Shown here: in pieces, positions 1 through 42,288 of the stretch | Layout of the letters: each line of letters opens with the position of its first letter | Numbering within the stretch: the stretch's first letter is position 1 | Virus record (IMG/VR): IMGVR_UViG_3300027726_000002 | Length of the DNA stretch: 42,288 nucleotides | Direction: 5' to 3' (one strand) | Source of the DNA: a virus | Program-made: the position numbers and the translations under genes | Notes under the pieces: model-generated | Database searches by the model: none | What the model was told of the DNA's origin: nothing | The model's input: the letters and a program-made list of their open reading frames with translations, nothing else

Positions 1-127
1 ATGTCCTCCGGCTTCATCGCCTGTCCAGAACCGTGCTTACCGCTTTTCCCGCCTTTTTGCCCATACGGTCCGGGCGTCCCAATCGGCTGTCCCCATTGGT
101 TCATTGTGTTGCTGTAGGTTCCATCAG
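1..127. repeat. Exact 127-bp terminal direct repeat, copy 1 (circular-assembly overlap)
   Basis: Bases 1-127 match 42162-42288 base for base, compared along the whole length. The identity ends at the window edges. 127 nt is a typical maximal assembler k-mer. An ORF also reads straight through the junction. Confidence 0.9.
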
Positions 128-539
128 AATTCTTTTGCGCCGTTTCCAGCACCCCGCCGCTGCGCCAGCCACCATAGTTCCGATCCCAGTACCCGCCTGT
201 ACTTTGCGTTCCGGTTGTACCGCCGGTCGGACTGCCACCCATTGCCATTGGCGGGGGCGTGGTGTTCATATTCCACGGCGAATACCACCCGCTGCCAGGC
301 ACGGTGTAGCGCCAGTAACTACCATCGGCGGATACTTCAATCTGCAATCCAATCCCGGTTGGTTTGGTGGTCTGCCCGGATACACCCGTCCGACCGCCGC
401 CATATTGGATGGGCTGGGGTGGTTTGGCGGGGGTAGATAAGCCTCCTCCACTCGGCCATTGGATTTGTCCCGGTACGGGGGTGGATAAATTATTACTGCC
501 CCACTCAATCGGTTTGGGCCTTCTAGGATCATTTGCCAT
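1..539 (-). CDS. 5' part of a junction-spanning gene (full product 243 aa, Gly/Pro/Thr/Trp-rich, virion-module protein of unknown function)
   Basis: The minus-strand frame starting at ATG 539..537 has no stop down to base 3; I translated it codon by codon. Because 1-127 equals 42162-42288, it continues in frame into ORF 41969..42265 (position 104 corresponds to 42265; 539-104=435=3x145). N-terminus: MANDPRRPKPIEWGSNNLSTPVPGQIQWPSGGGLSTPAKPPQPIQYGGGRTG. It is absent from the ORF track because it runs off the edge. Its start overlaps the end of 529..732 by 11 nt. Confidence 0.75.
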   Translation of the reverse strand, partial: MANDPRRPKPIEWGSNNLSTPVPGQIQWPSGGGLSTPAKPPQPIQYGGGRTGVSGQTTKPTGIGLQIEVSADGSYWRYTVPGSGWYSPWNMNTTPPPMAMGGSPTGGTTGTQSTGGYWDRNYGGWRSGGVLETAQKNSDGTYSNTMNQWGQPIGTPGPYGQKGGKSGKHGSGQAMKPED

Positions 540-732
540 TCAATACCTCCTTGATCTTCCCCTGCGTCTCTGCATCTAATAACGCTCTGGCTTCCGGGGG
601 CATGGTCGCATTCATCATTGCCAGTTTGATCAGTTCATCCGGCATGAAGAAGTCTTCCATCACCTTCCCGATCACCCCATTCACTTCCACTCTGGCGCTC
701 AAATATGCGTTGCGTACAGTTGAAATGTCCAT
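529..732 (-). CDS. Hypothetical 67-aa protein directly after portal
   Basis: Its ATG lies 1 nt after the portal stop (ATGATGTGAGATGGAC). It is packed between the portal and the junction-spanning gene. No motif recognised. Confidence 0.55.
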   Translation of the reverse strand: MDISTVRNAYLSARVEVNGVIGKVMEDFFMPDELIKLAMMNATMPPEARALLDAETQGKIKEVLNGK

Positions 733-733
733 C

Positions 734-2383
734 TCACATCATTCCATTCTGTGGCGCTTCTCCCGGCAAAGGTTCCGGCCCCTGCATTCCACCCGCCATC
801 ATCTCCGGGGGAAGTCCACCAGTTGCGGGGGGCTGTTGTGGTGGTGGTTGTTGCTGCTGTGCTATCATCTGCTGTGATAAGAATTCTGCCAGCATCCCGG
901 TAAATCGCTCCCGCAATACGCTTTCACTCATCTTCTCGTTGTTGCCGATGTTCAGCACTTCCGATCTAATCCATTCCTGCGATACCAGCCCGCTCTGGGT
1001 GAGCAGGTTCGCAACGTTCGCCAGCCCCAATTGATCCTGTGGAAGTTTGATGTCCAACTCAACGTCAATATCAAAATCATCACCAATGGCTGCCGGGTCA
1101 AATTCAATCGCTTTTCCATACTTCCCGGATTTCGCTTTGGTCTTCCCCTCTTCTTTCATCCACATGAAGGCCACCCACATTGCCCTGGCAATCATCCAGC
1201 CCAATCGCTGCTGCGGGGATACCAGTGGTAATCGTCCAGACTGTGAAAGCAAGGCCACCAAACTGTAAGGCGAACTCCCCCCCAACGGCTGCCCCAATGC
1301 TTGCTTATACATGGTGCTGTCAGCCATCTTCTCATCAATCATCTGCTTGCCCTGGATGATGGACGGGTCAATGGCATTCTTGATCAGCGAATCAAACTCC
1401 TCACCCTGACCAAGATTAATCACCCCACCCGGTTGCGACCAGTCCACATCGTATTGCCGGCCGCTGGGTGAGCGGAATTTATACATGGGGTTGCCGCCAA
1501 TGCCAAAGATGATGGTGAAGAAGACGGTCATCAATAAGTTGTCCCGCTTCCAAAGACCACTCTTCGCCACCTTATACAGAAACGGGCGCAGTTGTTTGGA
1601 TGTGTCAGAGAAGAGCGCCGATGATCCTTCGGTCAGGCAATGCACAATCGGGAGGAACGCCAGGTCATGTGGCTTGCATAGTATCGGGGATGCACACCCG
1701 CCAACCCATGCCGCCTGGTATTCTGTGTCCCACCACTCATAATAGTCCACCTTATCCCGGTTGTTCTTATGCCCGAGAACGCTGTCAACTTGCTCCCCCC
1801 AGTCATAGCGTAAATCCCGCACGCTCATGCTCGTCTTGCGCAAATGCCCGGTCAGTCCCAGCCTGCCATACCTGGCGTAGCAATCACGCGGCGACCACAC
1901 CGGGAACATATACGGGGTCTGCATCATGGCTTGCTGCGCCATTCGTGCATTCACCTTGTCTTTGGTAAACTCCGCCATCTTTCGCATAGACGTGACGCCC
2001 ATGTGTGTTTCGCCATACAGCAGGGCGGATAGGATCGCATCGTAATGGGCCGGGATGCCGCTGATCCGTCCGCTTCCCCGCCACATCGCATCGGCAAAGT
2101 CCTCGATGTTATCCCGGTCGGGGATCTCCTGCGATACTTTGAACTTGGGATCGGTCGCAGTCATCAGTCTCACCGCTCCATCAAGCTGGTTGGCGGGGTC
2201 GGGGGAGATGGTCACTTTCGTATTGTCGCCCAGCCTGCCCAGTTTCCCTTTGTCCGCCGGTTCGAGGAAGTACATCTCCTCCATCTCGTTGAATAGTTCT
2301 GTTCGCCCAACGTGTTGCGATTCCAGGTCAAGGGCTTCGTCTTGGATTTCTCTCCACTTGGCTACGTTGCTGTTATTCTTCAT
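734..2383 (-). CDS. Portal protein (putative)
   Basis: 549 aa from ATG 2383, which forms an ATGA overlap with the stop of 2380..3276. It is the only ~550-aa gene in the head module between the terminase and the scaffold/capsid genes. It has a Q/P-rich flexible C-terminal tail (QQQQPPPQQPPATGG). The call rests on size and synteny, not on a motif. Confidence 0.6.
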   Translation of the reverse strand: MKNNSNVAKWREIQDEALDLESQHVGRTELFNEMEEMYFLEPADKGKLGRLGDNTKVTISPDPANQLDGAVRLMTATDPKFKVSQEIPDRDNIEDFADAMWRGSGRISGIPAHYDAILSALLYGETHMGVTSMRKMAEFTKDKVNARMAQQAMMQTPYMFPVWSPRDCYARYGRLGLTGHLRKTSMSVRDLRYDWGEQVDSVLGHKNNRDKVDYYEWWDTEYQAAWVGGCASPILCKPHDLAFLPIVHCLTEGSSALFSDTSKQLRPFLYKVAKSGLWKRDNLLMTVFFTIIFGIGGNPMYKFRSPSGRQYDVDWSQPGGVINLGQGEEFDSLIKNAIDPSIIQGKQMIDEKMADSTMYKQALGQPLGGSSPYSLVALLSQSGRLPLVSPQQRLGWMIARAMWVAFMWMKEEGKTKAKSGKYGKAIEFDPAAIGDDFDIDVELDIKLPQDQLGLANVANLLTQSGLVSQEWIRSEVLNIGNNEKMSESVLRERFTGMLAEFLSQQMIAQQQQPPPQQPPATGGLPPEMMAGGMQGPEPLPGEAPQNGMM

Positions 2384-3276
2384 AAGGATTTCCATACCTC
2401 CCAAACTGTTTGCGGGTCCAGGTCACTATCTTCCCATCCATTGCCGCCGATGGTGTACCAGTTCCATCCGTTTACATATCCAGCAGCGTTGTCCCGCAGA
2501 TAATACAGGTAGTCTATCTTTCGCTGGATGTGAGCCGGGCTGCCATCACCTAATACGCTTGTCTCTGTGAGTGTCAGTGGTAAATTTGTCAGTTGCCGTA
2601 TTGCCCGGGCATTCTCAATAAACTTTCCGAATTCGCTTTCATGCCGGATATAGGTGTGATAGCTGATACCATCAGGCCGCATCCCCGCCGCCAACGCACC
2701 CTTTAAGAATGTCATACTATTCGGGTGCATCATCAGCGCGCCGGCTAAAAGTCTGGCCCCGGTCACATGCTCATAAACATACTTGACGCATTCACCATAC
2801 CGCTTGCCACCACCATACCAGTCATCTTCAACCCATGCTCCAAAACATTCGGGTGCAAACGCATCCGATACCAACACATTCGGTTCGTTGAATAGTTCAA
2901 TGGTTTCCGGATTGAACCTGTAAACAATTTCCTGAACAAACTTTGCCAATTCCGGGTAAGCATCTTTCCGGGGTGGAGAGCCGACAAACCCCGGCCACAA
3001 CCTGTATTCTTCAGGCACCACTTTTATGGTGATGATCTGTGGATGCCCCGCCAATGTAGCCGCGTTCTCTTCGTACAATGCCCGCGAAGTCGACCAATCC
3101 CGCCACTTCAACGACCACTGATATACTCTATTCTCCGCCAGCCGAGACTCAAAGGTCTTTACCCGCCCTTCGATCTGTGCGCCAAATGGGGCGTGGTAAA
3201 GGACTATTGGAAAATACTGGGTGAATGGTGCTGCTACCATGATTGGCGTTGCCTTCAAAAATTCACGGCGGTTCAT
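2380..3276 (-). CDS. Clan GH-A (GH5-like) glycoside hydrolase with twin-arginine (Tat) signal motif
   Basis: The N-terminus MNRREFLKATPIMVAAP matches the Tat consensus (S/T)RRxFLK. IELFNEPNV is the NEP acid/base motif, ISYHTY is an HxY motif, and LTLTETSV is a candidate nucleophile Glu. The order is that of a TIM-barrel GH-A enzyme. Confidence 0.6.
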   Translation of the reverse strand: MNRREFLKATPIMVAAPFTQYFPIVLYHAPFGAQIEGRVKTFESRLAENRVYQWSLKWRDWSTSRALYEENAATLAGHPQIITIKVVPEEYRLWPGFVGSPPRKDAYPELAKFVQEIVYRFNPETIELFNEPNVLVSDAFAPECFGAWVEDDWYGGGKRYGECVKYVYEHVTGARLLAGALMMHPNSMTFLKGALAAGMRPDGISYHTYIRHESEFGKFIENARAIRQLTNLPLTLTETSVLGDGSPAHIQRKIDYLYYLRDNAAGYVNGWNWYTIGGNGWEDSDLDPQTVWEVWKSL

Positions 3277-3278
3277 TC

Positions 3279-3680
3279 TTATCCGAATATCTTCTGCATA
3301 AACGTTTTGGTCTGGACGTTGCTTTCACTTCCCACAAATTCACCATCAATCTTGGGTGTGTCCGAGACTGTACCCGGCTTTGCTGCCCGTGGGTTGAGAC
3401 AGGCAAACGCATTCCACACGCTTGCGACTGCGCCCTTAAGATCAGCGTCGCTTGCTTCTCCGTCTTTCACAATCGTGGCAACCGCATGTGAAAAACGGGG
3501 GGAGAGTTCCGTGCTTCGTCTCAATACGTCCTGCGCCAGTGTCACCCGTCTTTGGTCTACGTCATAATCCCCGCTGCTTTCTTCTTTGCTGACGGTGATG
3601 GCGTATTCGATCATGGCCTGCATCACCCGCTCATAGAAATCTTGTGTTCGTGCTAAAGTTATCTGCTGTCTGTAATCCAT
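3279..3680 (-). CDS. Hypothetical protein, 133 aa
   Basis: Strong SD (GGAGGATCAG then ATG). Its stop lies 2 nt before the next start. No motif recognised. Confidence 0.6.
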   Translation of the reverse strand: MDYRQQITLARTQDFYERVMQAMIEYAITVSKEESSGDYDVDQRRVTLAQDVLRRSTELSPRFSHAVATIVKDGEASDADLKGAVASVWNAFACLNPRAAKPGTVSDTPKIDGEFVGSESNVQTKTFMQKIFG

Positions 3681-3689
3681 CTGATCCTC

Positions 3690-4352
3690 CTAGATTAGCG
3701 CGACCGCGCTAGATACTGCCGCCGCTTGTGCGGCTGTGATTGTGGTCTTGTAAATTGCGATTGCCTGAATAATTCCGCCAAAATATCCACTTGGCGATCC
3801 TGACAAATTCCTGGCAAGGAAGTAAACCTTATACGTATTTGTGCCAGACCATCCAGAAATATTTCCATCGTCTATGCCATTGCGGTATACATCAGTTGGC
3901 GTTATCGCCAGTACCCCAGACGCAAGCCCGGAAGCAACGTTTGCCGAACCGCCCATCCTATAGATAACAACGTTGCTGGTATAGTATGGCGATATTGCAA
4001 ATTCTCGACTAGAAAGAGCCTCGCCAAACAGCCATTGAGTTGAACTGGATGCGGACGAAAACCTTATTACAGCCGACCAAGTTGATTGAGGCACTAGGCC
4101 AGAATCAAGAAATGCCGAAGACGCGTTCCCAATCCAACCATCAGCCCCGAACCCTGGCGCAACGCCATTTCCAACAACCGCAGGATCAAGGTTTGCATAA
4201 CCTTCATCCCCCGCTAATCTCAGGTAGGATGCAGCCAGACTTGCCGCGCCTTTGGGTTGCCATACTCCGGCAACGTCTGCCGCCGCGATGCCGCCTGATA
4301 AATACCAGGCCTCCCCACTAAGGGCATCATGGCCCCGAAACGGATAGCCCAT
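3690..4352 (-). CDS. LamG/concanavalin-A-like jelly-roll protein (putative receptor-binding or carbohydrate-binding)
   Basis: The C-terminal pattern YFLARNLSGSPSGYFGGIIQAIAIYKTTITAAQAAAV resembles the LamG_3 ending (F-G-x-I-x-x-hydrophobic-I-Y-x-x-x-L/I-x-x-x-Q/E). The protein is beta-rich and Ser/Gly-rich. Its start overlaps the upstream stop (TAATG). Confidence 0.45.
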   Translation of the reverse strand: MGYPFRGHDALSGEAWYLSGGIAAADVAGVWQPKGAASLAASYLRLAGDEGYANLDPAVVGNGVAPGFGADGWIGNASSAFLDSGLVPQSTWSAVIRFSSASSSTQWLFGEALSSREFAISPYYTSNVVIYRMGGSANVASGLASGVLAITPTDVYRNGIDDGNISGWSGTNTYKVYFLARNLSGSPSGYFGGIIQAIAIYKTTITAAQAAAVSSAVALI

Positions 4353-4747
4353 TACGCCTCCGAATAATACAACACCTGAACAGCAACGTTCCCAGATGCG
4401 CTTGACCGTACCATCAGTTTTTTATTCGCTGTGTTCAGTTTCATTTTGCCATGCGGGGTGACTTGGATTGATCCATTTGCGGGTAGGTACAGCGTCAGGA
4501 AGATTGTCCCCGCCGTTTCTTCCGAGAAGTCCAATCTCATGGCGGTATCAACTGCCGCAACAATGTCAGTGATCACAAGTTTCTGCCCAGTCGTTGGGGC
4601 GCTGGTCACTGCCGCCACTGCCGCGCTTTGATCGGCGCTGGTAAATCTCGCCTGGCTGGCCAACCCCATCACCGTTGTCCATGCGGGGCCGTTGTCTCTG
4701 ATATTTCCATTCAAGATGTCTTCAACTACAACTCTTCCGAAACTCAT
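4352..4747 (-). CDS. Hypothetical beta-rich protein, 131 aa
   Basis: ATGA overlap with the TerL stop and TAATG overlap with the next gene. No motif recognised. Confidence 0.55.
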   Translation of the reverse strand: MSFGRVVVEDILNGNIRDNGPAWTTVMGLASQARFTSADQSAAVAAVTSAPTTGQKLVITDIVAAVDTAMRLDFSEETAGTIFLTLYLPANGSIQVTPHGKMKLNTANKKLMVRSSASGNVAVQVLYYSEA

Positions 4748-6147
4748 AGCATTCCTCCTGCCATTACCAATGGCGAAACCTGTCTTTGCTTCTCCGCCTG
4801 CTGCCCGGCATTCAAATTGAGATTAGTCAACCCATATCGCAGCATGTCATAGGGGTCATCCCCGTCCACTTTCTTCACATCTTCCGGGTTCTTCGGGTCT
4901 TTGATCAATGTGACCATGCACCCAAACACAGAATAATACGGCTCGAATACCTGGATCCCCGGCTTCCCGTCTGGCTTGTCGAGCATCAACCCATGTAATC
5001 GCCGCTTGCCACCCAGCCTGTCATTATTGGCCCGGGTCAACACCACACCACCTTTCTCATACACATCCGCGGTGGTGAAAACAATGTCATCTTTATTCTT
5101 CCGCTCCCACATATCGGGGGAGGCAAACGTAAACAGGATATTTTCCTCTGGCGCGGTGCTGTCTTTGACCATTGCAATCTGCCGCTCATCTGTCAGCCCG
5201 GATAAACTGATTGCCCGGTAGACATACAGCCGGTCCTTGTCCGGGTCTTTGGCAAACCACCCGCACGCCCAGGGGTGTTCATAGCCATAATCAATCGCTC
5301 TCCACTTCGGCCACCACAGCGGTATCTCCCTCGGTGGACAGGCGATCCGGTTATGCTGCCAGGTGGGGAAGGCTTGCCCTGCAAACACAGACCAGTCACC
5401 ATAACGCAATGCCCGCGCTACATCCGGGTCTCTGGCTTCTAACCGGTCGGCATATTCGGGGTCACGCTCCAGCCCAATCGGGTTATCTTCCAACAGGGCG
5501 GGGATGAAGTAGCTTTGCTCATACTTTCCATTGGGGGTCAGTACCCGTTTCACTTGCCGATGTCCACCCGATGTTTTCAATACGTCAAACAGTTGCGAAT
5601 ACCACTCATGCCCCACATTGCCGGGGTTGGTCATCATTCCCACAAACGGGGTCAAGTCGGGGTGGTCTATCGTCGGTCGGTTGCGTGTGATCAGGTAGTC
5701 AACAATCGGCCAGGTGAAGTGGGTCGCTTCGTCAATCAGCAGAATGTCCCATGCCTGTGACTGGTAGTTGTATCGATCATCCTCGGTGGCGCAGTGGTGG
5801 AAGTACAGCCGGCTTCCAGTGGGAAATGTATGTCGGTGCTGCCCGGCGTTGTACTCGGTGATCCCCGCGAGTAGTTCCCGGCTTCTTTCTATTGGCCCGT
5901 CAGGTCCTTCCAATTCAGTAAAGTTTCGCCGGAACAACCCGATCCTCACGCCGGGAAATGCAAACGCGGCCACCATCGCCAGCCCTATAGCTGCGTCGGT
6001 CTTGCCGCCGAATGCCGCCCCGCCATATCCGATCAGCCTGGAGACTGGCTTTTCAATCTTCGATCCGTCCAGTATCCCCATCAGACCCGCCGCTTTCAAG
6101 AGTTCGGCCTGCCTCGGTTGGGGATACCATTTGATCTTGATGTCCAC
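4744..6147 (-). CDS. terL: Terminase large subunit
   Basis: Walker A-like GYGGAAFGGKTDA and Walker B-like ILLIDEATHF. The N-terminal YPQPRQAELLKA is typical of TerL. Length 467 aa, directly downstream of TerS. The listed start is GTG 6147, so the exact start is uncertain. Confidence 0.85.
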   Translation of the reverse strand: MDIKIKWYPQPRQAELLKAAGLMGILDGSKIEKPVSRLIGYGGAAFGGKTDAAIGLAMVAAFAFPGVRIGLFRRNFTELEGPDGPIERSRELLAGITEYNAGQHRHTFPTGSRLYFHHCATEDDRYNYQSQAWDILLIDEATHFTWPIVDYLITRNRPTIDHPDLTPFVGMMTNPGNVGHEWYSQLFDVLKTSGGHRQVKRVLTPNGKYEQSYFIPALLEDNPIGLERDPEYADRLEARDPDVARALRYGDWSVFAGQAFPTWQHNRIACPPREIPLWWPKWRAIDYGYEHPWACGWFAKDPDKDRLYVYRAISLSGLTDERQIAMVKDSTAPEENILFTFASPDMWERKNKDDIVFTTADVYEKGGVVLTRANNDRLGGKRRLHGLMLDKPDGKPGIQVFEPYYSVFGCMVTLIKDPKNPEDVKKVDGDDPYDMLRYGLTNLNLNAGQQAEKQRQVSPLVMAGGML

Positions 6148-6625
6148 TGGGTATAAACCTCACTGTGATCTCGCCGCTCTGGTTCTCATCCACCTGCACT
6201 TTGTCAACGAACAATCCCAAATTCCGCCCAATCAATTCGAGCGCCTTCTGCCCATCGTGTAGTTCAATCACCGGGCCACTTCTCCCAGACCGAATGCTCT
6301 TGATGAGATGCCCCCTCGCCCGGATAGTTTCCCAGTTCAAGGTAAATCCATCGGGGGAGTTGGGATCCTCCATGATGAAATCAGCAATGCTCATCCGGGC
6401 CTGTTCCGCCAGCCGGTATAACGCTTCATCAGCCTGCATTGCCAGCTCTGACATTCGTTTGGCGATATACTCCTGCACCTTTGGCAATGCGAGTAGCCGG
6501 GTTGCTTCCTGGGTTGTGCCATAATAGCCAGCCTCTTTTGCCGCAGTCGTCTTCTGGAACGTCCGCAGATAGGCTTCAACGAATACCAGTTGTTTAGCGT
6601 TTAGTTTGGTCTCAACTGTTCTCAT
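6053..6625 (-). CDS. terS: Terminase small subunit (Terminase_2-like)
   Basis: N-terminal LNAKQLVFVEAYLRTFQKTTAAKEAGY is the HTH signature of small terminases. It lies immediately upstream of TerL and overlaps the listed TerL start by 95 nt. Confidence 0.75.
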   Translation of the reverse strand: MRTVETKLNAKQLVFVEAYLRTFQKTTAAKEAGYYGTTQEATRLLALPKVQEYIAKRMSELAMQADEALYRLAEQARMSIADFIMEDPNSPDGFTLNWETIRARGHLIKSIRSGRSGPVIELHDGQKALELIGRNLGLFVDKVQVDENQSGEITVRFIPSGHQDQMVSPTEAGRTLESGGSDGDTGRIED

Positions 6626-6699
6626 CGTACACCTATCAGGATAATCGCCAGGATGAGCATCAATAGACCATAGGTCATCATCACGCCCAGCGCCAGCAT
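6622..6699 (-). CDS. Tiny hydrophobic peptide (25 aa, one TM), possible lysis accessory
   Basis: MLALGVMMTYGLLMLILAIILIGVR. Its TGA overlaps the TerS ATG (ATGA). Below the ORF-track cutoff, and the SD is weak. Confidence 0.3.
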   Translation of the reverse strand: MLALGVMMTYGLLMLILAIILIGVR

Positions 6700-6716
6700 C
6701 CAGCCAATGATCTCAA

Positions 6717-6968
6717 CTATTGTTTCAACCCAAAAACTACAGCCACAATTGCGCCGAGTGAATTGATCGCGCTCCATCCTGTACTCACATTCCGCAGTCG
6801 GTCGATCTCATCTGTGTTGTCTGTGATCCGCTCTTCGTGAGCAGCACATTGCTTGATCAATCCATCCTGCCCGTGCCTGATCTCCGCCACATCATCAATC
6901 AACCGATCCAACTTGGCGCCCAGAACTGCGAGAGTTATTCTCCCGTTCCCGTTGTCATCTTCTGCCAT
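6717..6968 (-). CDS. XhlA-like coiled-coil protein with C-terminal TM (lysis-associated, putative)
   Basis: From ATG 6968 (MAEDDNGNG). It has a coiled-coil segment (LDRLIDDVAEIRHGQDGLIKQCAAHEERITDNTDEIDRLRN) followed by a single C-terminal TM (WSAINSLGAIVAVVFGL). It is adjacent to the holin-like gene. Confidence 0.45.
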   Translation of the reverse strand: MAEDDNGNGRITLAVLGAKLDRLIDDVAEIRHGQDGLIKQCAAHEERITDNTDEIDRLRNVSTGWSAINSLGAIVAVVFGLKQ

Positions 6969-6973
6969 CGGGG

Positions 6974-7342
6974 TTACTCTTCCGGGGTGGGGCGTGTTTT
7001 CCACTGGTTGAATTCTTCCATCACTGCCGCCTCCACTGCTGCGGAGATCAGTCCGAAGTCCACTGGAATGTTTTTAGATCGGAGATAGTCCTGGACAACT
7101 GCGACGGCATATACCTTCTTATCGTTGACAAATCCAGCTGCCCCCGCCTGCTCTGCCGCCTTAACCGCAATTCCCGCAATCCAGGTGAGTTCTCCCAATA
7201 GATCGGGCTTCTCTTTCTCGATCCGGGCTAGCACCTGATCCCCCTTCACCTTGATCCAGCGCATGAGAAACACGGCCAAAACGGGTAACAATGCGACCGC
7301 CAATTCCTGAGCCAGCTTGCTTACAAATTCAATCGTCTCCAT
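6974..7342 (-). CDS. Holin, LL-H family-like
   Basis: An N-terminal TM (LAVALLPVLAVFLMRWI) is followed by AGIAVKAAEQAGAAGFVNDKKVYAVAVVQDYLRSKNIPVD...ISAAVEAAV. That is the characteristic LL-H (holin superfamily 6) pattern. Confidence 0.6.
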   Translation of the reverse strand: METIEFVSKLAQELAVALLPVLAVFLMRWIKVKGDQVLARIEKEKPDLLGELTWIAGIAVKAAEQAGAAGFVNDKKVYAVAVVQDYLRSKNIPVDFGLISAAVEAAVMEEFNQWKTRPTPEE

Positions 7343-7562
7343 CTGCTTTTCTCCTGTATCCCTTACATCTTGTTCCGTTTATCATTCGATCTCCCACTTC
7401 CACAATCACGCCAGCCTCCAATGCTCTTGTGACTGCGCCCTTCGCTGTGTCTTTCGTCAACCCGAATTTCCGGGCGTACATACTCACAGTAAATTCCCCT
7501 GGCCCCAACTCCGGCGCTCCAAACGCTGCGTATACTTCAGCCATCAAATCTTCAGCGTCCAA
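7329..7562 (-). CDS. Small winged-helix/HTH DNA-binding protein (candidate late regulator)
   Basis: 77 aa. FTVSMYARKFGLTKDTAKGAVTRALEAGVIVEV is HTH-like. It is the second gene of the late operon. Confidence 0.45.
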   Translation of the reverse strand: MDAEDLMAEVYAAFGAPELGPGEFTVSMYARKFGLTKDTAKGAVTRALEAGVIVEVGDRMINGTRCKGYRRKADGDD

Positions 7563-8371
7563 AATTTTTTCATCTCCGCCGGGTAGATAGTCGCTTTCAT
7601 CTTTCCACCTTGCCAGACCACCCCGCCAATGTCCGCCAGGCTATACTCGCTCCCAGACCGGTATACATTCTCAGTTGCCATCGTCCAGCATGGGGTGAAT
7701 ACCGCTCTCAATCCGTGCATCTCCGCCTCTCGATATCTGTGGTTGTGGCTGCGGATCACCCAGTGCGGGGCGGGTTGCTGCACCATCACCCGGTAATACC
7801 AGAGCGCCCTCTCCGCCAAATCAACCGGGCTTTTATGGCTGGCTACATCCCGGCCACTCATCCCGGCGTGGTGAGCCACATCAAAACGCTGCCCGCCGAT
7901 CACCGCTCGGAATTGCCACCAGCTGGCCGTCTGTTTACTCTGCCGAACGGTATGATCCAGGTCGTTGGCAATCGCTTCCTCAATCCAGGAGCTTTTCCCC
8001 ACATGCGCCGGCGTCCCCCGGATGACGACCACTCCACCCACCTGGGAGGTGAGCGGGTCCAACACGTCCCCCACCATGCGCATGATCGTTGCTTTGTTCG
8101 CGCTGATGAGCTGGACGCTTCTCCGTTTGGTGTCCAACTCCGCCATATCTCCGCCGATGATGAGCAGCTTCTCCCCCTCAATGGCTGTCACCCGGTTCAC
8201 GAAATCCTGCCAGCATTCCCACAGCCACCGCTGCCCCCGACTTGGGTGGTATGTCCCGCCGTCGTCGAGATCAACCGCCAGCGGACATAATGCCACCGTG
8301 CTGTTAATGTGCAGATCACTGATGTGTACCACCGTCCCCGCATTTATCATATTAATCGGATTATAAGTCAT
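7544..8371 (-). CDS. Calcineurin-like metallophosphoesterase
   Basis: The motifs HISDLH, IGGDMAE, RGTPAH and RSHNH occur in the canonical MPE order. The listed ATG 8371 has no SD, and codons 3-4 coincide with a TATAAT box. An alternative start at ATG 8350 (MINAGTVVHISDLH) would give a near-leaderless mRNA. Confidence 0.75.
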   Translation of the reverse strand: MTYNPINMINAGTVVHISDLHINSTVALCPLAVDLDDGGTYHPSRGQRWLWECWQDFVNRVTAIEGEKLLIIGGDMAELDTKRRSVQLISANKATIMRMVGDVLDPLTSQVGGVVVIRGTPAHVGKSSWIEEAIANDLDHTVRQSKQTASWWQFRAVIGGQRFDVAHHAGMSGRDVASHKSPVDLAERALWYYRVMVQQPAPHWVIRSHNHRYREAEMHGLRAVFTPCWTMATENVYRSGSEYSLADIGGVVWQGGKMKATIYPAEMKKFWTLKI

Positions 8372-8390
8372 AAACTTGTAAATTACAAGT
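8348..8390 (-). promoter_or_regulatory. Late-operon promoter P-late1: 17-bp perfect palindrome containing -35 TTGTAA, 17-bp spacer, -10 TATAAT, then N3-ATTAAT
   Basis: The minus strand reads ACTTGTAATTTACAAGT-TTATGACT-TATAAT-CCG-ATTAAT-ATG. The -35 is plus 8383-8388, the spacer is 8366-8382 (17 nt) and the -10 is plus 8360-8365. The same architecture recurs at 34106-34154. Confidence 0.55.
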
Positions 8391-8431
8391 ATGATTTATT
8401 GTAGAACGTTTTAGAACGGTAGATTAGAGTT

Positions 8432-8445
8432 TACCGTTTGCGGTA
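8432..8445. promoter_or_regulatory. Operator-like 14-bp palindrome TACCGTTTGCGGTA (O1)
   Basis: Inverted repeat TACCG-N4-CGGTA, ending 9 nt upstream of the -35 of the plus-strand promoter. A second copy lies 34 bp downstream. Confidence 0.5.
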
Positions 8446-8454
8446 GTTTGCCTA

Positions 8455-8483
8455 TTGACATTCATTACCGTGTGCGGTATTAT
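8455..8483 (+). promoter_or_regulatory. Sigma70-type promoter for plus-strand block 8523-9370
   Basis: TTGACA (8455-8460), a 17-nt spacer and TATTAT (8478-8483). It lies about 40 nt upstream of the first plus-strand ATG. Confidence 0.6.
8466..8479. promoter_or_regulatory. Operator-like 14-bp palindrome TACCGTGTGCGGTA (O2)
   Basis: Same TACCG-N4-CGGTA inverted repeat as O1. It occupies the promoter spacer and the first 2 nt of the -10. Confidence 0.5.
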
Positions 8484-8522
8484 ATAAACAGTTCAGACAA
8501 CAAAGAAACGGAGATAACGAAC

Positions 8523-8774
8523 ATGACCGACACAGCATTTATTAAACTTGGCGATACCCTGAAAGAACTCAACCACCAGGCATACCTGGCAGACAAACCT
8601 GGCTCAAACATGACCAGCGCACAGCGCACCCGGCTTAGCCAGCGAATACTGAATGTCCGATTGAACATCATGCGAATGGCTGCGGAAGATATGGTTAAGC
8701 GGTTTGGCAAGGCTGATGAATGGGCGCTCAAAGAGATCACCGATCTCGAAAAAGAAATCAAGTCGAATTTATAA
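8523..8774 (+). CDS. Hypothetical 83-aa protein
   Basis: ATG 8523 is preceded by ACGGAGATAACGAAC. It is the first gene after the sigma70-type promoter. Helical; no motif recognised. Confidence 0.55.
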   Translation: MTDTAFIKLGDTLKELNHQAYLADKPGSNMTSAQRTRLSQRILNVRLNIMRMAAEDMVKRFGKADEWALKEITDLEKEIKSNL

Positions 8775-8828
8775 CCCCCCCCCACCCGCCGGGCTGCGCA
8801 TGGCATAAACGCAGAGAGAGAGATAACG

Positions 8829-9038
8829 ATGAACGACCAAACCAAGTACAGCGTATGGAGTGACCTCAGCGGAAGATGGATAATCAATAACGCATCATGG
8901 CAAGATGCAATCAACCTGGCGCATTCGAACGTACAGCCATTTCACACTAACCGAGTATGCACGAGAACGTATAACCCGAAGTCTACCGGCTACGATTGCA
9001 CAGAATACTACCGAACCCTACCGAAATACAGAGGATAA
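8829..9038 (+). CDS. Hypothetical 69-aa protein
   Basis: The ATG is preceded by the purine-rich GAGAGAGAGATAACG. No motif recognised. Confidence 0.5.
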   Translation: MNDQTKYSVWSDLSGRWIINNASWQDAINLAHSNVQPFHTNRVCTRTYNPKSTGYDCTEYYRTLPKYRG

Positions 9039-9045
9039 TAACCCA

Positions 9046-9216
9046 ATGAACAAACCCAAGCAGCAAACCATGTTCCAAACAGAGGATCTCCCCCTGTTCA
9101 GTGGCACGGCTCCGACCGTGAAGGACGAGAAGTTTACCCCCACCCCCGTTGTAAAACAGTTGACCCTGGAAGAGAGCAAATCCAATGACCCTACTAACCA
9201 TTGCCCAAGCCTGTGA
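9046..9216 (+). CDS. Hypothetical 56-aa protein
   Basis: This uses an internal ATG of ORF 8905..9216 (MNKPKQQTMFQTEDLPLF), 7 nt after the previous stop and preceded by GAGGATAATAACCCA. Confidence 0.4.
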   Translation: MNKPKQQTMFQTEDLPLFSGTAPTVKDEKFTPTPVVKQLTLEESKSNDPTNHCPSL

Positions 9217-9370
9217 CCACGCAAAACATACCATCACCCCCCGGGGCCTGCGCTTCGCCTGTGCTGCGGGCCATGTCCCCGGCGCTCAGAAGGTTGGCCG
9301 GGATTGGATCCTCCCCTCCGATGGACTGGATCACTACCTCCAGAACAGGCCCAAACCCGGTCGCCACTAA
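9185..9370 (+). CDS. Excisionase/MerR-like HTH protein (putative Xis or regulator)
   Basis: LTIAQACDHAKHTITPRGLRFACAAGHVPGAQKVGRDWILP matches the excisionase-family HTH pattern (helix, then G-x-x-P, basic residue, R-W). It is followed by a terminator. Confidence 0.5.
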   Translation: MTLLTIAQACDHAKHTITPRGLRFACAAGHVPGAQKVGRDWILPSDGLDHYLQNRPKPGRH

Positions 9371-9375
9371 CCCCC

Positions 9376-9401
9376 AGCCCCCCGAAGACGGGGGCTTTTT
9401 T
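9376..9401 (+). terminator. Rho-independent terminator of the plus-strand block
   Basis: A 7-bp stem AGCCCCC/GGGGGCT with a 7-nt loop is followed by TTTTT. It starts 6 nt after the stop codon. Confidence 0.7.
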
Positions 9402-9402
9402 A

Positions 9403-9614
9403 ATGCAGGGTATGCAGGGTATGCAAGGTTATTTAATTTAATATATATATTTTTTAAAATTTTAAAAAAAACTATTTTTAATTAATAAACCCTGCATACC
9501 TTGCATACTATGCATAGTCTAACTATTGTACAGATAGTGTATAAAAATTCATGTCGTTTTCCGACATTTTTCAACCCGTTTCACATTAATAGAATAACCT
9601 TGCATACCTTGCAT
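9403..9614. repeat. Iteron-like 9-mers flanking an AT tract (candidate origin of replication)
   Basis: ATGCAGGGT, ATGCAGGGT and ATGCAAGGT lie in tandem at 9403-9429. The 59-bp tract 9430-9488 contains a single C. Inverted copies ACCCTGCAT, ACCTTGCAT and ACTATGCAT lie at 9489-9515. Two more ACCTTGCAT copies lie at 9597-9614. The region is non-coding, sits between convergent terminators and is next to the primase-helicase gene. Confidence 0.55.
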
Positions 9615-9640
9615 TAAATAAAAACTCCCCTTTCGGGGAG
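9612..9640 (-). terminator. Rho-independent terminator of the early (primase) operon
   Basis: The minus strand reads CTCCCC-GAAA-GGGGAG followed by TTTTTATTTAAT. The hairpin begins immediately after the primase stop codon. Confidence 0.7.
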
Positions 9641-11662
9641 TCAAATACTCTTTATTCTCAAGCCATCCCACACCATACCCGCCGGTATCTTACGTCGGGT
9701 AAACCCCAACCTCCGCCAGTCCATAGCAATCGACACGGAAGATTGCGCCTTCGTCCCGTTGTCATCGCACCATGTCCGGTATTGCCGGTATAACTCGCTG
9801 CTCGAAATGCTGAACTCCCGCCCCCGGATGCAGCACTCATCCACGAACACAGCCGGGATGTCGTTCGTCATCTGGAATAGACTGGTGGCATCGACTACCG
9901 ATTGCGGGATGTCAAACCCGCCATTCGCCTGGAGCCGGATCAACCCAGCCAATGCCCAGTTGAGTATCCCGCTCCCCTCTGTGCGGATAGTCAACTTGAC
10001 ATGCGGATTTCGCACCCCGCCTGGCAGTTCGGAAAACTCCACCACCTTCACCCGCCGGAATAGCCCATTGCTACCATCTCCCACCCGGGGCAGTTCATTC
10101 ATGGCCCAGCAGATTTTAGCATTAGATTGGATGGTGATTGGATCCCTAAACTTGCGGTCAACTGTCACCGATTCCCCACTGATCAAAGCGTTGACAATAT
10201 CCGTGGCCTGCATGTAAGTACTCGGTTGCTCCGTGCTTACCAGCAAAGTTTTATCCGGCAAGTCGGTCATACTAAAGCGGGATTTCTCCAGGTCTTTCAG
10301 CCCCAGCAGCCCCGCCCGTGTCCCTAACATGGCCTGCAACCCCTCGATATAGGTGCTTTTGCCGCTCCCCGCCGGACCATACAGCCACACAGCCAGCTCA
10401 TACTGGGTATCAATCGTCAACGCGTACCCGGCAAAGTCCTGTAGGAATTGCTCTTTGCCATTCAAAATCGTCTTGCAGTAATAATCCCAGGTGGGCGCAG
10501 TGGCATCCGGGTCATAGTCATAAGCCACCCCCGCTGTCAGGTAGTGGCTCTTATCGTGGGCGATCAATGTCATGGTCGGGATGTGCAATGTCCCGTTCTT
10601 GCATACGATCAAATCCTTATTGCTATTCCAGTTTTCGATTTCCACATTGGTTTTGATCCGGGCAATCTCCATGATGCTACGCAATTTCCAGGAGGTTGGC
10701 TTATACCCGTCCCGCTTTGCCTCCTCCATGATGTGCAGCAGCTCCAGTTCCACCCGGTCACGCGGGATAATCGGCCAACATCCCCCCGCATACCGCCGGA
10801 ATTCGCCCAACCCATAGGCGGTGTCTGGGTAGTTCTTCAGCCACAACGCCGCCAGTTCATCATCGGTTGGCACACTCCCCGCCGCATACCGCCCCACGCT
10901 ATTGGCGATCTTGCTCACCTCGCTGTCATCCAGAGGCGGGGCGCAGTATACCCGGTTATGCTCCCGCAATGCCGCCTCGATTGCGCTGGCGTCCAACCCC
11001 GCCCGGCGCATCCTCCCCGCCATCGTAGTCAGCGCGGTATTCCGTCCCCCCGCAGTGGAGTATTTCTTGGTGGTTGGCGCATCGGTCTTCTTTGCCACAT
11101 CCTTCCCCCCGATCAACGTGGATAACCACTCCGGCGCAGGCTGGGCAGTGTTCCCATCCGGTTCGCTGCTCGCCTCCCATTCGTACAGTCGCCCGCTCAT
11201 GTGATTGCTGGGTGGGAGGACAACAAACCCGCCATCCCCCCGGATGTCAATCCCCTGGCCGGGGTGGTTGGCGCGGGATTTCACCGCCTGGGCATAGGCG
11301 AAAAACAAATGTCGCCCCCCGCCTCCGGTCTGGCTCTCGATGGTGGCCTGCAATCGCCCGTGTTTCTGCTCCAGCAAGTCCAGGCTTTCATCCCCGCCAT
11401 GCCGGGGGTCGATGTCCAGCACCCACACCCCCGATACAGCACCCGTAGCCATCCCGATATTCGCGTCCGGCCATTGTCGCCACCACTTGTCAACCTGGGT
11501 GGTGTCTGTGGTCGCGTCGCTGATCCCGTGCATTGTGCGCGGGTGTTTACCTGGGCTGTCACAACTTTTCCCACACGTACAATGTCCGTTGGCAATGTTG
11601 TGTACCGGGAATATCGCCCATCCTTTTTGCGCGTACGTCAGTGCAGCAGTGTAGTTTGTCAA
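9641..11662 (-). CDS. Bifunctional primase-polymerase (Prim-Pol) fused to PriCT and D5/P4-type SF3 helicase
   Basis: The N-terminus has GWAIFPV, GKHPR, NIGMATGAVSGVWVLDIDPRHGG, TGGGGRHLFFAY and GIDIRGDGGFVVLPPSNH, which are Prim-Pol signatures. The middle has GGRNTALTTMAGRMRRAGL...DDSEVSKIANSV (PriCT-like). The C-terminus has the Walker A LYGPAGSGKST. The listed start is TTG. Confidence 0.9.
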   Translation of the reverse strand: MTNYTAALTYAQKGWAIFPVHNIANGHCTCGKSCDSPGKHPRTMHGISDATTDTTQVDKWWRQWPDANIGMATGAVSGVWVLDIDPRHGGDESLDLLEQKHGRLQATIESQTGGGGRHLFFAYAQAVKSRANHPGQGIDIRGDGGFVVLPPSNHMSGRLYEWEASSEPDGNTAQPAPEWLSTLIGGKDVAKKTDAPTTKKYSTAGGRNTALTTMAGRMRRAGLDASAIEAALREHNRVYCAPPLDDSEVSKIANSVGRYAAGSVPTDDELAALWLKNYPDTAYGLGEFRRYAGGCWPIIPRDRVELELLHIMEEAKRDGYKPTSWKLRSIMEIARIKTNVEIENWNSNKDLIVCKNGTLHIPTMTLIAHDKSHYLTAGVAYDYDPDATAPTWDYYCKTILNGKEQFLQDFAGYALTIDTQYELAVWLYGPAGSGKSTYIEGLQAMLGTRAGLLGLKDLEKSRFSMTDLPDKTLLVSTEQPSTYMQATDIVNALISGESVTVDRKFRDPITIQSNAKICWAMNELPRVGDGSNGLFRRVKVVEFSELPGGVRNPHVKLTIRTEGSGILNWALAGLIRLQANGGFDIPQSVVDATSLFQMTNDIPAVFVDECCIRGREFSISSSELYRQYRTWCDDNGTKAQSSVSIAMDWRRLGFTRRKIPAGMVWDGLRIKSI

Positions 11663-11683
11663 AGAATTTCCCTGTTCGATAGT

Positions 11684-12337
11684 CTACAATTCCTGTCCAT
11701 TTTCAGTATGTGCATTTTTTGCACCTACTGAAATCTCCATCATCATCCGCCTACCGATCCATTCCGTGTATGCAGGCGGAATTGCCTCTCGCACTTCATC
11801 GCGGGTCATAAACCAATCAATACCCATGCCCTCCGACATTTTTACAAGCTGGTCAGTTCCATAATGCCACGGGTCATACATACCCTTGTGGTGGTTGCAT
11901 GACGGAAGAAGCGCAAACGAGTTGAAACTAGTCTCAAATATCCTATGGCGTATCATTCCCAGCCCAAACATCGAACCGCACAACATAACGCTTATGTTCA
12001 ATGGCGCGCCCTCTACGTTCTCGATAACATACGGTTTACCGCTTGCAACAAGCAGCTGCCTTGTCGGGTCAATCAAGTCGGGCCATTTGTGCTTATTCTT
12101 TAGAATGTGTTGCATCGAAGAATAATGCTGACATGGCGGGCTGGCGTGGATAAAATCATATTCCGAGCCATGCTCCGCCAGGTATTCGAGCGCGTCCGCC
12201 TGGATAAACTTGAATGGATAATGCGGCTGAGGCTTGATGTCAATGCCGGTTATGTCATCAAATCCAGCGCGGTGGTAGCCCATTGCCGCACCGCCAGCAC
12301 CACAGAATAAGTCAAGGACACGCCAAACTTCGTTCAT
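11684..12337 (-). CDS. Compact DNA (cytosine-5) methyltransferase, 217 aa
   Basis: Motif I LDLFCGAGG, motif IV ASPPCQHYS, motif VI YVIENVEG and the motif X-like EAIPPAYTEWIG. The start is taken at ATG 12337 (MNEVWRVLD). It forms an ATGA overlap with the upstream stop and follows the SD GGAGGA. Confidence 0.85.
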   Translation of the reverse strand: MNEVWRVLDLFCGAGGAAMGYHRAGFDDITGIDIKPQPHYPFKFIQADALEYLAEHGSEYDFIHASPPCQHYSSMQHILKNKHKWPDLIDPTRQLLVASGKPYVIENVEGAPLNISVMLCGSMFGLGMIRHRIFETSFNSFALLPSCNHHKGMYDPWHYGTDQLVKMSEGMGIDWFMTRDEVREAIPPAYTEWIGRRMMMEISVGAKNAHTENGQEL

Positions 12338-12876
12338 AATTCCTCCGCCTCTACCACGTTCCCAATCGGCAAAGCCAGCGCCCTGCGCACCTCCAAAAAG
12401 CGGATGGTATCCCGGCGGTACTTCGTGATTAATACGCTGACCGCAAACAGGAACAGGATCACAGTCAACGCGGCCCCAAACCCTATCGCCAACCATAGCC
12501 CGGCCTGCCTCAATTGCATGTCCGCCGTCTTTTCTCGTAGCACCCTATCCGCCTCAAGTCGCTGCGCTTCGAGCGCCGCATCCAGGCTGGCTTGCGTTGC
12601 CCTTGCGCTCATCTCTACGCTGGCCGCCGTTGCGGTGGCTGCGCTTGCGGTCTCCATGACCTGCTGCGCCGCCTGTGTGACGGCCAGACGCTGCCAGTCC
12701 GCTTCGATGGCGGATTGCGTTGCCCTTGCTCGCTCCGCTTCGGCCTGTCTTGCCTGCGCCCGTGCCTGCGCCTCCGCCGCTTCCATGTCTGCGGCCATTG
12801 CGCGCAGACCGTCCGGCGTGGTCGGCATACAGGCGGACAGGATGAGCAACAGGATCAGGCACGGCAAGCGGGTCAT
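12334..12876 (-). CDS. Predicted lipoprotein with Ala/Gln/Glu-rich coiled coil and C-terminal TM anchor
   Basis: From ATG 12876 (ATGA overlap). MTRLPCLILLLILSAC is a signal peptide with lipobox L-S-A-C. A long A/Q/E/R coiled-coil-like region follows. The C-terminal TM is GLWLAIGFGAALTVILFLFAVSVLI. Confidence 0.65.
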   Translation of the reverse strand: MTRLPCLILLLILSACMPTTPDGLRAMAADMEAAEAQARAQARQAEAERARATQSAIEADWQRLAVTQAAQQVMETASAATATAASVEMSARATQASLDAALEAQRLEADRVLREKTADMQLRQAGLWLAIGFGAALTVILFLFAVSVLITKYRRDTIRFLEVRRALALPIGNVVEAEEL

Positions 12877-13028
12877 TTGTTGGTTATCTTCGCAGGTACT
12901 TTGACAGGCCAATCCGGAACGTGGATCCGCTCCGGCTCAGGCTCCGGAATTGTCGGTATCACGGCGGGTCGCTTGACGGGCGTTGGCACAACCCTGATAA
13001 TGCGCTTGATCTTTCCGATATTGCTCAT
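12873..13028 (-). CDS. Pro-rich 51-aa protein
   Basis: ATG 13028 forms an ATGA overlap with the upstream stop, and its own stop forms an ATGA overlap with the lipoprotein start. MSNIGKIKRIIRVVPTPVKRPAVIPTIPEPEPE. Confidence 0.45.
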   Translation of the reverse strand: MSNIGKIKRIIRVVPTPVKRPAVIPTIPEPEPERIHVPDWPVKVPAKITNK

Positions 13029-13729
13029 GATCCTCCTCCTGGCGGGTCTACCCATTGGTTGGCGATAGGACTTAGCACCTTAACGATCCTGGCATGTTCA
13101 ACGCGGAACAACGTATCCTCGCCCTCAGCCAGATCGCCCCAGCAGTGCGCCTGGATCAGAACGCTGTCTGGCCATCGCAGGTAGTGGGAGAGTAAGGGGT
13201 CGCGGAAATGCTTGCAGAAATAAATCCCATAATGATAATCTGTCAGGTCGGTTGGCTGTGGAAGCGGCCCGTTGGCGGTCAACTGGTTGCCATGCCATGT
13301 CGCCGGATACGAGATGCTCAGAAACTTGTTATTGACATAGCGCAGCACCTTATACCCGATAGCGAAATTATCCGGTGTGAATTGCAACACTGTCAACGGG
13401 TCGCTACTTACTGTGCGGGTGACAGGCTGTGATACAACGGGCCTCGGCGCAACGGGCGCTGCCTGCCGGATGATGATCGGCGCAGGTTGAACTGGCGCTG
13501 GTCTGGCGTTGAGCGTGTGCAATTCCTTAGCGATCTCTTCCAGCGCCTTGACCTGCCGGTATGCCAGCCTGTCCATGTCGATCCGGCGCTCTTGCTCCGG
13601 GTCAAGAATGCTGGACTGGCGATACACTACCGGCGCGGTCTGATAGTCATCGACCGGTTGAAGCGGGTAACACTCCAACCGATCAACGACATCATCAATA
13701 GCCTGCACTATCCGTGCAACAATGTTCAT
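13025..13729 (-). CDS. Hypothetical protein, 234 aa
   Basis: ATG 13729 overlaps the upstream stop (TGATG). It has a Pro/Ala/Val-rich linker and then a globular C-terminal domain. No motif recognised. Confidence 0.55.
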   Translation of the reverse strand: MNIVARIVQAIDDVVDRLECYPLQPVDDYQTAPVVYRQSSILDPEQERRIDMDRLAYRQVKALEEIAKELHTLNARPAPVQPAPIIIRQAAPVAPRPVVSQPVTRTVSSDPLTVLQFTPDNFAIGYKVLRYVNNKFLSISYPATWHGNQLTANGPLPQPTDLTDYHYGIYFCKHFRDPLLSHYLRWPDSVLIQAHCWGDLAEGEDTLFRVEHARIVKVLSPIANQWVDPPGGGS

Positions 13730-14268
13730 CAGTTCACGTTGAACATGCTGACATCGAATCCGACGATACATTCCTGGTAGAGTTCCTCGGCGCGGATTTT
13801 CTTGCGGTTATAGACTATCTCGTTGAATATGTTGCCCAGCGCGTAGTCCACCTTGCTGCAATAGAGATGCAGATCGGCGTTGACTTCTTCCCAGGGGACT
13901 TCGGTTAATTGTGGATGCGATTCCAGATAGTCTTGCTCGAACAGTTTCGAGCAGGTTTCCATGTAGCGCTGGTAGAGGTATTCCACACACTCAACGCTGC
14001 CTGGCGCGCCGGCAAGTTTGATTCCGTTGTCAGACCAGCCGATGCAATCATTGGCGTTGCAGATAATATGCAAGCCCCACATGGATGCGTCCAGGACGCG
14101 GTCGGGATCGGGGTCGATCTGCATGTCGACAATGACCGTCTCTCCGGTGCGTACCGGGTAAGTCCAGATCAGTTCCTGGGCTAGGGTGAAAGTCTCTTGC
14201 AACTCCATCGGTGTGGCAATAGGCTCTCGAAACAATACGTCCAACCTATTCTGTAATTCAGCGTTCAT
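13729..14268 (-). CDS. Hypothetical acidic protein, 179 aa
   Basis: The start is taken at ATG 14268 (MNAELQNRL), preceded by the SD AGGAGATAATA. The longer track ORF would run through a GC-rich hairpin. Confidence 0.55.
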   Translation of the reverse strand: MNAELQNRLDVLFREPIATPMELQETFTLAQELIWTYPVRTGETVIVDMQIDPDPDRVLDASMWGLHIICNANDCIGWSDNGIKLAGAPGSVECVEYLYQRYMETCSKLFEQDYLESHPQLTEVPWEEVNADLHLYCSKVDYALGNIFNEIVYNRKKIRAEELYQECIVGFDVSMFNVN

Positions 14269-14310
14269 TATTATCTCCTGTTCTTTCTGTGTCTGATAGT
14301 TCTGATTATT

Positions 14311-14364
14311 GGCGTGCATGCACGGGCAGGCATGACCTGTAGCGCGTGCACGCCCATGCACGCC
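14311..14364 (-). other. GC-rich nested palindrome / stem-loop in the largest early-operon gap
   Basis: GGCGTGCATG (14311-14320) pairs with CATGCACGCC (14355-14364). Inside are the self-complementary GTGCATGCAC and GCGTGCACGC. The structure starts 3 nt after the upstream stop. No U-tract follows. Confidence 0.5.
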
Positions 14365-14367
14365 CTC

Positions 14368-15021
14368 TTAGCGGGGGGGTTGCAACTCGCTCAGCCTGAC
14401 CCCTGCTATATCTCGCATGGTTGCTGCGCCCGTTCGCGTTAGGCGCGTTCCTGAAAACGTGGAACTAGGATTTTTCATCTCCGCCAGTCCCCTGGCAAGC
14501 ATTTCGTCAATGATGATCTTGTACTCTCGCTTTGAAAACGGTCTGCCCGATCCTGTCCAGTCGTCTACCGTCAGTGGAACTCCGTGTACAAGACCGGTCG
14601 CAAATTCCTTGAGTTTCTCTGGCGCTCCTGGCAACCGGGCTATGGTCTCATGCGTCCCGTCTGGGCTGATGATCCTGATGGTCTGGACTGGCTCCGGCTG
14701 GCCAACGTATGTATCCTGGTTGATGTCCAATCCCGTCCACCCTTCGATCTTGTACACCCAGCGATTCCATCGGTACAAAGAATAGAACCACGCAACCATC
14801 TGGACGCCAGTGAACGCTATTGCAGTAGCCTCCCAATGTTTCGGCCAGCCTGCGACCAACCATAATGTCAATACGAATAGCGCAACGAATACTCCCGCCC
14901 CTATCGCCTGAAGCGCCGGATAAACGAAGGCGACCTCGCGCGTGTGGAGATAGGCGTTGTCTGTAACCACGCCAACGCGCTGGTCAATCACTTGGTCATC
15001 GGTGTTAGCCGTGTAAGACAT
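14368..15021 (-). CDS. Membrane protein (2 TM) with C-terminal winged-helix-like domain
   Basis: TMs are AIGAGVFVALFVLTLWLVAGW and AIAFTGVQMVAWFYSLY. The C-terminus KREYKIIIDEMLARGLAEMKNPSSTFSGTRLTRTG is wHTH-like. SD AAGGTGAAGG. Confidence 0.55.
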   Translation of the reverse strand: MSYTANTDDQVIDQRVGVVTDNAYLHTREVAFVYPALQAIGAGVFVALFVLTLWLVAGWPKHWEATAIAFTGVQMVAWFYSLYRWNRWVYKIEGWTGLDINQDTYVGQPEPVQTIRIISPDGTHETIARLPGAPEKLKEFATGLVHGVPLTVDDWTGSGRPFSKREYKIIIDEMLARGLAEMKNPSSTFSGTRLTRTGAATMRDIAGVRLSELQPPR

Positions 15022-15571
15022 CCTTCACCTTGCCGTTCCCGTTCTTCCGCTCCGCCAACCGCCGGTACATTGTGCGTTGACTGACACCCTCCGCCGCCGC
15101 CAGTTCTGCAACTGACAACTTTTCGCCAACTGTCACCTTTGGCGTGTCAGTGACAGTTTCCGTGTCAGGCTGCTTTGCCTTTCTTGTCGTGGATTGCGGG
15201 TCAACTTTCGCCAGCCATGCCAGACTTGCAATAAGCAGCGGGATTGGCGCAGCCAGCCATATATCCCCGCCGTAGTATCGCCAGTGATAGGCGAAGCTGA
15301 TGGCAGTCATGACAATCGCAAATGTCCAGCGTGTCACAATTTGACCGGTCTTGCCGCCATCGTACCTGGCGGCAGCGCGCACCCATCTGTAGTGGCCCAA
15401 GTCCACTAACAGACCGATGATAACTGCGACAAACCAATGGTCACGCCCATTCAGCACCACCGCATAGTGGACTGCGCTTACGATGACCATGACCAAGACC
15501 AAGTCGCCATGCTCTAGCCAGTTGATGGCGGCATTCAGGGCGGCTCCCAGAAACGTGGTGATGGATTTCAC
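15005..15571 (-). CDS. Membrane protein (about 4 TM, DUF2637-like architecture) with C-terminal HTH
   Basis: The GTG 15571 start overlaps the upstream TGA (GTGA). Four hydrophobic segments are followed by LSVAELAAAEGVSQRTMYRRLAERK (HTH). Confidence 0.5.
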   Translation of the reverse strand: MKSITTFLGAALNAAINWLEHGDLVLVMVIVSAVHYAVVLNGRDHWFVAVIIGLLVDLGHYRWVRAAARYDGGKTGQIVTRWTFAIVMTAISFAYHWRYYGGDIWLAAPIPLLIASLAWLAKVDPQSTTRKAKQPDTETVTDTPKVTVGEKLSVAELAAAEGVSQRTMYRRLAERKNGNGKVKDVLHG

Positions 15572-15837
15572 TTGAACACCAGCACGGCCCGATCTTCGAA
15601 ATACGTCTTTCGGCGGCACATTGGGCAACATTCGGCGTGATAATACCGGTCGCCGATCATGTGGACCCGATCCTCGTCTTGCGCCTCTTCTTCGGTCAGG
15701 GGCTTGCCGCATTCGTAGCATTCGTATTCCGGTACGTCTACTGCGTATAAGTCTGTCATCGTCCTGATCTCCTCTTCCAAACACACACAGTCATCATCAT
15801 CATCCGCTTCCAAGACCAGTTCACAAACATGCCACAC
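15568..15837 (-). CDS. Small zinc-ribbon protein
   Basis: CYECGKPL and HAECCPMCRRK are Cys pairs. An alternative start at ATG 15759 (MTDLYAV) has the SD GAGGAG. Confidence 0.5.
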   Translation of the reverse strand: MWHVCELVLEADDDDDCVCLEEEIRTMTDLYAVDVPEYECYECGKPLTEEEAQDEDRVHMIGDRYYHAECCPMCRRKTYFEDRAVLVFK

Positions 15838-16225
15838 TCTCCATCTCCGACGCCATCAGCCATTCGCTTATGTCATACCCCCGCTTGCTGTCCATGTTCC
15901 ATCCGCGTGGCATAGAATCAACCGGGCCGCAGGCATAGTCCCCCGGCTGGGGGTGTCTTTTCGCCTCTCGTCTGTACCTGGCTTCCGCCTTACATCGGTC
16001 GCTGCAATAGACCTGGTTGTGCTGCGTTATAGGATCCCCGCATATCACACACGGGTGAGTCGGGGGCGTGTAGCACTTCCTCGCATGGTACGCTCTGTTG
16101 ACCCGCTGCCGTTGCCGCTCCGCCGAACATTGATCACACCACATCTTCCGGGTGGATATCTCCGCGCCACATCCCTTGCATTTCTTTTCGCCGGGTAGAT
16201 ATTTGGCTCTCGTTTTGCGTTTCAT
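15821..16225 (-). CDS. Double zinc-ribbon, Arg/Lys-rich protein
   Basis: From ATG 16225 (ATGA overlap). Cys pairs: CKGCG...CDQC and CVICG...CSDRC. Confidence 0.55.
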   Translation of the reverse strand: MKRKTRAKYLPGEKKCKGCGAEISTRKMWCDQCSAERQRQRVNRAYHARKCYTPPTHPCVICGDPITQHNQVYCSDRCKAEARYRREAKRHPQPGDYACGPVDSMPRGWNMDSKRGYDISEWLMASEMESVACL

Positions 16226-16365
16226 TTCTCCCATCCCATTTTTCGGATCACGACTCGCATGACTTCTTTCCATTCTTCTTGGGTAAGTGGCTGGCTGCCT
16301 TTGTTCATGTCGTGTATCTTTGTCAGCAGTTCTCGGATGGCTTCTCGGATTAAGTCTGCTCTCAT
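16222..16365 (-). CDS. Hypothetical 47-aa helical protein
   Basis: ATG 16365 is preceded by a strong SD (AAGGAGTAATCTT). Its stop forms an ATGA overlap with the next gene. MRADLIREAIRELLTKIHDM. Confidence 0.55.
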   Translation of the reverse strand: MRADLIREAIRELLTKIHDMNKGSQPLTQEEWKEVMRVVIRKMGWEK

Positions 16366-16369
16366 AAGA

Positions 16370-16522
16370 TTACTCCTTGCCTCGCATTGCCGTGCCTGGC
16401 CATGCCGAGCCCCGCCAAGCAGAGCCTGGCCTGGCCTCGCCCAGCCTGGCCTTGCCACACCCTGCCCCGCCGTGCCGAGCCCAGCCCAGCAGAGTTATTT
16501 CAGGCTTGCGATAATTGCTCAT
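16370..16522 (-). CDS. Candidate 50-aa protein made of A-[R/W]-x-G-x pentapeptide units (reads pentanucleotide array A)
   Basis: MSNYRKPEITLLGWARHGGAGCGKARLGEARPGSAWRGSAWPGTAMRGKE. Its ATG lies 1 nt after the upstream TAA, and its TAA lies inside the SD of the next gene. Coding status is unproven because every frame is open here. Confidence 0.35.
   Translation of the reverse strand: MSNYRKPEITLLGWARHGGAGCGKARLGEARPGSAWRGSAWPGTAMRGKE
16376..16490. repeat. Pentanucleotide array A: 23 phased units CNNGC
   Basis: cttgc ctcgc attgc cgtgc ctggc catgc cgagc cccgc caagc agagc ctggc ctggc ctcgc ccagc ctggc cttgc cacac cctgc cccgc cgtgc cgagc ccagc ccagc. 22/23 units end in GC and 21/23 start with C. 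There is no phase slip. G+C is 86/115. Confidence 0.9.
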
Positions 16523-16523
16523 C

Positions 16524-16664
16524 TTACCCTTGCCAAGCCCCGCCCAGCCAAGCCGTGCCGAGCCTTGCCTTGCCGTGCCCCGCCACGCAACGCCCCGCCG
16601 CGCCTTGCCAAGCCTCGCCATGCCTAGCACCGCCTAGCCGAGCCCAGCCGCGTTCTTCCATCAT
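16524..16664 (-). CDS. Candidate 46-aa protein made of A-[R/W]-x-G-x pentapeptide units (reads pentanucleotide array B)
   Basis: MMEERGWARLGGARHGEAWQGAAGRCVAGHGKARLGTAWLGGAWQG. ATG 16664 forms an ATGA overlap with the stop of the Cas4-like nuclease gene. It reads the shared GGCTGGGCTCGGC in the same frame as the 50-aa candidate (GWAR). Below the ORF-track cutoff. Confidence 0.35.
   Translation of the reverse strand: MMEERGWARLGGARHGEAWQGAAGRCVAGHGKARLGTAWLGGAWQG
16529..16648. repeat. Pentanucleotide array B: 24 phased units CNNGC
   Basis: cttgc caagc cccgc ccagc caagc cgtgc cgagc cttgc cttgc cgtgc cccgc cacgc aacgc cccgc cgcgc cttgc caagc ctcgc catgc ctagc accgc ctagc cgagc ccagc. 24/24 units end in GC and 22/24 start with C. 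G+C is 89/120, with 60 C and 29 G on the plus strand. Confidence 0.9.
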
Positions 16665-17386
16665 CTACCCCTACACTTCTGCCAAAAATCACAGAACGTC
16701 GGGCAGCACTTCCAGCTAACGGGGTTCAACGGAAACACCTCTTTTTCGATCCCGTCCCATACCCTCTTAATCATCTCGTGAATGAACAGGATTTCCCCCG
16801 GTCGATGGGCAAACTCAAATACTTTCAGGGTCGGGGGTTTTTTCGTAATCACATAATGTCTAAACTTCAAATCAGTCACCTTCTCCCCCGCCTGGTTGAG
16901 AGCCGCAAGGTAGAAAAGGGGCTGAATTTCATTCTCCGCCCTGTCGTTCGTCCAGGGCTTCGCCGATGTCTTGAAGTCGCCGGGGATACCATCTTCCGTG
17001 ATGATGTCAATGTACCCGATCACCGGCACAGGCACACCCTTCACCGCCAGTTCCACCTTACGTTCGATGGACTTGGGGCGGATGGTGTTAAGTCCATATA
17101 GTACCTTCGGGTCGGTCAGGATTTGAATACCCTCGTTATAATGCTGCTCTGCGGTATCCAATCCCCAGGCCACTTGCCCCGCGGTCGCCTTCGTCCACTG
17201 CTCCGCCCATGTTTTCAGGATGGGGTCGTGGGTCTTGACGTAATCCTCAATCGTGTTGTGGATCGCGCTCCCGAATACCAGGGCGGGGGTGGTGTAAGTG
17301 GTCTCTTTGGCAATGTACTTCCTGCGCCAGCTTTCCGGGCAGGCGAGGTACATGCTGATGGATGAGTAGGATAGGTGGTCGATCAT
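16661..17386 (-). CDS. Cas4/RecB-like PD-(D/E)XK exonuclease with Fe-S Cys cluster
   Basis: An N-terminal Cys (YLACPESW), the nuclease core IGYIDIITEDGIPGDFKTS (D...D/E-x-K), QPLFYLAAL (QxxxY) and the C-terminal Cys-rich CCPTFCDFWQKC. Confidence 0.8.
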   Translation of the reverse strand: MIDHLSYSSISMYLACPESWRRKYIAKETTYTTPALVFGSAIHNTIEDYVKTHDPILKTWAEQWTKATAGQVAWGLDTAEQHYNEGIQILTDPKVLYGLNTIRPKSIERKVELAVKGVPVPVIGYIDIITEDGIPGDFKTSAKPWTNDRAENEIQPLFYLAALNQAGEKVTDLKFRHYVITKKPPTLKVFEFAHRPGEILFIHEMIKRVWDGIEKEVFPLNPVSWKCCPTFCDFWQKCRGR

Positions 17387-17508
17387 TTCAACCTCATTTG
17401 CTTATCCGCCGCGCTGGATACTCCGCACATGCCAGCGACAAAAATTCCAATCGCCAATCCGCCTATCGCTATACAGGTTGCGGCGCAATAAATAATTAGT
17501 GATGTCAT
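17383..17508 (-). CDS. 41-aa single-TM peptide
   Basis: MTSLIIYCAATCIAIGGLAIGIFVAGMCGVSSAADKQMRLK. SD GGAGAAGAAGAAG. Its TGA overlaps the nuclease ATG (ATGA). Below the ORF-track cutoff. Confidence 0.45.
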   Translation of the reverse strand: MTSLIIYCAATCIAIGGLAIGIFVAGMCGVSSAADKQMRLK

Positions 17509-17541
17509 CTTCTTCTTCTCCAGTTATTAGATAATTTCTAA

Positions 17542-17760
17542 TCACTGCCCAGGCCGTTCGCTTCTAGCCTTGACAGGGCTAATCACAATCGTGGCGGGGG
17601 TCATAAACGTAAACTTATAGCTGGCTTTGTAGGTCAGGTCGCTTATGCGTTGCGCGCTCGCCTTTGTTACCATGCGAGTTGGCGAGTATGGTTCTTCCGC
17701 TCCGTAGTGGTAGAACCATGCCGTATTAGTCAATGCGTCATAATACAATTCTCTGTCCAT
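17542..17760 (-). CDS. Hypothetical 72-aa protein
   Basis: The ATG is preceded by AGAGAGAAAGGATGACAAG. No motif recognised. Confidence 0.5.
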   Translation of the reverse strand: MDRELYYDALTNTAWFYHYGAEEPYSPTRMVTKASAQRISDLTYKASYKFTFMTPATIVISPVKARSERPGQ

Positions 17761-17873
17761 CTTGTCATCCTTTCTCTCTTTCGCCCAGACTACCGTCTAT
17801 TGCGTCGGTGTCCAGTCGGCGCAAGCCCGCATGTCACGGGTAGCCCAGGCAGTTGAGTTATAAGGCAATCGGG

Positions 17874-18797
17874 TTACTCTTCCGCCCCGTAGTCATCTGC
17901 GGCTTTCTGTTCTTCGTATGCCATCCTCCCGGTCAATCTCGCCGCCACCGCTGCAATCTCTTCATCGCTGGTGGGGATATTCCCCCCGTTGGCTTCCAAT
18001 ACCGCCTCCGCGCCGTATTCCTCCAGCAGTTTGTCCAGGATAATTCCCGGAATAGGCTGCGCCGGGGTGAAGTTCACATCCTCACTCGGCTCAGGCAGTG
18101 GCCTCTCGGCCGGCTTTTCACCAGACGCCAGCCATTCTTTCACCTTACCGATAAACTCCGGGCCTGGAAACTCCATCTTCATATCCGATACCGCCGTGCA
18201 GCGGGACTTGCTCACCGTCATAATGTGCGCCCAATCCATATCCGCAACGATGTCAAACTCATACTCAAAGCCGGGGCGCTGAATGGGCGCCATCCCGATT
18301 TTACGGATCACCGTCTTACCATTGCTGTCCACTTCCTGCACATACTCAATCCGGCTGCGCATGGTGGTGATGACATGGCATGGGCTTTGCAGGATCGCGT
18401 CCACCATCCGGTTGTGAATGGGGGTGACATGCCGCCATGCGCTCCAGCTCTCACCCACCCGCTGTTTGATTTCCAGCGCGCCGCCTACCCCTTCCCACGC
18501 GTGGGAGAGTGAGTCGATTATCAGCACTTGATAGCCCATCTTGCCCGCCGCTTCGATTGCCGCCGTGTACTTCTCCGGGCTGAAACTGGTCAACTCGACC
18601 ACATCAAAATCCCAGGGGATACCGTCCGGGCTGTCACCCACATACTTGGACGCGCTCCCCCGCTCCGAGTCGATGAATGCAATCCGACCACCCAGGGCAT
18701 GCGCAAATCTCAATGCGGTGTAGGTCTTCCCGCTTCCCGCCGGGCCATCAATCGTCATTCTCAGTTTGCTTTGACTTCTGGTTGCTTTCCTAAACAT
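17874..18797 (-). CDS. AAA_24 / Sak4-like RecA-fold ATPase (recombination)
   Basis: Walker A MTIDGPAGSGKTYTA, followed by IAFIDSERGSASKY and Walker B-like VLIIDSLSHAW. It lies between an ERCC4 nuclease and a Cas4-like exonuclease. Confidence 0.75.
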   Translation of the reverse strand: MFRKATRSQSKLRMTIDGPAGSGKTYTALRFAHALGGRIAFIDSERGSASKYVGDSPDGIPWDFDVVELTSFSPEKYTAAIEAAGKMGYQVLIIDSLSHAWEGVGGALEIKQRVGESWSAWRHVTPIHNRMVDAILQSPCHVITTMRSRIEYVQEVDSNGKTVIRKIGMAPIQRPGFEYEFDIVADMDWAHIMTVSKSRCTAVSDMKMEFPGPEFIGKVKEWLASGEKPAERPLPEPSEDVNFTPAQPIPGIILDKLLEEYGAEAVLEANGGNIPTSDEEIAAVAARLTGRMAYEEQKAADDYGAEE

Positions 18798-19563
18798 TGC
18801 TGCCCATCCTCTCCAAAACTTTCAACACTTCCTCATCCCTGTTGTTCATCCATATTTCAAGGATTTGCCGATCTTTCAATCCCAACACTGCCCGGATTCG
18901 CTTGCGGGTATTCTCCGGTAGTGGCGCTTCGATCTCCAAATCCACAATGCCAGCCAGCGCATGGGCGGGGATGTTGGCAGACCAGCGCATCAGTTCAATC
19001 ACCCGCTCTGGTCCAATCCCAGGCAAACTCGCCAAAAACGCCGCCCCAGGGCCTAACATCACCGCTGGCCGGGGGGGTAAAATCTTCTGCACACCATCCC
19101 GTTCCCGGCTTCCCAGGCTGATGATGGTCTTCTCAAATTCCGTATCACCACAAAAGACAACAAATACCCCCATCTCCTGGATGCTTAACAATGCGCCCAT
19201 CACCGCCCCATAAGACCAGCCGGTGACGCCCCGCTCGGTCATCACCTTACCATTCGGGCCGGGGGATAACTGCCCGCAAATCAGCAGGTAGGGCCAGGAG
19301 GTTGGCGGGTAGCCTGCCAGTTGTTGGGTGAGCCGCTCATCCGATAGCCGGGTCATCTGTGGGAATAGGCGCTCTTCTTTCAGCGTGTTCAGCAAATCGT
19401 CCGGCGTCTTGCGCTCCACCACCAGGGTATGCCCGTCGCTGGTGATGGCTTTGATGTCGCATTCCTCCAGCATCGTGACCGAGGTTGGCGCGCCGCCAAA
19501 TGTCAGACCTTGCACCCAGTCCGGCTCCCGACTGTCAACGAGTACTGCTTCAATGCGCGCCAT
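18790..19563 (-). CDS. ERCC4 (XPF/Mus81/Hef-type) structure-specific nuclease with C-terminal HhH
   Basis: VLVDSRE, then VVERKTPDDLLNTLKEERLFPQ (the ERKxxxD signature), and a C-terminal LASLPGIGPERVIELM (helix-hairpin-helix). Confidence 0.75.
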   Translation of the reverse strand: MARIEAVLVDSREPDWVQGLTFGGAPTSVTMLEECDIKAITSDGHTLVVERKTPDDLLNTLKEERLFPQMTRLSDERLTQQLAGYPPTSWPYLLICGQLSPGPNGKVMTERGVTGWSYGAVMGALLSIQEMGVFVVFCGDTEFEKTIISLGSRERDGVQKILPPRPAVMLGPGAAFLASLPGIGPERVIELMRWSANIPAHALAGIVDLEIEAPLPENTRKRIRAVLGLKDRQILEIWMNNRDEEVLKVLERMGSNV

Positions 19564-19702
19564 AGTTGAATGCCAGCATGCAAAAGGTAACTACGAATGC
19601 GACAGACCCGCTAAGAAGGGCGAAGCTGGGCAGGATGAAATAAACTACCGCCGCCCAAAATACCCCGGATGCAATCGAGATTTTGGTATATGTCCAGATC
19701 AT
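19550..19702 (-). CDS. 50-aa two-TM peptide
   Basis: MIWTYTKISIASGVFWAAVVYFILPSFALLSGSVAFVVTFCMLAFNYGAH. ATG 19702 forms an ATGA overlap with the upstream stop. Its end overlaps the ERCC4 start by 14 nt. Below the ORF-track cutoff. Confidence 0.45.
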   Translation of the reverse strand: MIWTYTKISIASGVFWAAVVYFILPSFALLSGSVAFVVTFCMLAFNYGAH

Positions 19703-19884
19703 TTCGGCACCTCGCAAAAGATATTCTTGGTGGTCTTCATGTCCAGGACGTAGACAACTTCCGGTGCTTTCTGATACCGTGCAAAGTAGGCGCTGATCGC
19801 GTCTTCAATCGAACCGCCGGGATAGCCTCGCAAGTTCTCATGGGGCGGTAGTTTGTTCGGGTTGTCCAACTTGATAACTTTCAT
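19699..19884 (-). CDS. Hypothetical 61-aa protein
   Basis: ATG 19884 (MKVIKLDNPNK) forms an ATGA overlap with the stop of the pentapeptide-repeat gene. Confidence 0.5.
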   Translation of the reverse strand: MKVIKLDNPNKLPPHENLRGYPGGSIEDAISAYFARYQKAPEVVYVLDMKTTKNIFCEVPK

Positions 19885-20318
19885 TGTTCGTCTTCTCCCA
19901 GCCACTTCACGGCATCTTTGATCCATTTGCCATAGCGTTCGATCTCGGCTTCGGTGTATCCGTTCACCTCGCCAATCTTGATGTAGTGTTTTAGCCAATG
20001 CTTGTAGGTATGGCGTTCGCATCCAATGGAGATGTACCCGCCAGCAGCTATGGCAGTGTGCTTGCCAGCGCCGAATATTGAGAAACTTCCTGTAGCTCCG
20101 CGCAGGTCACTCCAGCGTAGGTCAATCCCGTCAAGTTTCGCATCGCTTAATTCAGCCCCGTATAACACACAGCAGGATAGATTAGCTCTGGTCAAATTAC
20201 TCTTTCTCAAGTCAACACCACTCAGATCAACTGCGTACAGGTCGGCTCCATGCAGATCGGGTATTTCCCCTTCCTCGCGTGCCTTTCTGATAATCTCAAT
20301 AACTTCTTCTCTGTCCAT
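19881..20318 (-). CDS. Pentapeptide-repeat protein (about 10 A(D/N)LXX units) with a 70-aa C-terminal domain
   Basis: GADLY AVDLS GVDLR KSNLT RANLS CCVLY GAELS DAKLD GIDLR WSDLR. The start is taken at ATG 20318 (MDREEV) with SD GGAGAGGA. Confidence 0.8.
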   Translation of the reverse strand: MDREEVIEIIRKAREEGEIPDLHGADLYAVDLSGVDLRKSNLTRANLSCCVLYGAELSDAKLDGIDLRWSDLRGATGSFSIFGAGKHTAIAAGGYISIGCERHTYKHWLKHYIKIGEVNGYTEAEIERYGKWIKDAVKWLGEDEQ

Positions 20319-20378
20319 GTTCGTCCTCTCCCATTGGTGCGGGTGGTCAGGATCATTCCCAACCACCCTACCCCGATA

Positions 20379-21119
20379 CTAGAATGGCGCGACTTGGTTC
20401 AGTTCTTCCATCAGCATTGCCATGATCTCCGGGCTGTCAACCGTGAAATGCCTGTTGATCATGCTCTGCCCGGCAATCGCCTCAGCCACCAGATCATGCG
20501 CCTTCTGGATGTCGCCCCCCGCTTTGCGCACCGCGCCGGCAATCACAGGGCGGGCAAACTTCAACGCCACTTCGATCTCCTTGCCCTTCCCATTGGAGGG
20601 TGGAGGGGTGGCCGGGGTCTCAACTGGGGCCGCTTCCCCGTTCTTCATCCGGTATGCCGCCAAACATCCTGCCCGATCATCAAAGACCTGGATAAAATTG
20701 AAGGTGGTTTTCTTCTTGGTCTCACCATCTTTCTGGTAAGTTCCGTTCTCCACCAGTTCAACGTGGACAAACTTGCCGTCCAGTTCTGACGCTTCCATGA
20801 TCCCCATGTTGCGGATCGACGGCCATACGATGTCTTTCCATTCCCCAAATTCAGCCAACATCGACCGCTTGACATCCCATTCCAGGTTGCACTCGGCCAG
20901 CGGGTTGACGGCCAGATCAATCGCCGTGTATCGCCGGGGCGCTTTCCCGGTCTTAGGGTCCAACGTCTTCGGGTCATAGGGGACTTTCCCCATGCCGGAT
21001 ACCAACGCGCACCACCATGCGTTGATACTGCACTCCCCCCAATATTCTTGGGTGGTGTTGCTGTATGCTTCGGGGTTGCTTGCAACCTGCCAGGGTGAAT
21101 CTGCTACTTGGTACGTCAT
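20379..21119 (-). CDS. Hypothetical protein, 246 aa (possibly OB-fold ssDNA-binding; unproven)
   Basis: Strong SD AAGGAGAATAACAG. It is positioned upstream of the recombination genes. A beta-rich core (KFVHVELVENGTYQKDGETKKKTTFNFIQVF) is followed by a Pro-rich linker and a helical tail. No diagnostic motif. Confidence 0.55.
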   Translation of the reverse strand: MTYQVADSPWQVASNPEAYSNTTQEYWGECSINAWWCALVSGMGKVPYDPKTLDPKTGKAPRRYTAIDLAVNPLAECNLEWDVKRSMLAEFGEWKDIVWPSIRNMGIMEASELDGKFVHVELVENGTYQKDGETKKKTTFNFIQVFDDRAGCLAAYRMKNGEAAPVETPATPPPSNGKGKEIEVALKFARPVIAGAVRKAGGDIQKAHDLVAEAIAGQSMINRHFTVDSPEIMAMLMEELNQVAPF

Positions 21120-21131
21120 CTGTTATTCTCC

Positions 21132-21347
21132 TTATATCGGTCTGGTTTGTGCGCCAACGCTTTCCAGCAGTCGGCTTATGTTTTGAAACTTATCCAGGGC
21201 GATGGCTAACCGCCTTATCTCTTCATCTCTGGTGCAATCCCTTTCGAGCAGCGGGCGGATGGCCTTGTATCCACTCTGTGCCTCTTCCGCCGCCCGATCC
21301 CGCACCTCTGCCGCTATGTTTGGCCAGGGTCGTGGTTTGTGAGACAT
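21132..21347 (-). CDS. Hypothetical 71-aa helical protein
   Basis: This uses an internal ATG 21347 of track ORF 21132..21617 (MSHKPRPWPNIAAEV). Its TAA lies inside the SD of the next gene. The upstream part of the track ORF overlaps a better membrane-protein ORF. Confidence 0.45.
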   Translation of the reverse strand: MSHKPRPWPNIAAEVRDRAAEEAQSGYKAIRPLLERDCTRDEEIRRLAIALDKFQNISRLLESVGAQTRPI

Positions 21348-21619
21348 CGTTGCGCTCTCTCTCTCGCCAGCATATAGCGGGCAATCGATCCAACGATCAT
21401 GGGTGTTCCCGATGCCACAAATCCGGCGTAGACGTACATCACGTTCTTCCACCCGATCAGGAACCCCATCCCCCCAACCGTCACGCTTACCCCAATCACC
21501 ACAAATAGCGCCGTGTATCCCTCGATCCATCCCTTCCGTTCTGCAAAGTGGGTGATCCAGTTGAACACAATCCCGAACAGGAATAACAGCGCCAAAATCA
21601 GGCCAAATGTGGGCCACAT
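21314..21619 (-). CDS. Membrane protein, 3 TM, 101 aa
   Basis: Hydrophobic segments are FGLILALLFLFGIVFNWI, ALFVVIGVSVTVGGMGFLIGW and VYAGFVASGTPMIVGSI. Confidence 0.55.
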   Translation of the reverse strand: MWPTFGLILALLFLFGIVFNWITHFAERKGWIEGYTALFVVIGVSVTVGGMGFLIGWKNVMYVYAGFVASGTPMIVGSIARYMLARERAQRCLTNHDPGQT

Positions 21620-21622
21620 TCT

Positions 21623-21994
21623 CTATTGCCCCCGTTCCGTGTTATCGTACTTGTATGAAACACAACCGGGATCCGCCGCAGCTATCGCCTCCCATGCCAT
21701 GCAGCACAGTTGAGAAAGGTCGCGTACACCACTTTGATATCCCTTCAATGCTCCCTTGATTGCAAAGCTGATTTGTTTCCAGGAATATTCCTCGATGCTG
21801 CTTCCCGGCCAAATCAGTTCAGCCAGTTCGTCCCAGTTGGGCATGATCTTGATGATGGCGTTCTGCATATTACCAGTCGCCAAATCCCAATACTTCGAAT
21901 CGGGGGGGTAGTCATCCGCTTCCATCTGGATCATCGGGCGCCAGGTATAACGTCCGGTTTCGGTTCGTCCGCGCGAGTCAGTGTTGACAATCAT
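21623..21994 (-). CDS. Hypothetical protein, 123 aa
   Basis: SD GGGGGAAGACA. It is the second gene of the early operon. No motif recognised. Confidence 0.55.
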   Translation of the reverse strand: MIVNTDSRGRTETGRYTWRPMIQMEADDYPPDSKYWDLATGNMQNAIIKIMPNWDELAELIWPGSSIEEYSWKQISFAIKGALKGYQSGVRDLSQLCCMAWEAIAAADPGCVSYKYDNTERGQ

Positions 21995-22081
21995 TGTCTT
22001 CCCCCTATAGAAAACTGTGATATAATCATCTCGTTCGTCCTTCCTAATCCTTCCCGCTCCCCTTGCAAAGGCCGGGAGGGA

Positions 22082-22252
22082 TTATTTGTTAAGTTCTTTC
22101 TCTGCTACTTGCCGAATGTTCCGCCGCATTTGCTCCATTTGCACAAGCCAGCGAAGTTGGTCAATCAAACTGCGCTGATCCTGCTTGGCAATTTCTTCCA
22201 ATCCTGCTTTAGTGTCTGTGTCAATGTAGATCGTTGTCCGATTATTATTCAT
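22082..22252 (-). CDS. Ribbon-helix-helix (CopG/Arc-like) regulator, 56 aa; Cro analogue by position
   Basis: MNNNRTTIYIDTDTKAGLEEIAKQDQRSLIDQLRWLVQMEQ has the beta-strand, helix, helix pattern of RHH proteins. SD GGAGGTGAC. It is divergent from the CI-like gene. Below the ORF-track cutoff. Confidence 0.65.
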   Translation of the reverse strand: MNNNRTTIYIDTDTKAGLEEIAKQDQRSLIDQLRWLVQMEQMRRNIRQVAEKELNK

Positions 22253-22295
22253 GTCACCTCCGCTTACAAGTTGTGTAACTCGTTATCTACAAGTA

Positions 22296-22324
22296 AATAT
22301 ACCAAACAACTTGTGACTTGTCAA
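22296..22324 (-). promoter_or_regulatory. Early promoter (PR-like) for the RHH gene and early operon
   Basis: The minus strand reads TTGACA (plus 22319-22324), a 17-nt spacer and TATATT (plus 22296-22301). ACAAGT/ACTTGT hexamers at 22266, 22289, 22309 and 22316 overlap the -35 and spacer and flank the -10. Confidence 0.55.
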
Positions 22325-22340
22325 GACATTTGTCTAGTTT

Positions 22341-22355
22341 TGGTAGAATAGAAAT
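22341..22355 (+). promoter_or_regulatory. Extended -10 promoter giving a leaderless CI-like transcript (PRM-like)
   Basis: TGgTAGAAT (TG at 22341-22342, -10 at 22344-22349) is followed by 6 nt and then ATG 22356. There is no SD upstream, although almost every other gene has a GGAG-type SD. Confidence 0.45.
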
Positions 22356-22700
22356 ATGTTTCAAGCATGGTTTATCAGGAAGTATAAAGAGTGGTCTGGG
22401 GATAAGATTGGAATTGAGGCAAGCGAAACAGAATTCGCCCGGTGGTTGGGCATTACTCAGCAAACAGTAAATTATTATTTGAACGGGGTTTTTGTACCCA
22501 AAAGGAAAGACATCCTCAAACGTTTGGCCGATAAACTTGGGGATGAAGTCTATGAAATATTAGACCAGCCAACTGATAAAGAAAAGATTATGCTGATACT
22601 GGATCAAATTCCTCCCCAAGAATATCCCCGTTTGATTGAGGAATTGAAGAGACACTATCGGGTCTCTCCACTAAATAAGACTGATCCCCCAGATGAATGA
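22356..22700 (+). CDS. CI-like HTH (XRE family) repressor
   Basis: ETEFARWLGITQQTVNYYLNGVFVP is a classic XRE HTH. The gene is divergent from the RHH gene and on the same strand as the integrase. Confidence 0.7.
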   Translation: MFQAWFIRKYKEWSGDKIGIEASETEFARWLGITQQTVNYYLNGVFVPKRKDILKRLADKLGDEVYEILDQPTDKEKIMLILDQIPPQEYPRLIEELKRHYRVSPLNKTDPPDE

Positions 22701-22812
22701 CAACCATATCTGGACAAATCAGCCGGGCAGTCACGTTGCCCGCTTCGATGACTGTGGCTTTTCCCTCAAATAACAGGGCAAGCCTGCTTAGGAATGTTTC
22801 TATGGTGTCCAT
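22588..22812 (-). CDS. Questionable 74-aa ORF convergent with and overlapping the repressor 3' end
   Basis: The ATG is preceded by TATAAT-N6 (leaderless geometry, plus 22819-22824). It overlaps 113 nt of the repressor gene and has no motif. Confidence 0.25.
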   Translation of the reverse strand: MDTIETFLSRLALLFEGKATVIEAGNVTARLICPDMVVIHLGDQSYLVERPDSVSSIPQSNGDILGEEFDPVSA

Positions 22813-22840
22813 TTTACAATTATATCAGAATTAATGTTCT

Positions 22841-23041
22841 ATGAATAAGTGGAAATCTTCTTCTCTCGGATTGCTTCTGGGTGTGCTGATGTCAACTTGC
22901 ATCACCATAGGTAACATTATGATTGCCACTGCTCCAGTCTATTTGATAGAGCTGGGGATTAACTTCATCGTCAACATCTGCATCTATGCATTGGTCTTCA
23001 CGCTCCTGGTCACACTTTACCGACGCGTGACAAAGACATGA
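22841..23041 (+). CDS. Small 2-TM membrane protein (lysogeny-module moron; possible superinfection exclusion)
   Basis: LGLLLGVLMSTCITIGNIMIA and INFIVNICIYALVFTLLVTLY. It appears noticeably more AT-rich than its neighbours by eye. It sits between the repressor and attP/int. Confidence 0.55.
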   Translation: MNKWKSSSLGLLLGVLMSTCITIGNIMIATAPVYLIELGINFIVNICIYALVFTLLVTLYRRVTKT

Positions 23042-23136
23042 ATCGCAGTCACCTTACCCGGCCAAAAACAACCACCAACCACGGGCCGCATACCCCCCGC
23101 ATTCAGCCTGGTAACAGCCCCCCGGTTCTCACCGCC

Positions 23137-23191
<55 letters not shown>

Positions 23192-23231
23192 GGAACATCT
23201 TACCACCCACCTGCTTTGGTAAAAGTGGCCT

Positions 23232-24194
23232 GTGGTTCGTAAATCACCCAACCGGGGGGCGCTTACCTTGAAACTGTCCGCCGCCATCCAGGGCTTTAAG
23301 ATCGTCCGCCTTGCCGATGGATATTCCCCGGCCACCCTTGCTGTCTACCAGTGGGCGCTGGAAAGATTGCAGTGGTATCTGGATAATCCCGAAGTCGATC
23401 AAATCACAGAACAGAACGTTCAATCCTTCTTCGCATTCCTACGAACGGACTATGATCCCCCACTGGCCGGCGCGTCCATCGAAAACGTTTGGAAGGCCGT
23501 CCGCTCATTCTACAATTGGGCCAGCGATACCCTGCCAATTCACCGTCCAGATAGCAGGATACCCCGCCCGCGTTATGCTCAGGAAGAAATCCAGCCCTAT
23601 ACACGGGAGGAAGTGAAGGCATTGCTCCGGGCCTGCGAGTACACCACCCTCGCCCTCAGTATGCGCCGCAAGTCGTTTGCAATGAAACGCCCGACCGCTT
23701 TTCGAGATCGGGCAATTGTGCTGCTCCTGCTGGATACCGGGGTAAGGGCAAGTGAGTTATGTCGTTTGACTTATAAGGACATCAACTTAGAATCGGGAAC
23801 GGTTCATATCCAGGCGTTCGGGTCTGGCAGGAAGACGAAATCCAGGACGGTGTACTTTCAGAAACATTCCCGGGCTGCGCTGTGGAAGTATCTTTCCTCT
23901 CAGCCACAAACAACATTTCTGTTTACCACTTCCACCCTTGCCACGCTCAATCGCGGCAGTCTCTATCACATGATTGATGCGCTGGGAGAACGCTCAGGGG
24001 TGCTGTCCGCAAATGTCCATAAGTTCCGCCACACCTTTGCCATTCAATACCTGCGCAATGGGGGGGATGTCTTCACGCTTCAACGTCTGCTGGGCCATGC
24101 GTCGCTGGAGATGGTCAGGCGTTATCTGTCTCTGGCAGATAATGACGCTGCCTCTGTGCATAAGGGCGCTTCTCCGGTGGATAACTGGCTTTAG
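23232..24194 (+). CDS. int: Tyrosine recombinase / phage integrase
   Basis: DTGVRASEL (Arg I), HKFRHTFAIQYL (HxxR), LLGHASLEMVRRYL (His and the catalytic Tyr), and an N-terminal SAM-like domain (YSPATLAVYQWALERL). The listed start is GTG, so the exact start is uncertain. Confidence 0.9.
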   Translation: MVRKSPNRGALTLKLSAAIQGFKIVRLADGYSPATLAVYQWALERLQWYLDNPEVDQITEQNVQSFFAFLRTDYDPPLAGASIENVWKAVRSFYNWASDTLPIHRPDSRIPRPRYAQEEIQPYTREEVKALLRACEYTTLALSMRRKSFAMKRPTAFRDRAIVLLLLDTGVRASELCRLTYKDINLESGTVHIQAFGSGRKTKSRTVYFQKHSRAALWKYLSSQPQTTFLFTTSTLATLNRGSLYHMIDALGERSGVLSANVHKFRHTFAIQYLRNGGDVFTLQRLLGHASLEMVRRYLSLADNDAASVHKGASPVDNWL

Positions 24195-24733
24195 AAATAC
24201 TTCATCCTCTTAAATGTCTGCCGTCCCCTTTTGTTGGTCTTGACCAGCGTCCCTCCGCTTATCTTAGCCAGCGTGGTGACGGTTGGCTGCAACGGGGTGA
24301 CAATCGGCGCTCTATCGTCAAACTCCAATTCCAATATCCCTTGCAGATAGGGTAACGGGTCAAAGTGTCCTTTCCAGATCCCCGCTGTCCCCCGCCTAAA
24401 TCCCAAATGCAGGTGCGGGCCGGTCGAATTGCCCGTGCTTCCCATGATCCCCAATACATCATCGGTGGTCAGTTCGTCGCCGGGTCTGCATAAGACTTCA
24501 TCCAGGTGGGCGTAGTAGAATTTCACTCCGCCGAATTGCGCAATCACCAGCTTGCCATATCCGTACTGATCCCACCCCGCGCTGATCACCACCTGGTTAC
24601 ATACTGGTCTGATCTCCGGGTTAGCTGACCACAAGTCCAGGCCATTATGAGCCGGGTATCCAAACTGTTTGTAGTCGTTCGGGTTTGCTCCGAAGACCTG
24701 GGTGATTTGTGGGTTGATCAAAGGCCATTGCAT
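24191..24733 (-). CDS. M23 (LytM-type) metallopeptidase: endolysin or virion-associated lysin
   Basis: HNGLDLW (HxxxD) and GSTGNSTGPHLHLGF (HxH). It is the last gene of the late operon. Confidence 0.8.
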   Translation of the reverse strand: MQWPLINPQITQVFGANPNDYKQFGYPAHNGLDLWSANPEIRPVCNQVVISAGWDQYGYGKLVIAQFGGVKFYYAHLDEVLCRPGDELTTDDVLGIMGSTGNSTGPHLHLGFRRGTAGIWKGHFDPLPYLQGILELEFDDRAPIVTPLQPTVTTLAKISGGTLVKTNKRGRQTFKRMKYF

Positions 24734-24736
24734 GGG

Positions 24737-25270
24737 TCATTCTCCGAGGTAGGACAAACTCAATACGGGTGAGTAGTTATTGGTCAACACGTTAAGGGCG
24801 CCGCCTGATGTCTGCCGGGCGAACATCTCGATATAATCTCCGACGTTCAGGTAACAGGTGGCGGCAATGTTTACGCCGCTGTCTGAGGATGGATGGGCTG
24901 GGAATTGTTGGGCATTCACAATTGCAGTAAACGCACCCGGTACACCAGCTAGATTAACCGCTATCCCAATCAGTCTCAATCCCGTGGCATTGCTGGCAAA
25001 CGTGAGCTGCGCCGTGATCCCATACACTCCCGCAATCCTGGCATAAATGCGGCTGTTGTTGACTGCGTTGCTGTGCATGGCCGTCTCGCCTGCTGCAACG
25101 TAATCATAGGTCGTCGTGTTCAGCGCCATCACCACCCAGGTCGCATTCGCAGTGGCCTGATTTGCGTTGTGAGTCGCCTGGCATAAGCAGCGTCGGCTCA
25201 TTGCATATCTGTTGCTTTTCAGCAAATTGATCTGTCCCCAAATCTTTCGGATTTCTTCTTCGATGTTCAT
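24737..25270 (-). CDS. Tail fibre / receptor-binding protein with C1q/TNF-like jelly-roll C-terminus (putative)
   Basis: N-terminal coiled coil (EEEIRKIWGQINLLK). The C-terminus is beta-rich and ends in NVGDYIEMFARQTSGGALNV...LSLSYLGE, which is typical of C1q-like fibre tips. Confidence 0.45.
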   Translation of the reverse strand: MNIEEEIRKIWGQINLLKSNRYAMSRRCLCQATHNANQATANATWVVMALNTTTYDYVAAGETAMHSNAVNNSRIYARIAGVYGITAQLTFASNATGLRLIGIAVNLAGVPGAFTAIVNAQQFPAHPSSDSGVNIAATCYLNVGDYIEMFARQTSGGALNVLTNNYSPVLSLSYLGE

Positions 25271-25605
25271 AGTTTCTTTCTCACTGCTGCGATTGCCGAT
25301 TCAATGTCAACCAGTTCCGGTTCCCAAAACGGGACCACCTCCCGCTTATAGTGGTTGAAGAGTACCGCTTCCCGGAATCGGTCTTCGTTGCTGAATTGCC
25401 CGGTGTGCCAGTAGGTTCCGTAAACTTCCACCGGGATTTCAAACGGGTCGTATACCACAAAGTCTACAATGAACTGCCCGCGCCGGCCGGTAAATCCAAA
25501 CGGGGCAACCTGGAACCGGTAGGCTATTTTCAGCTTGTCAAACGCCTGAGCCAGCACCCACTCCGGGCGGGTGGCGCTCTGGTTCCGTATGCTGAACTCA
25601 CTCAC
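25267..25605 (-). CDS. Vsr/DUF559-like restriction-endonuclease-fold protein (putative)
   Basis: RPEWVLAQAF...FIVDFVVYDPFEIPVEVYGTYWHTG resembles the E...DF...(I/V)E(V)xG..WH core of Vsr/DUF559 proteins. ATGA-type overlaps on both sides. Confidence 0.35.
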   Translation of the reverse strand: MSEFSIRNQSATRPEWVLAQAFDKLKIAYRFQVAPFGFTGRRGQFIVDFVVYDPFEIPVEVYGTYWHTGQFSNEDRFREAVLFNHYKREVVPFWEPELVDIESAIAAVRKKL

Positions 25606-28298
25606 GAGTCGATCTCCACCAACATCATTTGCCCCATGTACGCTTCTTCCCCGGTTTCCAGTACGATTTTATCCGGGTTGAGGGTGACATTCTCCACCCA
25701 GGCATAGCGCCCATTGAGCGGGGTTGCTACGCTGGTCACATAAACCGGGGTGGCGCTGGCTTTCATCGTGTCCAGTGCGTTCATCTTCAAGTTGTGGTCG
25801 GTGTAATCGTCCGGCTTTCCGAGAAGATTGAAGTCCTTGTCTGCAATCCTAAATGTCAGGGTCGCGGCGTGTCTTGTCTGGATGCGTGGCATGGCCTCAT
25901 GCACCATTGCCAGTATGCGGGGGGTGGCGTTCCCGTCCACGCTCTTCAGAGTGAACTTGAATTGGATGCGCTTCCCTACCACGCTGGGCGTCGTCGCCAG
26001 CTCCAGTTCTTCCGAAAAGGTGTCAATTGTCCCCGTGACATCTGTCCAGGAGGTTGCGTTATCCAGCCGATACGCCAGGGTAACGGTCTCATCCGTCCCC
26101 GCTCCTTCGCAAATCGTCCGCATGGCATAGTACAGTTTGTCCACTTCCTGCAATTCGACATAATGATAAGCCGTGATTAGCGTTCCCTCGGTTGCGAATT
26201 TATACCCGTTGTAGGTATCTGCAGGGTGGTTGAATGGGTCGGTGGAGAGGGGTAGCCAGATGATGTTATTCCCCTCGCAAATCCACAACCTGTCCACCGC
26301 ATTTCCGGGGATGCTTTGGATGTACAGGTTTTGGATGCGTTCTCCCAGCGTTCCTCGGTATAACTCGCACCACCCGCGGTCATTGTAGGCGATCACGTTC
26401 GATACCCCCGCGCTGCCGGCGTCCACCGCGCCGATCAGCATTCCGGGGTAGCCTACGAGGGCTGAGAAATATCCAAACCGGTCAGAGGTTGGCACTGCCA
26501 CTTCCGCTTTGTCCGGGCCTACCCCATCCAATAGCCCATTGTAGTATCTCAGCACGGTGTTATGCCACGACATATACAGGTAGGTATCTTGTACGCAATG
26601 AGCGGCTCCATTCCGCCGGTCACGGGTGGCGCCCATCTGGCGGATGTCAAACTCTTCCCATGTCCCTTCCCGCCAGCGGTGCATACTCCCCTCTTTGAGC
26701 GCAACCATCAGGTTTTGCCATGCTTCGGCATATCGTTCCAGCCCGGTGATCCGTTCGTATTGATCCCCCACCACCTGGGCTGTGCCAAATGTCAATACGG
26801 TTTCTGTCCCAGTGTAGCCGGTGTAATCTACTGCGGTGGCATAGGCGACGGTGGCCGGGTATCCGCCCTTTGCTCCCCATATTCTCCCTGCTGAAAAGGC
26901 GAGGAAAGTAAACGCTCCGGTTTCGGCGTCTTGCCCGGCGGTTGATCCGCTGTAATGATACGTCCAGGTTCCACCGCTGTTGAAGGCGATTACCCGTTTA
27001 AGGACTTCGGTATCACCACATGCAAAATACACCGCTCCATTGATTGAGAGTACATCTGTAACCACCACGTTGTAAGCAGTATCAAACCCGGCGATCTCGG
27101 TGAACTTATTGGATGCGATGATTGCCAGCACATCATTTTCAGCCGGGGCGATGTCCCACGGGTCACTGAATGTCAGTGCGGTTTCACTGCTGCTTGTTGC
27201 AACACTGTCTGTGATCACCCGCCAGTTTTGGGGTTGGCTGGATCCCGTTCCCGATACAATCACACAGATACATCCTATGGCCTCGTCTGTTGCCCATGAC
27301 GCCTGGCCTTTGATGGTCACTCCGGTTGTGGTTGCCCCGGTCTTTGCCAGTCCATGATCACCGTTCAAATAGAGTTTGCTGGATGTGCCATTGTTGTTCT
27401 GCATCGCATAGTAGAGCGCCCCCTTATACTCGAATAGATGCGCTCTGTTCTTTGCTGATCCACCATTGGTCATGACGTAACTTGGGGTTTGTGGTAGTCC
27501 ACCTGTGTCTGTATAGGTTGATCCGTCTGTGCTTACGGATAGTTCGCATTCCGATCCCGATTCTTGATGCGCAATGGTAATTCCGGCGCTGCTGGTCACG
27601 CCTGTGTTTTTGAATGTCAGGTAAAAATCTTGAGCGGATGTCAGTGCCACTCCCGCTGCAAAAGTGAATTTGTAGGATGTCGCGTCGGATGAGATAGACG
27701 GGATAAATATGCTGTTATCAGACCATACTTCGCTTCCGCCATCTGGCTTTATTCCCAGGCTCATAATCCCGGCGGTTGCGCTTCCAGATGTTTTTCTTAG
27801 TGTAACAGTGACATCCTTTACGGTGATGGTCACAGTGGCATTATTATTGGTGCGATAGTAAACGGTGCTTCCGGTTACTGCGCCGGAAAAGTAGCAGGCT
27901 TTTGTATTGTAATGTATTCCGATGTTGTTACTCATTGATACAAGAGCGCCAAAACTGACAATGGTAGATTTCGGCCCCAAGATCACCTCCCCCGGTCGCA
28001 TGGTGTTGATCTGGTAGCCATCAAGATACATGCTGGTATCCTTGTCAAAATCGTTTGCCCCCCGGCCTCCGCTCCAATCGTTCTGTTCAATGTACTTCCA
28101 GAACCCGGAGAAGTCCGCATGTTTCTGCTGCCCGGTCGAAATCTGCAAGGCGCTCTGCTGGTATTCTTGCCGCCTGAATGCGCGCGGTTCGGCTTTGCCC
28201 TGGCTGTTGCATAGGATCAATCCCACTGACGTTGCTCCCTGGGTCAGTACAACGTGGTGGCTGCTTCTCTTATTGGTTGGGCTGGCGGATGCGGTCAT
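25602..28298 (-). CDS. Large tail protein, 898 aa (nozzle/tail-tubular-B-like with beta-propeller-type repeats; putative)
   Basis: It is the largest tail-module ORF. The N-terminus has NDWSGGRGANDFDKDTSMYLDGYQI. Recurrent blade-like segments are GAVYFACGDTEVL, GRIWGAKGG, TYLYMSWHNTVLRYYNG and DRLWICEGNNIIWLP. The call is by position and architecture only. Confidence 0.5.
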   Translation of the reverse strand: MTASASPTNKRSSHHVVLTQGATSVGLILCNSQGKAEPRAFRRQEYQQSALQISTGQQKHADFSGFWKYIEQNDWSGGRGANDFDKDTSMYLDGYQINTMRPGEVILGPKSTIVSFGALVSMSNNIGIHYNTKACYFSGAVTGSTVYYRTNNNATVTITVKDVTVTLRKTSGSATAGIMSLGIKPDGGSEVWSDNSIFIPSISSDATSYKFTFAAGVALTSAQDFYLTFKNTGVTSSAGITIAHQESGSECELSVSTDGSTYTDTGGLPQTPSYVMTNGGSAKNRAHLFEYKGALYYAMQNNNGTSSKLYLNGDHGLAKTGATTTGVTIKGQASWATDEAIGCICVIVSGTGSSQPQNWRVITDSVATSSSETALTFSDPWDIAPAENDVLAIIASNKFTEIAGFDTAYNVVVTDVLSINGAVYFACGDTEVLKRVIAFNSGGTWTYHYSGSTAGQDAETGAFTFLAFSAGRIWGAKGGYPATVAYATAVDYTGYTGTETVLTFGTAQVVGDQYERITGLERYAEAWQNLMVALKEGSMHRWREGTWEEFDIRQMGATRDRRNGAAHCVQDTYLYMSWHNTVLRYYNGLLDGVGPDKAEVAVPTSDRFGYFSALVGYPGMLIGAVDAGSAGVSNVIAYNDRGWCELYRGTLGERIQNLYIQSIPGNAVDRLWICEGNNIIWLPLSTDPFNHPADTYNGYKFATEGTLITAYHYVELQEVDKLYYAMRTICEGAGTDETVTLAYRLDNATSWTDVTGTIDTFSEELELATTPSVVGKRIQFKFTLKSVDGNATPRILAMVHEAMPRIQTRHAATLTFRIADKDFNLLGKPDDYTDHNLKMNALDTMKASATPVYVTSVATPLNGRYAWVENVTLNPDKIVLETGEEAYMGQMMLVEIDS

Positions 28299-28366
28299 AG
28301 ATACTCTCCAGGATGGTTAAGATAATCGCAATGACAATGATATGCGGCTTCTTTGATAGCCAGCAA

Positions 28367-29164
28367 TCACTCATAATATCCCCCCATGTGCGGGGTCTTC
28401 TGTAAGCCATAGATCGGATAGCGCGCATCCATCAGGGCTTCTTGCGCCAGGGCTTCATTCATCAGTTTGATCAGGTCGGGGCGGTCTTCCCGATATCGTT
28501 GTACCCGCCATCTCAGCGCATGTACCGCCGCTTTCCAGCTTAGCCGGTCAGGGTAGATGTAATTCGAGATCGCGTCTGTGTCCGCTGTAAGCGTGGTGGG
28601 CAATGCCACATGGGTCAGCCTGATTTTGTAATCGGCTTCATCCGGGGCGCGCTCTGTGTCAAATGCAATCGTGGTTCCAATTTGCCGCCAGCCAAAATGC
28701 GGGACGTATTGGTATGGTGCGGTGGTCATCATTGCCACTTCCACTTTCCGTACATCGATCACGCCCGCCGGTAGGGTGTAGGCTTCCTGGTCTGCCACTG
28801 TCACCAAAGTAGCATCTTGCGCCGGTATTCCTCCAATGGCCCTTAACGCTTTATTGATCGCCTGAATCAAAACATACCGGGGGAAGTCTGCATTACAGGA
28901 TGCGTATAGATTACCCGCCGCGTTGACCAGGGTCATGGTGGCAAAGGTGTATGTCCCGGTCGATTTCGCCCAATCGGTGATGACTGCGCTCTTTCCGGCG
29001 TTGTTCCCGCTCAAAGGCCAGATGGTTCCGCCGTTGAAGTAGTCATCCTCTTCAGTGACCCCGGTATCAAGCAGGGTGGTTGCCGATCCCCCGGTGGCTG
29101 TCCCTTCCACCACGCTGGTGATCAGCCGGGCCAGGTCAAGTGTCGCTGATGCTAAGGTTGTCAT
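28367..29164 (-). CDS. Virion structural protein, 265 aa (adaptor/tail-tubular-A-like by position)
   Basis: SD GGGAGAAATATTGCT. It lies immediately upstream of the large tail protein. No motif recognised. Confidence 0.45.
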   Translation of the reverse strand: MTTLASATLDLARLITSVVEGTATGGSATTLLDTGVTEEDDYFNGGTIWPLSGNNAGKSAVITDWAKSTGTYTFATMTLVNAAGNLYASCNADFPRYVLIQAINKALRAIGGIPAQDATLVTVADQEAYTLPAGVIDVRKVEVAMMTTAPYQYVPHFGWRQIGTTIAFDTERAPDEADYKIRLTHVALPTTLTADTDAISNYIYPDRLSWKAAVHALRWRVQRYREDRPDLIKLMNEALAQEALMDARYPIYGLQKTPHMGGYYE

Positions 29165-29783
29165 AGCAATATTTCTCCCAGTCTTTTCTTGTCACAGTTC
29201 CCAAACGAATGTGCGGGATCTCCACGCCGGTATGCACGTACCTTGCAATCCCCGCTTTCTCACATTGCAGGGAGAAGTACCAATCCTCCCCGCCGCGTAC
29301 CACATCATACATTTTCTTCCAGTAGGGTGGTTGCAGTTTGTCGAATACCCAGCGCCGAATCGCTATCGCCCCGGTTCCCACCATGTCCGCCGGGATGATT
29401 TTATTCTCCGGTATCTTGCTCGTTGAGTACCAGAATTCCGGGTCTTCGCTGTCTTTCATGTAAAACGCCGGGCGGCTGTCTTCTCCCCGGCAGAATGCAA
29501 GCGCGGCCACTACCCCATAATCCGGGTGCGGGTCAAGCGCCAGTCTTTCCACCACGTTGGCGGGGTATTTGTGGTCTGCATCCAACATCACCAATGTGTC
29601 ATACGGGTCGCTGGTGCTTTCCATAAACGCTTCCGTAAATTGTTCCCGCGCCCATTCGGTTGCGGTGTGCGGCACGCTGATCCGGGTCCAGTTCTGCGAT
29701 CCGCATCGGGAGGCTACTCCCAATAAGCTGTCTACCGCTTCGTCGTACATGCCTCGTTCGAGGAGGACACCCCAATAGATCAT
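29136..29783 (-). CDS. GT2-like glycosyltransferase
   Basis: TLVMLDADHKYP (DxD-type), GGEDWYFSLQCEKAG (the ED..F motif of GT-A enzymes) and VGTGAIAIRRWVF. The start is taken at ATG 29783; a GTG at 29810 is also possible. Confidence 0.65.
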   Translation of the reverse strand: MIYWGVLLERGMYDEAVDSLLGVASRCGSQNWTRISVPHTATEWAREQFTEAFMESTSDPYDTLVMLDADHKYPANVVERLALDPHPDYGVVAALAFCRGEDSRPAFYMKDSEDPEFWYSTSKIPENKIIPADMVGTGAIAIRRWVFDKLQPPYWKKMYDVVRGGEDWYFSLQCEKAGIARYVHTGVEIPHIRLGTVTRKDWEKYCYDNLSISDT

Positions 29784-29829
29784 TTTTGTTTTCCTATCTC
29801 CGTAAGCCACCGGCCTACCGTGTTCGTCT

Positions 29830-30522
29830 TCAGCCCGCGCCTGTACAGGTAATCGTCCCGCCGCCCAATGCAGGTGGAACCTGGATCACGTTCTTACCCG
29901 TGTACGCATCCAGCCGATAGTAAATGATCATGTCCGGGCTGGTGGTGTTGAGAACGCCGAACAGATCCCCGTTTGCCGCCATCAATGCAAAGCGGGCAAT
30001 GAATGACCGGCTTACTGTGATGTCAATGCTGAAATCAGCCAGGCCTCCCGGCGGTGTGAACGGGATCGGGATGTCAGGCAATACCCCCGCGCTGGTCAAC
30101 ACGTACCCATCCCAGGGGCAGCTGCCCTCATTGCGAATGATGAAATGCAAGCGTTTTATTCTGCCAATTTCCAACGCCCCCGCTTGTAGGTCACTCACTG
30201 GTTGGCTTACCACCCAGGCAATATTGGTACAGGGTGGTGAGGGTATTTCTGTGGGTGTGGCTGTGGATGTGGGTAATAAAGCGTTTTCGATGGGATACTG
30301 CAACGCTTCGGGGGCGGGGGTAGCCGTGACAATCTTCTCAATCACTTGCGTTATAACGCGTTCGACTTCTACCGGCGCTTCCACCACCCGCTCTTGATAC
30401 TGGACTTCCGGCGATGATGTTGGCCATGTGTACCAGACAACTCCGACCGTAGCTGCGCCAATCAAGAGCAGGCATCCGGCCATTGCCATTGATAAGAAAA
30501 CAGTGATGATGGTGTTTTTCAT
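29830..30522 (-). CDS. Membrane-anchored protein with NBR1-like Ig domain
   Basis: N-terminal TM IITVFLSMAMAGCLLLIGAATVGVVWY. The C-terminal domain contains FIIRNEGSCPWDGYVLTSAG, the N-x-G-x-C-x-W motif of N_BRCA1_IG-type Ig domains. ATGA overlap with the upstream glycosyltransferase. Confidence 0.5.
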   Translation of the reverse strand: MKNTIITVFLSMAMAGCLLLIGAATVGVVWYTWPTSSPEVQYQERVVEAPVEVERVITQVIEKIVTATPAPEALQYPIENALLPTSTATPTEIPSPPCTNIAWVVSQPVSDLQAGALEIGRIKRLHFIIRNEGSCPWDGYVLTSAGVLPDIPIPFTPPGGLADFSIDITVSRSFIARFALMAANGDLFGVLNTTSPDMIIYYRLDAYTGKNVIQVPPALGGGTITCTGAG

Positions 30523-32000
30523 ATCTTCACCGCCAACTTTTTCAAATCACTTTTGCTGATAAATCCCCAACTATGCCCCACTTCAATCCGCACATCTTCC
30601 CCAAATACGGTAACACTGATCTGTTTCTCAGAAACTTTTCGCTGTGACTGAAAACTTTCTCTCATGCTGATGTCTTTCGTCCGGTATTCCAGGCTGTCCG
30701 GGCGGGCTTGATACACCCCCATCACCAGGGGCAGGTGGTAGAAGTTCTTTTCCCGCGCACATCTCAACCAGAAGTCATAGTCCATTGCCGATGTCAGGCT
30801 TTCATCGAACCACCCCACCCGCTGATGCAGGGATGCCCGGTATAGTGGTTGTGGGCCAATGAAACAATTCCGCCCCAATGCTTCCCGGCTGTAGTCCGGC
30901 CAGATATATACCCCCGGTTGGCCTTCGTGTCTTCCCCCCACCACCTCCGGGTTATTGGCTACAAAAGTATCATATGGGATGTTTGGCTCCCAACTGACGA
31001 ACACATCCGCATAGACCAAATCAATGTCTGGTCTGCCATCCATGAAGTCCGCCATGATCCCCAATGTGTTCTTCTTCAGCCGGTCGTCTGTGCAGGCGGG
31101 GATGATGTACTTCCCCCGTGCTTTCTTTGCGCCCAGGTTCCAGGCGGTTGCCAGGTTGGGGACATCCGGGGTGGTGATGAGCTGCTCCACCTTCCATGCC
31201 TTTGCCACTTCCTCTTCCATCCCCCCTTTTTGGCAAACGACCACGATCTCAATCGGTTCGCTCTGGTTGCGCAAATCGCGCAAACATTCCTCAATATAGG
31301 GTTCTGCATAATAGGCGGATACCACCGCGCTCACCCGGTATCGTGGCCCCAGAACATGCGCCATGGGCAGCACGGGGAATATTTCTAATTCCGTTTTCTC
31401 CGAGCAATTGATAATATGCCGTCCATGCTTCTGATAATAATTGCTGGCTAAGCTGTAAGCCAGTTCGCTCATTCTCAAATCGGGGGTGTGCCACTCGTAC
31501 CCCGTGAAGTAGTCCGGGTGGAAATGTACCCGGTCTTCGCCTTCGAATACTTCCCGTTCGTTCGGGCTTCCGGTGTCCCCGTAGTCGTGGTCTACCCCCA
31601 GCAGGATCACCTGTTCAAATCCCATGTAGAATGCCAGTTGCAGGGCGACATAGGTGACGGTATACCCCTCCCAAATGGCTTTTTCGGGGGAGTAAAAGCC
31701 GGGGTTCGCTTCTCCGGTATCCAGGGTGATGACTTTCCCCCTTTGGTTTTGGACCACCCCCCTGCCACTTAGAAACTTATCGCAGTCAAGGTTCCCGATC
31801 TCGTCCCCGAATTGGTTGAGTACCAGGCTGTTGACACATACGTAATAATCCGGGGTATATCCTGAAAGATATATCCTGTTTGTTCCGAACACAAGTTCGC
31901 CATTCAACTGGCTGAAGTCAAAACCCTTCAGGGATGGGCCATTTCCGAGGATAAAGCATCTGCCCCGGTGAATGTTTTTGTAGTCGGTGATGTATTGCAT
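30519..32000 (-). CDS. Two-domain glycosyltransferase: MptE/Maf/sialyltransferase-like (DUF115) N-domain plus GT2 C-domain
   Basis: The N-domain has CFILGNGPSLKGFDF, YVALQLAFYMGFEQVILLGVDHDY and VHFHPDYF. These compare with the GNGPSL and G(I/V)D signatures of Maf/Cst-type nonulosonic-acid transferases. The C-domain has VSAVVSAYYAEPYIEECLRDL and YIIPACTDDR (GT2). The start is taken at ATG 32000 (MQYITDY) with SD AAGAAAGAGGACA. Confidence 0.65.
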   Translation of the reverse strand: MQYITDYKNIHRGRCFILGNGPSLKGFDFSQLNGELVFGTNRIYLSGYTPDYYVCVNSLVLNQFGDEIGNLDCDKFLSGRGVVQNQRGKVITLDTGEANPGFYSPEKAIWEGYTVTYVALQLAFYMGFEQVILLGVDHDYGDTGSPNEREVFEGEDRVHFHPDYFTGYEWHTPDLRMSELAYSLASNYYQKHGRHIINCSEKTELEIFPVLPMAHVLGPRYRVSAVVSAYYAEPYIEECLRDLRNQSEPIEIVVVCQKGGMEEEVAKAWKVEQLITTPDVPNLATAWNLGAKKARGKYIIPACTDDRLKKNTLGIMADFMDGRPDIDLVYADVFVSWEPNIPYDTFVANNPEVVGGRHEGQPGVYIWPDYSREALGRNCFIGPQPLYRASLHQRVGWFDESLTSAMDYDFWLRCAREKNFYHLPLVMGVYQARPDSLEYRTKDISMRESFQSQRKVSEKQISVTVFGEDVRIEVGHSWGFISKSDLKKLAVKI

Positions 32001-32013
32001 TGTCCTCTTTCTT

Positions 32014-32048
32014 ATCAAAATAGCCCGCCCACTAGATAGCAGGCGGGC
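32014..32048 (-). terminator. Rho-independent terminator after the capsid gene set
   Basis: The minus strand reads GCCCGCC, a 12-nt loop and GGCGGGC, followed by TATTTTGAT. The hairpin (32023-32048) starts 26 nt after the stop of 32075..32431. Confidence 0.6.
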
Positions 32049-32074
32049 CTGGGTAATAAGTGATCTACCCCGTC

Positions 32075-32431
32075 TTAGAACTTGGTATATTCGCCGCCAA
32101 GTTCAGGGTAAACCGAGTAGGTGAAGTTGGGCGATGTGCCAGCCAGGGTGGAGTAGTACCGGCGATAGCGGGCGTCAGATTTGCCCGTCACGCGGTGGAT
32201 CCCCGCGGCAGTGGTCAGGGTCGGGAAGCTAACAAAGTCCCGCCAGGTCGAGTTGTTGTCGCTCTCCTGGATTTTGACGGCTAACGTTCCAGTTGCGCCG
32301 GTGAGGGTGGTGCAGTTCAACACATACGTGATCGGGTTGACATCCGCTCCGCCGAAATCAACGCCGGTTGCGCTGGTGACGCTGGAGGTTTGCGCTCCAG
32401 AGGTTTTAAGCACGAGATTTGCATCTAACAT
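32075..32431 (-). CDS. Ser/Thr-rich 118-aa beta protein directly after the major capsid gene (decoration protein candidate)
   Basis: The start is taken at ATG 32431 with SD GGAGGATGAA; the MCP stop lies inside this SD. S/T-rich tracts: KTSGAQTSSVTSATG, TTLTGATGT, PTLTTAAG, STLAGTSPNFTYS. Confidence 0.55.
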   Translation of the reverse strand: MLDANLVLKTSGAQTSSVTSATGVDFGGADVNPITYVLNCTTLTGATGTLAVKIQESDNNSTWRDFVSFPTLTTAAGIHRVTGKSDARYRRYYSTLAGTSPNFTYSVYPELGGEYTKF

Positions 32432-32441
32432 TTCATCCTCC

Positions 32442-33422
32442 TTACGCGGCCACGATGCCATGAATGCGGCCAACCGAGAACGGCGAGACCATGTAGATGC
32501 CGGGCGTCCAGTCAATCGTCACCCGGTAGGCGTTCCCAGCTTGCAGCAGGCCGATGTCCTGAACATCAATCGGGTAGACCTGGAAACCGTTAACGTATTC
32601 TCCGCCGTATTTTACGGAGTAAATCGAGCTACATGCTCCGCCGGTAAGAGCAGTTCCATCAGCCAATTCAGCCACACCCAACACCTGGGCGGTCAAATCC
32701 AGCGGGTCAGTTACCCCCGCTTCCATGATCTTCGGGCCGCCTTCGCCAAACGTGGCAAACGTGCGACCATAGCTGTCGGTCGTGGTTCCCAACATGCCGG
32801 ATTGGCGCATGGCCGATTCAAAGCGCAGTTTCAGGGTGCGCCCCATATAGAGAATATCCGGCCCGCCATCGCCGTGACCGGTGACATCCATCAGTTGATG
32901 GACGTAATCGACCAGTTTGATTTTGTCAGCCGCCAGGGTTGCGCTGTCCGGGGAGATGTCAATACTCCCGGCTGCAATAGACTGCGCCGAGGGCAGGTAG
33001 TTGACCAGTCGATACCACAACCCGGTTAAAGAGTCGTAATCGCTGGTCGGTGTGCCGTTGAAGAAGACGTTGTTGAAATACGCGCCCATGGCCTTGGTGA
33101 ACATCGAGACTTGCAGCGCCTTCTGATCCACCTGCGTTTTGGCTTTCATCAGGGTCTTGTCGATGTCGATGTATCCACCGAAGTTGATGATCCGGTCTTT
33201 CACCGGTTCAATCTGGCCTTTGCTCTCGGTGAACGTGCCGCCAATTTTGCGGCTGTACACGGTCGGCAGGCTCTTGGTGCGCAAGAGTTCAATGTCAAGC
33301 GTGCCTTCGTCACTGAATGAAAGGCTGTCCAGGATGGGCGATGCCATCCGCAGAATGTCAATCACGCCCGCCTTCAGCGGAGATTCCGCCAGTCGTGCGT
33401 AATCGGCTAAAGTATATGCCAT
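32442..33422 (-). CDS. Major capsid protein (HK97-fold type, putative)
   Basis: 326 aa, immediately after the scaffold gene, with SD GGAGGGTAACAAC. The N-terminal pattern LADYARLAESPLKAGVIDILRMASPILDSLSF...LPTVYSRKIG is typical of capsid families. The gene is bracketed by an internal promoter and a terminator. Confidence 0.7.
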   Translation of the reverse strand: MAYTLADYARLAESPLKAGVIDILRMASPILDSLSFSDEGTLDIELLRTKSLPTVYSRKIGGTFTESKGQIEPVKDRIINFGGYIDIDKTLMKAKTQVDQKALQVSMFTKAMGAYFNNVFFNGTPTSDYDSLTGLWYRLVNYLPSAQSIAAGSIDISPDSATLAADKIKLVDYVHQLMDVTGHGDGGPDILYMGRTLKLRFESAMRQSGMLGTTTDSYGRTFATFGEGGPKIMEAGVTDPLDLTAQVLGVAELADGTALTGGACSSIYSVKYGGEYVNGFQVYPIDVQDIGLLQAGNAYRVTIDWTPGIYMVSPFSVGRIHGIVAA

Positions 33423-33447
33423 GTTGTTACCCTCCGTTGGTTAAGGG

Positions 33448-34089
33448 TCAGAGACCTTTCGATCTGAAATGTTCAGATATCAGGTCCAACCCGCTTTTGC
33501 CTGAGTATGGTGATGTCGGCCCGCCCGCCCCAGATAATCCGGGGGTGCTGGTCGCATCTTTCACGGGGGATTTTTCACGCGCTTTCTTGACTTCAATGGC
33601 AGCCGGCAATGATTTGAGGAATTTGTAGGGGTCGCTCATGTCAATGAGTTTCGCTTCCGGGTCATTATCGTAGATGACCACCCCAGCCTCATCCATCATT
33701 TGCTGCGCCACTTTGGTAATCGGATCGACCAATGAGGGGTCTGTCAGTGTGGACGGTGGTTGGCCTTCCCCCGCCGCTGAGTTTTCCTCGGTAAGAACCT
33801 GGTCAGTAACTTGCTGCTCCAGCGCCGCTTTCTGATTTCCATCCAGCGTCACGCCTGCTTTGGTAAGCTGCTGTTCAAGTTTTGTTACCTCGCTCCGAAT
33901 GCGTGTGTTTGTTTTTGTGATCAGACCTTGCGCCCGGCGGAATGCTTTTTCTTCTGCTTCTCCCACCAGTTTTAAGACTTCATCACGGGTGACTGTCGGT
34001 TGAGTTGCAGCCTCGCTCTGTCCCGTTGCCGGGGGAGTACCCGTTTGGCCTGCGGGCGGTGCAACAACTTTCAATTCTTGCCCTTCCAT
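33448..34089 (-). CDS. Scaffolding protein
   Basis: 213 aa, acidic, with long coiled-coil heptads (EEKAFRRAQGLITKTNTRIRSEVTKLEQQLTKAG). It is immediately upstream of the capsid gene and has the strong SD GAAGGAGGATT. Confidence 0.65.
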   Translation of the reverse strand: MEGQELKVVAPPAGQTGTPPATGQSEAATQPTVTRDEVLKLVGEAEEKAFRRAQGLITKTNTRIRSEVTKLEQQLTKAGVTLDGNQKAALEQQVTDQVLTEENSAAGEGQPPSTLTDPSLVDPITKVAQQMMDEAGVVIYDNDPEAKLIDMSDPYKFLKSLPAAIEVKKAREKSPVKDATSTPGLSGAGGPTSPYSGKSGLDLISEHFRSKGL

Positions 34090-34105
34090 AATCCTCCTTC
34101 ATCCG

Positions 34106-34154
34106 ATTAATCAGATTAATGCTATTATACAACAATCGCTTGTAAATTACAAGT
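34106..34154 (-). promoter_or_regulatory. Internal capsid promoter P-late2: same palindrome/-35/-10/ATTAAT architecture as P-late1
   Basis: The minus strand reads ACTTGTAATTTACAAG-CGATTGTTG-TATAAT-AGC-ATTAAT-CTG-ATTAAT. The -35 TTGTAA is plus 34147-34152, the spacer is 17 nt and the -10 is plus 34124-34129. The palindrome begins at the last base of the giant-ORF stop codon. Confidence 0.55.
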
Positions 34155-37100
34155 TATTGCTGATAAGAAAATAGTTCCAATACCTGCGCCAACCACGCGT
34201 CATAGGGCAGGCCGCTCTTTTCCTTTTTCCACAGGGAGTAGAGTTCTGCCCGCGCGCCTTCGCCCAGCGGTTTGCCGGTCAGGGTGTGGGCGAATAGTTC
34301 TGTGCTGACATATCCATCGAACAGGTTGCTATCCACCCGGTATCCGGCGGTGTAGTCATCTCCCAATACTGCCTTTGCTATCGTGTCGCTGCTCTTGACA
34401 TGGGGGATAATTTCCGGTGATTGCGCCAGCCGTGCTTTCTGCCAGTCCCAGTATTGCCGTAATTCCGGGTGGTCCAACAGGTAGGCTTTGCGAGCTGCCC
34501 CGGTCAATGAATAATACTTGTCCTGGGTCAGTCCGATCTTGGGGAAGTATTGGGCTTTCTCACCTTTGTATGCGTACACCTGCGTCAAGATTTCTTCCGG
34601 GACGCCGGATAAGCGGCTCTCTTCTCCGATCATATACGGGATCAGGTCGGGGTTTTCTGCGATGAACATATCCCGCCATTCCTGGTATTCGGTCAGCATG
34701 GGGTTATTCTGTCTGAACTGATCTTGCATGGCCGGGGGCAGTTTGTAGTACATGCTCTGGATCAGGTCGATATTCGGGAATTGTGTCTTGCGAGTTTCCA
34801 GGTAGGTGCTGTATGCTCCGCTTTCGGCCTGGCCGGGCAGTTCCAAACTCCCTTGTGGCACGGCGGGGGCGGTGTCTGGCACTTTGCCGCCTAATAGCTG
34901 CGTCCATTCCGTGATCGTTGCCAAATCAATTGCATCGTAAGAGCGGGTTTCTTTATTCAGGAACGCTTCCTGGAACAGTTCTCCCAGTTGGTCGGTCGCT
35001 TCCCGTCGTTCCAGTTCGCTCAGGCCATTGTAGGCGTCCCAGATGGATCCAATCAGGTAGCGTTTCACCCGTTCTTCCGGGTCGTCCCAGTTGGTGAGCA
35101 TCATCCGGGCTTCGTATTCCGGGTTGGCGTCAAAGAATTCTGCCACTGTCCCGTTTTCTATCGCCTGGCTGAATTCCTGTTGCAGTATCCGCTGTTCTTG
35201 TTCGCCTTCCGGGAACAAGTCAAGTGATAGGGTGGCAGTATACGACTTGACCGCCGCTTGCTTTCCCGTCCGGCTCATCGCTTCCTGCCACAATTCCCCC
35301 TGCTGGTCTACCATTGCCAGCATCACCTCTTCTATGTTCGCTTCCCCGTTTGCGACCATGTTCGATAATTCCCGTTCGATGTAGTAATTGAACAGGAACC
35401 CGCGCTCCGGCGCGCCGAGGGCTTTCTGTAACCACCCACCCGCATTCACTCCGCCGGGGGTAAAAAAGCTGGTGATGTTGGTGACGGCTTGCAGAGAAGG
35501 CGGGGCTTTGATCTTGCTTTCCCGCCCCATGATTTTCTGGTAGGCAACTTGCAGCGGCCAGCTAAACCCGCTCATGGTGTTCACCAGGTCAATCGGGTTG
35601 GCGATCTCCGCTTCCACTTCCATCTGCGCCTGGGTGATGGCTTTCTCCCATATCGGGCCGGCTTTGTTGTTCAGGGCTTCGCTCATCTGCGCCTGGGTGA
35701 TCTGCCCGTCTTCCGCCATTTGTCGAATCAGGAATTGCGCCTTACTGATCCGGTTGGCTTCATCCTGTTGCAGTGGTCGCATGGTCTGATTCAACATCTG
35801 TTCAAAGCTAAACATCCGTTTGAGCGGGTCAACGTAGATGGTATTCCCCCACCCTTCCGGCAACCACGGGAATGGGATAGACATCTTGCCGCGCAATCGC
35901 GCCGGGAACCCGGGCATCTGTTTGCTCATCCGCTCCTGGGCGTCTCTTATCCGGCTGTATTGGGAGAGATAAGCGGGGTGATCAATCGCCCGCATCGCCC
36001 ATTCCATCGCGCTCCGGGTAAACCAGAACTGATAGGGGAAGACGATCCCCGCTATGTTGTCCGCGCCATAGCGTTTGGTGTAGTCGAGCAGGGCAATGTC
36101 CCGGTTTACTTTTGCGTATCGTGTAGCTGTCAGTTTGGCGTCTGTCAGTTTGGCGTATTGTGTTTCGAGATATCTTCTTACCTCCTTCACCTGTTCTGGG
36201 GATAGGTTGGCGTCTTTCAAATTCACGGCATTGCCGGTGTCGCCCTTCATCCGTCCCTGCATGGTGTCAATCAAATGATAGATGGTTTCGTTCCATCCGC
36301 TTTCGAAGAGTTTCCCGATGTCCTGGGGGTATAGTCCGGTGACGGTTCCGGGGGGAGCGTCACCAACAGGGTTGGGGTTGGGGTTTGCCGTTTCGCTGAC
36401 TTCCCCGCCCCATTCCTCCACTTTCGCTTGTATCGTTTCCCGTTCCAGTTCTTCAATCCGCCCGGCCATCTCCTCTAATGTTGGCTCTTCCAGAAGTGCG
36501 AATGGTGCGGGGGTGATTGGTTCTTCAATGGTCACTTCTTCAATGGGTGGGGGTTGGGTCGCTTCCACCTGTGGCGCTTCTACCTTTGGCGGGGTGGGCT
36601 GCGAATACTTCGCCGCCAGGTCTGGGTAGTCTGCCAGCACTTCAGCAGGAACGGGCTTGCCTTCGGAGAGGGCGCGCTCAACAAATGCTGCGTGAAGCTC
36701 GAATAAATCATCTGCGCTAATACCGTTCAGGTATTCTGAGCTGTAATTCCCCATAGGCGTTGCTTTGCCGCTATTTACATCAATAAACCACTTCTTCCCG
36801 TACTTTTGAAACGTATCAACTAGATAGGGGAATTCTTCTCTTGAATAGATTCTTGTTTCGCCATCAATTATTTCGACGGGAGTATATAACTTGTAGAACT
36901 TCTCAGAAGTTAAAGCATGCGGATCAATTGAGTTGAATAATTGTCTGTAGTATTGCGACATAGCCCAATCAAATACAGCTCGTTCGGTAAACTCGATGTC
37001 ATCCCCAAAATATTTCTTTTGGAGATTTTTTATATTATTTGTGATTTCACCTTTCGACATTTCAAGTAACTGTTCTATGCTTAATAGATCGTTACTTTCA

Positions 37101-40100
37101 GCCAATCTATCGGCAAATGGTTTTACATAGTCATCATAAACAGGGCTAAAAGTTTTTGTTGATGACCCACTAGCCGCCGCCTGCTCCGGCATCTCAGCCG
37201 CCCGCTCTGCTTCCACCTGTGGCTGGGTGGCTTCAGTCTGCAAAAATGGAATTGAATCATCAACAACCACCTCTGGTTGGGGAGGTTGCTTCTTCGCTTG
37301 CATCTCATCCATGATGTCCAACAGACGAGCAAATCCCTCCTCCGATCCAGCCAGCTTAACCATTTCATCATAGGGCATGGGCGTGCCGTTCGCTTCGTAC
37401 AAGTCCATCCACTGTACTAATGCATCCGCCGCCCCTTCCATATCGCCTAAAAACGTCAGGATTTTGGGGTCTGGGGGAGTTTGCCCGGCAAGTTCACTTT
37501 CAGCGCCATTTATCAAACGATCAAGTAACAGGTCTTTGACTTCTCGCACATTCTTATAGCGAACGTCATCCTTCCCCTTGTCCTCAATGATCCGCTCCAG
37601 GGCTGTGTAAACCGCTTTCTTGTTCAGCTTCTTATCGAAGTACAGGTCTCGATACCATTGCGCATTTGTTGATGGCTGCCCCGTGACAATGGGCTGGCTC
37701 TGGTAGTCCACCCAAGTGAATACCCGCTTGCCCGCTTCGCCTTGTTTGAGTTCTTCCAACATCATCTCGGCTTCTGCTTTTACTGCTTCCGAGATTTCCG
37801 GTGGCATTTCTCCGCGGGTCTGGTCGAATAGTTCCTCGCGTTTGATGGCGAATTCTGACTTTGGTGGCTCCACGGCTGGCGTCTCTACCACTCTTGCCGC
37901 TTCCATCTCCACCCGCGGTGCTTTCGCTTTTGCTCTTTCTTCAAACGCCTGCCGCACCTGATCCGGCGATAAGTCTGCAACCCGACTCGTGTCTGTACCA
38001 AGATACTTATTTACCGTAGCAAGTAAATGTCTATCAAATCCGGGGTCAGGTGATCCGTCTGCCTTCGCGCTTGCCAATCCATACTCACTGGCAATCTGCC
38101 GTATCTGGTTGACTGTACCCATCTCATCCGGGGTCAGGCCGTGTTTCTTCACCACCACATCAGCCCGGGCCTGCTCCAACCACTCCGCCCTCGCAGTGCT
38201 TACAATCTCTTCCGCGCTCTTGATGGGGGCGGGGGCTTCTTTCGGGGTGGCTGCGCTTGCCAGTTTATAAACCTCATGCGCGCCGGTGATGTTCTGATGC
38301 ATCCGTTCCACAATGGCGGGCTTGTATTCCTCGGTCAGAAACTTGTCCCACGCTGCCCGCTTTTCTTCGGGCTTCTTGATCTGGTCAACTTCTTCCCGGT
38401 GCGCCAACATTCTCTGGGTCATGTCCTCCCGGATATTTGCCACGCCTTCCCGCCAGGTCTGGGCAATCTTGCTTACCTCCGGCCCATACCACGCTTCCAG
38501 CGTCTTCACCAGTTCTGCATCCAGCTTGCGTTGCAATTCCAGTTCAACCCTGGTGGCGTCCTGGAATGCCGCCCGCACTTTCGCCCGCACTTCATCCCGC
38601 ACAATTGCCCATTCGGGGGTGTCCTTAGATTTCTTGGCGTCTTTCCACAAGTCCCATTTCAGCTTATGGAATTCAGACCAGTTCTTTTCCTGGTCGATCA
38701 GGTTGAGTTCCAGGGTCTTGGCGTATTGTCCATCAATCCCCAGTTGTTCGGTGATCCCCACGTAATTTGCCCGGCGTCTCTTCCAGCTTCGTTTGTGCGC
38801 CGCATCGGATAGGCTGCGCTGGTTCTTCAACATCCGCCCAAACTCTTCCGGGGTCATCATGTCTTGCAGTTCGTACACCCGCTCCCAACCATCATACCCG
38901 CCAATGTGGGTGGTGGCCTCGTCCAGGGCGGCTTCATCGTACAGGTCAACGATCCCCAGCGGGCCTTCGGTCTTGGCGATGTTCGCCGCTTTCTCGGCTT
39001 CGGCTTTTATTCTCAGGTCTGTCCATTCGTCCATCTTTTCCGAGATGTGATTCGCCAGTCCTGCAAATGCTTTGTCGATGTCTGCATCGGTGGCATTTTC
39101 CGGGATGTTGTCTTTCAGGTAGTCATACGCCCCGGTTTTCTGCATGGCATCCCGCGCCATCGCATCATCCACGCCCAGGGTTTCGGACGCTTCTCCGAGG
39201 ATTTCATCAACCGTCTTTTTTCCGGCTGCTTCCCAGATGCTTTTTTCAATCTGCGCTTTGCTTACCCCGCTGGCAATCTTGCGCTCGATCACCTTCGCCA
39301 GTCCGGGCTGAATGCCATCCAGCGATCTTTCCAGGCCGGGGGGTATCCGGTCAAATCCCTTCCCAGGTCGCCACAGGTAGTTCATCGCCTGTCTTACGCC
39401 ATGATACATGGCCGTGTCGGTTGACCACCCTTCCAGTTTGGAGGACGCGTTGGAGAATAACCCGAATCTGCGTCGGCCAGAGCGTACCAGTTTATTAAAG
39501 TCCTCCAGTTTTCCGGGCTGTACCCCGGCTTCGTCAATTGCGCCTTTGACGTTCTTCTCCCGGCTGATAAACGTCTCTTCCATCCGGGGGGATTTAACCC
39601 CAAACTCTGACCAGAACGCATCCCGCCGCCCTTTGGTATCGAAGTCCAATACACCTTCATAGGCCAGCTTGACGATGTTATCCATCCCGTTTTCAAACAG
39701 GTAATTCGGGGATCCGTCCAGCATAAAGATGCCCTGGACGTTCTTCACGGTGTTGCTCATGCGGATTGTCCAGTGGTCGGGCTTCACCCCAAAATATTCC
39801 GCCGTCCATTTCTCGATGTGATCCATCATGCCGGTATAGTATCGCCCCATGAATTCGCTCTCAGTCAGCGGGGCTTTGTCTTTCAAATACGTTTTGGCAA
39901 AGTCCTGCAAGGTCTTTCCACTGAAGTCGCCTGCATCAAACGCCTGGACGATTGTACTTGCAGCTTCATCCCCCGATTGGCGGGCGGCTTCTACAAACTG
40001 TTTTGCCAGGATGTCCGATTCTTTTCCGCTTACATCGTCCAGCGATTTCAACACATCATCAATACTTCGCCCACTTACCTTCGCAACTTTCGCAAGGATG

Positions 40101-41956
40101 TCTCTGGACCATGCCCGCTTGCTCCACACTTCCACCAGTGCTTTTCCTTTGGGCGACCAGTCCCGCAATGCAACCGGCAGGGCTGCGGCTTCACTCCCGC
40201 CCAATGTGCGCATCCCGATTTCAGCAATCACGCGCGGGTCATTGTTGGCAATCCCGTCCACAAACTTCTGCATGGTCACGGGGTCATATCCCGCCCGGTC
40301 TAACACGCCGGTCAGGTTCGTTCCCATTCCGTCCACCACTTCAATCGCCCGCGCTTTCGGTTCCAACGTGGTCATGTAGCCCCAGGCTGCTTCCAGTTTG
40401 TTGTTATAAACCGGCTTCTCCAGGCTCTTCGCTTTCCCTTCGGGTGTCCAGGGGGATAACCACCGTTCGATGCTGTTCAGGTGGATGTCTTTGGGTTGGG
40501 TAAGTTTCGCTGCTTCTTTGTACGTTCGCATTCCGTGAATTAGCCCGGACGAGCTGTCCAATGCGTTCACAAAGTCAGCCGTAAAGCCGGTCGCTTTTGC
40601 CAGCTTCGCCCCCGTTTTTGAAAGCCCCACTCCCGCAAAGTTAAGCGGGTCTGCCAGCATGGTTCCGAATAACTCCCGCATTTCACCTTCAAAGCCATAC
40701 CGTTTCTGGTAGTCGGTAAACACGCTTTCCATACTCTCGCCGCCAACCACCCGATCAAACGCCTCGGTAAGCGCCTGGTATCCCATCTCCGACTCTGCCA
40801 GTTCGCGCACTTCGGTGGTTCCCATCGTCCAGGCGGTTTCCGGTTGGCCTTTGTTTTTGGCTGCGACAATCGCCCACGGGTTTCCTTCCAGGTAGGGTGC
40901 GGCTTTCTCGATCCCGCCCATCACCCAATCAGGAATATCCATCCCAAGTTTTTCGAATTGTTCTGCCAGTATTTTCGCCTGCTCTGCGCCAAACCGGACC
41001 ACAAACGCTTGCGGGGTGACGGTGGTCGCGGCTGCTTTCAGGATTTCCTCATTGGGTAATACCCGGTAGGCCAACTGCGATACATCCCACGCCGCCCCCA
41101 GGTTGTCCATCAATTCGGTGATCAGGGGTAGTCCTGTCTCTCCGGTGATTGCCTTCTCCGTTGATCCCAATGCGGATAGTCCAGCAAGTCCGGCCATTCC
41201 CCCTACTCGTTTGGTGAATTCTGCGCCAACGTTCAATAGCATCAACGCCTTTACCACAACATTGGTCTTATTTGGATCCCAATATGTTTCGGATGCCTGC
41301 GCCGCGCCGGGGTATTGCCCCGCGTAGGTGGGGGAGGCGGGGGCGTCTGTTGCTTTTCCCAATACTCCACCCAATACACCACCCAGAATTACTCCCGGTA
41401 CACCACCCTGCAATCCCGCTATTGCTCCCTGAGCTGCGCCGGCAGTTGCGCCCGTGCTAAATATCCGGGTCATCCATTGCTGGAAAGTTGACAGGCTATC
41501 CCATTGCTCTTGTGGCATCCCAAATGTGCTGTAGTTGCCCTGCATTGGGGTGGTTTCCGCGCCGGGGACGGTGATCTGTTCCACCTGGTTGGGGGTCTGA
41601 ATATCCATATCCTCCGGGGGAATAGATAATGCTTTCAGGAAGTCCCATACCGGGTCATCCACACCGGGGGTCTTGTCCCATGCCGTCCAGGATTTCCCGT
41701 CGTTCAATCGGCTCATGTAGTCATAAGCCAGGGTCAATCCTTCGGTGTCCAGCCATTCCGGGGCCATTTCATCCGGGGCCATGCTGGATACTGTCTCGTA
41801 CCACTTCCCCAGGTTCTCCGGCTTTGCCCAATATTCGCGGTTCGCCCCGCCCTCGATCACGCTGCCTACATCTGCGCCGGGTTGGTAGTCCTGAATAAAT
41901 TGTTCAATAGAAACGGATTGCCCGCTTCCCTCTGCCTCAATGGGTTGAAAGGTCAT
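34154..41956 (-). CDS. Giant 2600-aa virion-module protein (candidate internal core / ejection protein)
   Basis: A single uninterrupted 7803-nt ORF (18.5% of the genome) between the portal-side small genes and the scaffold. It has a glycine-zipper hydrophobic segment at residues ~165-200 (GATAGAAQGAIAGLQGGVPGVILGGVLGGVLGK) and long helical, acidic and Pro-rich linker regions. Two ~50-aa repeats lie near the C-terminus. No catalytic motif recognised by eye. Confidence 0.8.
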   Translation of the reverse strand: MTFQPIEAEGSGQSVSIEQFIQDYQPGADVGSVIEGGANREYWAKPENLGKWYETVSSMAPDEMAPEWLDTEGLTLAYDYMSRLNDGKSWTAWDKTPGVDDPVWDFLKALSIPPEDMDIQTPNQVEQITVPGAETTPMQGNYSTFGMPQEQWDSLSTFQQWMTRIFSTGATAGAAQGAIAGLQGGVPGVILGGVLGGVLGKATDAPASPTYAGQYPGAAQASETYWDPNKTNVVVKALMLLNVGAEFTKRVGGMAGLAGLSALGSTEKAITGETGLPLITELMDNLGAAWDVSQLAYRVLPNEEILKAAATTVTPQAFVVRFGAEQAKILAEQFEKLGMDIPDWVMGGIEKAAPYLEGNPWAIVAAKNKGQPETAWTMGTTEVRELAESEMGYQALTEAFDRVVGGESMESVFTDYQKRYGFEGEMRELFGTMLADPLNFAGVGLSKTGAKLAKATGFTADFVNALDSSSGLIHGMRTYKEAAKLTQPKDIHLNSIERWLSPWTPEGKAKSLEKPVYNNKLEAAWGYMTTLEPKARAIEVVDGMGTNLTGVLDRAGYDPVTMQKFVDGIANNDPRVIAEIGMRTLGGSEAAALPVALRDWSPKGKALVEVWSKRAWSRDILAKVAKVSGRSIDDVLKSLDDVSGKESDILAKQFVEAARQSGDEAASTIVQAFDAGDFSGKTLQDFAKTYLKDKAPLTESEFMGRYYTGMMDHIEKWTAEYFGVKPDHWTIRMSNTVKNVQGIFMLDGSPNYLFENGMDNIVKLAYEGVLDFDTKGRRDAFWSEFGVKSPRMEETFISREKNVKGAIDEAGVQPGKLEDFNKLVRSGRRRFGLFSNASSKLEGWSTDTAMYHGVRQAMNYLWRPGKGFDRIPPGLERSLDGIQPGLAKVIERKIASGVSKAQIEKSIWEAAGKKTVDEILGEASETLGVDDAMARDAMQKTGAYDYLKDNIPENATDADIDKAFAGLANHISEKMDEWTDLRIKAEAEKAANIAKTEGPLGIVDLYDEAALDEATTHIGGYDGWERVYELQDMMTPEEFGRMLKNQRSLSDAAHKRSWKRRRANYVGITEQLGIDGQYAKTLELNLIDQEKNWSEFHKLKWDLWKDAKKSKDTPEWAIVRDEVRAKVRAAFQDATRVELELQRKLDAELVKTLEAWYGPEVSKIAQTWREGVANIREDMTQRMLAHREEVDQIKKPEEKRAAWDKFLTEEYKPAIVERMHQNITGAHEVYKLASAATPKEAPAPIKSAEEIVSTARAEWLEQARADVVVKKHGLTPDEMGTVNQIRQIASEYGLASAKADGSPDPGFDRHLLATVNKYLGTDTSRVADLSPDQVRQAFEERAKAKAPRVEMEAARVVETPAVEPPKSEFAIKREELFDQTRGEMPPEISEAVKAEAEMMLEELKQGEAGKRVFTWVDYQSQPIVTGQPSTNAQWYRDLYFDKKLNKKAVYTALERIIEDKGKDDVRYKNVREVKDLLLDRLINGAESELAGQTPPDPKILTFLGDMEGAADALVQWMDLYEANGTPMPYDEMVKLAGSEEGFARLLDIMDEMQAKKQPPQPEVVVDDSIPFLQTEATQPQVEAERAAEMPEQAAASGSSTKTFSPVYDDYVKPFADRLAESNDLLSIEQLLEMSKGEITNNIKNLQKKYFGDDIEFTERAVFDWAMSQYYRQLFNSIDPHALTSEKFYKLYTPVEIIDGETRIYSREEFPYLVDTFQKYGKKWFIDVNSGKATPMGNYSSEYLNGISADDLFELHAAFVERALSEGKPVPAEVLADYPDLAAKYSQPTPPKVEAPQVEATQPPPIEEVTIEEPITPAPFALLEEPTLEEMAGRIEELERETIQAKVEEWGGEVSETANPNPNPVGDAPPGTVTGLYPQDIGKLFESGWNETIYHLIDTMQGRMKGDTGNAVNLKDANLSPEQVKEVRRYLETQYAKLTDAKLTATRYAKVNRDIALLDYTKRYGADNIAGIVFPYQFWFTRSAMEWAMRAIDHPAYLSQYSRIRDAQERMSKQMPGFPARLRGKMSIPFPWLPEGWGNTIYVDPLKRMFSFEQMLNQTMRPLQQDEANRISKAQFLIRQMAEDGQITQAQMSEALNNKAGPIWEKAITQAQMEVEAEIANPIDLVNTMSGFSWPLQVAYQKIMGRESKIKAPPSLQAVTNITSFFTPGGVNAGGWLQKALGAPERGFLFNYYIERELSNMVANGEANIEEVMLAMVDQQGELWQEAMSRTGKQAAVKSYTATLSLDLFPEGEQEQRILQQEFSQAIENGTVAEFFDANPEYEARMMLTNWDDPEERVKRYLIGSIWDAYNGLSELERREATDQLGELFQEAFLNKETRSYDAIDLATITEWTQLLGGKVPDTAPAVPQGSLELPGQAESGAYSTYLETRKTQFPNIDLIQSMYYKLPPAMQDQFRQNNPMLTEYQEWRDMFIAENPDLIPYMIGEESRLSGVPEEILTQVYAYKGEKAQYFPKIGLTQDKYYSLTGAARKAYLLDHPELRQYWDWQKARLAQSPEIIPHVKSSDTIAKAVLGDDYTAGYRVDSNLFDGYVSTELFAHTLTGKPLGEGARAELYSLWKKEKSGLPYDAWLAQVLELFSYQQ

Positions 41957-41968
41957 ATCACCCGCCCT

Positions 41969-42288
41969 TTATGGGTTCCAGCGTACAATTGATCCAGCAA
42001 CGCCGGATTGTGTGCCTGCGCTGCTATCTCCACCATGAAACTTCTGTAGCATGTAGTTGAGCGCCGCTATTCTATATTGCGCTCTGTCTTTGTTGAGTTT
42101 GCCGCTGGCAATCCCCTGTTCCATCTGCGAGATTTGCGCCTGTATTTTCTCTACCGATGGGATGTCCTCCGGCTTCATCGCCTGTCCAGAACCGTGCTTA
42201 CCGCTTTTCCCGCCTTTTTGCCCATACGGTCCGGGCGTCCCAATCGGCTGTCCCCATTGGTTCATTGTGTTGCTGTAGGTTCCATCAG
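41969..42288 (-). CDS. 3' part of the junction-spanning 243-aa gene (see 1..539)
   Basis: The frame is open from 42288 down to the TAA at 41969-41971. The track ORF (42265 start) is only the last 98 codons. C-terminal sequence: ...SVEKIQAQISQMEQGIASGKLNKDRAQYRIAALNYMLQKF. Confidence 0.75.
   Translation of the reverse strand, partial: DGTYSNTMNQWGQPIGTPGPYGQKGGKSGKHGSGQAMKPEDIPSVEKIQAQISQMEQGIASGKLNKDRAQYRIAALNYMLQKFHGGDSSAGTQSGVAGSIVRWNP
42162..42288. repeat. Exact 127-bp terminal direct repeat, copy 2
   Basis: Identical to 1-127. Confidence 0.9.

Follow-up and report, generated by a model that had tools for sequence, protein, structure and literature searches.

The window analysed here (the whole stretch of 42,288 nucleotides) corresponds to a temperate phage genome of 42,161 bp that, having identical 127-bp ends, is therefore complete. 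Between two of its minus-strand genes, this genome harbors two tracts of phased pentanucleotides which, judged by their repeat anatomy, are very probably guide arrays of the vrRNA type. Since no vipr gene is detectable in this complete genome, they would be orphan vrRNA-type arrays. The best explanation overall is that they probably rely on, or interfere with, the Vipr of another element. The GGY/NN class of vrRNA repeats is already known, and the new observation is that of intact arrays without an effector gene in a complete phage genome.

VIPR (Viral Interference Programmable Repeat) is a phage guide-RNA system described in preprints of 2026 (bioRxiv 10.64898/2026.04.26.720920, 10.64898/2026.04.26.720927). 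Its guide RNAs, the vrRNAs, are composed of 9-16 or more YNNGG repeats, in which GGY is conserved and NN is hypervariable. They are located in long intergenic sequences flanking vipr, mostly in phages and prophages. Vipr itself is a ~20-kDa RAMP possessing an RRM core, a thumb, and a G-loop. In phage SUSP1, one Vipr protomer flips out and grips each GGY and polymerises along the RNA, while the exposed NN pair with double-stranded DNA, every third base being skipped, whereby genes of competing phages, satellites, or prophages are silenced (10.64898/2026.04.26.720920,.720927). The vrRNA transcripts co-purify with Vipr, and an accessory gene, vap, codes for a DNA-binding protein, a nuclease, or a helicase. 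Published targets belong to other mobile elements and follow the 1-nt-skip rule with at least 80% NN match, the skip falling at the codon wobble position; for the published guides, an absence of self-targets is reported (10.64898/2026.04.26.720920,.720927). The sequence-only reading of this window had found no match between the two tracts and any phage element, a statement that no longer holds as their organisation matches that of the VIPR vrRNAs.

The arrays and their surroundings are as follows, in the order of transcription:

16661..17386, minus strand: upstream neighbour, a PD-(D/E)XK Cas4-like nuclease (PF12705, E=3.7e-19, full length), which is not a Vipr
16649..16660, minus strand: short leader from the nuclease stop codon to array B, sense ...TGGAAGAACGC
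16529..16648, minus strand, transcribed first: array B, 24 phased units, (GGCNN)24, two of them with TGC in place of GGC; NN series 5'->3' TG TC TA GG TA AT GA TT AA GC GG GT GT GG AC AA AA TC AC TT TG GG TT AA
16491..16528, minus strand: AT-rich inter-array spacer of 38 nt, sense GGTAAGATGAGCAATTATCGCAAGCCTGAAATAACTCT
16376..16490, minus strand: array A, 23 phased units, (GGCNN)23, two units with TGC and one with GGT; NN series TG TG TC AC GG AG GT AA CA TG GA CA CA TC TT GG TC AT CA AC AA GA AA
16363..16375, minus strand: junction 3' of array A, GGAGTAATCTTATG, comprising an SD-like AAGGAG that overlaps the last unit, a TAA, and the ATG of the 47-aa gene
16222..16365, minus strand: downstream neighbour, a 47-aa ORF (ATG at 16365-16363) unlike Vipr and fam1/DUF7304
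15821-16273, after the 47-aa ORF: zinc-ribbon protein of 134-150 aa with a partial match to an 'HNH endonuclease' PHROG, also unlike Vipr and fam1/DUF7304

A recount confirmed two phased CNNGC arrays of 23 and 24 units (16376-16490 and 16529-16648) with no slip in either. The other basic figures of the sequence-only reading were reproduced as well: G+C, given as ~75%, is 74.8% in array A and 74.2% in array B, the 2:1 C:G skew of array B corresponds to 60 C and 29 G, and the spacer at 16491-16528 is 38 nt long. On the plus strand, position 5 of the unit is a C in 47/47 cases, position 4 a G in 46/47, and position 1 a C in 43/47, the four exceptions being A. Read on the minus strand, the GGY triplet displays a G at G1 in 43/47 units, a G at G2 in 46-47/47, and a pyrimidine at Y in 47/47 (46 C and 1 T). 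The 141 GGY positions hold five deviations, four G1-to-T and one C-to-T. The NN positions use 12 of the 16 dinucleotides in array B and 13 of 16 in array A. The spectral comparison that had been proposed gives a summed period-5 power of 12.9 (array A) and 12.0 (array B), about 50 times the period-3 power (0.22 and 0.25); in contrast, the neighbouring nuclease gene has a period-3 power of 8.0 and a period-5 power of 0.47. Over the whole window, a phased GG-every-5 score reaches 9/9 at the two arrays only, both on the minus strand, while shuffling the window 20 times gave 5/9 at most. Misassembly, which had been raised as a concern, is excluded as far as assembly comparison allows, the array region being 100% identical in the Logan assemblies of four separate runs (SRR5468423, SRR28346265, SRR5468437, and SRR28346268).

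Both arrays begin, on the minus strand, with an identical GGCTGGGCTCGGC, and they are offset by 153 nt. In a head alignment, the leader of array B (TGGAAGAACGC) resembles the sequence preceding array A (TGAAATAACTCTGC). Their 3' ends display the common pattern GGCAAGG(G/A)GTAA..ATGAG, array B ending with GGCAA+GGG. The spacer is weakly similar to the sequence that follows array A (GGCAAGG-GTAA..ATGAG..TTA(A)TC..AAGCC..CTGCTG), with a local alignment score of 24 for a shuffle mean of 15.4. The sequence-only reading had taken a shared end motif as a sign of array duplication; the spacer likeness is a suggestive hint of a ~153-nt tandem duplication, because 17/500 shuffles reach the score of 24.

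Searched by blastn against databases, a check the sequence-only reading had advised, the window matched arrays and nothing else, in mycobacteriophages Quico, Florinda, and Donkeykong and in cyanophage Cy-LDV1, with 72-76% similarity. At least 120 IMG/VR viral contigs harbor 12 or more phased GCCNN units. Arrays of one locus share one strand, and the flanking long ORFs both lie on the GGCNN strand in 60 loci and both on the other strand in 2. A family of ~200-aa proteins adjoins the arrays in 86-87 of 122 loci, at a median distance of 21 nt (maximum 727 nt), and lies on the array strand in 87/87 Vipr-positive loci. Its HMM matches SUSP1 agp039 (E=3.4e-48), presumably the published Vipr, and the C-terminal part of its consensus exhibits a glycine-rich loop, AG..GlGdfRP..fGrF. 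By sequence similarity, the usual neighbour of these arrays is a Vipr homologue. Two points went unmentioned in the sequence-only reading, namely that the tract is oriented with transcription and that the cognate effector gene is missing from the genome.

The arrays of the window share several traits with the Vipr-linked ones. The class uses all 16 dinucleotides at NN, and the NN diversity of the window arrays looks equal to that of Vipr-linked guide arrays. Of the Vipr-linked tracts, 34% close with an AA unit (vs 13% overall), and in 49% GG[T/A/G] comes next. Long uninterrupted phased runs, the GGCAA end followed by GG[G/A], and then the SD and ATG of the next gene are found in both; runs as long as 23-24 units also occur beside Vipr genes, and the junction of other Vipr-linked arrays likewise leads from the array end through a short AT-rich stretch to the next gene start. 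A close likeness exists with the GGC-type arrays beside Vipr. These occur in at least 86 IMG/VR contigs as well as in Cy-LDV1 (g34) and in mycobacteriophages of cluster F (Quico gp57, Donkeykong gp49), and they share with the window the GGCNN unit, its orientation, the GGCAA-GG 3' end with SD and ATG, and a similar run length. These loci differ from the window in having Vipr within 727 nt, often a DUF7304 partner, and, in many cases, 4-nt GGCA units. Such units, which break the frame, are absent from the window arrays; in the relatives, they probably mark the boundaries of staggered vrRNAs. With the characterised vrRNAs of Escherichia phage SUSP1 and of a Pseudomonas fulva prophage, the window arrays share tandem GGY/NN pentanucleotides with invariant GGY and hypervariable NN, an intergenic position on the transcribed strand of the phage early region, a tandem layout of several arrays and, presumably, one protomer per repeat and the 1-nt-skip code. 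In SUSP1, however, Y is mostly T, whereas it is always C here bar one GGT unit. Furthermore, the characterised vrRNAs have 9-16 units as compared to 23-24 uninterrupted ones, SUSP1 has a structured tail that is not evident in the window, and VIPR loci carry vipr, which is not detectable in this genome, just as no vap is recognisable in it.

The search for vipr was conducted in several ways. With hmmsearch --max over all six-frame ORFs of the complete genome, the best hit of the Vipr HMM has an E of 1.1; this HMM was validated on SUSP1 Vipr (E=3.4e-48) and may miss some of the published VIPR types. Aligned to Vipr by hhalign, 20 window proteins yield probabilities below 1%. In tblastn, 89 Viprs retrieve nothing credible from the window, although 46 and 75 of them match the positive controls; a match at 8781-9026+ (25% identity) was rejected on inspection. 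The G-loop motif has no regex match in the window, and iterated HMM, PHROG, and Pfam scans of the early proteins of no assigned function reveal no Vipr. AlphaFold2 single-sequence models of two window proteins (pLDDT 63 and 44) are too poor for a fold-level RAMP comparison.

The genes around the arrays are all on the minus strand, i.e., the strand that reads GGCNN. The nuclease belongs to a recombination module with an AAA_24 protein (17874-18797) and an ERCC4-like protein (18790-19563). The common partner family fam1/DUF7304 has no homologue here, and no recognisable vap is present anywhere in the complete genome; the nuclease and zinc-ribbon neighbours fit the recombination module equally well as an accessory vap role. 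No tRNA or ribozyme processing signals are seen in the window, no sigma-70-like promoter adjoins the arrays, and the arrays match no Rfam family or ribozyme. At the arrays, no stable conserved fold, pseudoknot, or SUSP1-like structured 3' tail was identified; the MFE fold of the tract has a z of -3 and is made of in-register GC/GC pairs, which is not informative. Related loci, sought with the nuclease in IMG/VR and GTDB genomes, were not found. No isolate has a terminase more than 31% identical to that of the window, and an exact-protein look-up returned 100% identical copies only. For want of close relatives, substitution patterns cannot be read in the phage's own lineage, and mycobacteriophage relatives of the array class were used instead.

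Targets were sought with the 1-nt-skip code. Scans of the window and of 1 Mb of viral loci gave no match above shuffles and no self-target. The public collections were scanned with exact seeds only, matches being checked by extension: no exact 10-unit match to four seeds was found in IMG/VR and a metagenome collection, and units 3-13 of array A lack an exact 11-unit match in the GTDB genomes. One perfect 11-unit match links these same units to an IMG/VR contig (L130, 3872-3903; p ~0.02 after multiple testing). In this match, the skip hits codon position 1 rather than the wobble position, and no other guide converges on the contig, which makes it a weak candidate target. The remaining seeds gave negative results. 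A second match (L157, 21/22, array B units 14-24) lies in an AT-rich giant ORF with the skip on codon position 1 and was dismissed as chance. The exact-seed searches thus yielded no convincing target for the arrays, and this absence is weak evidence because the searches were limited to exact seeds.

The tracts are non-coding, as follows from the absent period-3 signal and, in the array class, from the use of all 16 NN dinucleotides, the frame-breaking 4-nt GGCA units of relatives, and length variation by non-multiples of 3. The claim that constraint bears on nucleotides and not on codons is borne out by the relatives: in mycobacteriophages with neighbouring Viprs of 98.5% identity or more, lengths of the homologous tract span 187-340 nt and take every value mod 3. 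It had also been noticed that stops are almost excluded from the tract, and it follows directly from the sequence that (GGCNN)n can hold one stop only, TAG, when NN=TA. Nearly every frame being open by construction, ORFs in the tract carry no information. That two small basic peptides of 46 and 50 aa (G-x-A-[R/W/G]-x), coupled to the translation of the nuclease, are the selected product is very improbable. The ORFs listed in the sequence-only reading do exist, with an ATGA overlap with the nuclease stop at 16661-16664; the ATG of the second lies 1 nt past the stop of the first, and its own stop (16370-16372) adjoins the following SD, lying just past AAGGAG. Gene callers, too, annotate such ORFs (an 83-aa Logan gene and genes of Donkeykong, Gorge, BobaPhett, ByChance, and Pippy). 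The idea of paralogous Arg/Trp/Gly peptides nevertheless finds no support: codon periodicity is absent (period-3 power 0.2 vs 8.0 in the neighbouring gene), third codon positions are among the invariant bases, the 46- and 86-aa ORFs have no Pfam match, the homologous tracts vary in length in ways that break the frame and hold 4-nt units, and the same repeat has a published RNA function. An element acting at the DNA level, whether a protein-binding array spaced at 5 bp (origin or partition site) or a G-rich non-template strand forming G-quadruplexes or R-loops, would account for the strict 5-bp phasing, the 2:1 G/C strand asymmetry, and the vicinity of recombination and replication genes. Yet the array class follows the direction of transcription rather than any feature of replication, its protein partner is an RNA-binding RAMP and not a DNA-binding initiator, and its transcripts co-purify with Vipr in published data, so that this is the least credible of the explanations weighed. 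Runs of just two G are weak quadruplex formers, and the published GGY recognition accounts for the repeat, which makes a quadruplex superfluous. The earlier suggestion of a protein-binding array survives in part, as one protein per 5-nt repeat is what the published Vipr/GGY recognition implies, on the RNA transcript and not on half-turn DNA sites.

With the vrRNA-type reading, the arrays would be transcribed with the minus-strand early operon into an RNA carrying (GGCNN)24 and (GGCNN)23. By analogy with SUSP1, each GGY may be gripped by one Vipr protomer, and the NN dinucleotides may read DNA with a 1-nt skip and thereby silence rival genes. The Vipr would come in trans from a prophage residing in the same cell, from a co-infecting phage, or from a defence island of the host. 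Granted that the arrays are of this type, their action in trans as guides is a tentative proposal, put slightly short of an even chance; as the most likely use, they would hijack a foreign Vipr and aim it at a rival, like virus-borne mini-CRISPR arrays. On the same premise, a decoy and a recent relic are each rather unlikely, and an unrecognised partner in cis somewhat less likely still. A decoy for foreign Vipr would be the main alternative use: 47 GGC repeats expressed early would soak up the Vipr of a resident VIPR that would otherwise silence the phage. Considered among all explanations, this is unlikely, even if a complete genome without vipr, arrays of 23-24 repeats each offering room for one protomer, their location in the early operon, an NN code without a convincing DNA target, and the analogous precedent of RNA anti-CRISPRs in CRISPR biology (PMC10651486) all agree with it. 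A sponge, however, would manage with simple repeats, whereas the NN are as diverse as in Vipr-linked guide arrays; the 3'-end anatomy is common to bona fide guide arrays, and the missing targets weigh little given the exact seeds. Slightly more doubtful is that the arrays are functionless leftovers from a VIPR-carrying ancestor or recombination partner whose vipr was lost recently. Phage genomes are mosaic, neither target nor partner was found, and related early modules hold Vipr and arrays in the same neighbourhood: phages with a homologue of the AAA_24 protein (E=5.6e-61 and 1.7e-36) carry them 1.5-2.5 kb downstream of AAA_24. Against this stand the mere five deviations in 141 GGY positions and a tract kept gap-free within a tightly packed operon. 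The two arrays differ almost wholly in NN and the spacer has diverged to marginal similarity, which argues for continued constraint on GGC. Moreover, Vipr-less arrays recur in ~11 other viral loci, including one GGC array at 31% G+C.

Around these ~11 additional vrRNA-like arrays, at least 2 kb to each side is free of Vipr, and no alternative partner protein shared among Vipr-less loci was found. It may be, with chances evenly balanced, that a vipr-less temperate phage keeps intact arrays to parasitise the Vipr of another element, either by reprogramming it or by titrating it as an anti-VIPR decoy. If so, the window and these loci would form a class of effector-less VIPR "free riders". The published survey, having started from Vipr proteins, would have missed this class; it did mention satellites with vrRNAs of their own (10.64898/2026.04.26.720920,.720927), and apart from that mention, it left Vipr-less arrays uncatalogued.

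In function, an orphan vrRNA array is best compared, by analogy only, with virus-borne mini-CRISPR arrays and RNA anti-CRISPRs (Racrs), which are guide-type repeats carried by viruses without the effector genes (PMC6858448; PMC10651486). These use the host effector against rival viruses, or block it; Racrs imitate the repeats of CRISPR arrays and occur in phages that have no cas genes (PMC10651486). Their repeat-spacer architecture differs from GGY/NN, and so do their effectors. Being well kept without an effector, the arrays of the window suggest that VIPR guide RNAs can travel and act apart from Vipr, which would parallel those viral mini-arrays and RNA anti-CRISPRs. If true, this would add a layer to phage-phage conflict, in the form of guide piracy or anti-VIPR. 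The tract also offers a small test object, an RNA of ~300 nt to be confronted with a GGC-type Vipr.

In their anatomy, the arrays also resemble the (G/U)AG repeats bound by TRAP in the Bacillus trp leader, without homology. There, conserved triplets are separated by ~2 free nucleotides, and each triplet is bound by one subunit. TRAP is a closed ring regulating attenuation, and the free nucleotides carry no code. The repeats of Tweety gp54 and Che8 gp57 in cluster F mycobacteriophages are likewise GC-rich and hypervariable, and they sit in the same early right-arm region (PMC2884959). Their third codon positions are invariant, and their copy number varies between close relatives (PMC2884959). 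Unlike the window arrays, they lie within a protein with conserved N- and C-termini and show no GGY/NN; with a period of 12 bp (a tetrapeptide) and not 5, the Tweety gp54 repeats were rejected as the same element. A CRISPR array, with repeats of 23-50 nt and unique spacers of similar length, was also discarded, the unit here being 5 nt with two variable bases and no repeat-spacer structure. A diversity-generating retroelement with a (GGCAA)n TR mutagenised at A was dropped because scans of the window revealed no second array or (GGCAA)n template, and because no reverse transcriptase match turned up among those window proteins that were scanned against Pfam/PHROGs.

In public phage records, such tracts are currently unannotated or mis-annotated as protein genes. 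Protein genes called in such tracts are an 83-aa gene (Logan), Donkeykong gp48, Gorge gp53, BobaPhett gp51, ByChance gp39, and Pippy gp47. The Vipr homologues of mycobacteriophages, of related Gordonia phages, and of a cyanophage carry the label "hypothetical protein".

Both pentanucleotide arrays are found as the sequence-only reading described them, in position, unit count and phasing:

16376-16490, minus-strand GGCNN: array A, 23 five-base units, no phase slip
16529-16648, minus-strand GGCNN: array B, 24 five-base units, no phase slip

On the plus strand, position 5 of the unit is C in 47 of 47 units, position 4 is G in 46, and position 1 is C in 43. The arrays display a G+C content of ~75%, with a C:G ratio of 60:29 in array B (plus strand), and are separated by a 38-nt AT-rich spacer, the array offset being 153 nt. 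In the 42-kb window, a score for phased GG every five bases is maximal at arrays A and B only, both on the minus strand; it does not exceed 5/9 in window shuffles. Since the region is 100% identical in four independent assemblies from different sequencing runs, an assembly artefact is very unlikely.

Permissive blastn of positions 15000-19000 against isolated phages matched the arrays alone and nothing else of the query. The subjects, cluster F mycobacteriophages Quico, Florinda, and Donkeykong and cyanophage Cy-LDV1, harbor GCCNN tracts oriented relative to their neighbor genes as in the window. Scanning IMG/VR for runs of 12 phased GCCNN units gave at least 120 contigs. In the 123 loci collected among the matches listed, all arrays of any given locus lie on one strand; the long ORFs to either side both share the GGCNN strand in 60 loci and are both on the opposite strand in 2. 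Hence GGCNN is the form in which the element is read, as RNA or at least in the direction of transcription.

VIPR (Viral Interference Programmable Repeat) systems, of which phages and prophages are the main carriers, associate Vipr, an ancestral RAMP protein of ~20 kDa, with guide RNAs (vrRNAs) of 9-16 YNNGG repeats, in which GGY is conserved and NN hypervariable (bioRxiv 10.64898/2026.04.26.720920, 10.64898/2026.04.26.720927). The target is double-stranded DNA, read by the NN dinucleotides with every third base skipped; in nature, satellites, prophage regulators, and other VIPR systems are targeted. The companion preprint reports one Vipr protomer per repeat, with both guanines and the pyrimidine flipped into protein pockets (same two preprints). 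Of 122 listed loci, 86 encode beside their GGCNN arrays a member of one ~200-aa protein family, in every case on the strand of the arrays, with a median gap of 21 nt and none above 727 nt. The HMM of this family matches agp039 of phage SUSP1 (E=3.4e-48), a 195-aa protein encoded between two long intergenic regions containing (GGTNN)n tracts, a layout from which we infer that agp039 is the published Vipr. The family, which includes Quico gp57, Donkeykong gp49, and Cy-LDV1 g34, has a glycine-rich loop at the end of its consensus and a DUF7304 protein as a frequent partner. Its presence beside GGCNN arrays, together with the SUSP1 match, places the window arrays in the vrRNA class at the sequence level. 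Vipr-linked GGC-type tracts and the window arrays are also alike in their long uninterrupted runs (up to 29 units beside Vipr genes), in their last unit, GGCAA, followed by GG[G/A], and in the ribosome-binding site and ATG of the next gene directly after.

All 16 dinucleotides occur at NN over the 3,694 units of the listed loci, TA at half its expected frequency. Over all arrays of these loci (L001-L123), the first NN position is purine-rich (G 36%, A 34%, T 18%, C 12%), a bias resembling that of first codon positions and consistent with guides copied from coding sequence. Four-base units are rare; 111 of the 123 read GGCA. They reappear at intervals of 8-12 units, for instance in mycobacteriophages, and are probably the boundaries, with a 1-nt overlap, between the "staggered" vrRNAs of the preprint. 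In L009, a Vipr-positive contig, a hairpin precedes each GGC-type array (about 4270-4313, 4445-4485, and after 4550, in the oriented contig). Its loop is tRNA T-arm-like, e.g. CTGGTGGTTCGACTCCACCAG, a second copy having a different stem, and ARAGORN detects no full tRNA. These hairpins may be a processing signal between vrRNAs, unlike the hammerhead and staggered architectures of the preprint.

The ORFs listed by the sequence-only reading exist, and the ATGA overlap and coupling-like signals of the small ones are real. Open frames over the arrays are uninformative, because a (GGCNN)n tract can contain TAG as its sole stop, and such signals are expected of any insert in a gap-free operon. The second ATG may be a leftover of a duplicated gene start, as a marginal alignment suggests. 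That these ORFs encode a translated and selected product is very improbable. The spectral power of the arrays is 12-13 at period 5 and 0.2 at period 3, the reverse of the adjacent nuclease gene (0.5 and 8.0), and this missing 3-nt periodicity counts against a coding repeat. Homologous mycobacteriophage tracts, flanked by identical sequences (neighboring Vipr at least 98.5% identical), range from 36 to 66 units and from 187 to 340 nt, with all three residues modulo 3; four-base units inside arrays shift the frame. A Pfam search of the small array ORFs gave no match. Selection at the nucleotide level, the core inference of the sequence-only reading, is right; its candidate roles (repeat peptides, a protein-binding array, a G-quadruplex tract) give way to the identification of the tracts, by sequence, as vrRNA arrays.

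Window positions 1-127 and 42162-42288 are identical 127-bp ends, and the genome is therefore complete, circularly assembled or terminally redundant, with 42,161 bp. Its gene content is that of a temperate phage, with:

22356-22700, plus strand: HTH regulator
23232-24194, plus strand: tyrosine integrase

An unfiltered hmmsearch for Vipr in all six-frame ORFs of at least 40 aa of the window reached a best E of 1.1, and hhalign of 20 window proteins against Vipr and partner profiles gave probabilities below 1%. Tblastn of the window with 89 Viprs returned one spurious alignment only (25% identity), whereas the same queries match the controls Cy-LDV1 and SUSP1 46 and 75 times. A search of the window for the G-loop motif found none in a plausible frame. 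The two best unknown proteins, predicted by AlphaFold2 without alignments, reached pLDDT values of 63 (mostly helical, no PDB match) and 44. The upstream neighbor of the arrays is a full-length PD-(D/E)XK nuclease, grouped with AAA_24 and ERCC4-like genes; downstream lie a 47-aa ORF, zinc-ribbon proteins, and membrane/HTH proteins, and none of these neighbor genes is a Vipr candidate. As Vipr and arrays follow closely on the AAA_24 gene in two IMG/VR phages with related early modules, the position of the arrays is typical and the effector is the missing part. The defining effector having been sought and not found, the locus falls short of a complete VIPR system. GGC deviates at 5 of 141 positions across both arrays, NN differs almost completely between them, and the flanking spacer has decayed; such strong GGC constraint argues against a long-dead relic.

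Among listed loci that extend 2 kb or more to either side, ~11 possess convincing vrRNA-like arrays and no Vipr, one of them a GGC array in a locus of 31% G+C, and three other Vipr-less loci are plain microsatellites. No alternative protein common to the Vipr-less loci was found. Orphan GGC-type arrays without Vipr nearby occur in L082 (6687-6756) and L066 (2234-2303), as sharp compositional islands in loci of 31% and 43% G+C. In two further Vipr-less loci, a conserved short sequence follows (L091 3321-3493, GGGCACCAAAGGTGC) or precedes (L122 7587-7730, GGTCGCAATGATTGTCCGAGGAGA) each successive array, and may be a tail or handle for a trans-supplied partner.

Targets were sought by the published rule, GGY being replaced by one wildcard. 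The window and 1 Mb of viral loci gave no match above shuffled guides; the preprint, too, found no self-targeting. Exact 10-unit seeds of both arrays found no match in IMG/VR and the metagenome collection, nor did an exact 11-unit seed in GTDB genomes, while eight-unit seeds gave 6-12 chance-level matches each. Seed extension left one standout, units 3-13 of array A against positions 3872-3903 of L130, a contig unrelated to the window, with 22/22 specified bases (estimated p ~0.02, allowing for the matches examined). The match lies in a 252-aa ORF, where the skip coincides with codon position 1 rather than with the wobble position, and no other part of arrays A or B matches this contig. As a target of array A, it is a lead only.

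Sequence class, orientation, non-coding nature, and the absence of a detectable effector gene are what the analysis shows for the window; the working of the arrays is likened to that of vrRNAs. In published systems, each GGY is bound by a Vipr protomer and NN reads DNA with a one-base skip. Here, the tract would be transcribed along with the early operon and would depend on a Vipr made elsewhere in the cell. The arrays could be orphan guides that turn a foreign Vipr on a rival, as mini-CRISPR arrays carried by viruses do with the effector of their host (PMC6858448). A sponge, whose 47 binding sites would disarm a resident VIPR, is conceivable by analogy with RNA anti-CRISPRs (PMC10651486), but NN diversity and the guide-like 3' ends of the window arrays favor guides. 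The missing targets favor neither use strongly, because the search was limited to exact seeds. Effector-less vrRNA-type arrays in a complete phage genome are new to the literature, VIPR itself being known from preprints months old. The strangeness of the repeat itself is explained, and its orphan status raises a testable question, guide piracy or anti-VIPR decoys.

In public records, protein genes are called across vrRNA-type arrays in Donkeykong (gp48), Gorge (gp53), BobaPhett (gp51), ByChance (gp39), and Pippy (gp47); for the window phage, Logan has an 83-aa gene called in this way. The loci of these public annotations are:

L003 2918-3304; L167 553-717; L170 548-712; L172 554-712; L174 514-702; L124-L126: annotated arrays and Vipr genes

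As annotated, the mycobacteriophage Vipr CDS starts ~150 nt further upstream, inside the array (747 nt versus ~600 nt of homology), and "hypothetical protein" is the label of all 32 Vipr homologues from isolated phages (27 of Mycobacterium, 5 of Gordonia).

Elsewhere in the early operon, a pentapeptide-repeat protein (PF00805, E=1e-13; 19881-20366, minus strand) adjoins the ERCC4-like and AAA_24 genes. DNA mimicry is frequent among proteins with this fold, and an anti-defence role is possible. Short tandem repeats cluster at 9040-9614 (ATGCAGGGT x3, ACCATGCAT x3, ACCTTGCAT x2, and a 13-mer x2.3), within the ~1.2 kb directly upstream of the primase/helicase gene (9641-11662, minus strand), a region without a convincing gene; this cluster looks like an iteron-type origin or regulatory region. 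Finally, the G+C content dips to 42% at 22001-23000, versus ~54% elsewhere in the window, where the minus-strand early operon meets the divergently oriented HTH and integrase genes of the plus strand, probably the immunity region.

What the first reader, a model, noticed from the sequence alone, without database searches (positions are those of the whole stretch)
29136..32431. Glycosyltransferase cassette (three GT domains plus a membrane Ig protein) embedded in the virion module next to a Ser/Thr-rich capsid-adjacent protein
Three genes lie between the capsid genes and the tail genes:
- a fusion of an MptE/Maf/sialyltransferase-like domain (GNGPSL, LLGVDHDY) with a GT2 domain (30519..32000)
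- a TM-anchored protein with an NBR1-type Ig domain (29830..30522)
- a second GT2-like enzyme (29136..29783)

The three are translationally coupled. Immediately upstream, after the major capsid gene, is a 118-aa Ser/Thr-rich beta protein (32075..32431) that would be a plausible O-glycosylation acceptor.

Virion glycosylation by phage-encoded GTs is established for some mycobacteriophages. A Maf/Cst-like domain would imply nonulosonic-acid-type sugars, which would be unusual for a phage particle.

Alternatively, the cassette modifies host surface glycans (receptor masking). The membrane anchor of the Ig protein fits that alternative.
Basis: partly seen in the sequence, partly recalled or inferred. 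Interest (0 to 1): 0.65.

Follow-up and report, generated by a model that had tools for sequence, protein, structure and literature searches.

The report
Three-glycosyltransferase module inside phage virion operon
An uncultivated temperate phage carries three soluble sugar-transferring enzyme domains between its capsid and tail genes, and the same enzyme trio sits inside the virion-gene operons of at least four unrelated phage lineages, so it most likely puts sugars on the phage particle, though this is not proven.

Summary
Window 30519..32000 (-) encodes a fusion of a DUF115/MptE-like domain (GNGPSL motif as in Cst-II) and a GT2 domain. 29136..29783 (-) is a GT-A glycosyltransferase that Pfam misses (AF2 pLDDT 93.7). 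29830..30522 (-) is a membrane-anchored protein with an NBR1-type Ig domain. 32075..32431 (-) is a Bbp16-like jellyroll capsid cement protein.

The main new result is comparative. GT-A + DUF115 + GT2 recurs in 41 of 53 related viral contigs across at least four lineages with unrelated virion genes. It is fused or split, and always packed into the morphogenesis operon (median gaps 8 and 11 nt). A lytic cultured phage, CcrColossus, has a similar cluster after its tail genes. Mycobacteriophage Corndog, whose virion glycosylation is reported, keeps its unrelated GT/methyltransferase genes in an equivalent place.

I favour virion glycosylation (0.5). Host-glycan modification remains a real rival (0.27): the closest bacterial homologues sit in polysaccharide clusters and the phage is temperate.

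- The nonulosonic-acid idea is weakly supported; a CMP-activated donor is only hinted at.
- The cement protein's Ser/Thr richness is not tied to GT presence.
- The membrane Ig protein does not belong to the module.

New variant of a known kind.

The parts
32442..33422 (-). Major capsid protein (GP7-type HK97 fold)
   Evidence: Pfam PF20911 1.4e-11. PHROG 212 'major head protein' 2.9e-35.
32075..32431 (-). 118-aa jellyroll capsid cement/decoration protein (Bbp16-like). Candidate acceptor, but not a specific one.
   Evidence: AF2 pLDDT 87.6. Best PDB fold match is 3j4u_H, BPP-1 Bbp16 (E 1.3e-4, TMq 0.66, 25% identity). Weak Pfam Bbp16 hit at 0.04. S+T is 25%.
32022..32049 (-). GC-rich hairpin (12-bp stem) with a short U-tract, between the cement gene and the GT fusion. 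Likely leaky terminator or attenuator.
   Evidence: Free energy -29.2 kcal/mol, z -3.7. Equivalent hairpins follow the cement gene in L001, L003 and L007. In the GT-less L009 the hairpin follows an extra 231-aa gene instead.
31347..32000 (-). N-terminal DUF115/MptE-like domain (GT42/Maf superfamily) of the fusion protein, residues about 1-218
   Evidence: PF01973 at 34.1 bits (cut-off 34.6) and PHROG 4603 at 8e-11. The domain profile hits Cst-II at about 1e-3 on the GNGPSL region. Invariant residues: GNGPSL, G135, D137, H138, H159.
30519..31346 (-). C-terminal GT2 (GT-A, DxD) domain of the fusion protein, residues about 219-493
   Evidence: PF00535 6.6e-10, above cut-off. PDB 6p61 at 6e-10 and chondroitin synthase. 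D305 and D306 invariant.
29830..30522 (-). Membrane-anchored, probably extracytoplasmic protein: N-terminal TM segment, Pro/Thr/Val/Glu linker, NBR1-type Ig domain with conserved Cys. An accessory gene, not part of the conserved module.
   Evidence: TM segment at residues 2-33. 32 relatives, some of them strong PF16158 members. Absent from all related loci. Its homologue in L146 has no GT neighbours.
29136..29783 (-). 215-aa soluble GT-A glycosyltransferase from a family without a Pfam model
   Evidence: Invariant D68-x-D70 (H71 nearly invariant), invariant E166 (D167 nearly invariant), invariant H191. AF2 pLDDT 93.7. Foldseek against PDB and BFVD returns GT-A enzymes. The profile gives weak hits to ArnC and DPMS at the DxD segment.
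28367..29164 (-). Head-tail adaptor (SU10 type). Its start overlaps the GT-A stop by 29 nt.
   Evidence: PF24175 1.9e-10. Sequence read.
25602..28298 (-). 898-aa tail (nozzle/fibre-like) protein, syntenic in the whole lineage
   Evidence: tblastn synteny with L001-L013. No family hit.
23143..24194 (+). Lysogeny elements: attP-like 3' tRNA fragment (about 23143..23190) and tyrosine integrase (23232..24194). About 5 kb from the cassette, with tail genes in between.
   Evidence: PF00589 3.9e-34. tRNA-like T-arm and CCA end read. Loose ends of many RNA contigs converge at 23158 and 23190.

Best explanation
The cassette is a minimal version of a mobile phage glycosylation module with three units: a GT-A enzyme, a DUF115 enzyme and a GT2 enzyme. 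It is transcribed with the late morphogenesis genes, at a reduced level after read-through of the hairpin that closes the capsid-shell gene block.

The three soluble enzyme domains act in the cytoplasm on host nucleotide-sugar pools. One would start a short glycan on exposed residues of virion proteins while particles assemble, and the others would extend it. Candidate acceptors are the Bbp16-like cement protein, the MCP and the tail proteins. The DUF115 domain probably uses a CMP-activated sugar.

What is shown:
- the enzyme folds and catalytic-type motifs;
- the solubility of the enzymes;
- the placement and tight packing of the module in structural operons of several unrelated lineages.

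What is inferred:
- the acceptor (virion proteins);
- the order of action of the three domains;
- the donor sugars.

The membrane Ig protein is a separate accessory gene inserted into the same slot.
For: (1) Three real GT domains without TM segments.

(2) 41 of 53 IMG/VR loci found with the fusion profile carry all three units. They fall into at least four lineages with unrelated virion genes:
- GP7-type podovirus lineage: between the cement gene and the adaptor;
- HK97-type siphovirus lineage: between connector genes and the putative major tail gene;
- a third lineage: between head genes and the putative tail/TMP genes;
- a fourth lineage: just upstream of TerL and portal.

(3) Median gaps to the flanking structural genes are 8 and 11 nt, so there is no room for separate promoters.

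(4) The fusion is better conserved (43-45% identity) than the MCP (27-32%) among distant members of the window's lineage. 9 of the 10 loci of that lineage that span the slot between the capsid genes and the adaptor carry the module.

(5) Other versions of the module add an FkbM methyltransferase, a MobA/MocA-like nucleotidyltransferase, a further GT2 and a GT61. These are complete glycan-building kits, with no flippase, polyprenyl-phosphate GT or any other membrane component.

(6) Lytic Caulobacter phage CcrColossus has a DUF115 gene overlapping the end of its tail gene cluster, followed by a GT-A, a methyltransferase and a GT9. This argues against lysogenic conversion as the general role.

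(7) Precedent. Corndog gp35 (O-methyltransferase), gp37 (GT2-like) and gp38 (GT25-like) lie immediately upstream of the capsid maturation protease (gp39) and the 410-aa gp41 (annotated hypothetical; the capsid gene by position). Corndog virions are reported to be glycosylated by these enzymes (PMC12363180 and PMC12619734, both citing Freeman et al. 2023).

(8) The nearest folds to the 215-aa enzyme include viral and protein-directed GT-A enzymes: STIV A197, Mimivirus R699, ColGalT1, LH3, ppGalNAc-T.

(9) No promoter-like site lies ahead of the cassette.
Against: - No glycan or acceptor is shown.
- The closest cellular homologues of the DUF115 domain (45-50% identity) lie in cell-surface polysaccharide clusters (Wzm/Wzt, Wzy/WecA-like, PMT). 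In bacteria both domains occur in giant multi-GT proteins, which normally act on lipid-linked acceptors.
- Enzymes 35-45% identical serve phages with unrelated capsid and tail proteins. This fits a common host acceptor at least as well as a promiscuous protein acceptor.
- The cement protein's S/T content is not linked to GT presence, though only one GT-less relative was available. No virion protein has an S/T-rich tail like the mycobacteriophage acceptors.
- The phage is temperate.
- The sigma-70 promoter scan may not apply to the likely Chloroflexota-type host.
- Metatranscriptome contigs show only that the region is present in RNA libraries. They give no expression pattern.
Confidence: 0.5

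Rival explanations
1. Host envelope glycan modification. The soluble GTs add residues to lipid-linked or nascent cell-wall or surface polysaccharide on the cytoplasmic face of the membrane. This would change the receptor or serotype, giving superinfection exclusion in lysogens or preventing progeny from re-adsorbing to debris. The membrane Ig protein could belong to this envelope-directed function.
For: - The closest bacterial homologues are in polysaccharide and O-antigen-type clusters and in giant multi-GT proteins.
- The phage is temperate, with an integrase and a tRNA-type attP.
- The same enzymes occur in phages with unrelated virion proteins.
- A membrane-anchored Ig protein lies inside the cassette.
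- A hairpin separates the cassette from the capsid genes, as at moron boundaries.
Against: - The cassette is 5 kb from int/attP, with tail genes in between. No promoter-like site is found and its end overlaps the adaptor gene.
- In other lineages the module is packed with 8-11 nt gaps between connector and tail genes.
- There is no flippase, GtrA/GtrB-type or other membrane partner, and the GTs lack TM segments.
- A similar cluster exists in a lytic phage.
- The Ig protein is absent from every other copy of the module.
- The hairpin is a lineage feature. In the GT-less L009 it is also present, placed after its capsid-block genes.
Confidence: 0.27
2. The enzymes glycosylate a non-structural phage or host target, for example hypermodified phage DNA or a cytoplasmic host protein, or they make a free or secreted glycan. 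The placement among virion genes would then be incidental, as cargo in a variable slot.
For: - Phage GTs that glycosylate DNA are common (reviewed in PMC12619734).
- The slot between the cement gene and the adaptor is variable and also holds LamG, small ORFs and the Ig gene.
- The GT-A of the window is closer to those of other lineages (29-39% identity) than to those of L003 in its own lineage (25%). This shows module shuffling.
Against: - No hydroxymethylase or other base-modification gene is detected. The replication module holds only a C5-methylase-like gene.
- DNA-modifying GTs are expected with early or replication genes. Here the module is in late operons in four lineages.
- The enzyme trio is too conserved for random cargo (41 of 53 loci).
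Confidence: 0.1
3. The specific reading of the first reader: the DUF115 domain is a Maf/Cst-type transferase that places a nonulosonic acid (Pse, Leg or Neu5Ac) on Ser/Thr of the 118-aa cement protein.
For: - The GNGPSL and G-x-D-H motifs align with Cst-II.
- PHROG 4603 carries a sialyltransferase label.
- One recurrent bacterial cluster pairs the DUF115 gene with a PseF/KdsB-like cytidylyltransferase.
- Some phage versions carry a MocA-like nucleotidyltransferase.
Against: - No gene annotated as a NulO synthase or other NulO pathway gene appears in the window, or in the 9-10 kb flanks read around the three bacterial DUF115 homologues. The viral loci were not fully annotated.
- The cytidylyltransferase hit is far below the equivalog cut-off (65 against 205.7 bits). 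It is paired with a 2-hydroxyacid dehydrogenase and an SDR, which is not a NulO pathway.
- Two of the three bacterial contexts examined have no cytidylyltransferase.
- The cement protein of the GT-less L009 is equally S/T-rich.
Confidence: 0.08

Closest known systems
Mycobacteriophage virion glycosylation (Che8 gp110, Corndog gp35-38, Myrna; Freeman et al. 2023, as cited in PMC12363180, PMC12619734 and PMC11256854)
   Same: - Phage-encoded soluble GT-A-type glycosyltransferases, with a methyltransferase in some versions.
- In Corndog the genes sit inside the head gene block, immediately upstream of the capsid maturation protease (gp39) and the 410-aa gp41 (annotated hypothetical; the capsid gene by position). 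Here they sit between the capsid/cement genes and the adaptor.
- Phages with such GTs include both temperate (clusters F and I) and virulent (cluster O) mycobacteriophages (PMC12363180).
   Different: - No detectable sequence homology to the window's enzymes.
- There is no DUF115 domain in Corndog gp35-38.
- The mycobacteriophage acceptors are reported as C-termini of the capsid and tail-tube subunits. The MCP here has no such tail.
- The host phylum differs.
Caulobacter phage CcrColossus / phiCbK-like gp126-gp131 cluster (uncharacterised)
   Same: - A DUF115 'sialyltransferase-like' gene homologous to the window's N-terminal domain (28% identity, tblastn 7e-8; HMM 2e-12).
- It is placed directly after the tail genes and followed by a GT-A, a methyltransferase and another GT.
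   Different: - It is a jumbo lytic phage of an alphaproteobacterium.
- DUF115 is not fused to GT2, and the partner GTs are not homologous to the window's.
- I found no published function.
GT42 sialyltransferases (Campylobacter Cst-I/Cst-II) and Maf flagellin glycosyltransferases (Pfam PF01973 superfamily)
   Same: - An N-terminal GNGPSL nucleotide-binding-type motif followed by N-x-x-Y, and a G-x-D-H segment.
- These align to Cst-II residues 5-39 and about 141-161.
   Different: - Only about 1e-3 at profile level, and only over the N-terminal motif.
- No NulO genes are nearby.
- The bacterial relatives sit in polysaccharide clusters, not in flagellar or LOS loci.
Virus-encoded capsid glycosylation in STIV (A197), chloroviruses and mimiviruses (R699)
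   Same: The 215-aa protein's best structural matches include A197 (TM-score 0.68 on the target) and R699. These are small cytoplasmic viral GT-A enzymes that do not depend on host secretory glycosylation.
   Different: They are archaeal and eukaryotic viruses. Sequence identity is 10-17%, so the similarity is at fold level only.
Seroconverting prophage glycosylation cassettes (gtrABC type)
   Same: A temperate phage carrying glycosyltransferase genes.
   Different: In gtr cassettes the products are membrane proteins (flippase, bactoprenol GT, specific GT) encoded next to int/att (established knowledge of the family). Here the enzymes are soluble, lie within the late operon and have no flippase.

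Membership tests
GT2 (Pfam PF00535, GT-A fold, inverting, DxD) | Significant match to the family model above its curated cut-off | tested here: met
   Residues 230-332 of the fusion: 39.6 bits against a cut-off of 23.3, E 6.6e-10. PDB GT2 enzymes 6p61 (6e-10) and K4CP chondroitin synthase.
GT2 (Pfam PF00535, GT-A fold, inverting, DxD) | Conserved DxD-type metal/nucleotide-sugar motif | tested here: met
   D305 and D306 (in T-D-D-R) are invariant in 47 homologues. D407 and W411 are invariant in the (A/G)DY(D/E)FWLR segment.
MptE-like / DUF115 (PF01973; includes Maf; related to GT42 Cst-II) | Match to the family model at its curated cut-off | tested here: inconclusive
   The window protein scores 34.1 bits against a cut-off of 34.6. 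Nearly all of its full-length homologues carry a precomputed PF01973 hit. PHROG 4603 scores 8e-11.
MptE-like / DUF115 (PF01973; includes Maf; related to GT42 Cst-II) | N-terminal G-N-G-P-S nucleotide-binding motif aligned with Cst-II | tested here: met
   The profile of 36 domain sequences aligns GNGPSL...N-R-x-Y with Cst-II residues 5-39, at E about 1e-3. The motif is invariant.
MptE-like / DUF115 (PF01973; includes Maf; related to GT42 Cst-II) | Use of a CMP-nonulosonic acid donor, with NulO pathway genes alongside | tested here: not met
   No NulO or CMP-sugar genes in the window. The bacterial neighbours have at most a sub-threshold PseF/KdsB-like cytidylyltransferase, with no gene annotated as a NulO synthase in the flanks read. 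Donor chemistry itself cannot be tested here.
GT-A fold glycosyltransferases (215-aa ORF) | Rossmann-like GT-A fold | tested here: met
   AF2 pLDDT 93.7, pTM 0.89. 136 PDB matches at E <= 1e-3; the top 30 listed are GT-A-fold glycosyltransferases or GT-A-like proteins, with KDO cytidylyltransferases (same fold class) appearing lower in the list. BFVD top hits are phage GT-A proteins at TM 0.76.
GT-A fold glycosyltransferases (215-aa ORF) | DxD/DxH metal motif and a downstream acidic/His catalytic set | tested here: met
   D68 and D70 invariant and H71 nearly invariant; E166 invariant and D167 nearly invariant; H191 invariant, in 37 sequences. The profile aligns the DAD segment with the DxD of ArnC and DPMS.
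GT-A fold glycosyltransferases (215-aa ORF) | Membership of an existing Pfam/NCBIfam GT family | tested here: not met
   No Pfam or NCBIfam hit. Only 1 of 37 homologues carries PF00535.
NBR1-type Ig domain (PF16158 N_BRCA1_IG) | Match to the family model | tested here: inconclusive
   No direct Pfam hit at E <= 0.1. phmmer links residues about 95-190 to P0189, P0197, P0201 and P0205 (3e-17 to 6e-4). These are strong PF16158 proteins, with E from 6e-95 to 1e-21.
Bbp16-like capsid cement protein (PF21190; BPP-1) | Jellyroll fold matching Bbp16, encoded directly after a BPP-1/GP7-type MCP | tested here: met
   The top PDB match is 3j4u_H (E 1.3e-4, TMq 0.66). The gene starts 10 nt after the MCP stop. 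The MCP matches PF20911. The Pfam Bbp16 hit itself is sub-threshold (14.7 against 27.1 bits).
Mycobacteriophage virion-glycosylation system | Homology of the glycosyltransferases to Corndog gp37/gp38 (Che8 gp110 class) | tested here: not met
   HMMs of the three window units find nothing in Corndog gp33-gp49. hhalign of A1 against gp38 and gp37 gives probabilities of 0.04% and 0.6%.
Mycobacteriophage virion-glycosylation system | Glycans covalently attached to capsid or tail subunits | not testable with these tools
   Needs virions or recombinant proteins and mass spectrometry.
Seroconverting gtrABC-type cassette | Membrane flippase plus bactoprenol GT plus a serotype-specific membrane GT, next to int/att | tested here: not met
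   Neither GT protein has a TM-like segment (maximum 19-residue hydropathy 1.62 and 1.05). The cassette is separated from int/attP by about 5 kb of tail genes.

The most novel reading that the evidence does not exclude
A previously unrecognised, horizontally mobile 'virion glycosylation module' is widespread in uncultivated temperate and lytic phages of sediment, soil and wetland bacteria. Its core is a GT-A, a DUF115 and a GT2 unit, optionally with an FkbM methyltransferase, a nucleotidyltransferase and a GT61. It would decorate capsids or tails of structurally unrelated phages with a methylated glycan capped by a CMP-derived acidic sugar. Particle glycosylation would then be a general phage trait, not an actinobacteriophage curiosity.
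Probability: 0.3. Interest if true: 0.8.

Novelty: new variant of a known kind. Interest (0 to 1): 0.55.

Why it matters
To my knowledge, virion glycosylation by phage-encoded enzymes has been shown experimentally only in a few actinobacteriophages, where it changes antibody recognition of the particles.

If this module also glycosylates virions, the trait extends to several unrelated phage lineages in environmental bacteria. It would rest on a different enzyme set, including a GT42/Maf-like domain never characterised in a phage. It would also offer a compact, portable kit of two or three genes for studying or engineering particle surface glycans.

If the module instead remodels host polysaccharide from within a late operon, that would be an unusual form of receptor or serotype modification.

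Either outcome can be tested with the cultured phiCbK-like phages that carry a related cluster.

Tried and rejected
- DNA similarity to GenBank phages: none. The MCP has 28% identity or less to any cultured phage.
Only one GT-less relative (L009) was available, so the test 'acceptor features co-vary with GT presence' has no power.
- The conserved KIQESDNNSTW loop of the cement protein contains a D-x-N-x-T sequon. I considered it as a glycosylation site. I rejected it as evidence because L009, which has no GTs, keeps a similar S-N-N-T loop and no oligosaccharyltransferase is present.
- Prophage and host identification through genome contigs: all 80 loci were bacterial GT loci and none was a prophage of these lineages. 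The host is therefore only inferred from the best DUF115 homologues, which are from Anaerolineae/Chloroflexota.
- Homology to the Corndog GTs: none.
- A PDB relative for the module's nucleotidyltransferase (family F3): none.
- Metatranscriptomes: four wetland RNA runs hold the region, but only as assembled contigs with patchy depth. This cannot separate late from lysogenic expression or exclude DNA carry-over.
- My iterated 'GT2c' HMM became contaminated with DUF115 columns through the fused proteins (seen). Domain assignments in split genes therefore rest on the BLAST identities, not on that label.
- Structure of the fusion protein: not modelled, because the prediction quota went to the two proteins without family hits.

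Full report
**Setting.** The 42,288-base window looks like a complete genome of an uncultivated temperate tailed phage. Almost all genes are on the minus strand.

In transcription order the late region reads:
- a 2600-aa giant ORF (34154..41956);
- a scaffold-like gene (33448..34089);
- the MCP (32442..33422; Pfam GP7 PF20911 1.4e-11, PHROG 212 2.9e-35);
- a 118-aa gene (32075..32431);
- the three genes of the finding;
- an SU10-type head-tail adaptor (28367..29164; PF24175 1.9e-10);
- an 898-aa tail protein.

Elsewhere the window encodes:
- TerS and TerL, and a holin;
- a primase-polymerase/D5 helicase;
- a PD-(D/E)XK nuclease, AAA_24 and ERCC4 proteins;
- an M23 peptidase;
- a tyrosine integrase (23232..24194, +; PF00589 3.9e-34) with an HTH gene.

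A 3' tRNA fragment lies just upstream of the integrase and marks attP. No sugar-nucleotide synthesis gene was detected.

No GenBank phage matches at DNA level. MCP identity to cultured phages is 28% or less. The same sequence occurs in freshwater-sediment, soil and wetland runs.

**Checking the observation.**

The fusion (30519..32000, 493 aa):
- It has a C-terminal GT2 domain above the Pfam cut-off.
- Its N-terminal MptE-like/DUF115 domain scores 0.5 bit below the cut-off. PHROG 4603 supports it (8e-11).
- A domain profile aligns the invariant GNGPSL...N-R-x-Y segment with Cst-II residues 5-39.

The 215-aa ORF (29136..29783):
- It has no Pfam or NCBIfam hit.
- Its 37 homologues share a D-x-D-H motif (D68 and D70 invariant, H71 nearly invariant), an E-D pair (E166 invariant, D167 nearly invariant) and an invariant H191.
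- Its AF2 model (pLDDT 93.7) matches only GT-A enzymes in the PDB and BFVD. These include STIV A197, Mimivirus R699, ColGalT1, LH3 and ppGalNAc-T.

The 230-aa ORF (29830..30522):
- It has one N-terminal TM segment (residues 2-33).
- It has a Pro/Thr/Val/Glu-rich linker, then a C-terminal domain with nearly invariant Cys98, Cys135 and Cys226.
- phmmer links this domain to strong PF16158 (NBR1 Ig) proteins.

The 118-aa protein (32075..32431):
- It is a jellyroll whose best PDB match is the BPP-1 cement protein Bbp16.
- Its S+T content is 25%.

Gene junctions:
- Fusion and Ig gene overlap by ATGA.
- GT-A and adaptor overlap by 29 nt.
- A 46-nt gap precedes the GT-A gene.
- A 12-bp GC-rich hairpin (-29.2 kcal/mol, z -3.7) with a short U-tract lies between the cement gene and the fusion.

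**What the relatives show.** The fusion has about 70 full-length homologue clusters at 40-67% identity, on contigs of about 30-44 kb.

In the window's own lineage (GP7 MCP, SU10 adaptor), 9 of the 10 loci that span the slot between the capsid genes and the adaptor carry the fusion plus a GT-A homologue between the cement gene and the adaptor (L008, a 2.3-kb fragment, does not reach the slot). Several also carry a GT61, an FkbM-type methyltransferase, LamG and small ORFs. Only L009 lacks GTs.

In distant members of this lineage the fusion is more conserved (43-45% identity) than the MCP (27-32%).

A profile scan of IMG/VR gave 53 further loci. Of these, 41 hold all three units, either fused or as separate genes. 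They fall into at least four lineages with unrelated virion genes:
- **Lineage 1 (the window's).** Described above.
- **Lineage 2 (HK97-type siphovirus).** The order is portal, protease-MCP (PF05065), connector (PF05135), GT-A, GT2, MobA/MocA-like nucleotidyltransferase, FkbM methyltransferase, DUF115, GT2, putative major tail gene, tape measure, hub.
- **Lineage 3.** The module lies between the MCP (PHROG 3990) plus small head genes and the putative tail and TMP genes.
- **Lineage 4.** A GT-A-DUF115 fusion and its partners lie just upstream of TerL and portal.

Median gaps between the module and its flanking structural genes are 8 and 11 nt.

The hairpin after the cement gene is conserved in L001, L003 and L007. 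In the GT-less L009 it follows an extra 231-aa gene. It therefore marks the end of the capsid-shell block and is not a cassette boundary.

The Ig protein is absent from every related locus. Its only viral homologue found, in L146, has no GT neighbour.

**Cellular relatives.** Stand-alone DUF115 proteins from Anaerolineae/Chloroflexota MAGs are 45-50% identical to the phage domain. The three contexts examined are:
- a cluster of GT2, cytidylyltransferase, 2-hydroxyacid dehydrogenase, SDR, DUF115, PMT, PMT_2 and GT2;
- a Wzm/Wzt O-polysaccharide-type cluster with rhamnose genes;
- a Wzy/WecA-type cluster.

The GT2, 2-hydroxyacid dehydrogenase, SDR and DUF115 genes of the first cluster recur in the same order in Actinomycetota, including Mycobacterium. 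An unannotated gap of about 230 aa there probably holds the cytidylyltransferase; I did not check it. The Anaerolineae cytidylyltransferase scores only 65 bits on the PseF model, whose cut-off is 205.7.

A scan of 185,579 species genomes returned 80 loci. None was a prophage of these lineages. Both domains occur there in giant multi-GT proteins of 1000-3900 aa.

The cellular kin thus build surface glycans. A CMP-activated donor is hinted at. A nonulosonic acid is not.

**Known phage parallels.**
- Corndog virions are reported as glycosylated, with gp38 essential (PMC12363180, citing Freeman et al. 2023). Corndog encodes a TylF-type O-methyltransferase (gp35), a GT2-like protein (gp37) and a GT25-like protein (gp38), immediately upstream of the capsid maturation protease (gp39) and the 410-aa gp41 (annotated hypothetical; the capsid gene by position). 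These are not detectably homologous to the window's enzymes.
- The lytic Caulobacter phage CcrColossus has a DUF115 homologue (gp126) overlapping the end of its tail gene cluster. It is followed by a GT-A, a methyltransferase and a GT9, then the lysis genes. I found no functional study of this cluster.

**Weighing the explanations.**

For virion glycosylation:
- The module repeatedly sits, tightly packed, inside late morphogenesis operons of unrelated phages, one of them lytic.
- The enzymes are soluble.
- No flippase or membrane GT partner is present.
- The Corndog precedent places functionally analogous genes in an equivalent position.

Against it, and for host-glycan modification:
- The cellular homologues work in polysaccharide pathways.
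- The same enzymes serve phages with unrelated virion proteins.
- This phage is temperate.
- No acceptor signature was found. The cement protein of GT-less L009 is about as S/T-rich (19%), and no virion protein has a mucin-like tract.

DNA glycosylation is unlikely. There is no base-modification pathway, and the module sits in late operons.

My confidences are:
- virion glycosylation: 0.5;
- host-glycan modification: 0.27;
- other targets: 0.1;
- the specific reading 'nonulosonic acid on the cement protein': 0.08.

**Novelty and verdict.** Phage-encoded virion glycosylation is a known kind of system. This enzyme set, and its spread through several environmental phage lineages, is to my knowledge undescribed. 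A literature search for phage, DUF115 and glycosyltransferase together found nothing.

I classify it as a new variant of a known kind, of moderate interest (0.55). It can be tested in cultured phiCbK-like phages or by co-expression.

Noticed in passing
window 34154..41956 (-): A 2600-aa ORF sits directly upstream of the scaffold gene and has no Pfam hit. Only its C-terminal ~740 residues are conserved across the lineage. In L004 the homologous gene is called as 4803 aa with GGDEF and helicase domains, and in L006 it carries ART-PolyVal. No separate portal gene was identified in the window, so this may be a portal fused to a polyvalent or ejected protein.
   Followed up: partly
window 23143..23190 (+), upstream of integrase 23232..24194: The sequence GGGGTGCAAGAGGTCGGAGGTTCAAATCCTCTCGCCCCGACCA is the 3' part of a tRNA (T-arm plus CCA end). 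Loose ends of many unrelated metatranscriptome contigs converge at 23158 and 23190. It is a likely attP core, which would mean integration into a host tRNA gene. ARAGORN finds no complete tRNA.
   Followed up: partly
window 32022..32049 (-); L001 7918-8003, L003 6137-6214, L007 6069-6146, L009 8108-8178: A GC-rich hairpin is conserved after the last capsid-shell gene in every lineage member examined (z from -3.0 to -4.7). In the GT-less L009 it sits after an additional 231-aa gene. It is probably a leaky terminator that sets the ratio of shell genes to downstream genes.
   Followed up: yes
window 32245..32277 (-), cement protein residues 53-63: The loop KIQESDNNSTW is nearly invariant in 19 homologues. 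It contains D-N-N-S-T, which has the form of the bacterial D/E-x-N-x-S/T N-glycosylation sequon. L009, without GTs, has a similar S-N-N-T loop, so the motif may be structural.
   Followed up: partly
L005 6396-10822; L074, L078, L082-L085, L091: A gene cluster with GT2, 2-hydroxyacid dehydrogenase, SDR and DUF115 genes in the same order is shared by Anaerolineae and Actinomycetota, including Mycobacterium triplex and M. sherrisii. In the Anaerolineae locus L005 a PseF/KdsB-like cytidylyltransferase lies between the GT2 and the dehydrogenase; in the Actinomycetota loci an unannotated ~230-aa gap occupies that position. It suggests an uncharacterised CMP-activated acidic sugar pathway with a DUF115 transferase.
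   Followed up: partly
L065-L144 (bacterial genomes): DUF115 and the GT2 domain occur in giant multi-domain proteins of 1000-3900 aa in Desulfobacterales, Ignavibacteria, Planctomycetota, Anaerolineales and others. Some carry TPR repeats (P0069).
   Followed up: no
window 19881..20366 (-) and 24191..24733 (-): A pentapeptide-repeat protein (PF00805 1.2e-13) lies in the early or replication region. An M23 peptidase (3.5e-17) lies at the end of the tail module and is a likely virion-associated or lysis peptidoglycan hydrolase.
   Followed up: no
window 22001..23000: GC content drops to 0.42, against about 0.53-0.56 elsewhere. The dip falls at the divergent HTH/integrase switch region.
   Followed up: no
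P0176 (homologue of the cement protein): A 50%-identical cement protein is deposited under a 'Candidatus Magasanikbacteria' (CPR) MAG on a 39.9-kb contig. It is probably a phage contig binned with that genome. This is a caution for host assignment.
   Followed up: no
window 29136..29783 compared with L003, L044 and L050: The window's GT-A is closer to the GT-A genes of other phage lineages (29-39% identity) than to that of L003 in its own lineage (25%). The DUF115 domain shows the opposite pattern. Parts of the module appear to be exchanged independently.
   Followed up: partly

Follow-up and report, generated by a model that had tools for sequence, protein, structure and literature searches.

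A 2600-residue protein in the head module of a podovirus-like phage: a probable head-packaged, ejected polyvalent protein on a two-part chassis

We describe a giant phage protein which, judging from its architecture, genomic context and composition, is probably a "polyvalent" protein with a new two-part chassis, packaged in the head and ejected from it. The chassis, an all-alpha N-terminal module and a C-terminal module placed around one variable slot (BLAST maps, alignments), was previously unannotated. It unites a family of giants, at least 36 in number and 1,900-5,560 aa long, encoded by uncultivated podovirus-like phages with genomes of ~40 kb; both chassis markers were present in 36 of 82 giants retrieved. 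Since the protein studied here contains no recognisable catalytic or wall-degrading domain, its polyvalent character is established at the level of the family but not in its own case.

The giant ORF and its genome

The window (the whole stretch of DNA analysed, 42,288 nucleotides) consists of a complete circular assembly of 42,161 bp (~42.16 kb) and an additional 127-bp terminal direct repeat, in which positions 1-127 recur at 42162-42288. The coordinates, start codon and length of the giant ORF given in the preliminary description were confirmed (Table 1), as was its large share of the genome: 7803 nt represent 18.45% of the window and 18.5% of the true genome, the difference being due to the repeat. 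Region 33900-42200 is matched with 0 substitutions and 0 indels by two independent public contigs (42,165 bp from a 2017 freshwater-sediment run and 27.8 kb from a 2024 soil run), and the ORF is real and not an assembly artefact.

The encoded protein is acidic and predicted to be almost entirely alpha-helical, which agrees with the long acidic helical stretches noticed earlier. Profile and fold searches of the HHpred/Foldseek type, proposed in the preliminary description, gave no significant match to Pfam, PHROG, NCBIfam or PDB sequences or in Foldseek. The AF2 models are only moderately good (pLDDT 62-63, pTM 0.34-0.35, alignments of 14-15 sequences), and the negative fold search should accordingly be read as weak evidence. 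No maturation protease able to process the giant was found, which counts against the ejection reading proposed below. HExxH and GGDEF motifs are absent, as expected from the earlier statement that no enzymatic motif is present; the broader claim, that an enzymatic domain cannot be recognised, fits the giant itself but not its family. One Walker-A-like string (AGDFSGKT, aa 675) was rejected as a candidate: among the 12 aligned members only P0001 and P0006 have its GK, and chance alone would yield ~0.2 strings of this kind.

Table 1. Position and basis of the features discussed in the text (window coordinates)
Feature	Residues	Coordinates	Strand	Description and basis
Giant ORF	1-2600	34154..41956	(-)	290.7 kDa (~291), pI 4.8, ATG start, no cysteine; predicted head-packaged, ejected polyvalent-type protein
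N-terminal chassis module	1-1360	37877..41956	(-)	BLAST map, alignment, AF2 model
Glycine-zipper segment	166-202	41351..41461	(-)	GATAGAAQGAIAGLQGGVPGVILGGVLGGVLGKA; hydropathy scan, 12-member alignment
Bundle of five very long predicted helices	957-1199	38360..39088	(-)	AF2, block pLDDT about 70-89
Domain X	~1376-1555	37292..37831	(-)	Exhaustive HMMER search, BLAST (P0004, P0010), alignment
Second Pro/Glu-rich linker	1556-1600	37157-37291	(-)	Composition
Domain Y	~1601-1753	36698..37156	(-)	Small alpha+beta predicted cargo domain; AF2 pLDDT 50-80
27-aa motif	1754-1781	36614..36697	(-)	HAAFVERALSEGKPVPAEVLADYPDLAA; AF2 helix-loop-helix, pLDDT 73-81
Pro/Glu-rich linker	1782-1869	36350..36613	(-)	Connects cargo slot to C module; composition, AF2 pLDDT below 50
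C-terminal chassis module	1870-2600	34157..36349	(-)	BLAST, alignments, AF2
Gly/Pro/Ser-rich gene, two parts	243 aa	1..539 + 41969..42288	(-)	N-terminal part 1-539 (start codon 537-539), C-terminal part 41969-42288
Small cysteine-free gene	67 aa	529..732	(-)	Between portal-position gene and 243-aa gene
Portal-position protein	556 aa	734..2404	(-)	Label from size and place directly after TerL in relatives
Scaffold-like acidic protein	213 aa	33448..34089	(-)	Directly downstream of giant; label positional
Major capsid protein		32442..33422	(-)	phrog_212 E 3e-35; PF20911 E 1e-11
SU10-type head-to-tail adaptor		28367..29164	(-)	PF24175 E 2e-10; 42% identity to L001 adaptor

Domain layout

The all-alpha N module shares 57-60% identity with P0002 and P0003 and 22-30% with distant members, and its invariant alignment columns include D436, P437, N439, N756, G768, E842 and W862. 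The AF2 model of this module (pLDDT 63) found no fold match in the PDB. The glycine zipper reported in the preliminary description was recovered as the sole hydrophobic segment of the giant (hydropathy scan). It is kept in 11 of 12 aligned homologues, with G184, G185, G188 and G196 at least 90% conserved, gives a weak match to phrog_18476 (E 0.005), and is a candidate membrane-insertion hairpin. The helices of the bundle located farther along the module are 34-73 residues long (AF2).

The C module is the most conserved part of the protein (62-66% identity to P0002/P0003, 26-43% to distant members). It contains the motifs PYQFWYTRS, GFPxRLxGK...PFLPEW, FPEGE and NKETRSYD and terminates in a confidently predicted helical-repeat array (aa ~2300-2600, AF2). 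It has no match in the PDB and only weak similarity of tape-measure type (PF20155 E 0.34; BFVD matches E 0.025 or worse), and neither of the shared modules matches a Pfam or PHROG family.

The cassette of the giant, composed of domains X and Y and the GKPVP...DYPDL motif with Pro/Glu-rich linkers as bounds, has no identifiable activity; both linkers, of the kind mentioned earlier, were confirmed by composition. Domain X is an optional helical module, occurring at the same relative position in dozens of other giants of 2,000-5,400 aa and missing in the closest relatives, P0002 and P0003. Domain Y gave no match in Pfam or fold searches; residues 1651-1804, which overlap it, share 45% identity with P0016, and for its N-terminal part nothing else was found among the matches listed. 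The 27-aa motif closing the cassette is recurrent, widespread and unannotated in polyvalent-type proteins, and overlaps weak DUF433 matches in P0016 and P0018.

A family with a common chassis and a variable slot

Comparison with giant ORFs of related uncultivated phages, suggested in the preliminary description, yielded an unannotated family with shared N and C modules, in which the mapped additional domains follow a strict positional rule. ART-PolyVal (8/8 matches, in 7 proteins) and GGDEF (4/4) were always located between the modules, and the closest relatives of the giant (57-60% chassis identity) contain GGDEF-type cassettes in place of its X/Y cassette. Cell-wall hydrolases are confined to the extreme termini: SLT follows the C module (4/4; P0009, P0010, P0048 and P0067) and M23 is N-terminal (2/2). 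RadC, PBECR5 and LPD22 also occur in the family. The two largest members, P0014 and P0015, contain a Sno/DarB-type helicase and ddrB-ParB within a ~3,400-aa stretch between the same modules. The preliminary description had treated a DarB-type helicase/methylase as disproof of a virion role, which was wrong; such modules are counted among head-packaged, injected proteins by Iyer et al. (PMC5512222). The SLT and M23 domains and the putative injected-effector domains of the homologues support the prediction of an ejected internal virion protein.

The giant itself might nevertheless be a structural ejectosome or core protein only, i.e. a fused equivalent of T7 gp15+gp16 or N4 gp51, in which the central region is a spacer and the effectors of relatives are secondary and irrelevant. 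It has no catalytic domain, conservation is concentrated in the helical N and C modules and the glycine zipper, the wall hydrolases of its relatives are terminal as in T7 gp16 and SU10 gp20 (PMC8954989, PMC9509320), and the small/medium/giant three-gene cluster resembles N4 gp52/gp51/gp50. We regard this as rather unlikely, however, since the slot is filled in every member examined, and in this phage by a conserved motif and two domains (X and Y) predicted to fold, rather than by linker alone; moreover, the conduit proteins of T7, N4 and SU10 show no detectable homology. The structural and the polyvalent readings could both hold, since N4 gp50 is at once a membrane anchor and an enzyme carrier.

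Genomic context

In all related contigs examined, the giant is followed closely by the scaffold and capsid genes. The late genes of L001, L002/MW202608, L003, L005, L007, L010 and L011 are arranged as (TerL, portal-position gene) - small gene(s) - giant - scaffold - MCP - adaptor - ~900-aa tail protein. This conserved late-gene position supports the predicted role as an ejected internal virion protein. The portal, scaffold and capsid setting proposed earlier was substantiated by profile matches for the capsid (phrog_212, PF20911), while the portal and scaffold labels are positional, both genes being conserved in relatives. The portal-position protein shares 33% identity with the post-TerL genes of L001 and L003 and has at least 162 unannotated homologues; searches with it, including those with a profile of 29 sequences, matched no known profile and nothing in the PDB. 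The scaffold-like protein is about 30% identical to its positional counterparts in L005, L006, L007 and L011, and matched no profile or solved structure.

The two genes said to precede the giant were both found. The 243-aa gene crosses the circular junction, encodes a protein with 17.7% G, 9.5% P, 11 Trp and no cysteine, and its stop lies 13 nt ahead of the ATG of the giant. Its positional counterparts encode 229 aa (L001), 461 aa (MW202608, "lysin motif") and 79 aa (L003). The suggestion of a three-gene ejectosome is partly supported: a Gly/aromatic-rich gene (once LysM-annotated) always precedes the giant, but with weak sequence similarity, and a counterpart of the 67-aa gene occurs in a single relative (L001, 33% identity). 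The 243-aa protein is a candidate partner of the giant.

No tube, sheath, tape-measure, terminator, chaperone-frameshift or baseplate genes were found in the genome. The lack of sheath, tube and tape measure, noticed earlier, is consistent with the SU10-type adaptor, which by sequence similarity marks a predicted short-tailed virion, and with the label "Podoviridae sp." of the relatives' deposits. These features, together with the head-module position, uphold the earlier opinion that a tape-measure role is unlikely. That the giant is a tape-measure-like tail protein, and the phage a long-tailed one not recognised as such, might be suspected from the great length and all-alpha character of the giant, from weak PF20155 (TMP_3) matches at the equivalent C-module position (E 0.34 for the giant, 0.0015 for P0003), and from the top BFVD matches, which include tape measures and minor tail proteins, none significant (E 0.025-0.06, probability 0.15 or less). 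Every one of these matches is below curated thresholds, though, and the gene is located in the head module, between the portal-position gene and scaffold. The range of family lengths (1,900-5,560 aa), with enzymatic inserts, misfits a length ruler. Tape measures span about 1.5 Angstrom of tail per residue, and 2600 aa would require a tail of ~390 nm. This explanation is therefore extremely improbable.

Some aspects of the context count against ejection. In T7, SU10, N4 and phi24B the ejection genes are located after the tail genes and not between portal and scaffold. Furthermore, five of the 10 MAG bins with relatives belong to Chloroflexota, whose envelope may need no trans-periplasmic conduit.

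Cysteine exclusion

The giant contains no cysteine in 2600 residues, against a cysteine content of 0.99% for the remaining proteins of the genome (P about 5e-12). Only 3 Cys are present in the 82,158 residues of 28 family giants, versus 0.48% in the co-occurring portal-position family. This near-total exclusion matches proven ejection proteins (SU10 gp20-24, 0/2,956; T7 gp15/16, 0/2,065; N4 gp50-52, 0/4,294) and resembles the phi24B giant (2/2,807), the portals of the same four phages having 0.56-0.84%. The scarcity of cysteine supports an ejected internal virion protein. Several small non-ejection proteins of the genome, e.g. TerS and the scaffold, also lack cysteine, and the signal of the giant is strong mainly because of its length.

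The same data bear on whether the giant is a non-virion product of the late operon, for instance an intracellular factor for anti-defence, superinfection exclusion or assembly, or a scaffold of inner-body type that is degraded in maturation. No known virion proteins were found as its homologues, and polyvalent proteins may, according to PMC5512222, also act against competing elements. Such an origin is very unlikely, given that the head-module position is strictly conserved, that SLT and M23 fusions are sensible only for entry from outside, and that cysteine exclusion throughout the family is unexplained for a cytoplasmic protein (1-2% Cys in the cytoplasmic proteins of this phage).

Proposed mode of action

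The idea of an ejected internal protein, put forward in the preliminary description by analogy with T7 gp14-16, is favoured by the SLT, M23 and effector domains of homologues, the gene context and the absence of cysteine; the protein is better viewed, however, as a polyvalent carrier and not just a conduit of that type. The SU10-type adaptor, the all-alpha acidic build and the conserved glycine zipper also speak for this reading. We propose that a few copies of the giant, loosely folded, would be built into the procapsid and, on infection, leave it by way of the portal and short tail, preceding or accompanying the DNA. The conserved N-terminal glycine zipper may then enter the host membrane, anchoring or gating a channel, and the long helical N and C modules could provide an extended, refoldable body passing through the tail as part of an envelope-crossing conduit. 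The central cassette would reach the cytoplasm as an early effector. The targets of ART and GGDEF domains are cytoplasmic.

Comparison with known systems

Neither characterised ejection proteins nor the MuF domain were found as sequence or fold homologues of the giant, and profile HMMs of its modules detected no homology to T7 gp13-16, SU10 gp20-24, N4 gp50-52 or the phi24B giant. Ejection proteins have been called a "conformational gymnast" (PMC8954989), and the all-alpha acidic build of the giant, with long helices and disordered linkers, is similar; it also recalls the beads-on-a-string model for N4 vRNAP (PMC13434306). T7 gp14/gp15/gp16 and SU10 gp20-24 are also all-alpha and head-internal in short-tailed phages, gp15, gp16 and gp20-24 are cysteine-free, and one ejection protein of these phages carries a lytic transglycosylase, as do the four SLT-containing family members (PMC8954989, PMC9509320); SU10 shares its adaptor type with the phage of the giant. 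In T7 and SU10, though, the corresponding functions are divided among several separate proteins of 200-1,470 aa without a swappable effector slot, in place of one 2600-aa protein.

The N4 gp52/gp51/gp50 cluster is likewise a cysteine-free small/medium/giant trio. The 3500-aa gp50 (vRNAP) has a membrane-associated N-terminal part, loosely connected domains and enzymatic cargo acting in the cytoplasm. According to the proposed model, it is packaged like a string of beads and regains its fold once ejected (PMC13434306). It differs in gene location, in its RNA polymerase, absent here, and in sequence; the partners have 150 and 644 aa in N4 versus 67 and 243 aa here, and the larger one is a helical tunnel protein in N4 and a Gly/Pro-rich low-complexity protein here.

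MuF proteins (SPP1 gp7, Mu F) and MuF-fused toxins have their genes, like the giant, between the portal region and the scaffold, adjoining the former, and share the concept of a head-internal carrier of effector domains into the host (PMC5512222). The giant is about 8-fold larger, its fold is unmatched, and PF04233 (Phage_Mu_F) was undetected in it at E up to 1.

The 2807-2811-aa polyvalent protein gp47 (vb_24B_48) of the Stx phage phi24B, a short-tailed temperate phage, offers an experimental precedent: it is abundant in virion proteomics and missing from the cryo-EM map, and in its authors' proposal it is packed in the capsid and ejected (bioRxiv 10.64898/2026.04.10.717836). It is, similarly, a single nearly cysteine-free giant. 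In contrast, its gene is found at the distal end of the late region, it contains LPD1, LPD5, LPD38 and MuF-C and lacks the GKPVP motif, and it has no sequence similarity to the giant (HMM scores 1 bit or less; tblastn negative).

Polyvalent proteins were defined by Iyer, Burroughs, Anand, de Souza and Aravind (2017) as modular effector carriers, predicted to be injected with the DNA (PMC5512222). MuF, MPTase, ArdC-N or any LPD domain is undetectable in the giant, and the confinement of cargo to one slot and of hydrolases to the termini is a regularity not described in the available part of that account. The giant nevertheless shares with polyvalent proteins, as portrayed there, its very large size, its location among late virion genes and its membership of a multidomain family, whose repertoire comprises ART-PolyVal, GGDEF, RadC, PBECR5, LPD22, Sno/DarB-type helicase, ddrB-ParB, SLT and M23.

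The giant ORF, its neighbours and the virion type

The giant open reading frame (ORF) was found exactly where the preliminary description had placed it, on the minus strand, with an ATG start and 2600 codons, and its reported genome share of 18.5% was reproduced when computed over the true genome. The first and last 127 bases of the window are identical, so it represents a circularly closed, complete assembly with a true length of 42,161 bp. Across positions 33900-42200, independent public contigs (one of 42,165 bp from freshwater sediment, 2017, the other of 27.8 kb from soil, 2024) carry no substitutions and no indels relative to the window; the giant ORF is therefore not an assembly chimera. 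The phage is present in both soil and freshwater-sediment metagenomes.

The encoded protein is acidic (pI 4.8, 291 kDa), its sole hydrophobic stretch is a glycine zipper, and it contains Pro/Glu-rich linkers; the zipper, acidic stretches and the linkers had already been read from the sequence. The earlier failure to recognise an enzymatic motif was also borne out, both HExxH and GGDEF being absent. The one Walker A-like string, at aa 675, lacks conservation in the family and was dismissed as a chance occurrence.

Features of the window (nucleotide positions) and of the giant protein (residue numbers, aa)
Feature	Position	Strand	Description
Terminal direct repeat	1-127 = 42162-42288		exact, 127 bp
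243-aa gene	1-539 + 41969-42288		runs across the circular junction; Gly/Pro/Ser-rich, 11 Trp
67-aa gene	529-732		in gene order between the portal-position gene and the 243-aa gene; 33% identity to its counterpart in the related contig L001
Portal-position gene	734-2404		label positional; directly after TerL in relatives
Four unannotated ORFs	2380-4747	minus	131, 220, 133 and 298 aa; between TerL and the portal-position gene
Primase-helicase	9641-11662	minus	673 aa; Prim-Pol + D5-type
Low-GC island	21000-24194	plus	small; GC as low as about 0.48 (other regions about 0.54)
Tyrosine integrase	23232-24194		at the end of the plus-strand island
M23 peptidoglycan endopeptidase	24191-24733	minus	stand-alone; end of the tail module
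SU10-type adaptor	28367-29164		PF24175 (SU10_adaptor), E 2e-10
Glycosyltransferase island	29136-32018	minus	in the structural module, between the capsid-proximal genes and the adaptor
146-aa ORF	32075-32515	minus	next after the capsid gene; hits to phrog_9522 ('major tail protein', E 3e-10) plus two function-unknown PHROGs
Major capsid protein			downstream of the scaffold-like gene; phrog_212, E 3e-35
Scaffold-like gene			213 aa, acidic; downstream of the giant; label positional
Giant ORF	34154-41956	minus	2600 aa
N module	aa 1-1360		
Glycine zipper	aa 166-202		
Domain X	aa ~1376-1555		helical; recurs in dozens of giants, but not in the closest relatives
Acidic linker			between Domain X and Domain Y
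Pro/Glu-rich linkers	aa 1556-1600 and 1782-1869		
Domain Y	aa ~1601-1753		small alpha+beta; aa 1651-1804 match the relative P0016 (45% identity)
27-residue motif	aa 1754-1781 (36614-36697)		HAAFVERALSEGKPVPAEVLADYPDLAA; H-x3-V-x2-AL-x-EGKPVPxEVLxDYPDL
C module	aa ~1870-2600		

The neighbours of the giant gene are those named in the preliminary description, i.e. the 67-aa and 243-aa genes, a scaffold-like gene and the capsid gene, the last two labels differing in support: the capsid protein has a profile match and the scaffold-like protein has none. The stop codon of the 243-aa gene lies 13 nt ahead of the giant's ATG. Neither a maturation protease nor additional ejection genes were detected among the remaining head-module ORFs. 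In every related contig examined, the scaffold-like and capsid genes follow closely downstream of the giant, and the synteny around it is kept in 8 related loci; further downstream, L001, L002 (MW202608), L003, L005, L007, L010 and L011 encode an SU10-type adaptor as well as a tail protein of ~900 aa and a product of 112 aa.

The gene preceding the giant is always rich in Gly and aromatic residues (its product has 229 aa in L001 and 79 aa in L003; that of MW202608, with 461 aa, is annotated 'lysin motif' in the record), and sequence similarity among these genes is weak. The C termini of the Gly-rich proteins are alike, being hydrophobic and aromatic (…SIVRWNP at 41969-42000 of the window, …LVNWRIGI in L002 and …LVSWRF in L003). 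LysM is a peptidoglycan-binding module, and the similar tails together with this annotation hint at a partner protein directed at the cell envelope.

The portal-position protein has at least 162 homologues. Its identity as a portal received no match from Pfam, PHROGs, NCBIfam or a phmmer search of the PDB, from a 29-sequence profile run against the PDB, or from a comparison of its HMM with the portals of T7, SU10 and phi24B. In L001 and L003, TerL adjoins the portal-position gene or is separated from it by one small ORF.

The window genome encodes both TerL and TerS, and no tube, sheath or tape-measure genes were found in it. To judge from these absences, from the SU10-type adaptor and from the nearest annotated relative, which was deposited as 'Podoviridae sp.', the virion is of the short-tailed type. 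The 146-aa ORF occupies the position of the SU10 Ig-like protein and of the MW202608 'head decoration protein', which makes its tail label doubtful. A role of the giant as a tape measure is highly improbable. Tape measure proteins sit between the tail chaperones and the distal tail or baseplate genes, whereas the giant sits in the head module; the tape-measure family PF20155 reached 11 bits against a cut-off of 41, with no tube or chaperone genes found, and this reading is also contradicted by the virion type and by the wide, insert-driven length range of the family.

The glycosyltransferase island encodes three proteins: one of 499 aa (GT2 plus MptE-like), one of 230 aa that has a hydrophobic stretch at its N terminus, and one of 224 aa that is 37% identical to the product of an L003 gene located just upstream of a Glycos_transf_2 gene. 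Comparable islands are present in L003 (GT2, methyltransferases, TOD1_MUCI70) and L004 (NeuB, methyltransferase), and such sugar- and methyl-transfer islands suggest virion glycosylation. The stand-alone M23 enzyme may serve as a virion-associated lysin or as an endolysin; P0011 and P0012 are relatives in which the giant itself bears M23 as an N-terminal domain. Nearly all genes outside the low-GC island lie on the minus strand, and the island, which ends with the integrase gene, is probably a lysogeny module. Apart from the primase-helicase, no replication enzyme is recognisable; the window genome showed neither a DNA nor an RNA polymerase, so the phage presumably relies on host polymerases.

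A family of giant proteins with a central exchange slot

The giant itself gave nothing above noise in Pfam, PHROGs, NCBIfam or PDB sequences. A large protein database yielded 14 relatives, all of them giants (2,014-5,560 aa), and an exhaustive HMMER search with aa 1261-1860 recovered many more. Markers of the N and C modules occur together in 36 of the 82 proteins of the fetched set (each at least 1,900 aa). Pairwise maps revealed 57-60% identity to the nearest relatives in the N module and 62-66% in the C module, with nothing in common in the middle of the protein. The design is that of a conserved chassis with a variable slot; in P0014 and P0015, ~3,400 residues separate the two modules. These two proteins (5,343 and 5,560 aa) are twice the length of the window giant, and the P0014 gene (~16 kb) would take up about 39% of its 41.3-kb, possibly partial, contig.

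Domains recognised in the relatives are ART-PolyVal, GGDEF, RadC, PBECR5, LPD22, Sno/DarB-type helicase, ddrB-ParB, SLT and peptidase M23. Their placement, considered for SLT, M23, ART and GGDEF, follows a simple rule: SLT comes after the C module (4/4), M23 stands at the N terminus (2/2), and both ART (8/8 hits, in 7 proteins) and GGDEF (4/4) lie between the modules. Since this placement is without exception in the sample, the centre can be seen as the site of enzymes for cytoplasmic substrates (NAD+, GTP) and the ends as the site of wall-cutting enzymes. The domain repertoire is that of the polyvalent proteins of Iyer et al., for which these authors predicted packaging into the capsid and injection along with the DNA (PMC5512222). 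The giant belongs to a family of polyvalent-type giant proteins that has so far gone unannotated and whose chassis is new.

The N6A-methylase and SF2 helicase dyad of P1 DarB is absent from the window giant. Sno-type helicase domains (PF13871, PF13872) are present in the family members P0014 and P0015 and in one member of the A5 set. An assignment of the DarB type had earlier been regarded as speaking against an ejection protein. It does not do so here: the helicase and ddrB-ParB domains of P0014 and P0015 occur between the N and C modules, which favours virion delivery.

In tblastn searches of 50,697 phage records, no match was obtained for the N module or the central region, and the matches of the C module were confined to a single uncultured 'Podoviridae sp.' genome, represented by five copies. 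Relatives were also found in ten MAG contigs, five of which are labelled Chloroflexota. One of the relatives is carried by a 326-kb Chloroflexia contig (L009), so it probably belongs to an integrated prophage, and this contig is the best lead to the host. The giant gene of L009 (134-11467) appears to be split into open frames of 2,755 and 696 aa with a gap of ~1 kb, which could reflect an insertion or the decay of an integrated prophage.

In the nearest relatives, P0002 and P0003, the slot is filled by cassettes of the GGDEF type, which indicates that its content has been swapped among phages that retain about 60% identity in the chassis. In the window giant the slot includes the 27-residue motif, which a regular-expression count located in 101 of a fetched set of 162 proteins (137-4,800 aa), often as two to six tandem copies; most of these proteins were retrieved with a motif-containing query, so the count shows the spread of the motif and not its frequency among proteins generally. 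The other giants with the motif are polyvalent proteins (ART-PolyVal in 6 of 15; also ddrB-ParB, SLT, Zeta toxin, RadC and LPD38). The motif has no counterpart among the Pfam families (in P0016 and P0018, weak DUF433 hits overlap with it), and its strings returned nothing relevant from the searchable literature. Used alone, it matched no annotated phage and gave only weak matches, to Sno-domain proteins of Xanthomonas plasmids. It could be a putative site of docking, processing or release that marks where a cargo unit ends.

Two AlphaFold2 models of the giant (aa 1-1200 and 1401-2600; 14-15 sequences each) were of moderate quality (pLDDT 63 and 62, pTM 0.34 and 0.35) and almost purely alpha-helical. 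They include a bundle of five very long helices (aa 957-1199) and a confidently predicted helical-repeat array (aa ~2300-2600), and confidence was low for the glycine zipper and the linkers. Foldseek searches with these models of moderate confidence, both of them run against the PDB and the C model alone against BFVD, gave no match at E <=0.001. The top BFVD matches (tape measures, minor tail proteins and a T7 gp16-like 'protein inside capsid D') had probabilities of <=0.15 and are thus uninformative. The only match of a C-module profile among PDB sequences, to a Fab, is spurious.

Cysteine exclusion and a model of delivery

The giant has no cysteine among its 2600 residues, against an average of 0.99% in the other 30 tabulated proteins of the genome (P about 5e-12), and the 67-aa and 243-aa proteins encoded upstream are also cysteine-free. 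There are 3 cysteines in the 82,158 residues of 28 family giants; portal-position proteins of the same phage clade contain 0.48%. The experimentally established ejected proteins of SU10 (gp20-24; 2,956 residues), T7 (gp15 and gp16; 2,065) and N4 (gp50-52; 4,294) have none, and the phi24B giant, counted alongside them, has 2 in 2,807. Cysteine amounts to 0.56-0.84% in the portals of the SU10, T7, N4 and phi24B set, and to 0.5-2% in portals and cytoplasmic phage proteins. The giant therefore shares with the proven ejection proteins a compositional hallmark of those that have to pass the channel of portal and tail. Other secretion substrates cross unfolded, and by analogy we infer that cysteine avoidance would keep disulfide or metal cross-links from forming while the protein unfolds, passes through and refolds. 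A term count in papers on ejection proteins found no occurrence of cysteine in four of them and a single one in the SU10 paper, in its mass-spectrometry methods.

Cysteine exclusion, together with the terminal wall hydrolases of the relatives, lends indirect support to packaging in the virion and delivery with the DNA. A non-virion protein would fit poorly with both features, and we consider this alternative very unlikely. The proposal of the preliminary description, an internal ejection protein postulated from gene position, is partly supported in its core idea and needs reframing: the giant is predicted to be a packaged and ejected protein of the polyvalent type, built on a new chassis, and we regard packaging and ejection as probable.

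According to this model, a few loosely folded copies would be built into the procapsid, where the volume of one 291-kDa molecule (about 350 nm3 by a standard partial-volume estimate) is small compared with a capsid for 42 kb. At infection, the giant would exit via the portal and tail. Wall hydrolases would act first where present (this phage has its separate M23 gene), the glycine zipper would insert into a membrane, the helical modules would form or lengthen a conduit, and the central cassette would reach the cytoplasm as an early effector. The particular parts given to the zipper and the modules are putative, and their probability is considerably lower than that of packaging and ejection as such. 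A giant that acts only as a conduit, with no effector role, would fit most of the data and is compatible with the best explanation; we rate a purely structural function of this kind as rather unlikely.

Returning to the packaged and ejected polyvalent-type protein, we tentatively propose, as a possible but somewhat doubtful extension, that the N and C modules are a new delivery chassis dedicated to proteins in short-tailed phages, with one recombination-prone slot by which nearly all kinds of cysteine-free enzyme could enter the capsid and be injected, that the 27-residue motif is a general signal in injected polyvalent proteins, and that Domain Y is a new early effector. If the main reading is right, the family provides a clean case of short-tailed phages delivering proteins as well as DNA. 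A single exchange slot on a conserved carrier would then allow close relatives to swap early effectors (GGDEF, ART-PolyVal), and the slots of uncultivated soil and sediment phages would form a catalogue of candidate enzymes for anti-defence and host takeover. In metagenomic phages, a long product of the structural module with almost no cysteine might likewise be flagged as a candidate injected protein. Domain Y and the GKPVP...DYPDL motif are two unexplored targets, and the devotion of 18.5% of a 42-kb phage to one gene poses a problem of packing and of threading through the tail.

Comparison with known systems

Polyvalent proteins (PMC5512222) combine several domains of disparate activity in one large polypeptide, a property seen in the homologues of the giant, whereas the window giant is without a recognisable catalytic domain. 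They are encoded at late or virion gene positions in phages with a portal and terminase, and the position of the giant and the presence of TerL and TerS agree with this. MPTase, MuF/MuF-C, ArdC-N, LPDs and ART were not detected in the window giant at Pfam E values up to 1; homologues with the same chassis, unlike the window giant, carry ART-PolyVal and LPD22. Phage_Mu_F (PF04233) was also absent from the giant in the Pfam scan (E up to 1), and what MuF and SPP1 gp7 share with it is gene position alone.

In T7, three internal-protein genes follow the tail tube genes, whereas in the window genes of 67, 243 and 2600 aa lie between the portal-position gene and the scaffold. A T7-type set supplies membrane segments and a peptidoglycan hydrolase; the giant has one conserved glycine-zipper segment and no hydrolase, SLT or M23 being fused to it in relatives and M23 being encoded separately in the window. 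The N- and C-module HMMs scored <=1.3 bits against T7 gp13-16, and homology to the T7 ejectosome fold received neither a PDB sequence match nor a Foldseek match at E below 0.9. For N4 gp50 the HMM scores were <=2.7 bits, with no polymerase family match in the giant, and the same module HMMs gave no match to SU10 gp20-24, N4 gp50-52 or the phi24B giant. By these negative module searches the giant therefore falls outside the characterised ejection-protein families. Its closest working analogues are N4 gp50 together with gp51 and gp52 (PMC13434306), and phi24B gp47, a polyvalent protein of 2811 aa found abundantly in virions and not seen by cryo-EM (bioRxiv 10.64898/2026.04.10.717836).
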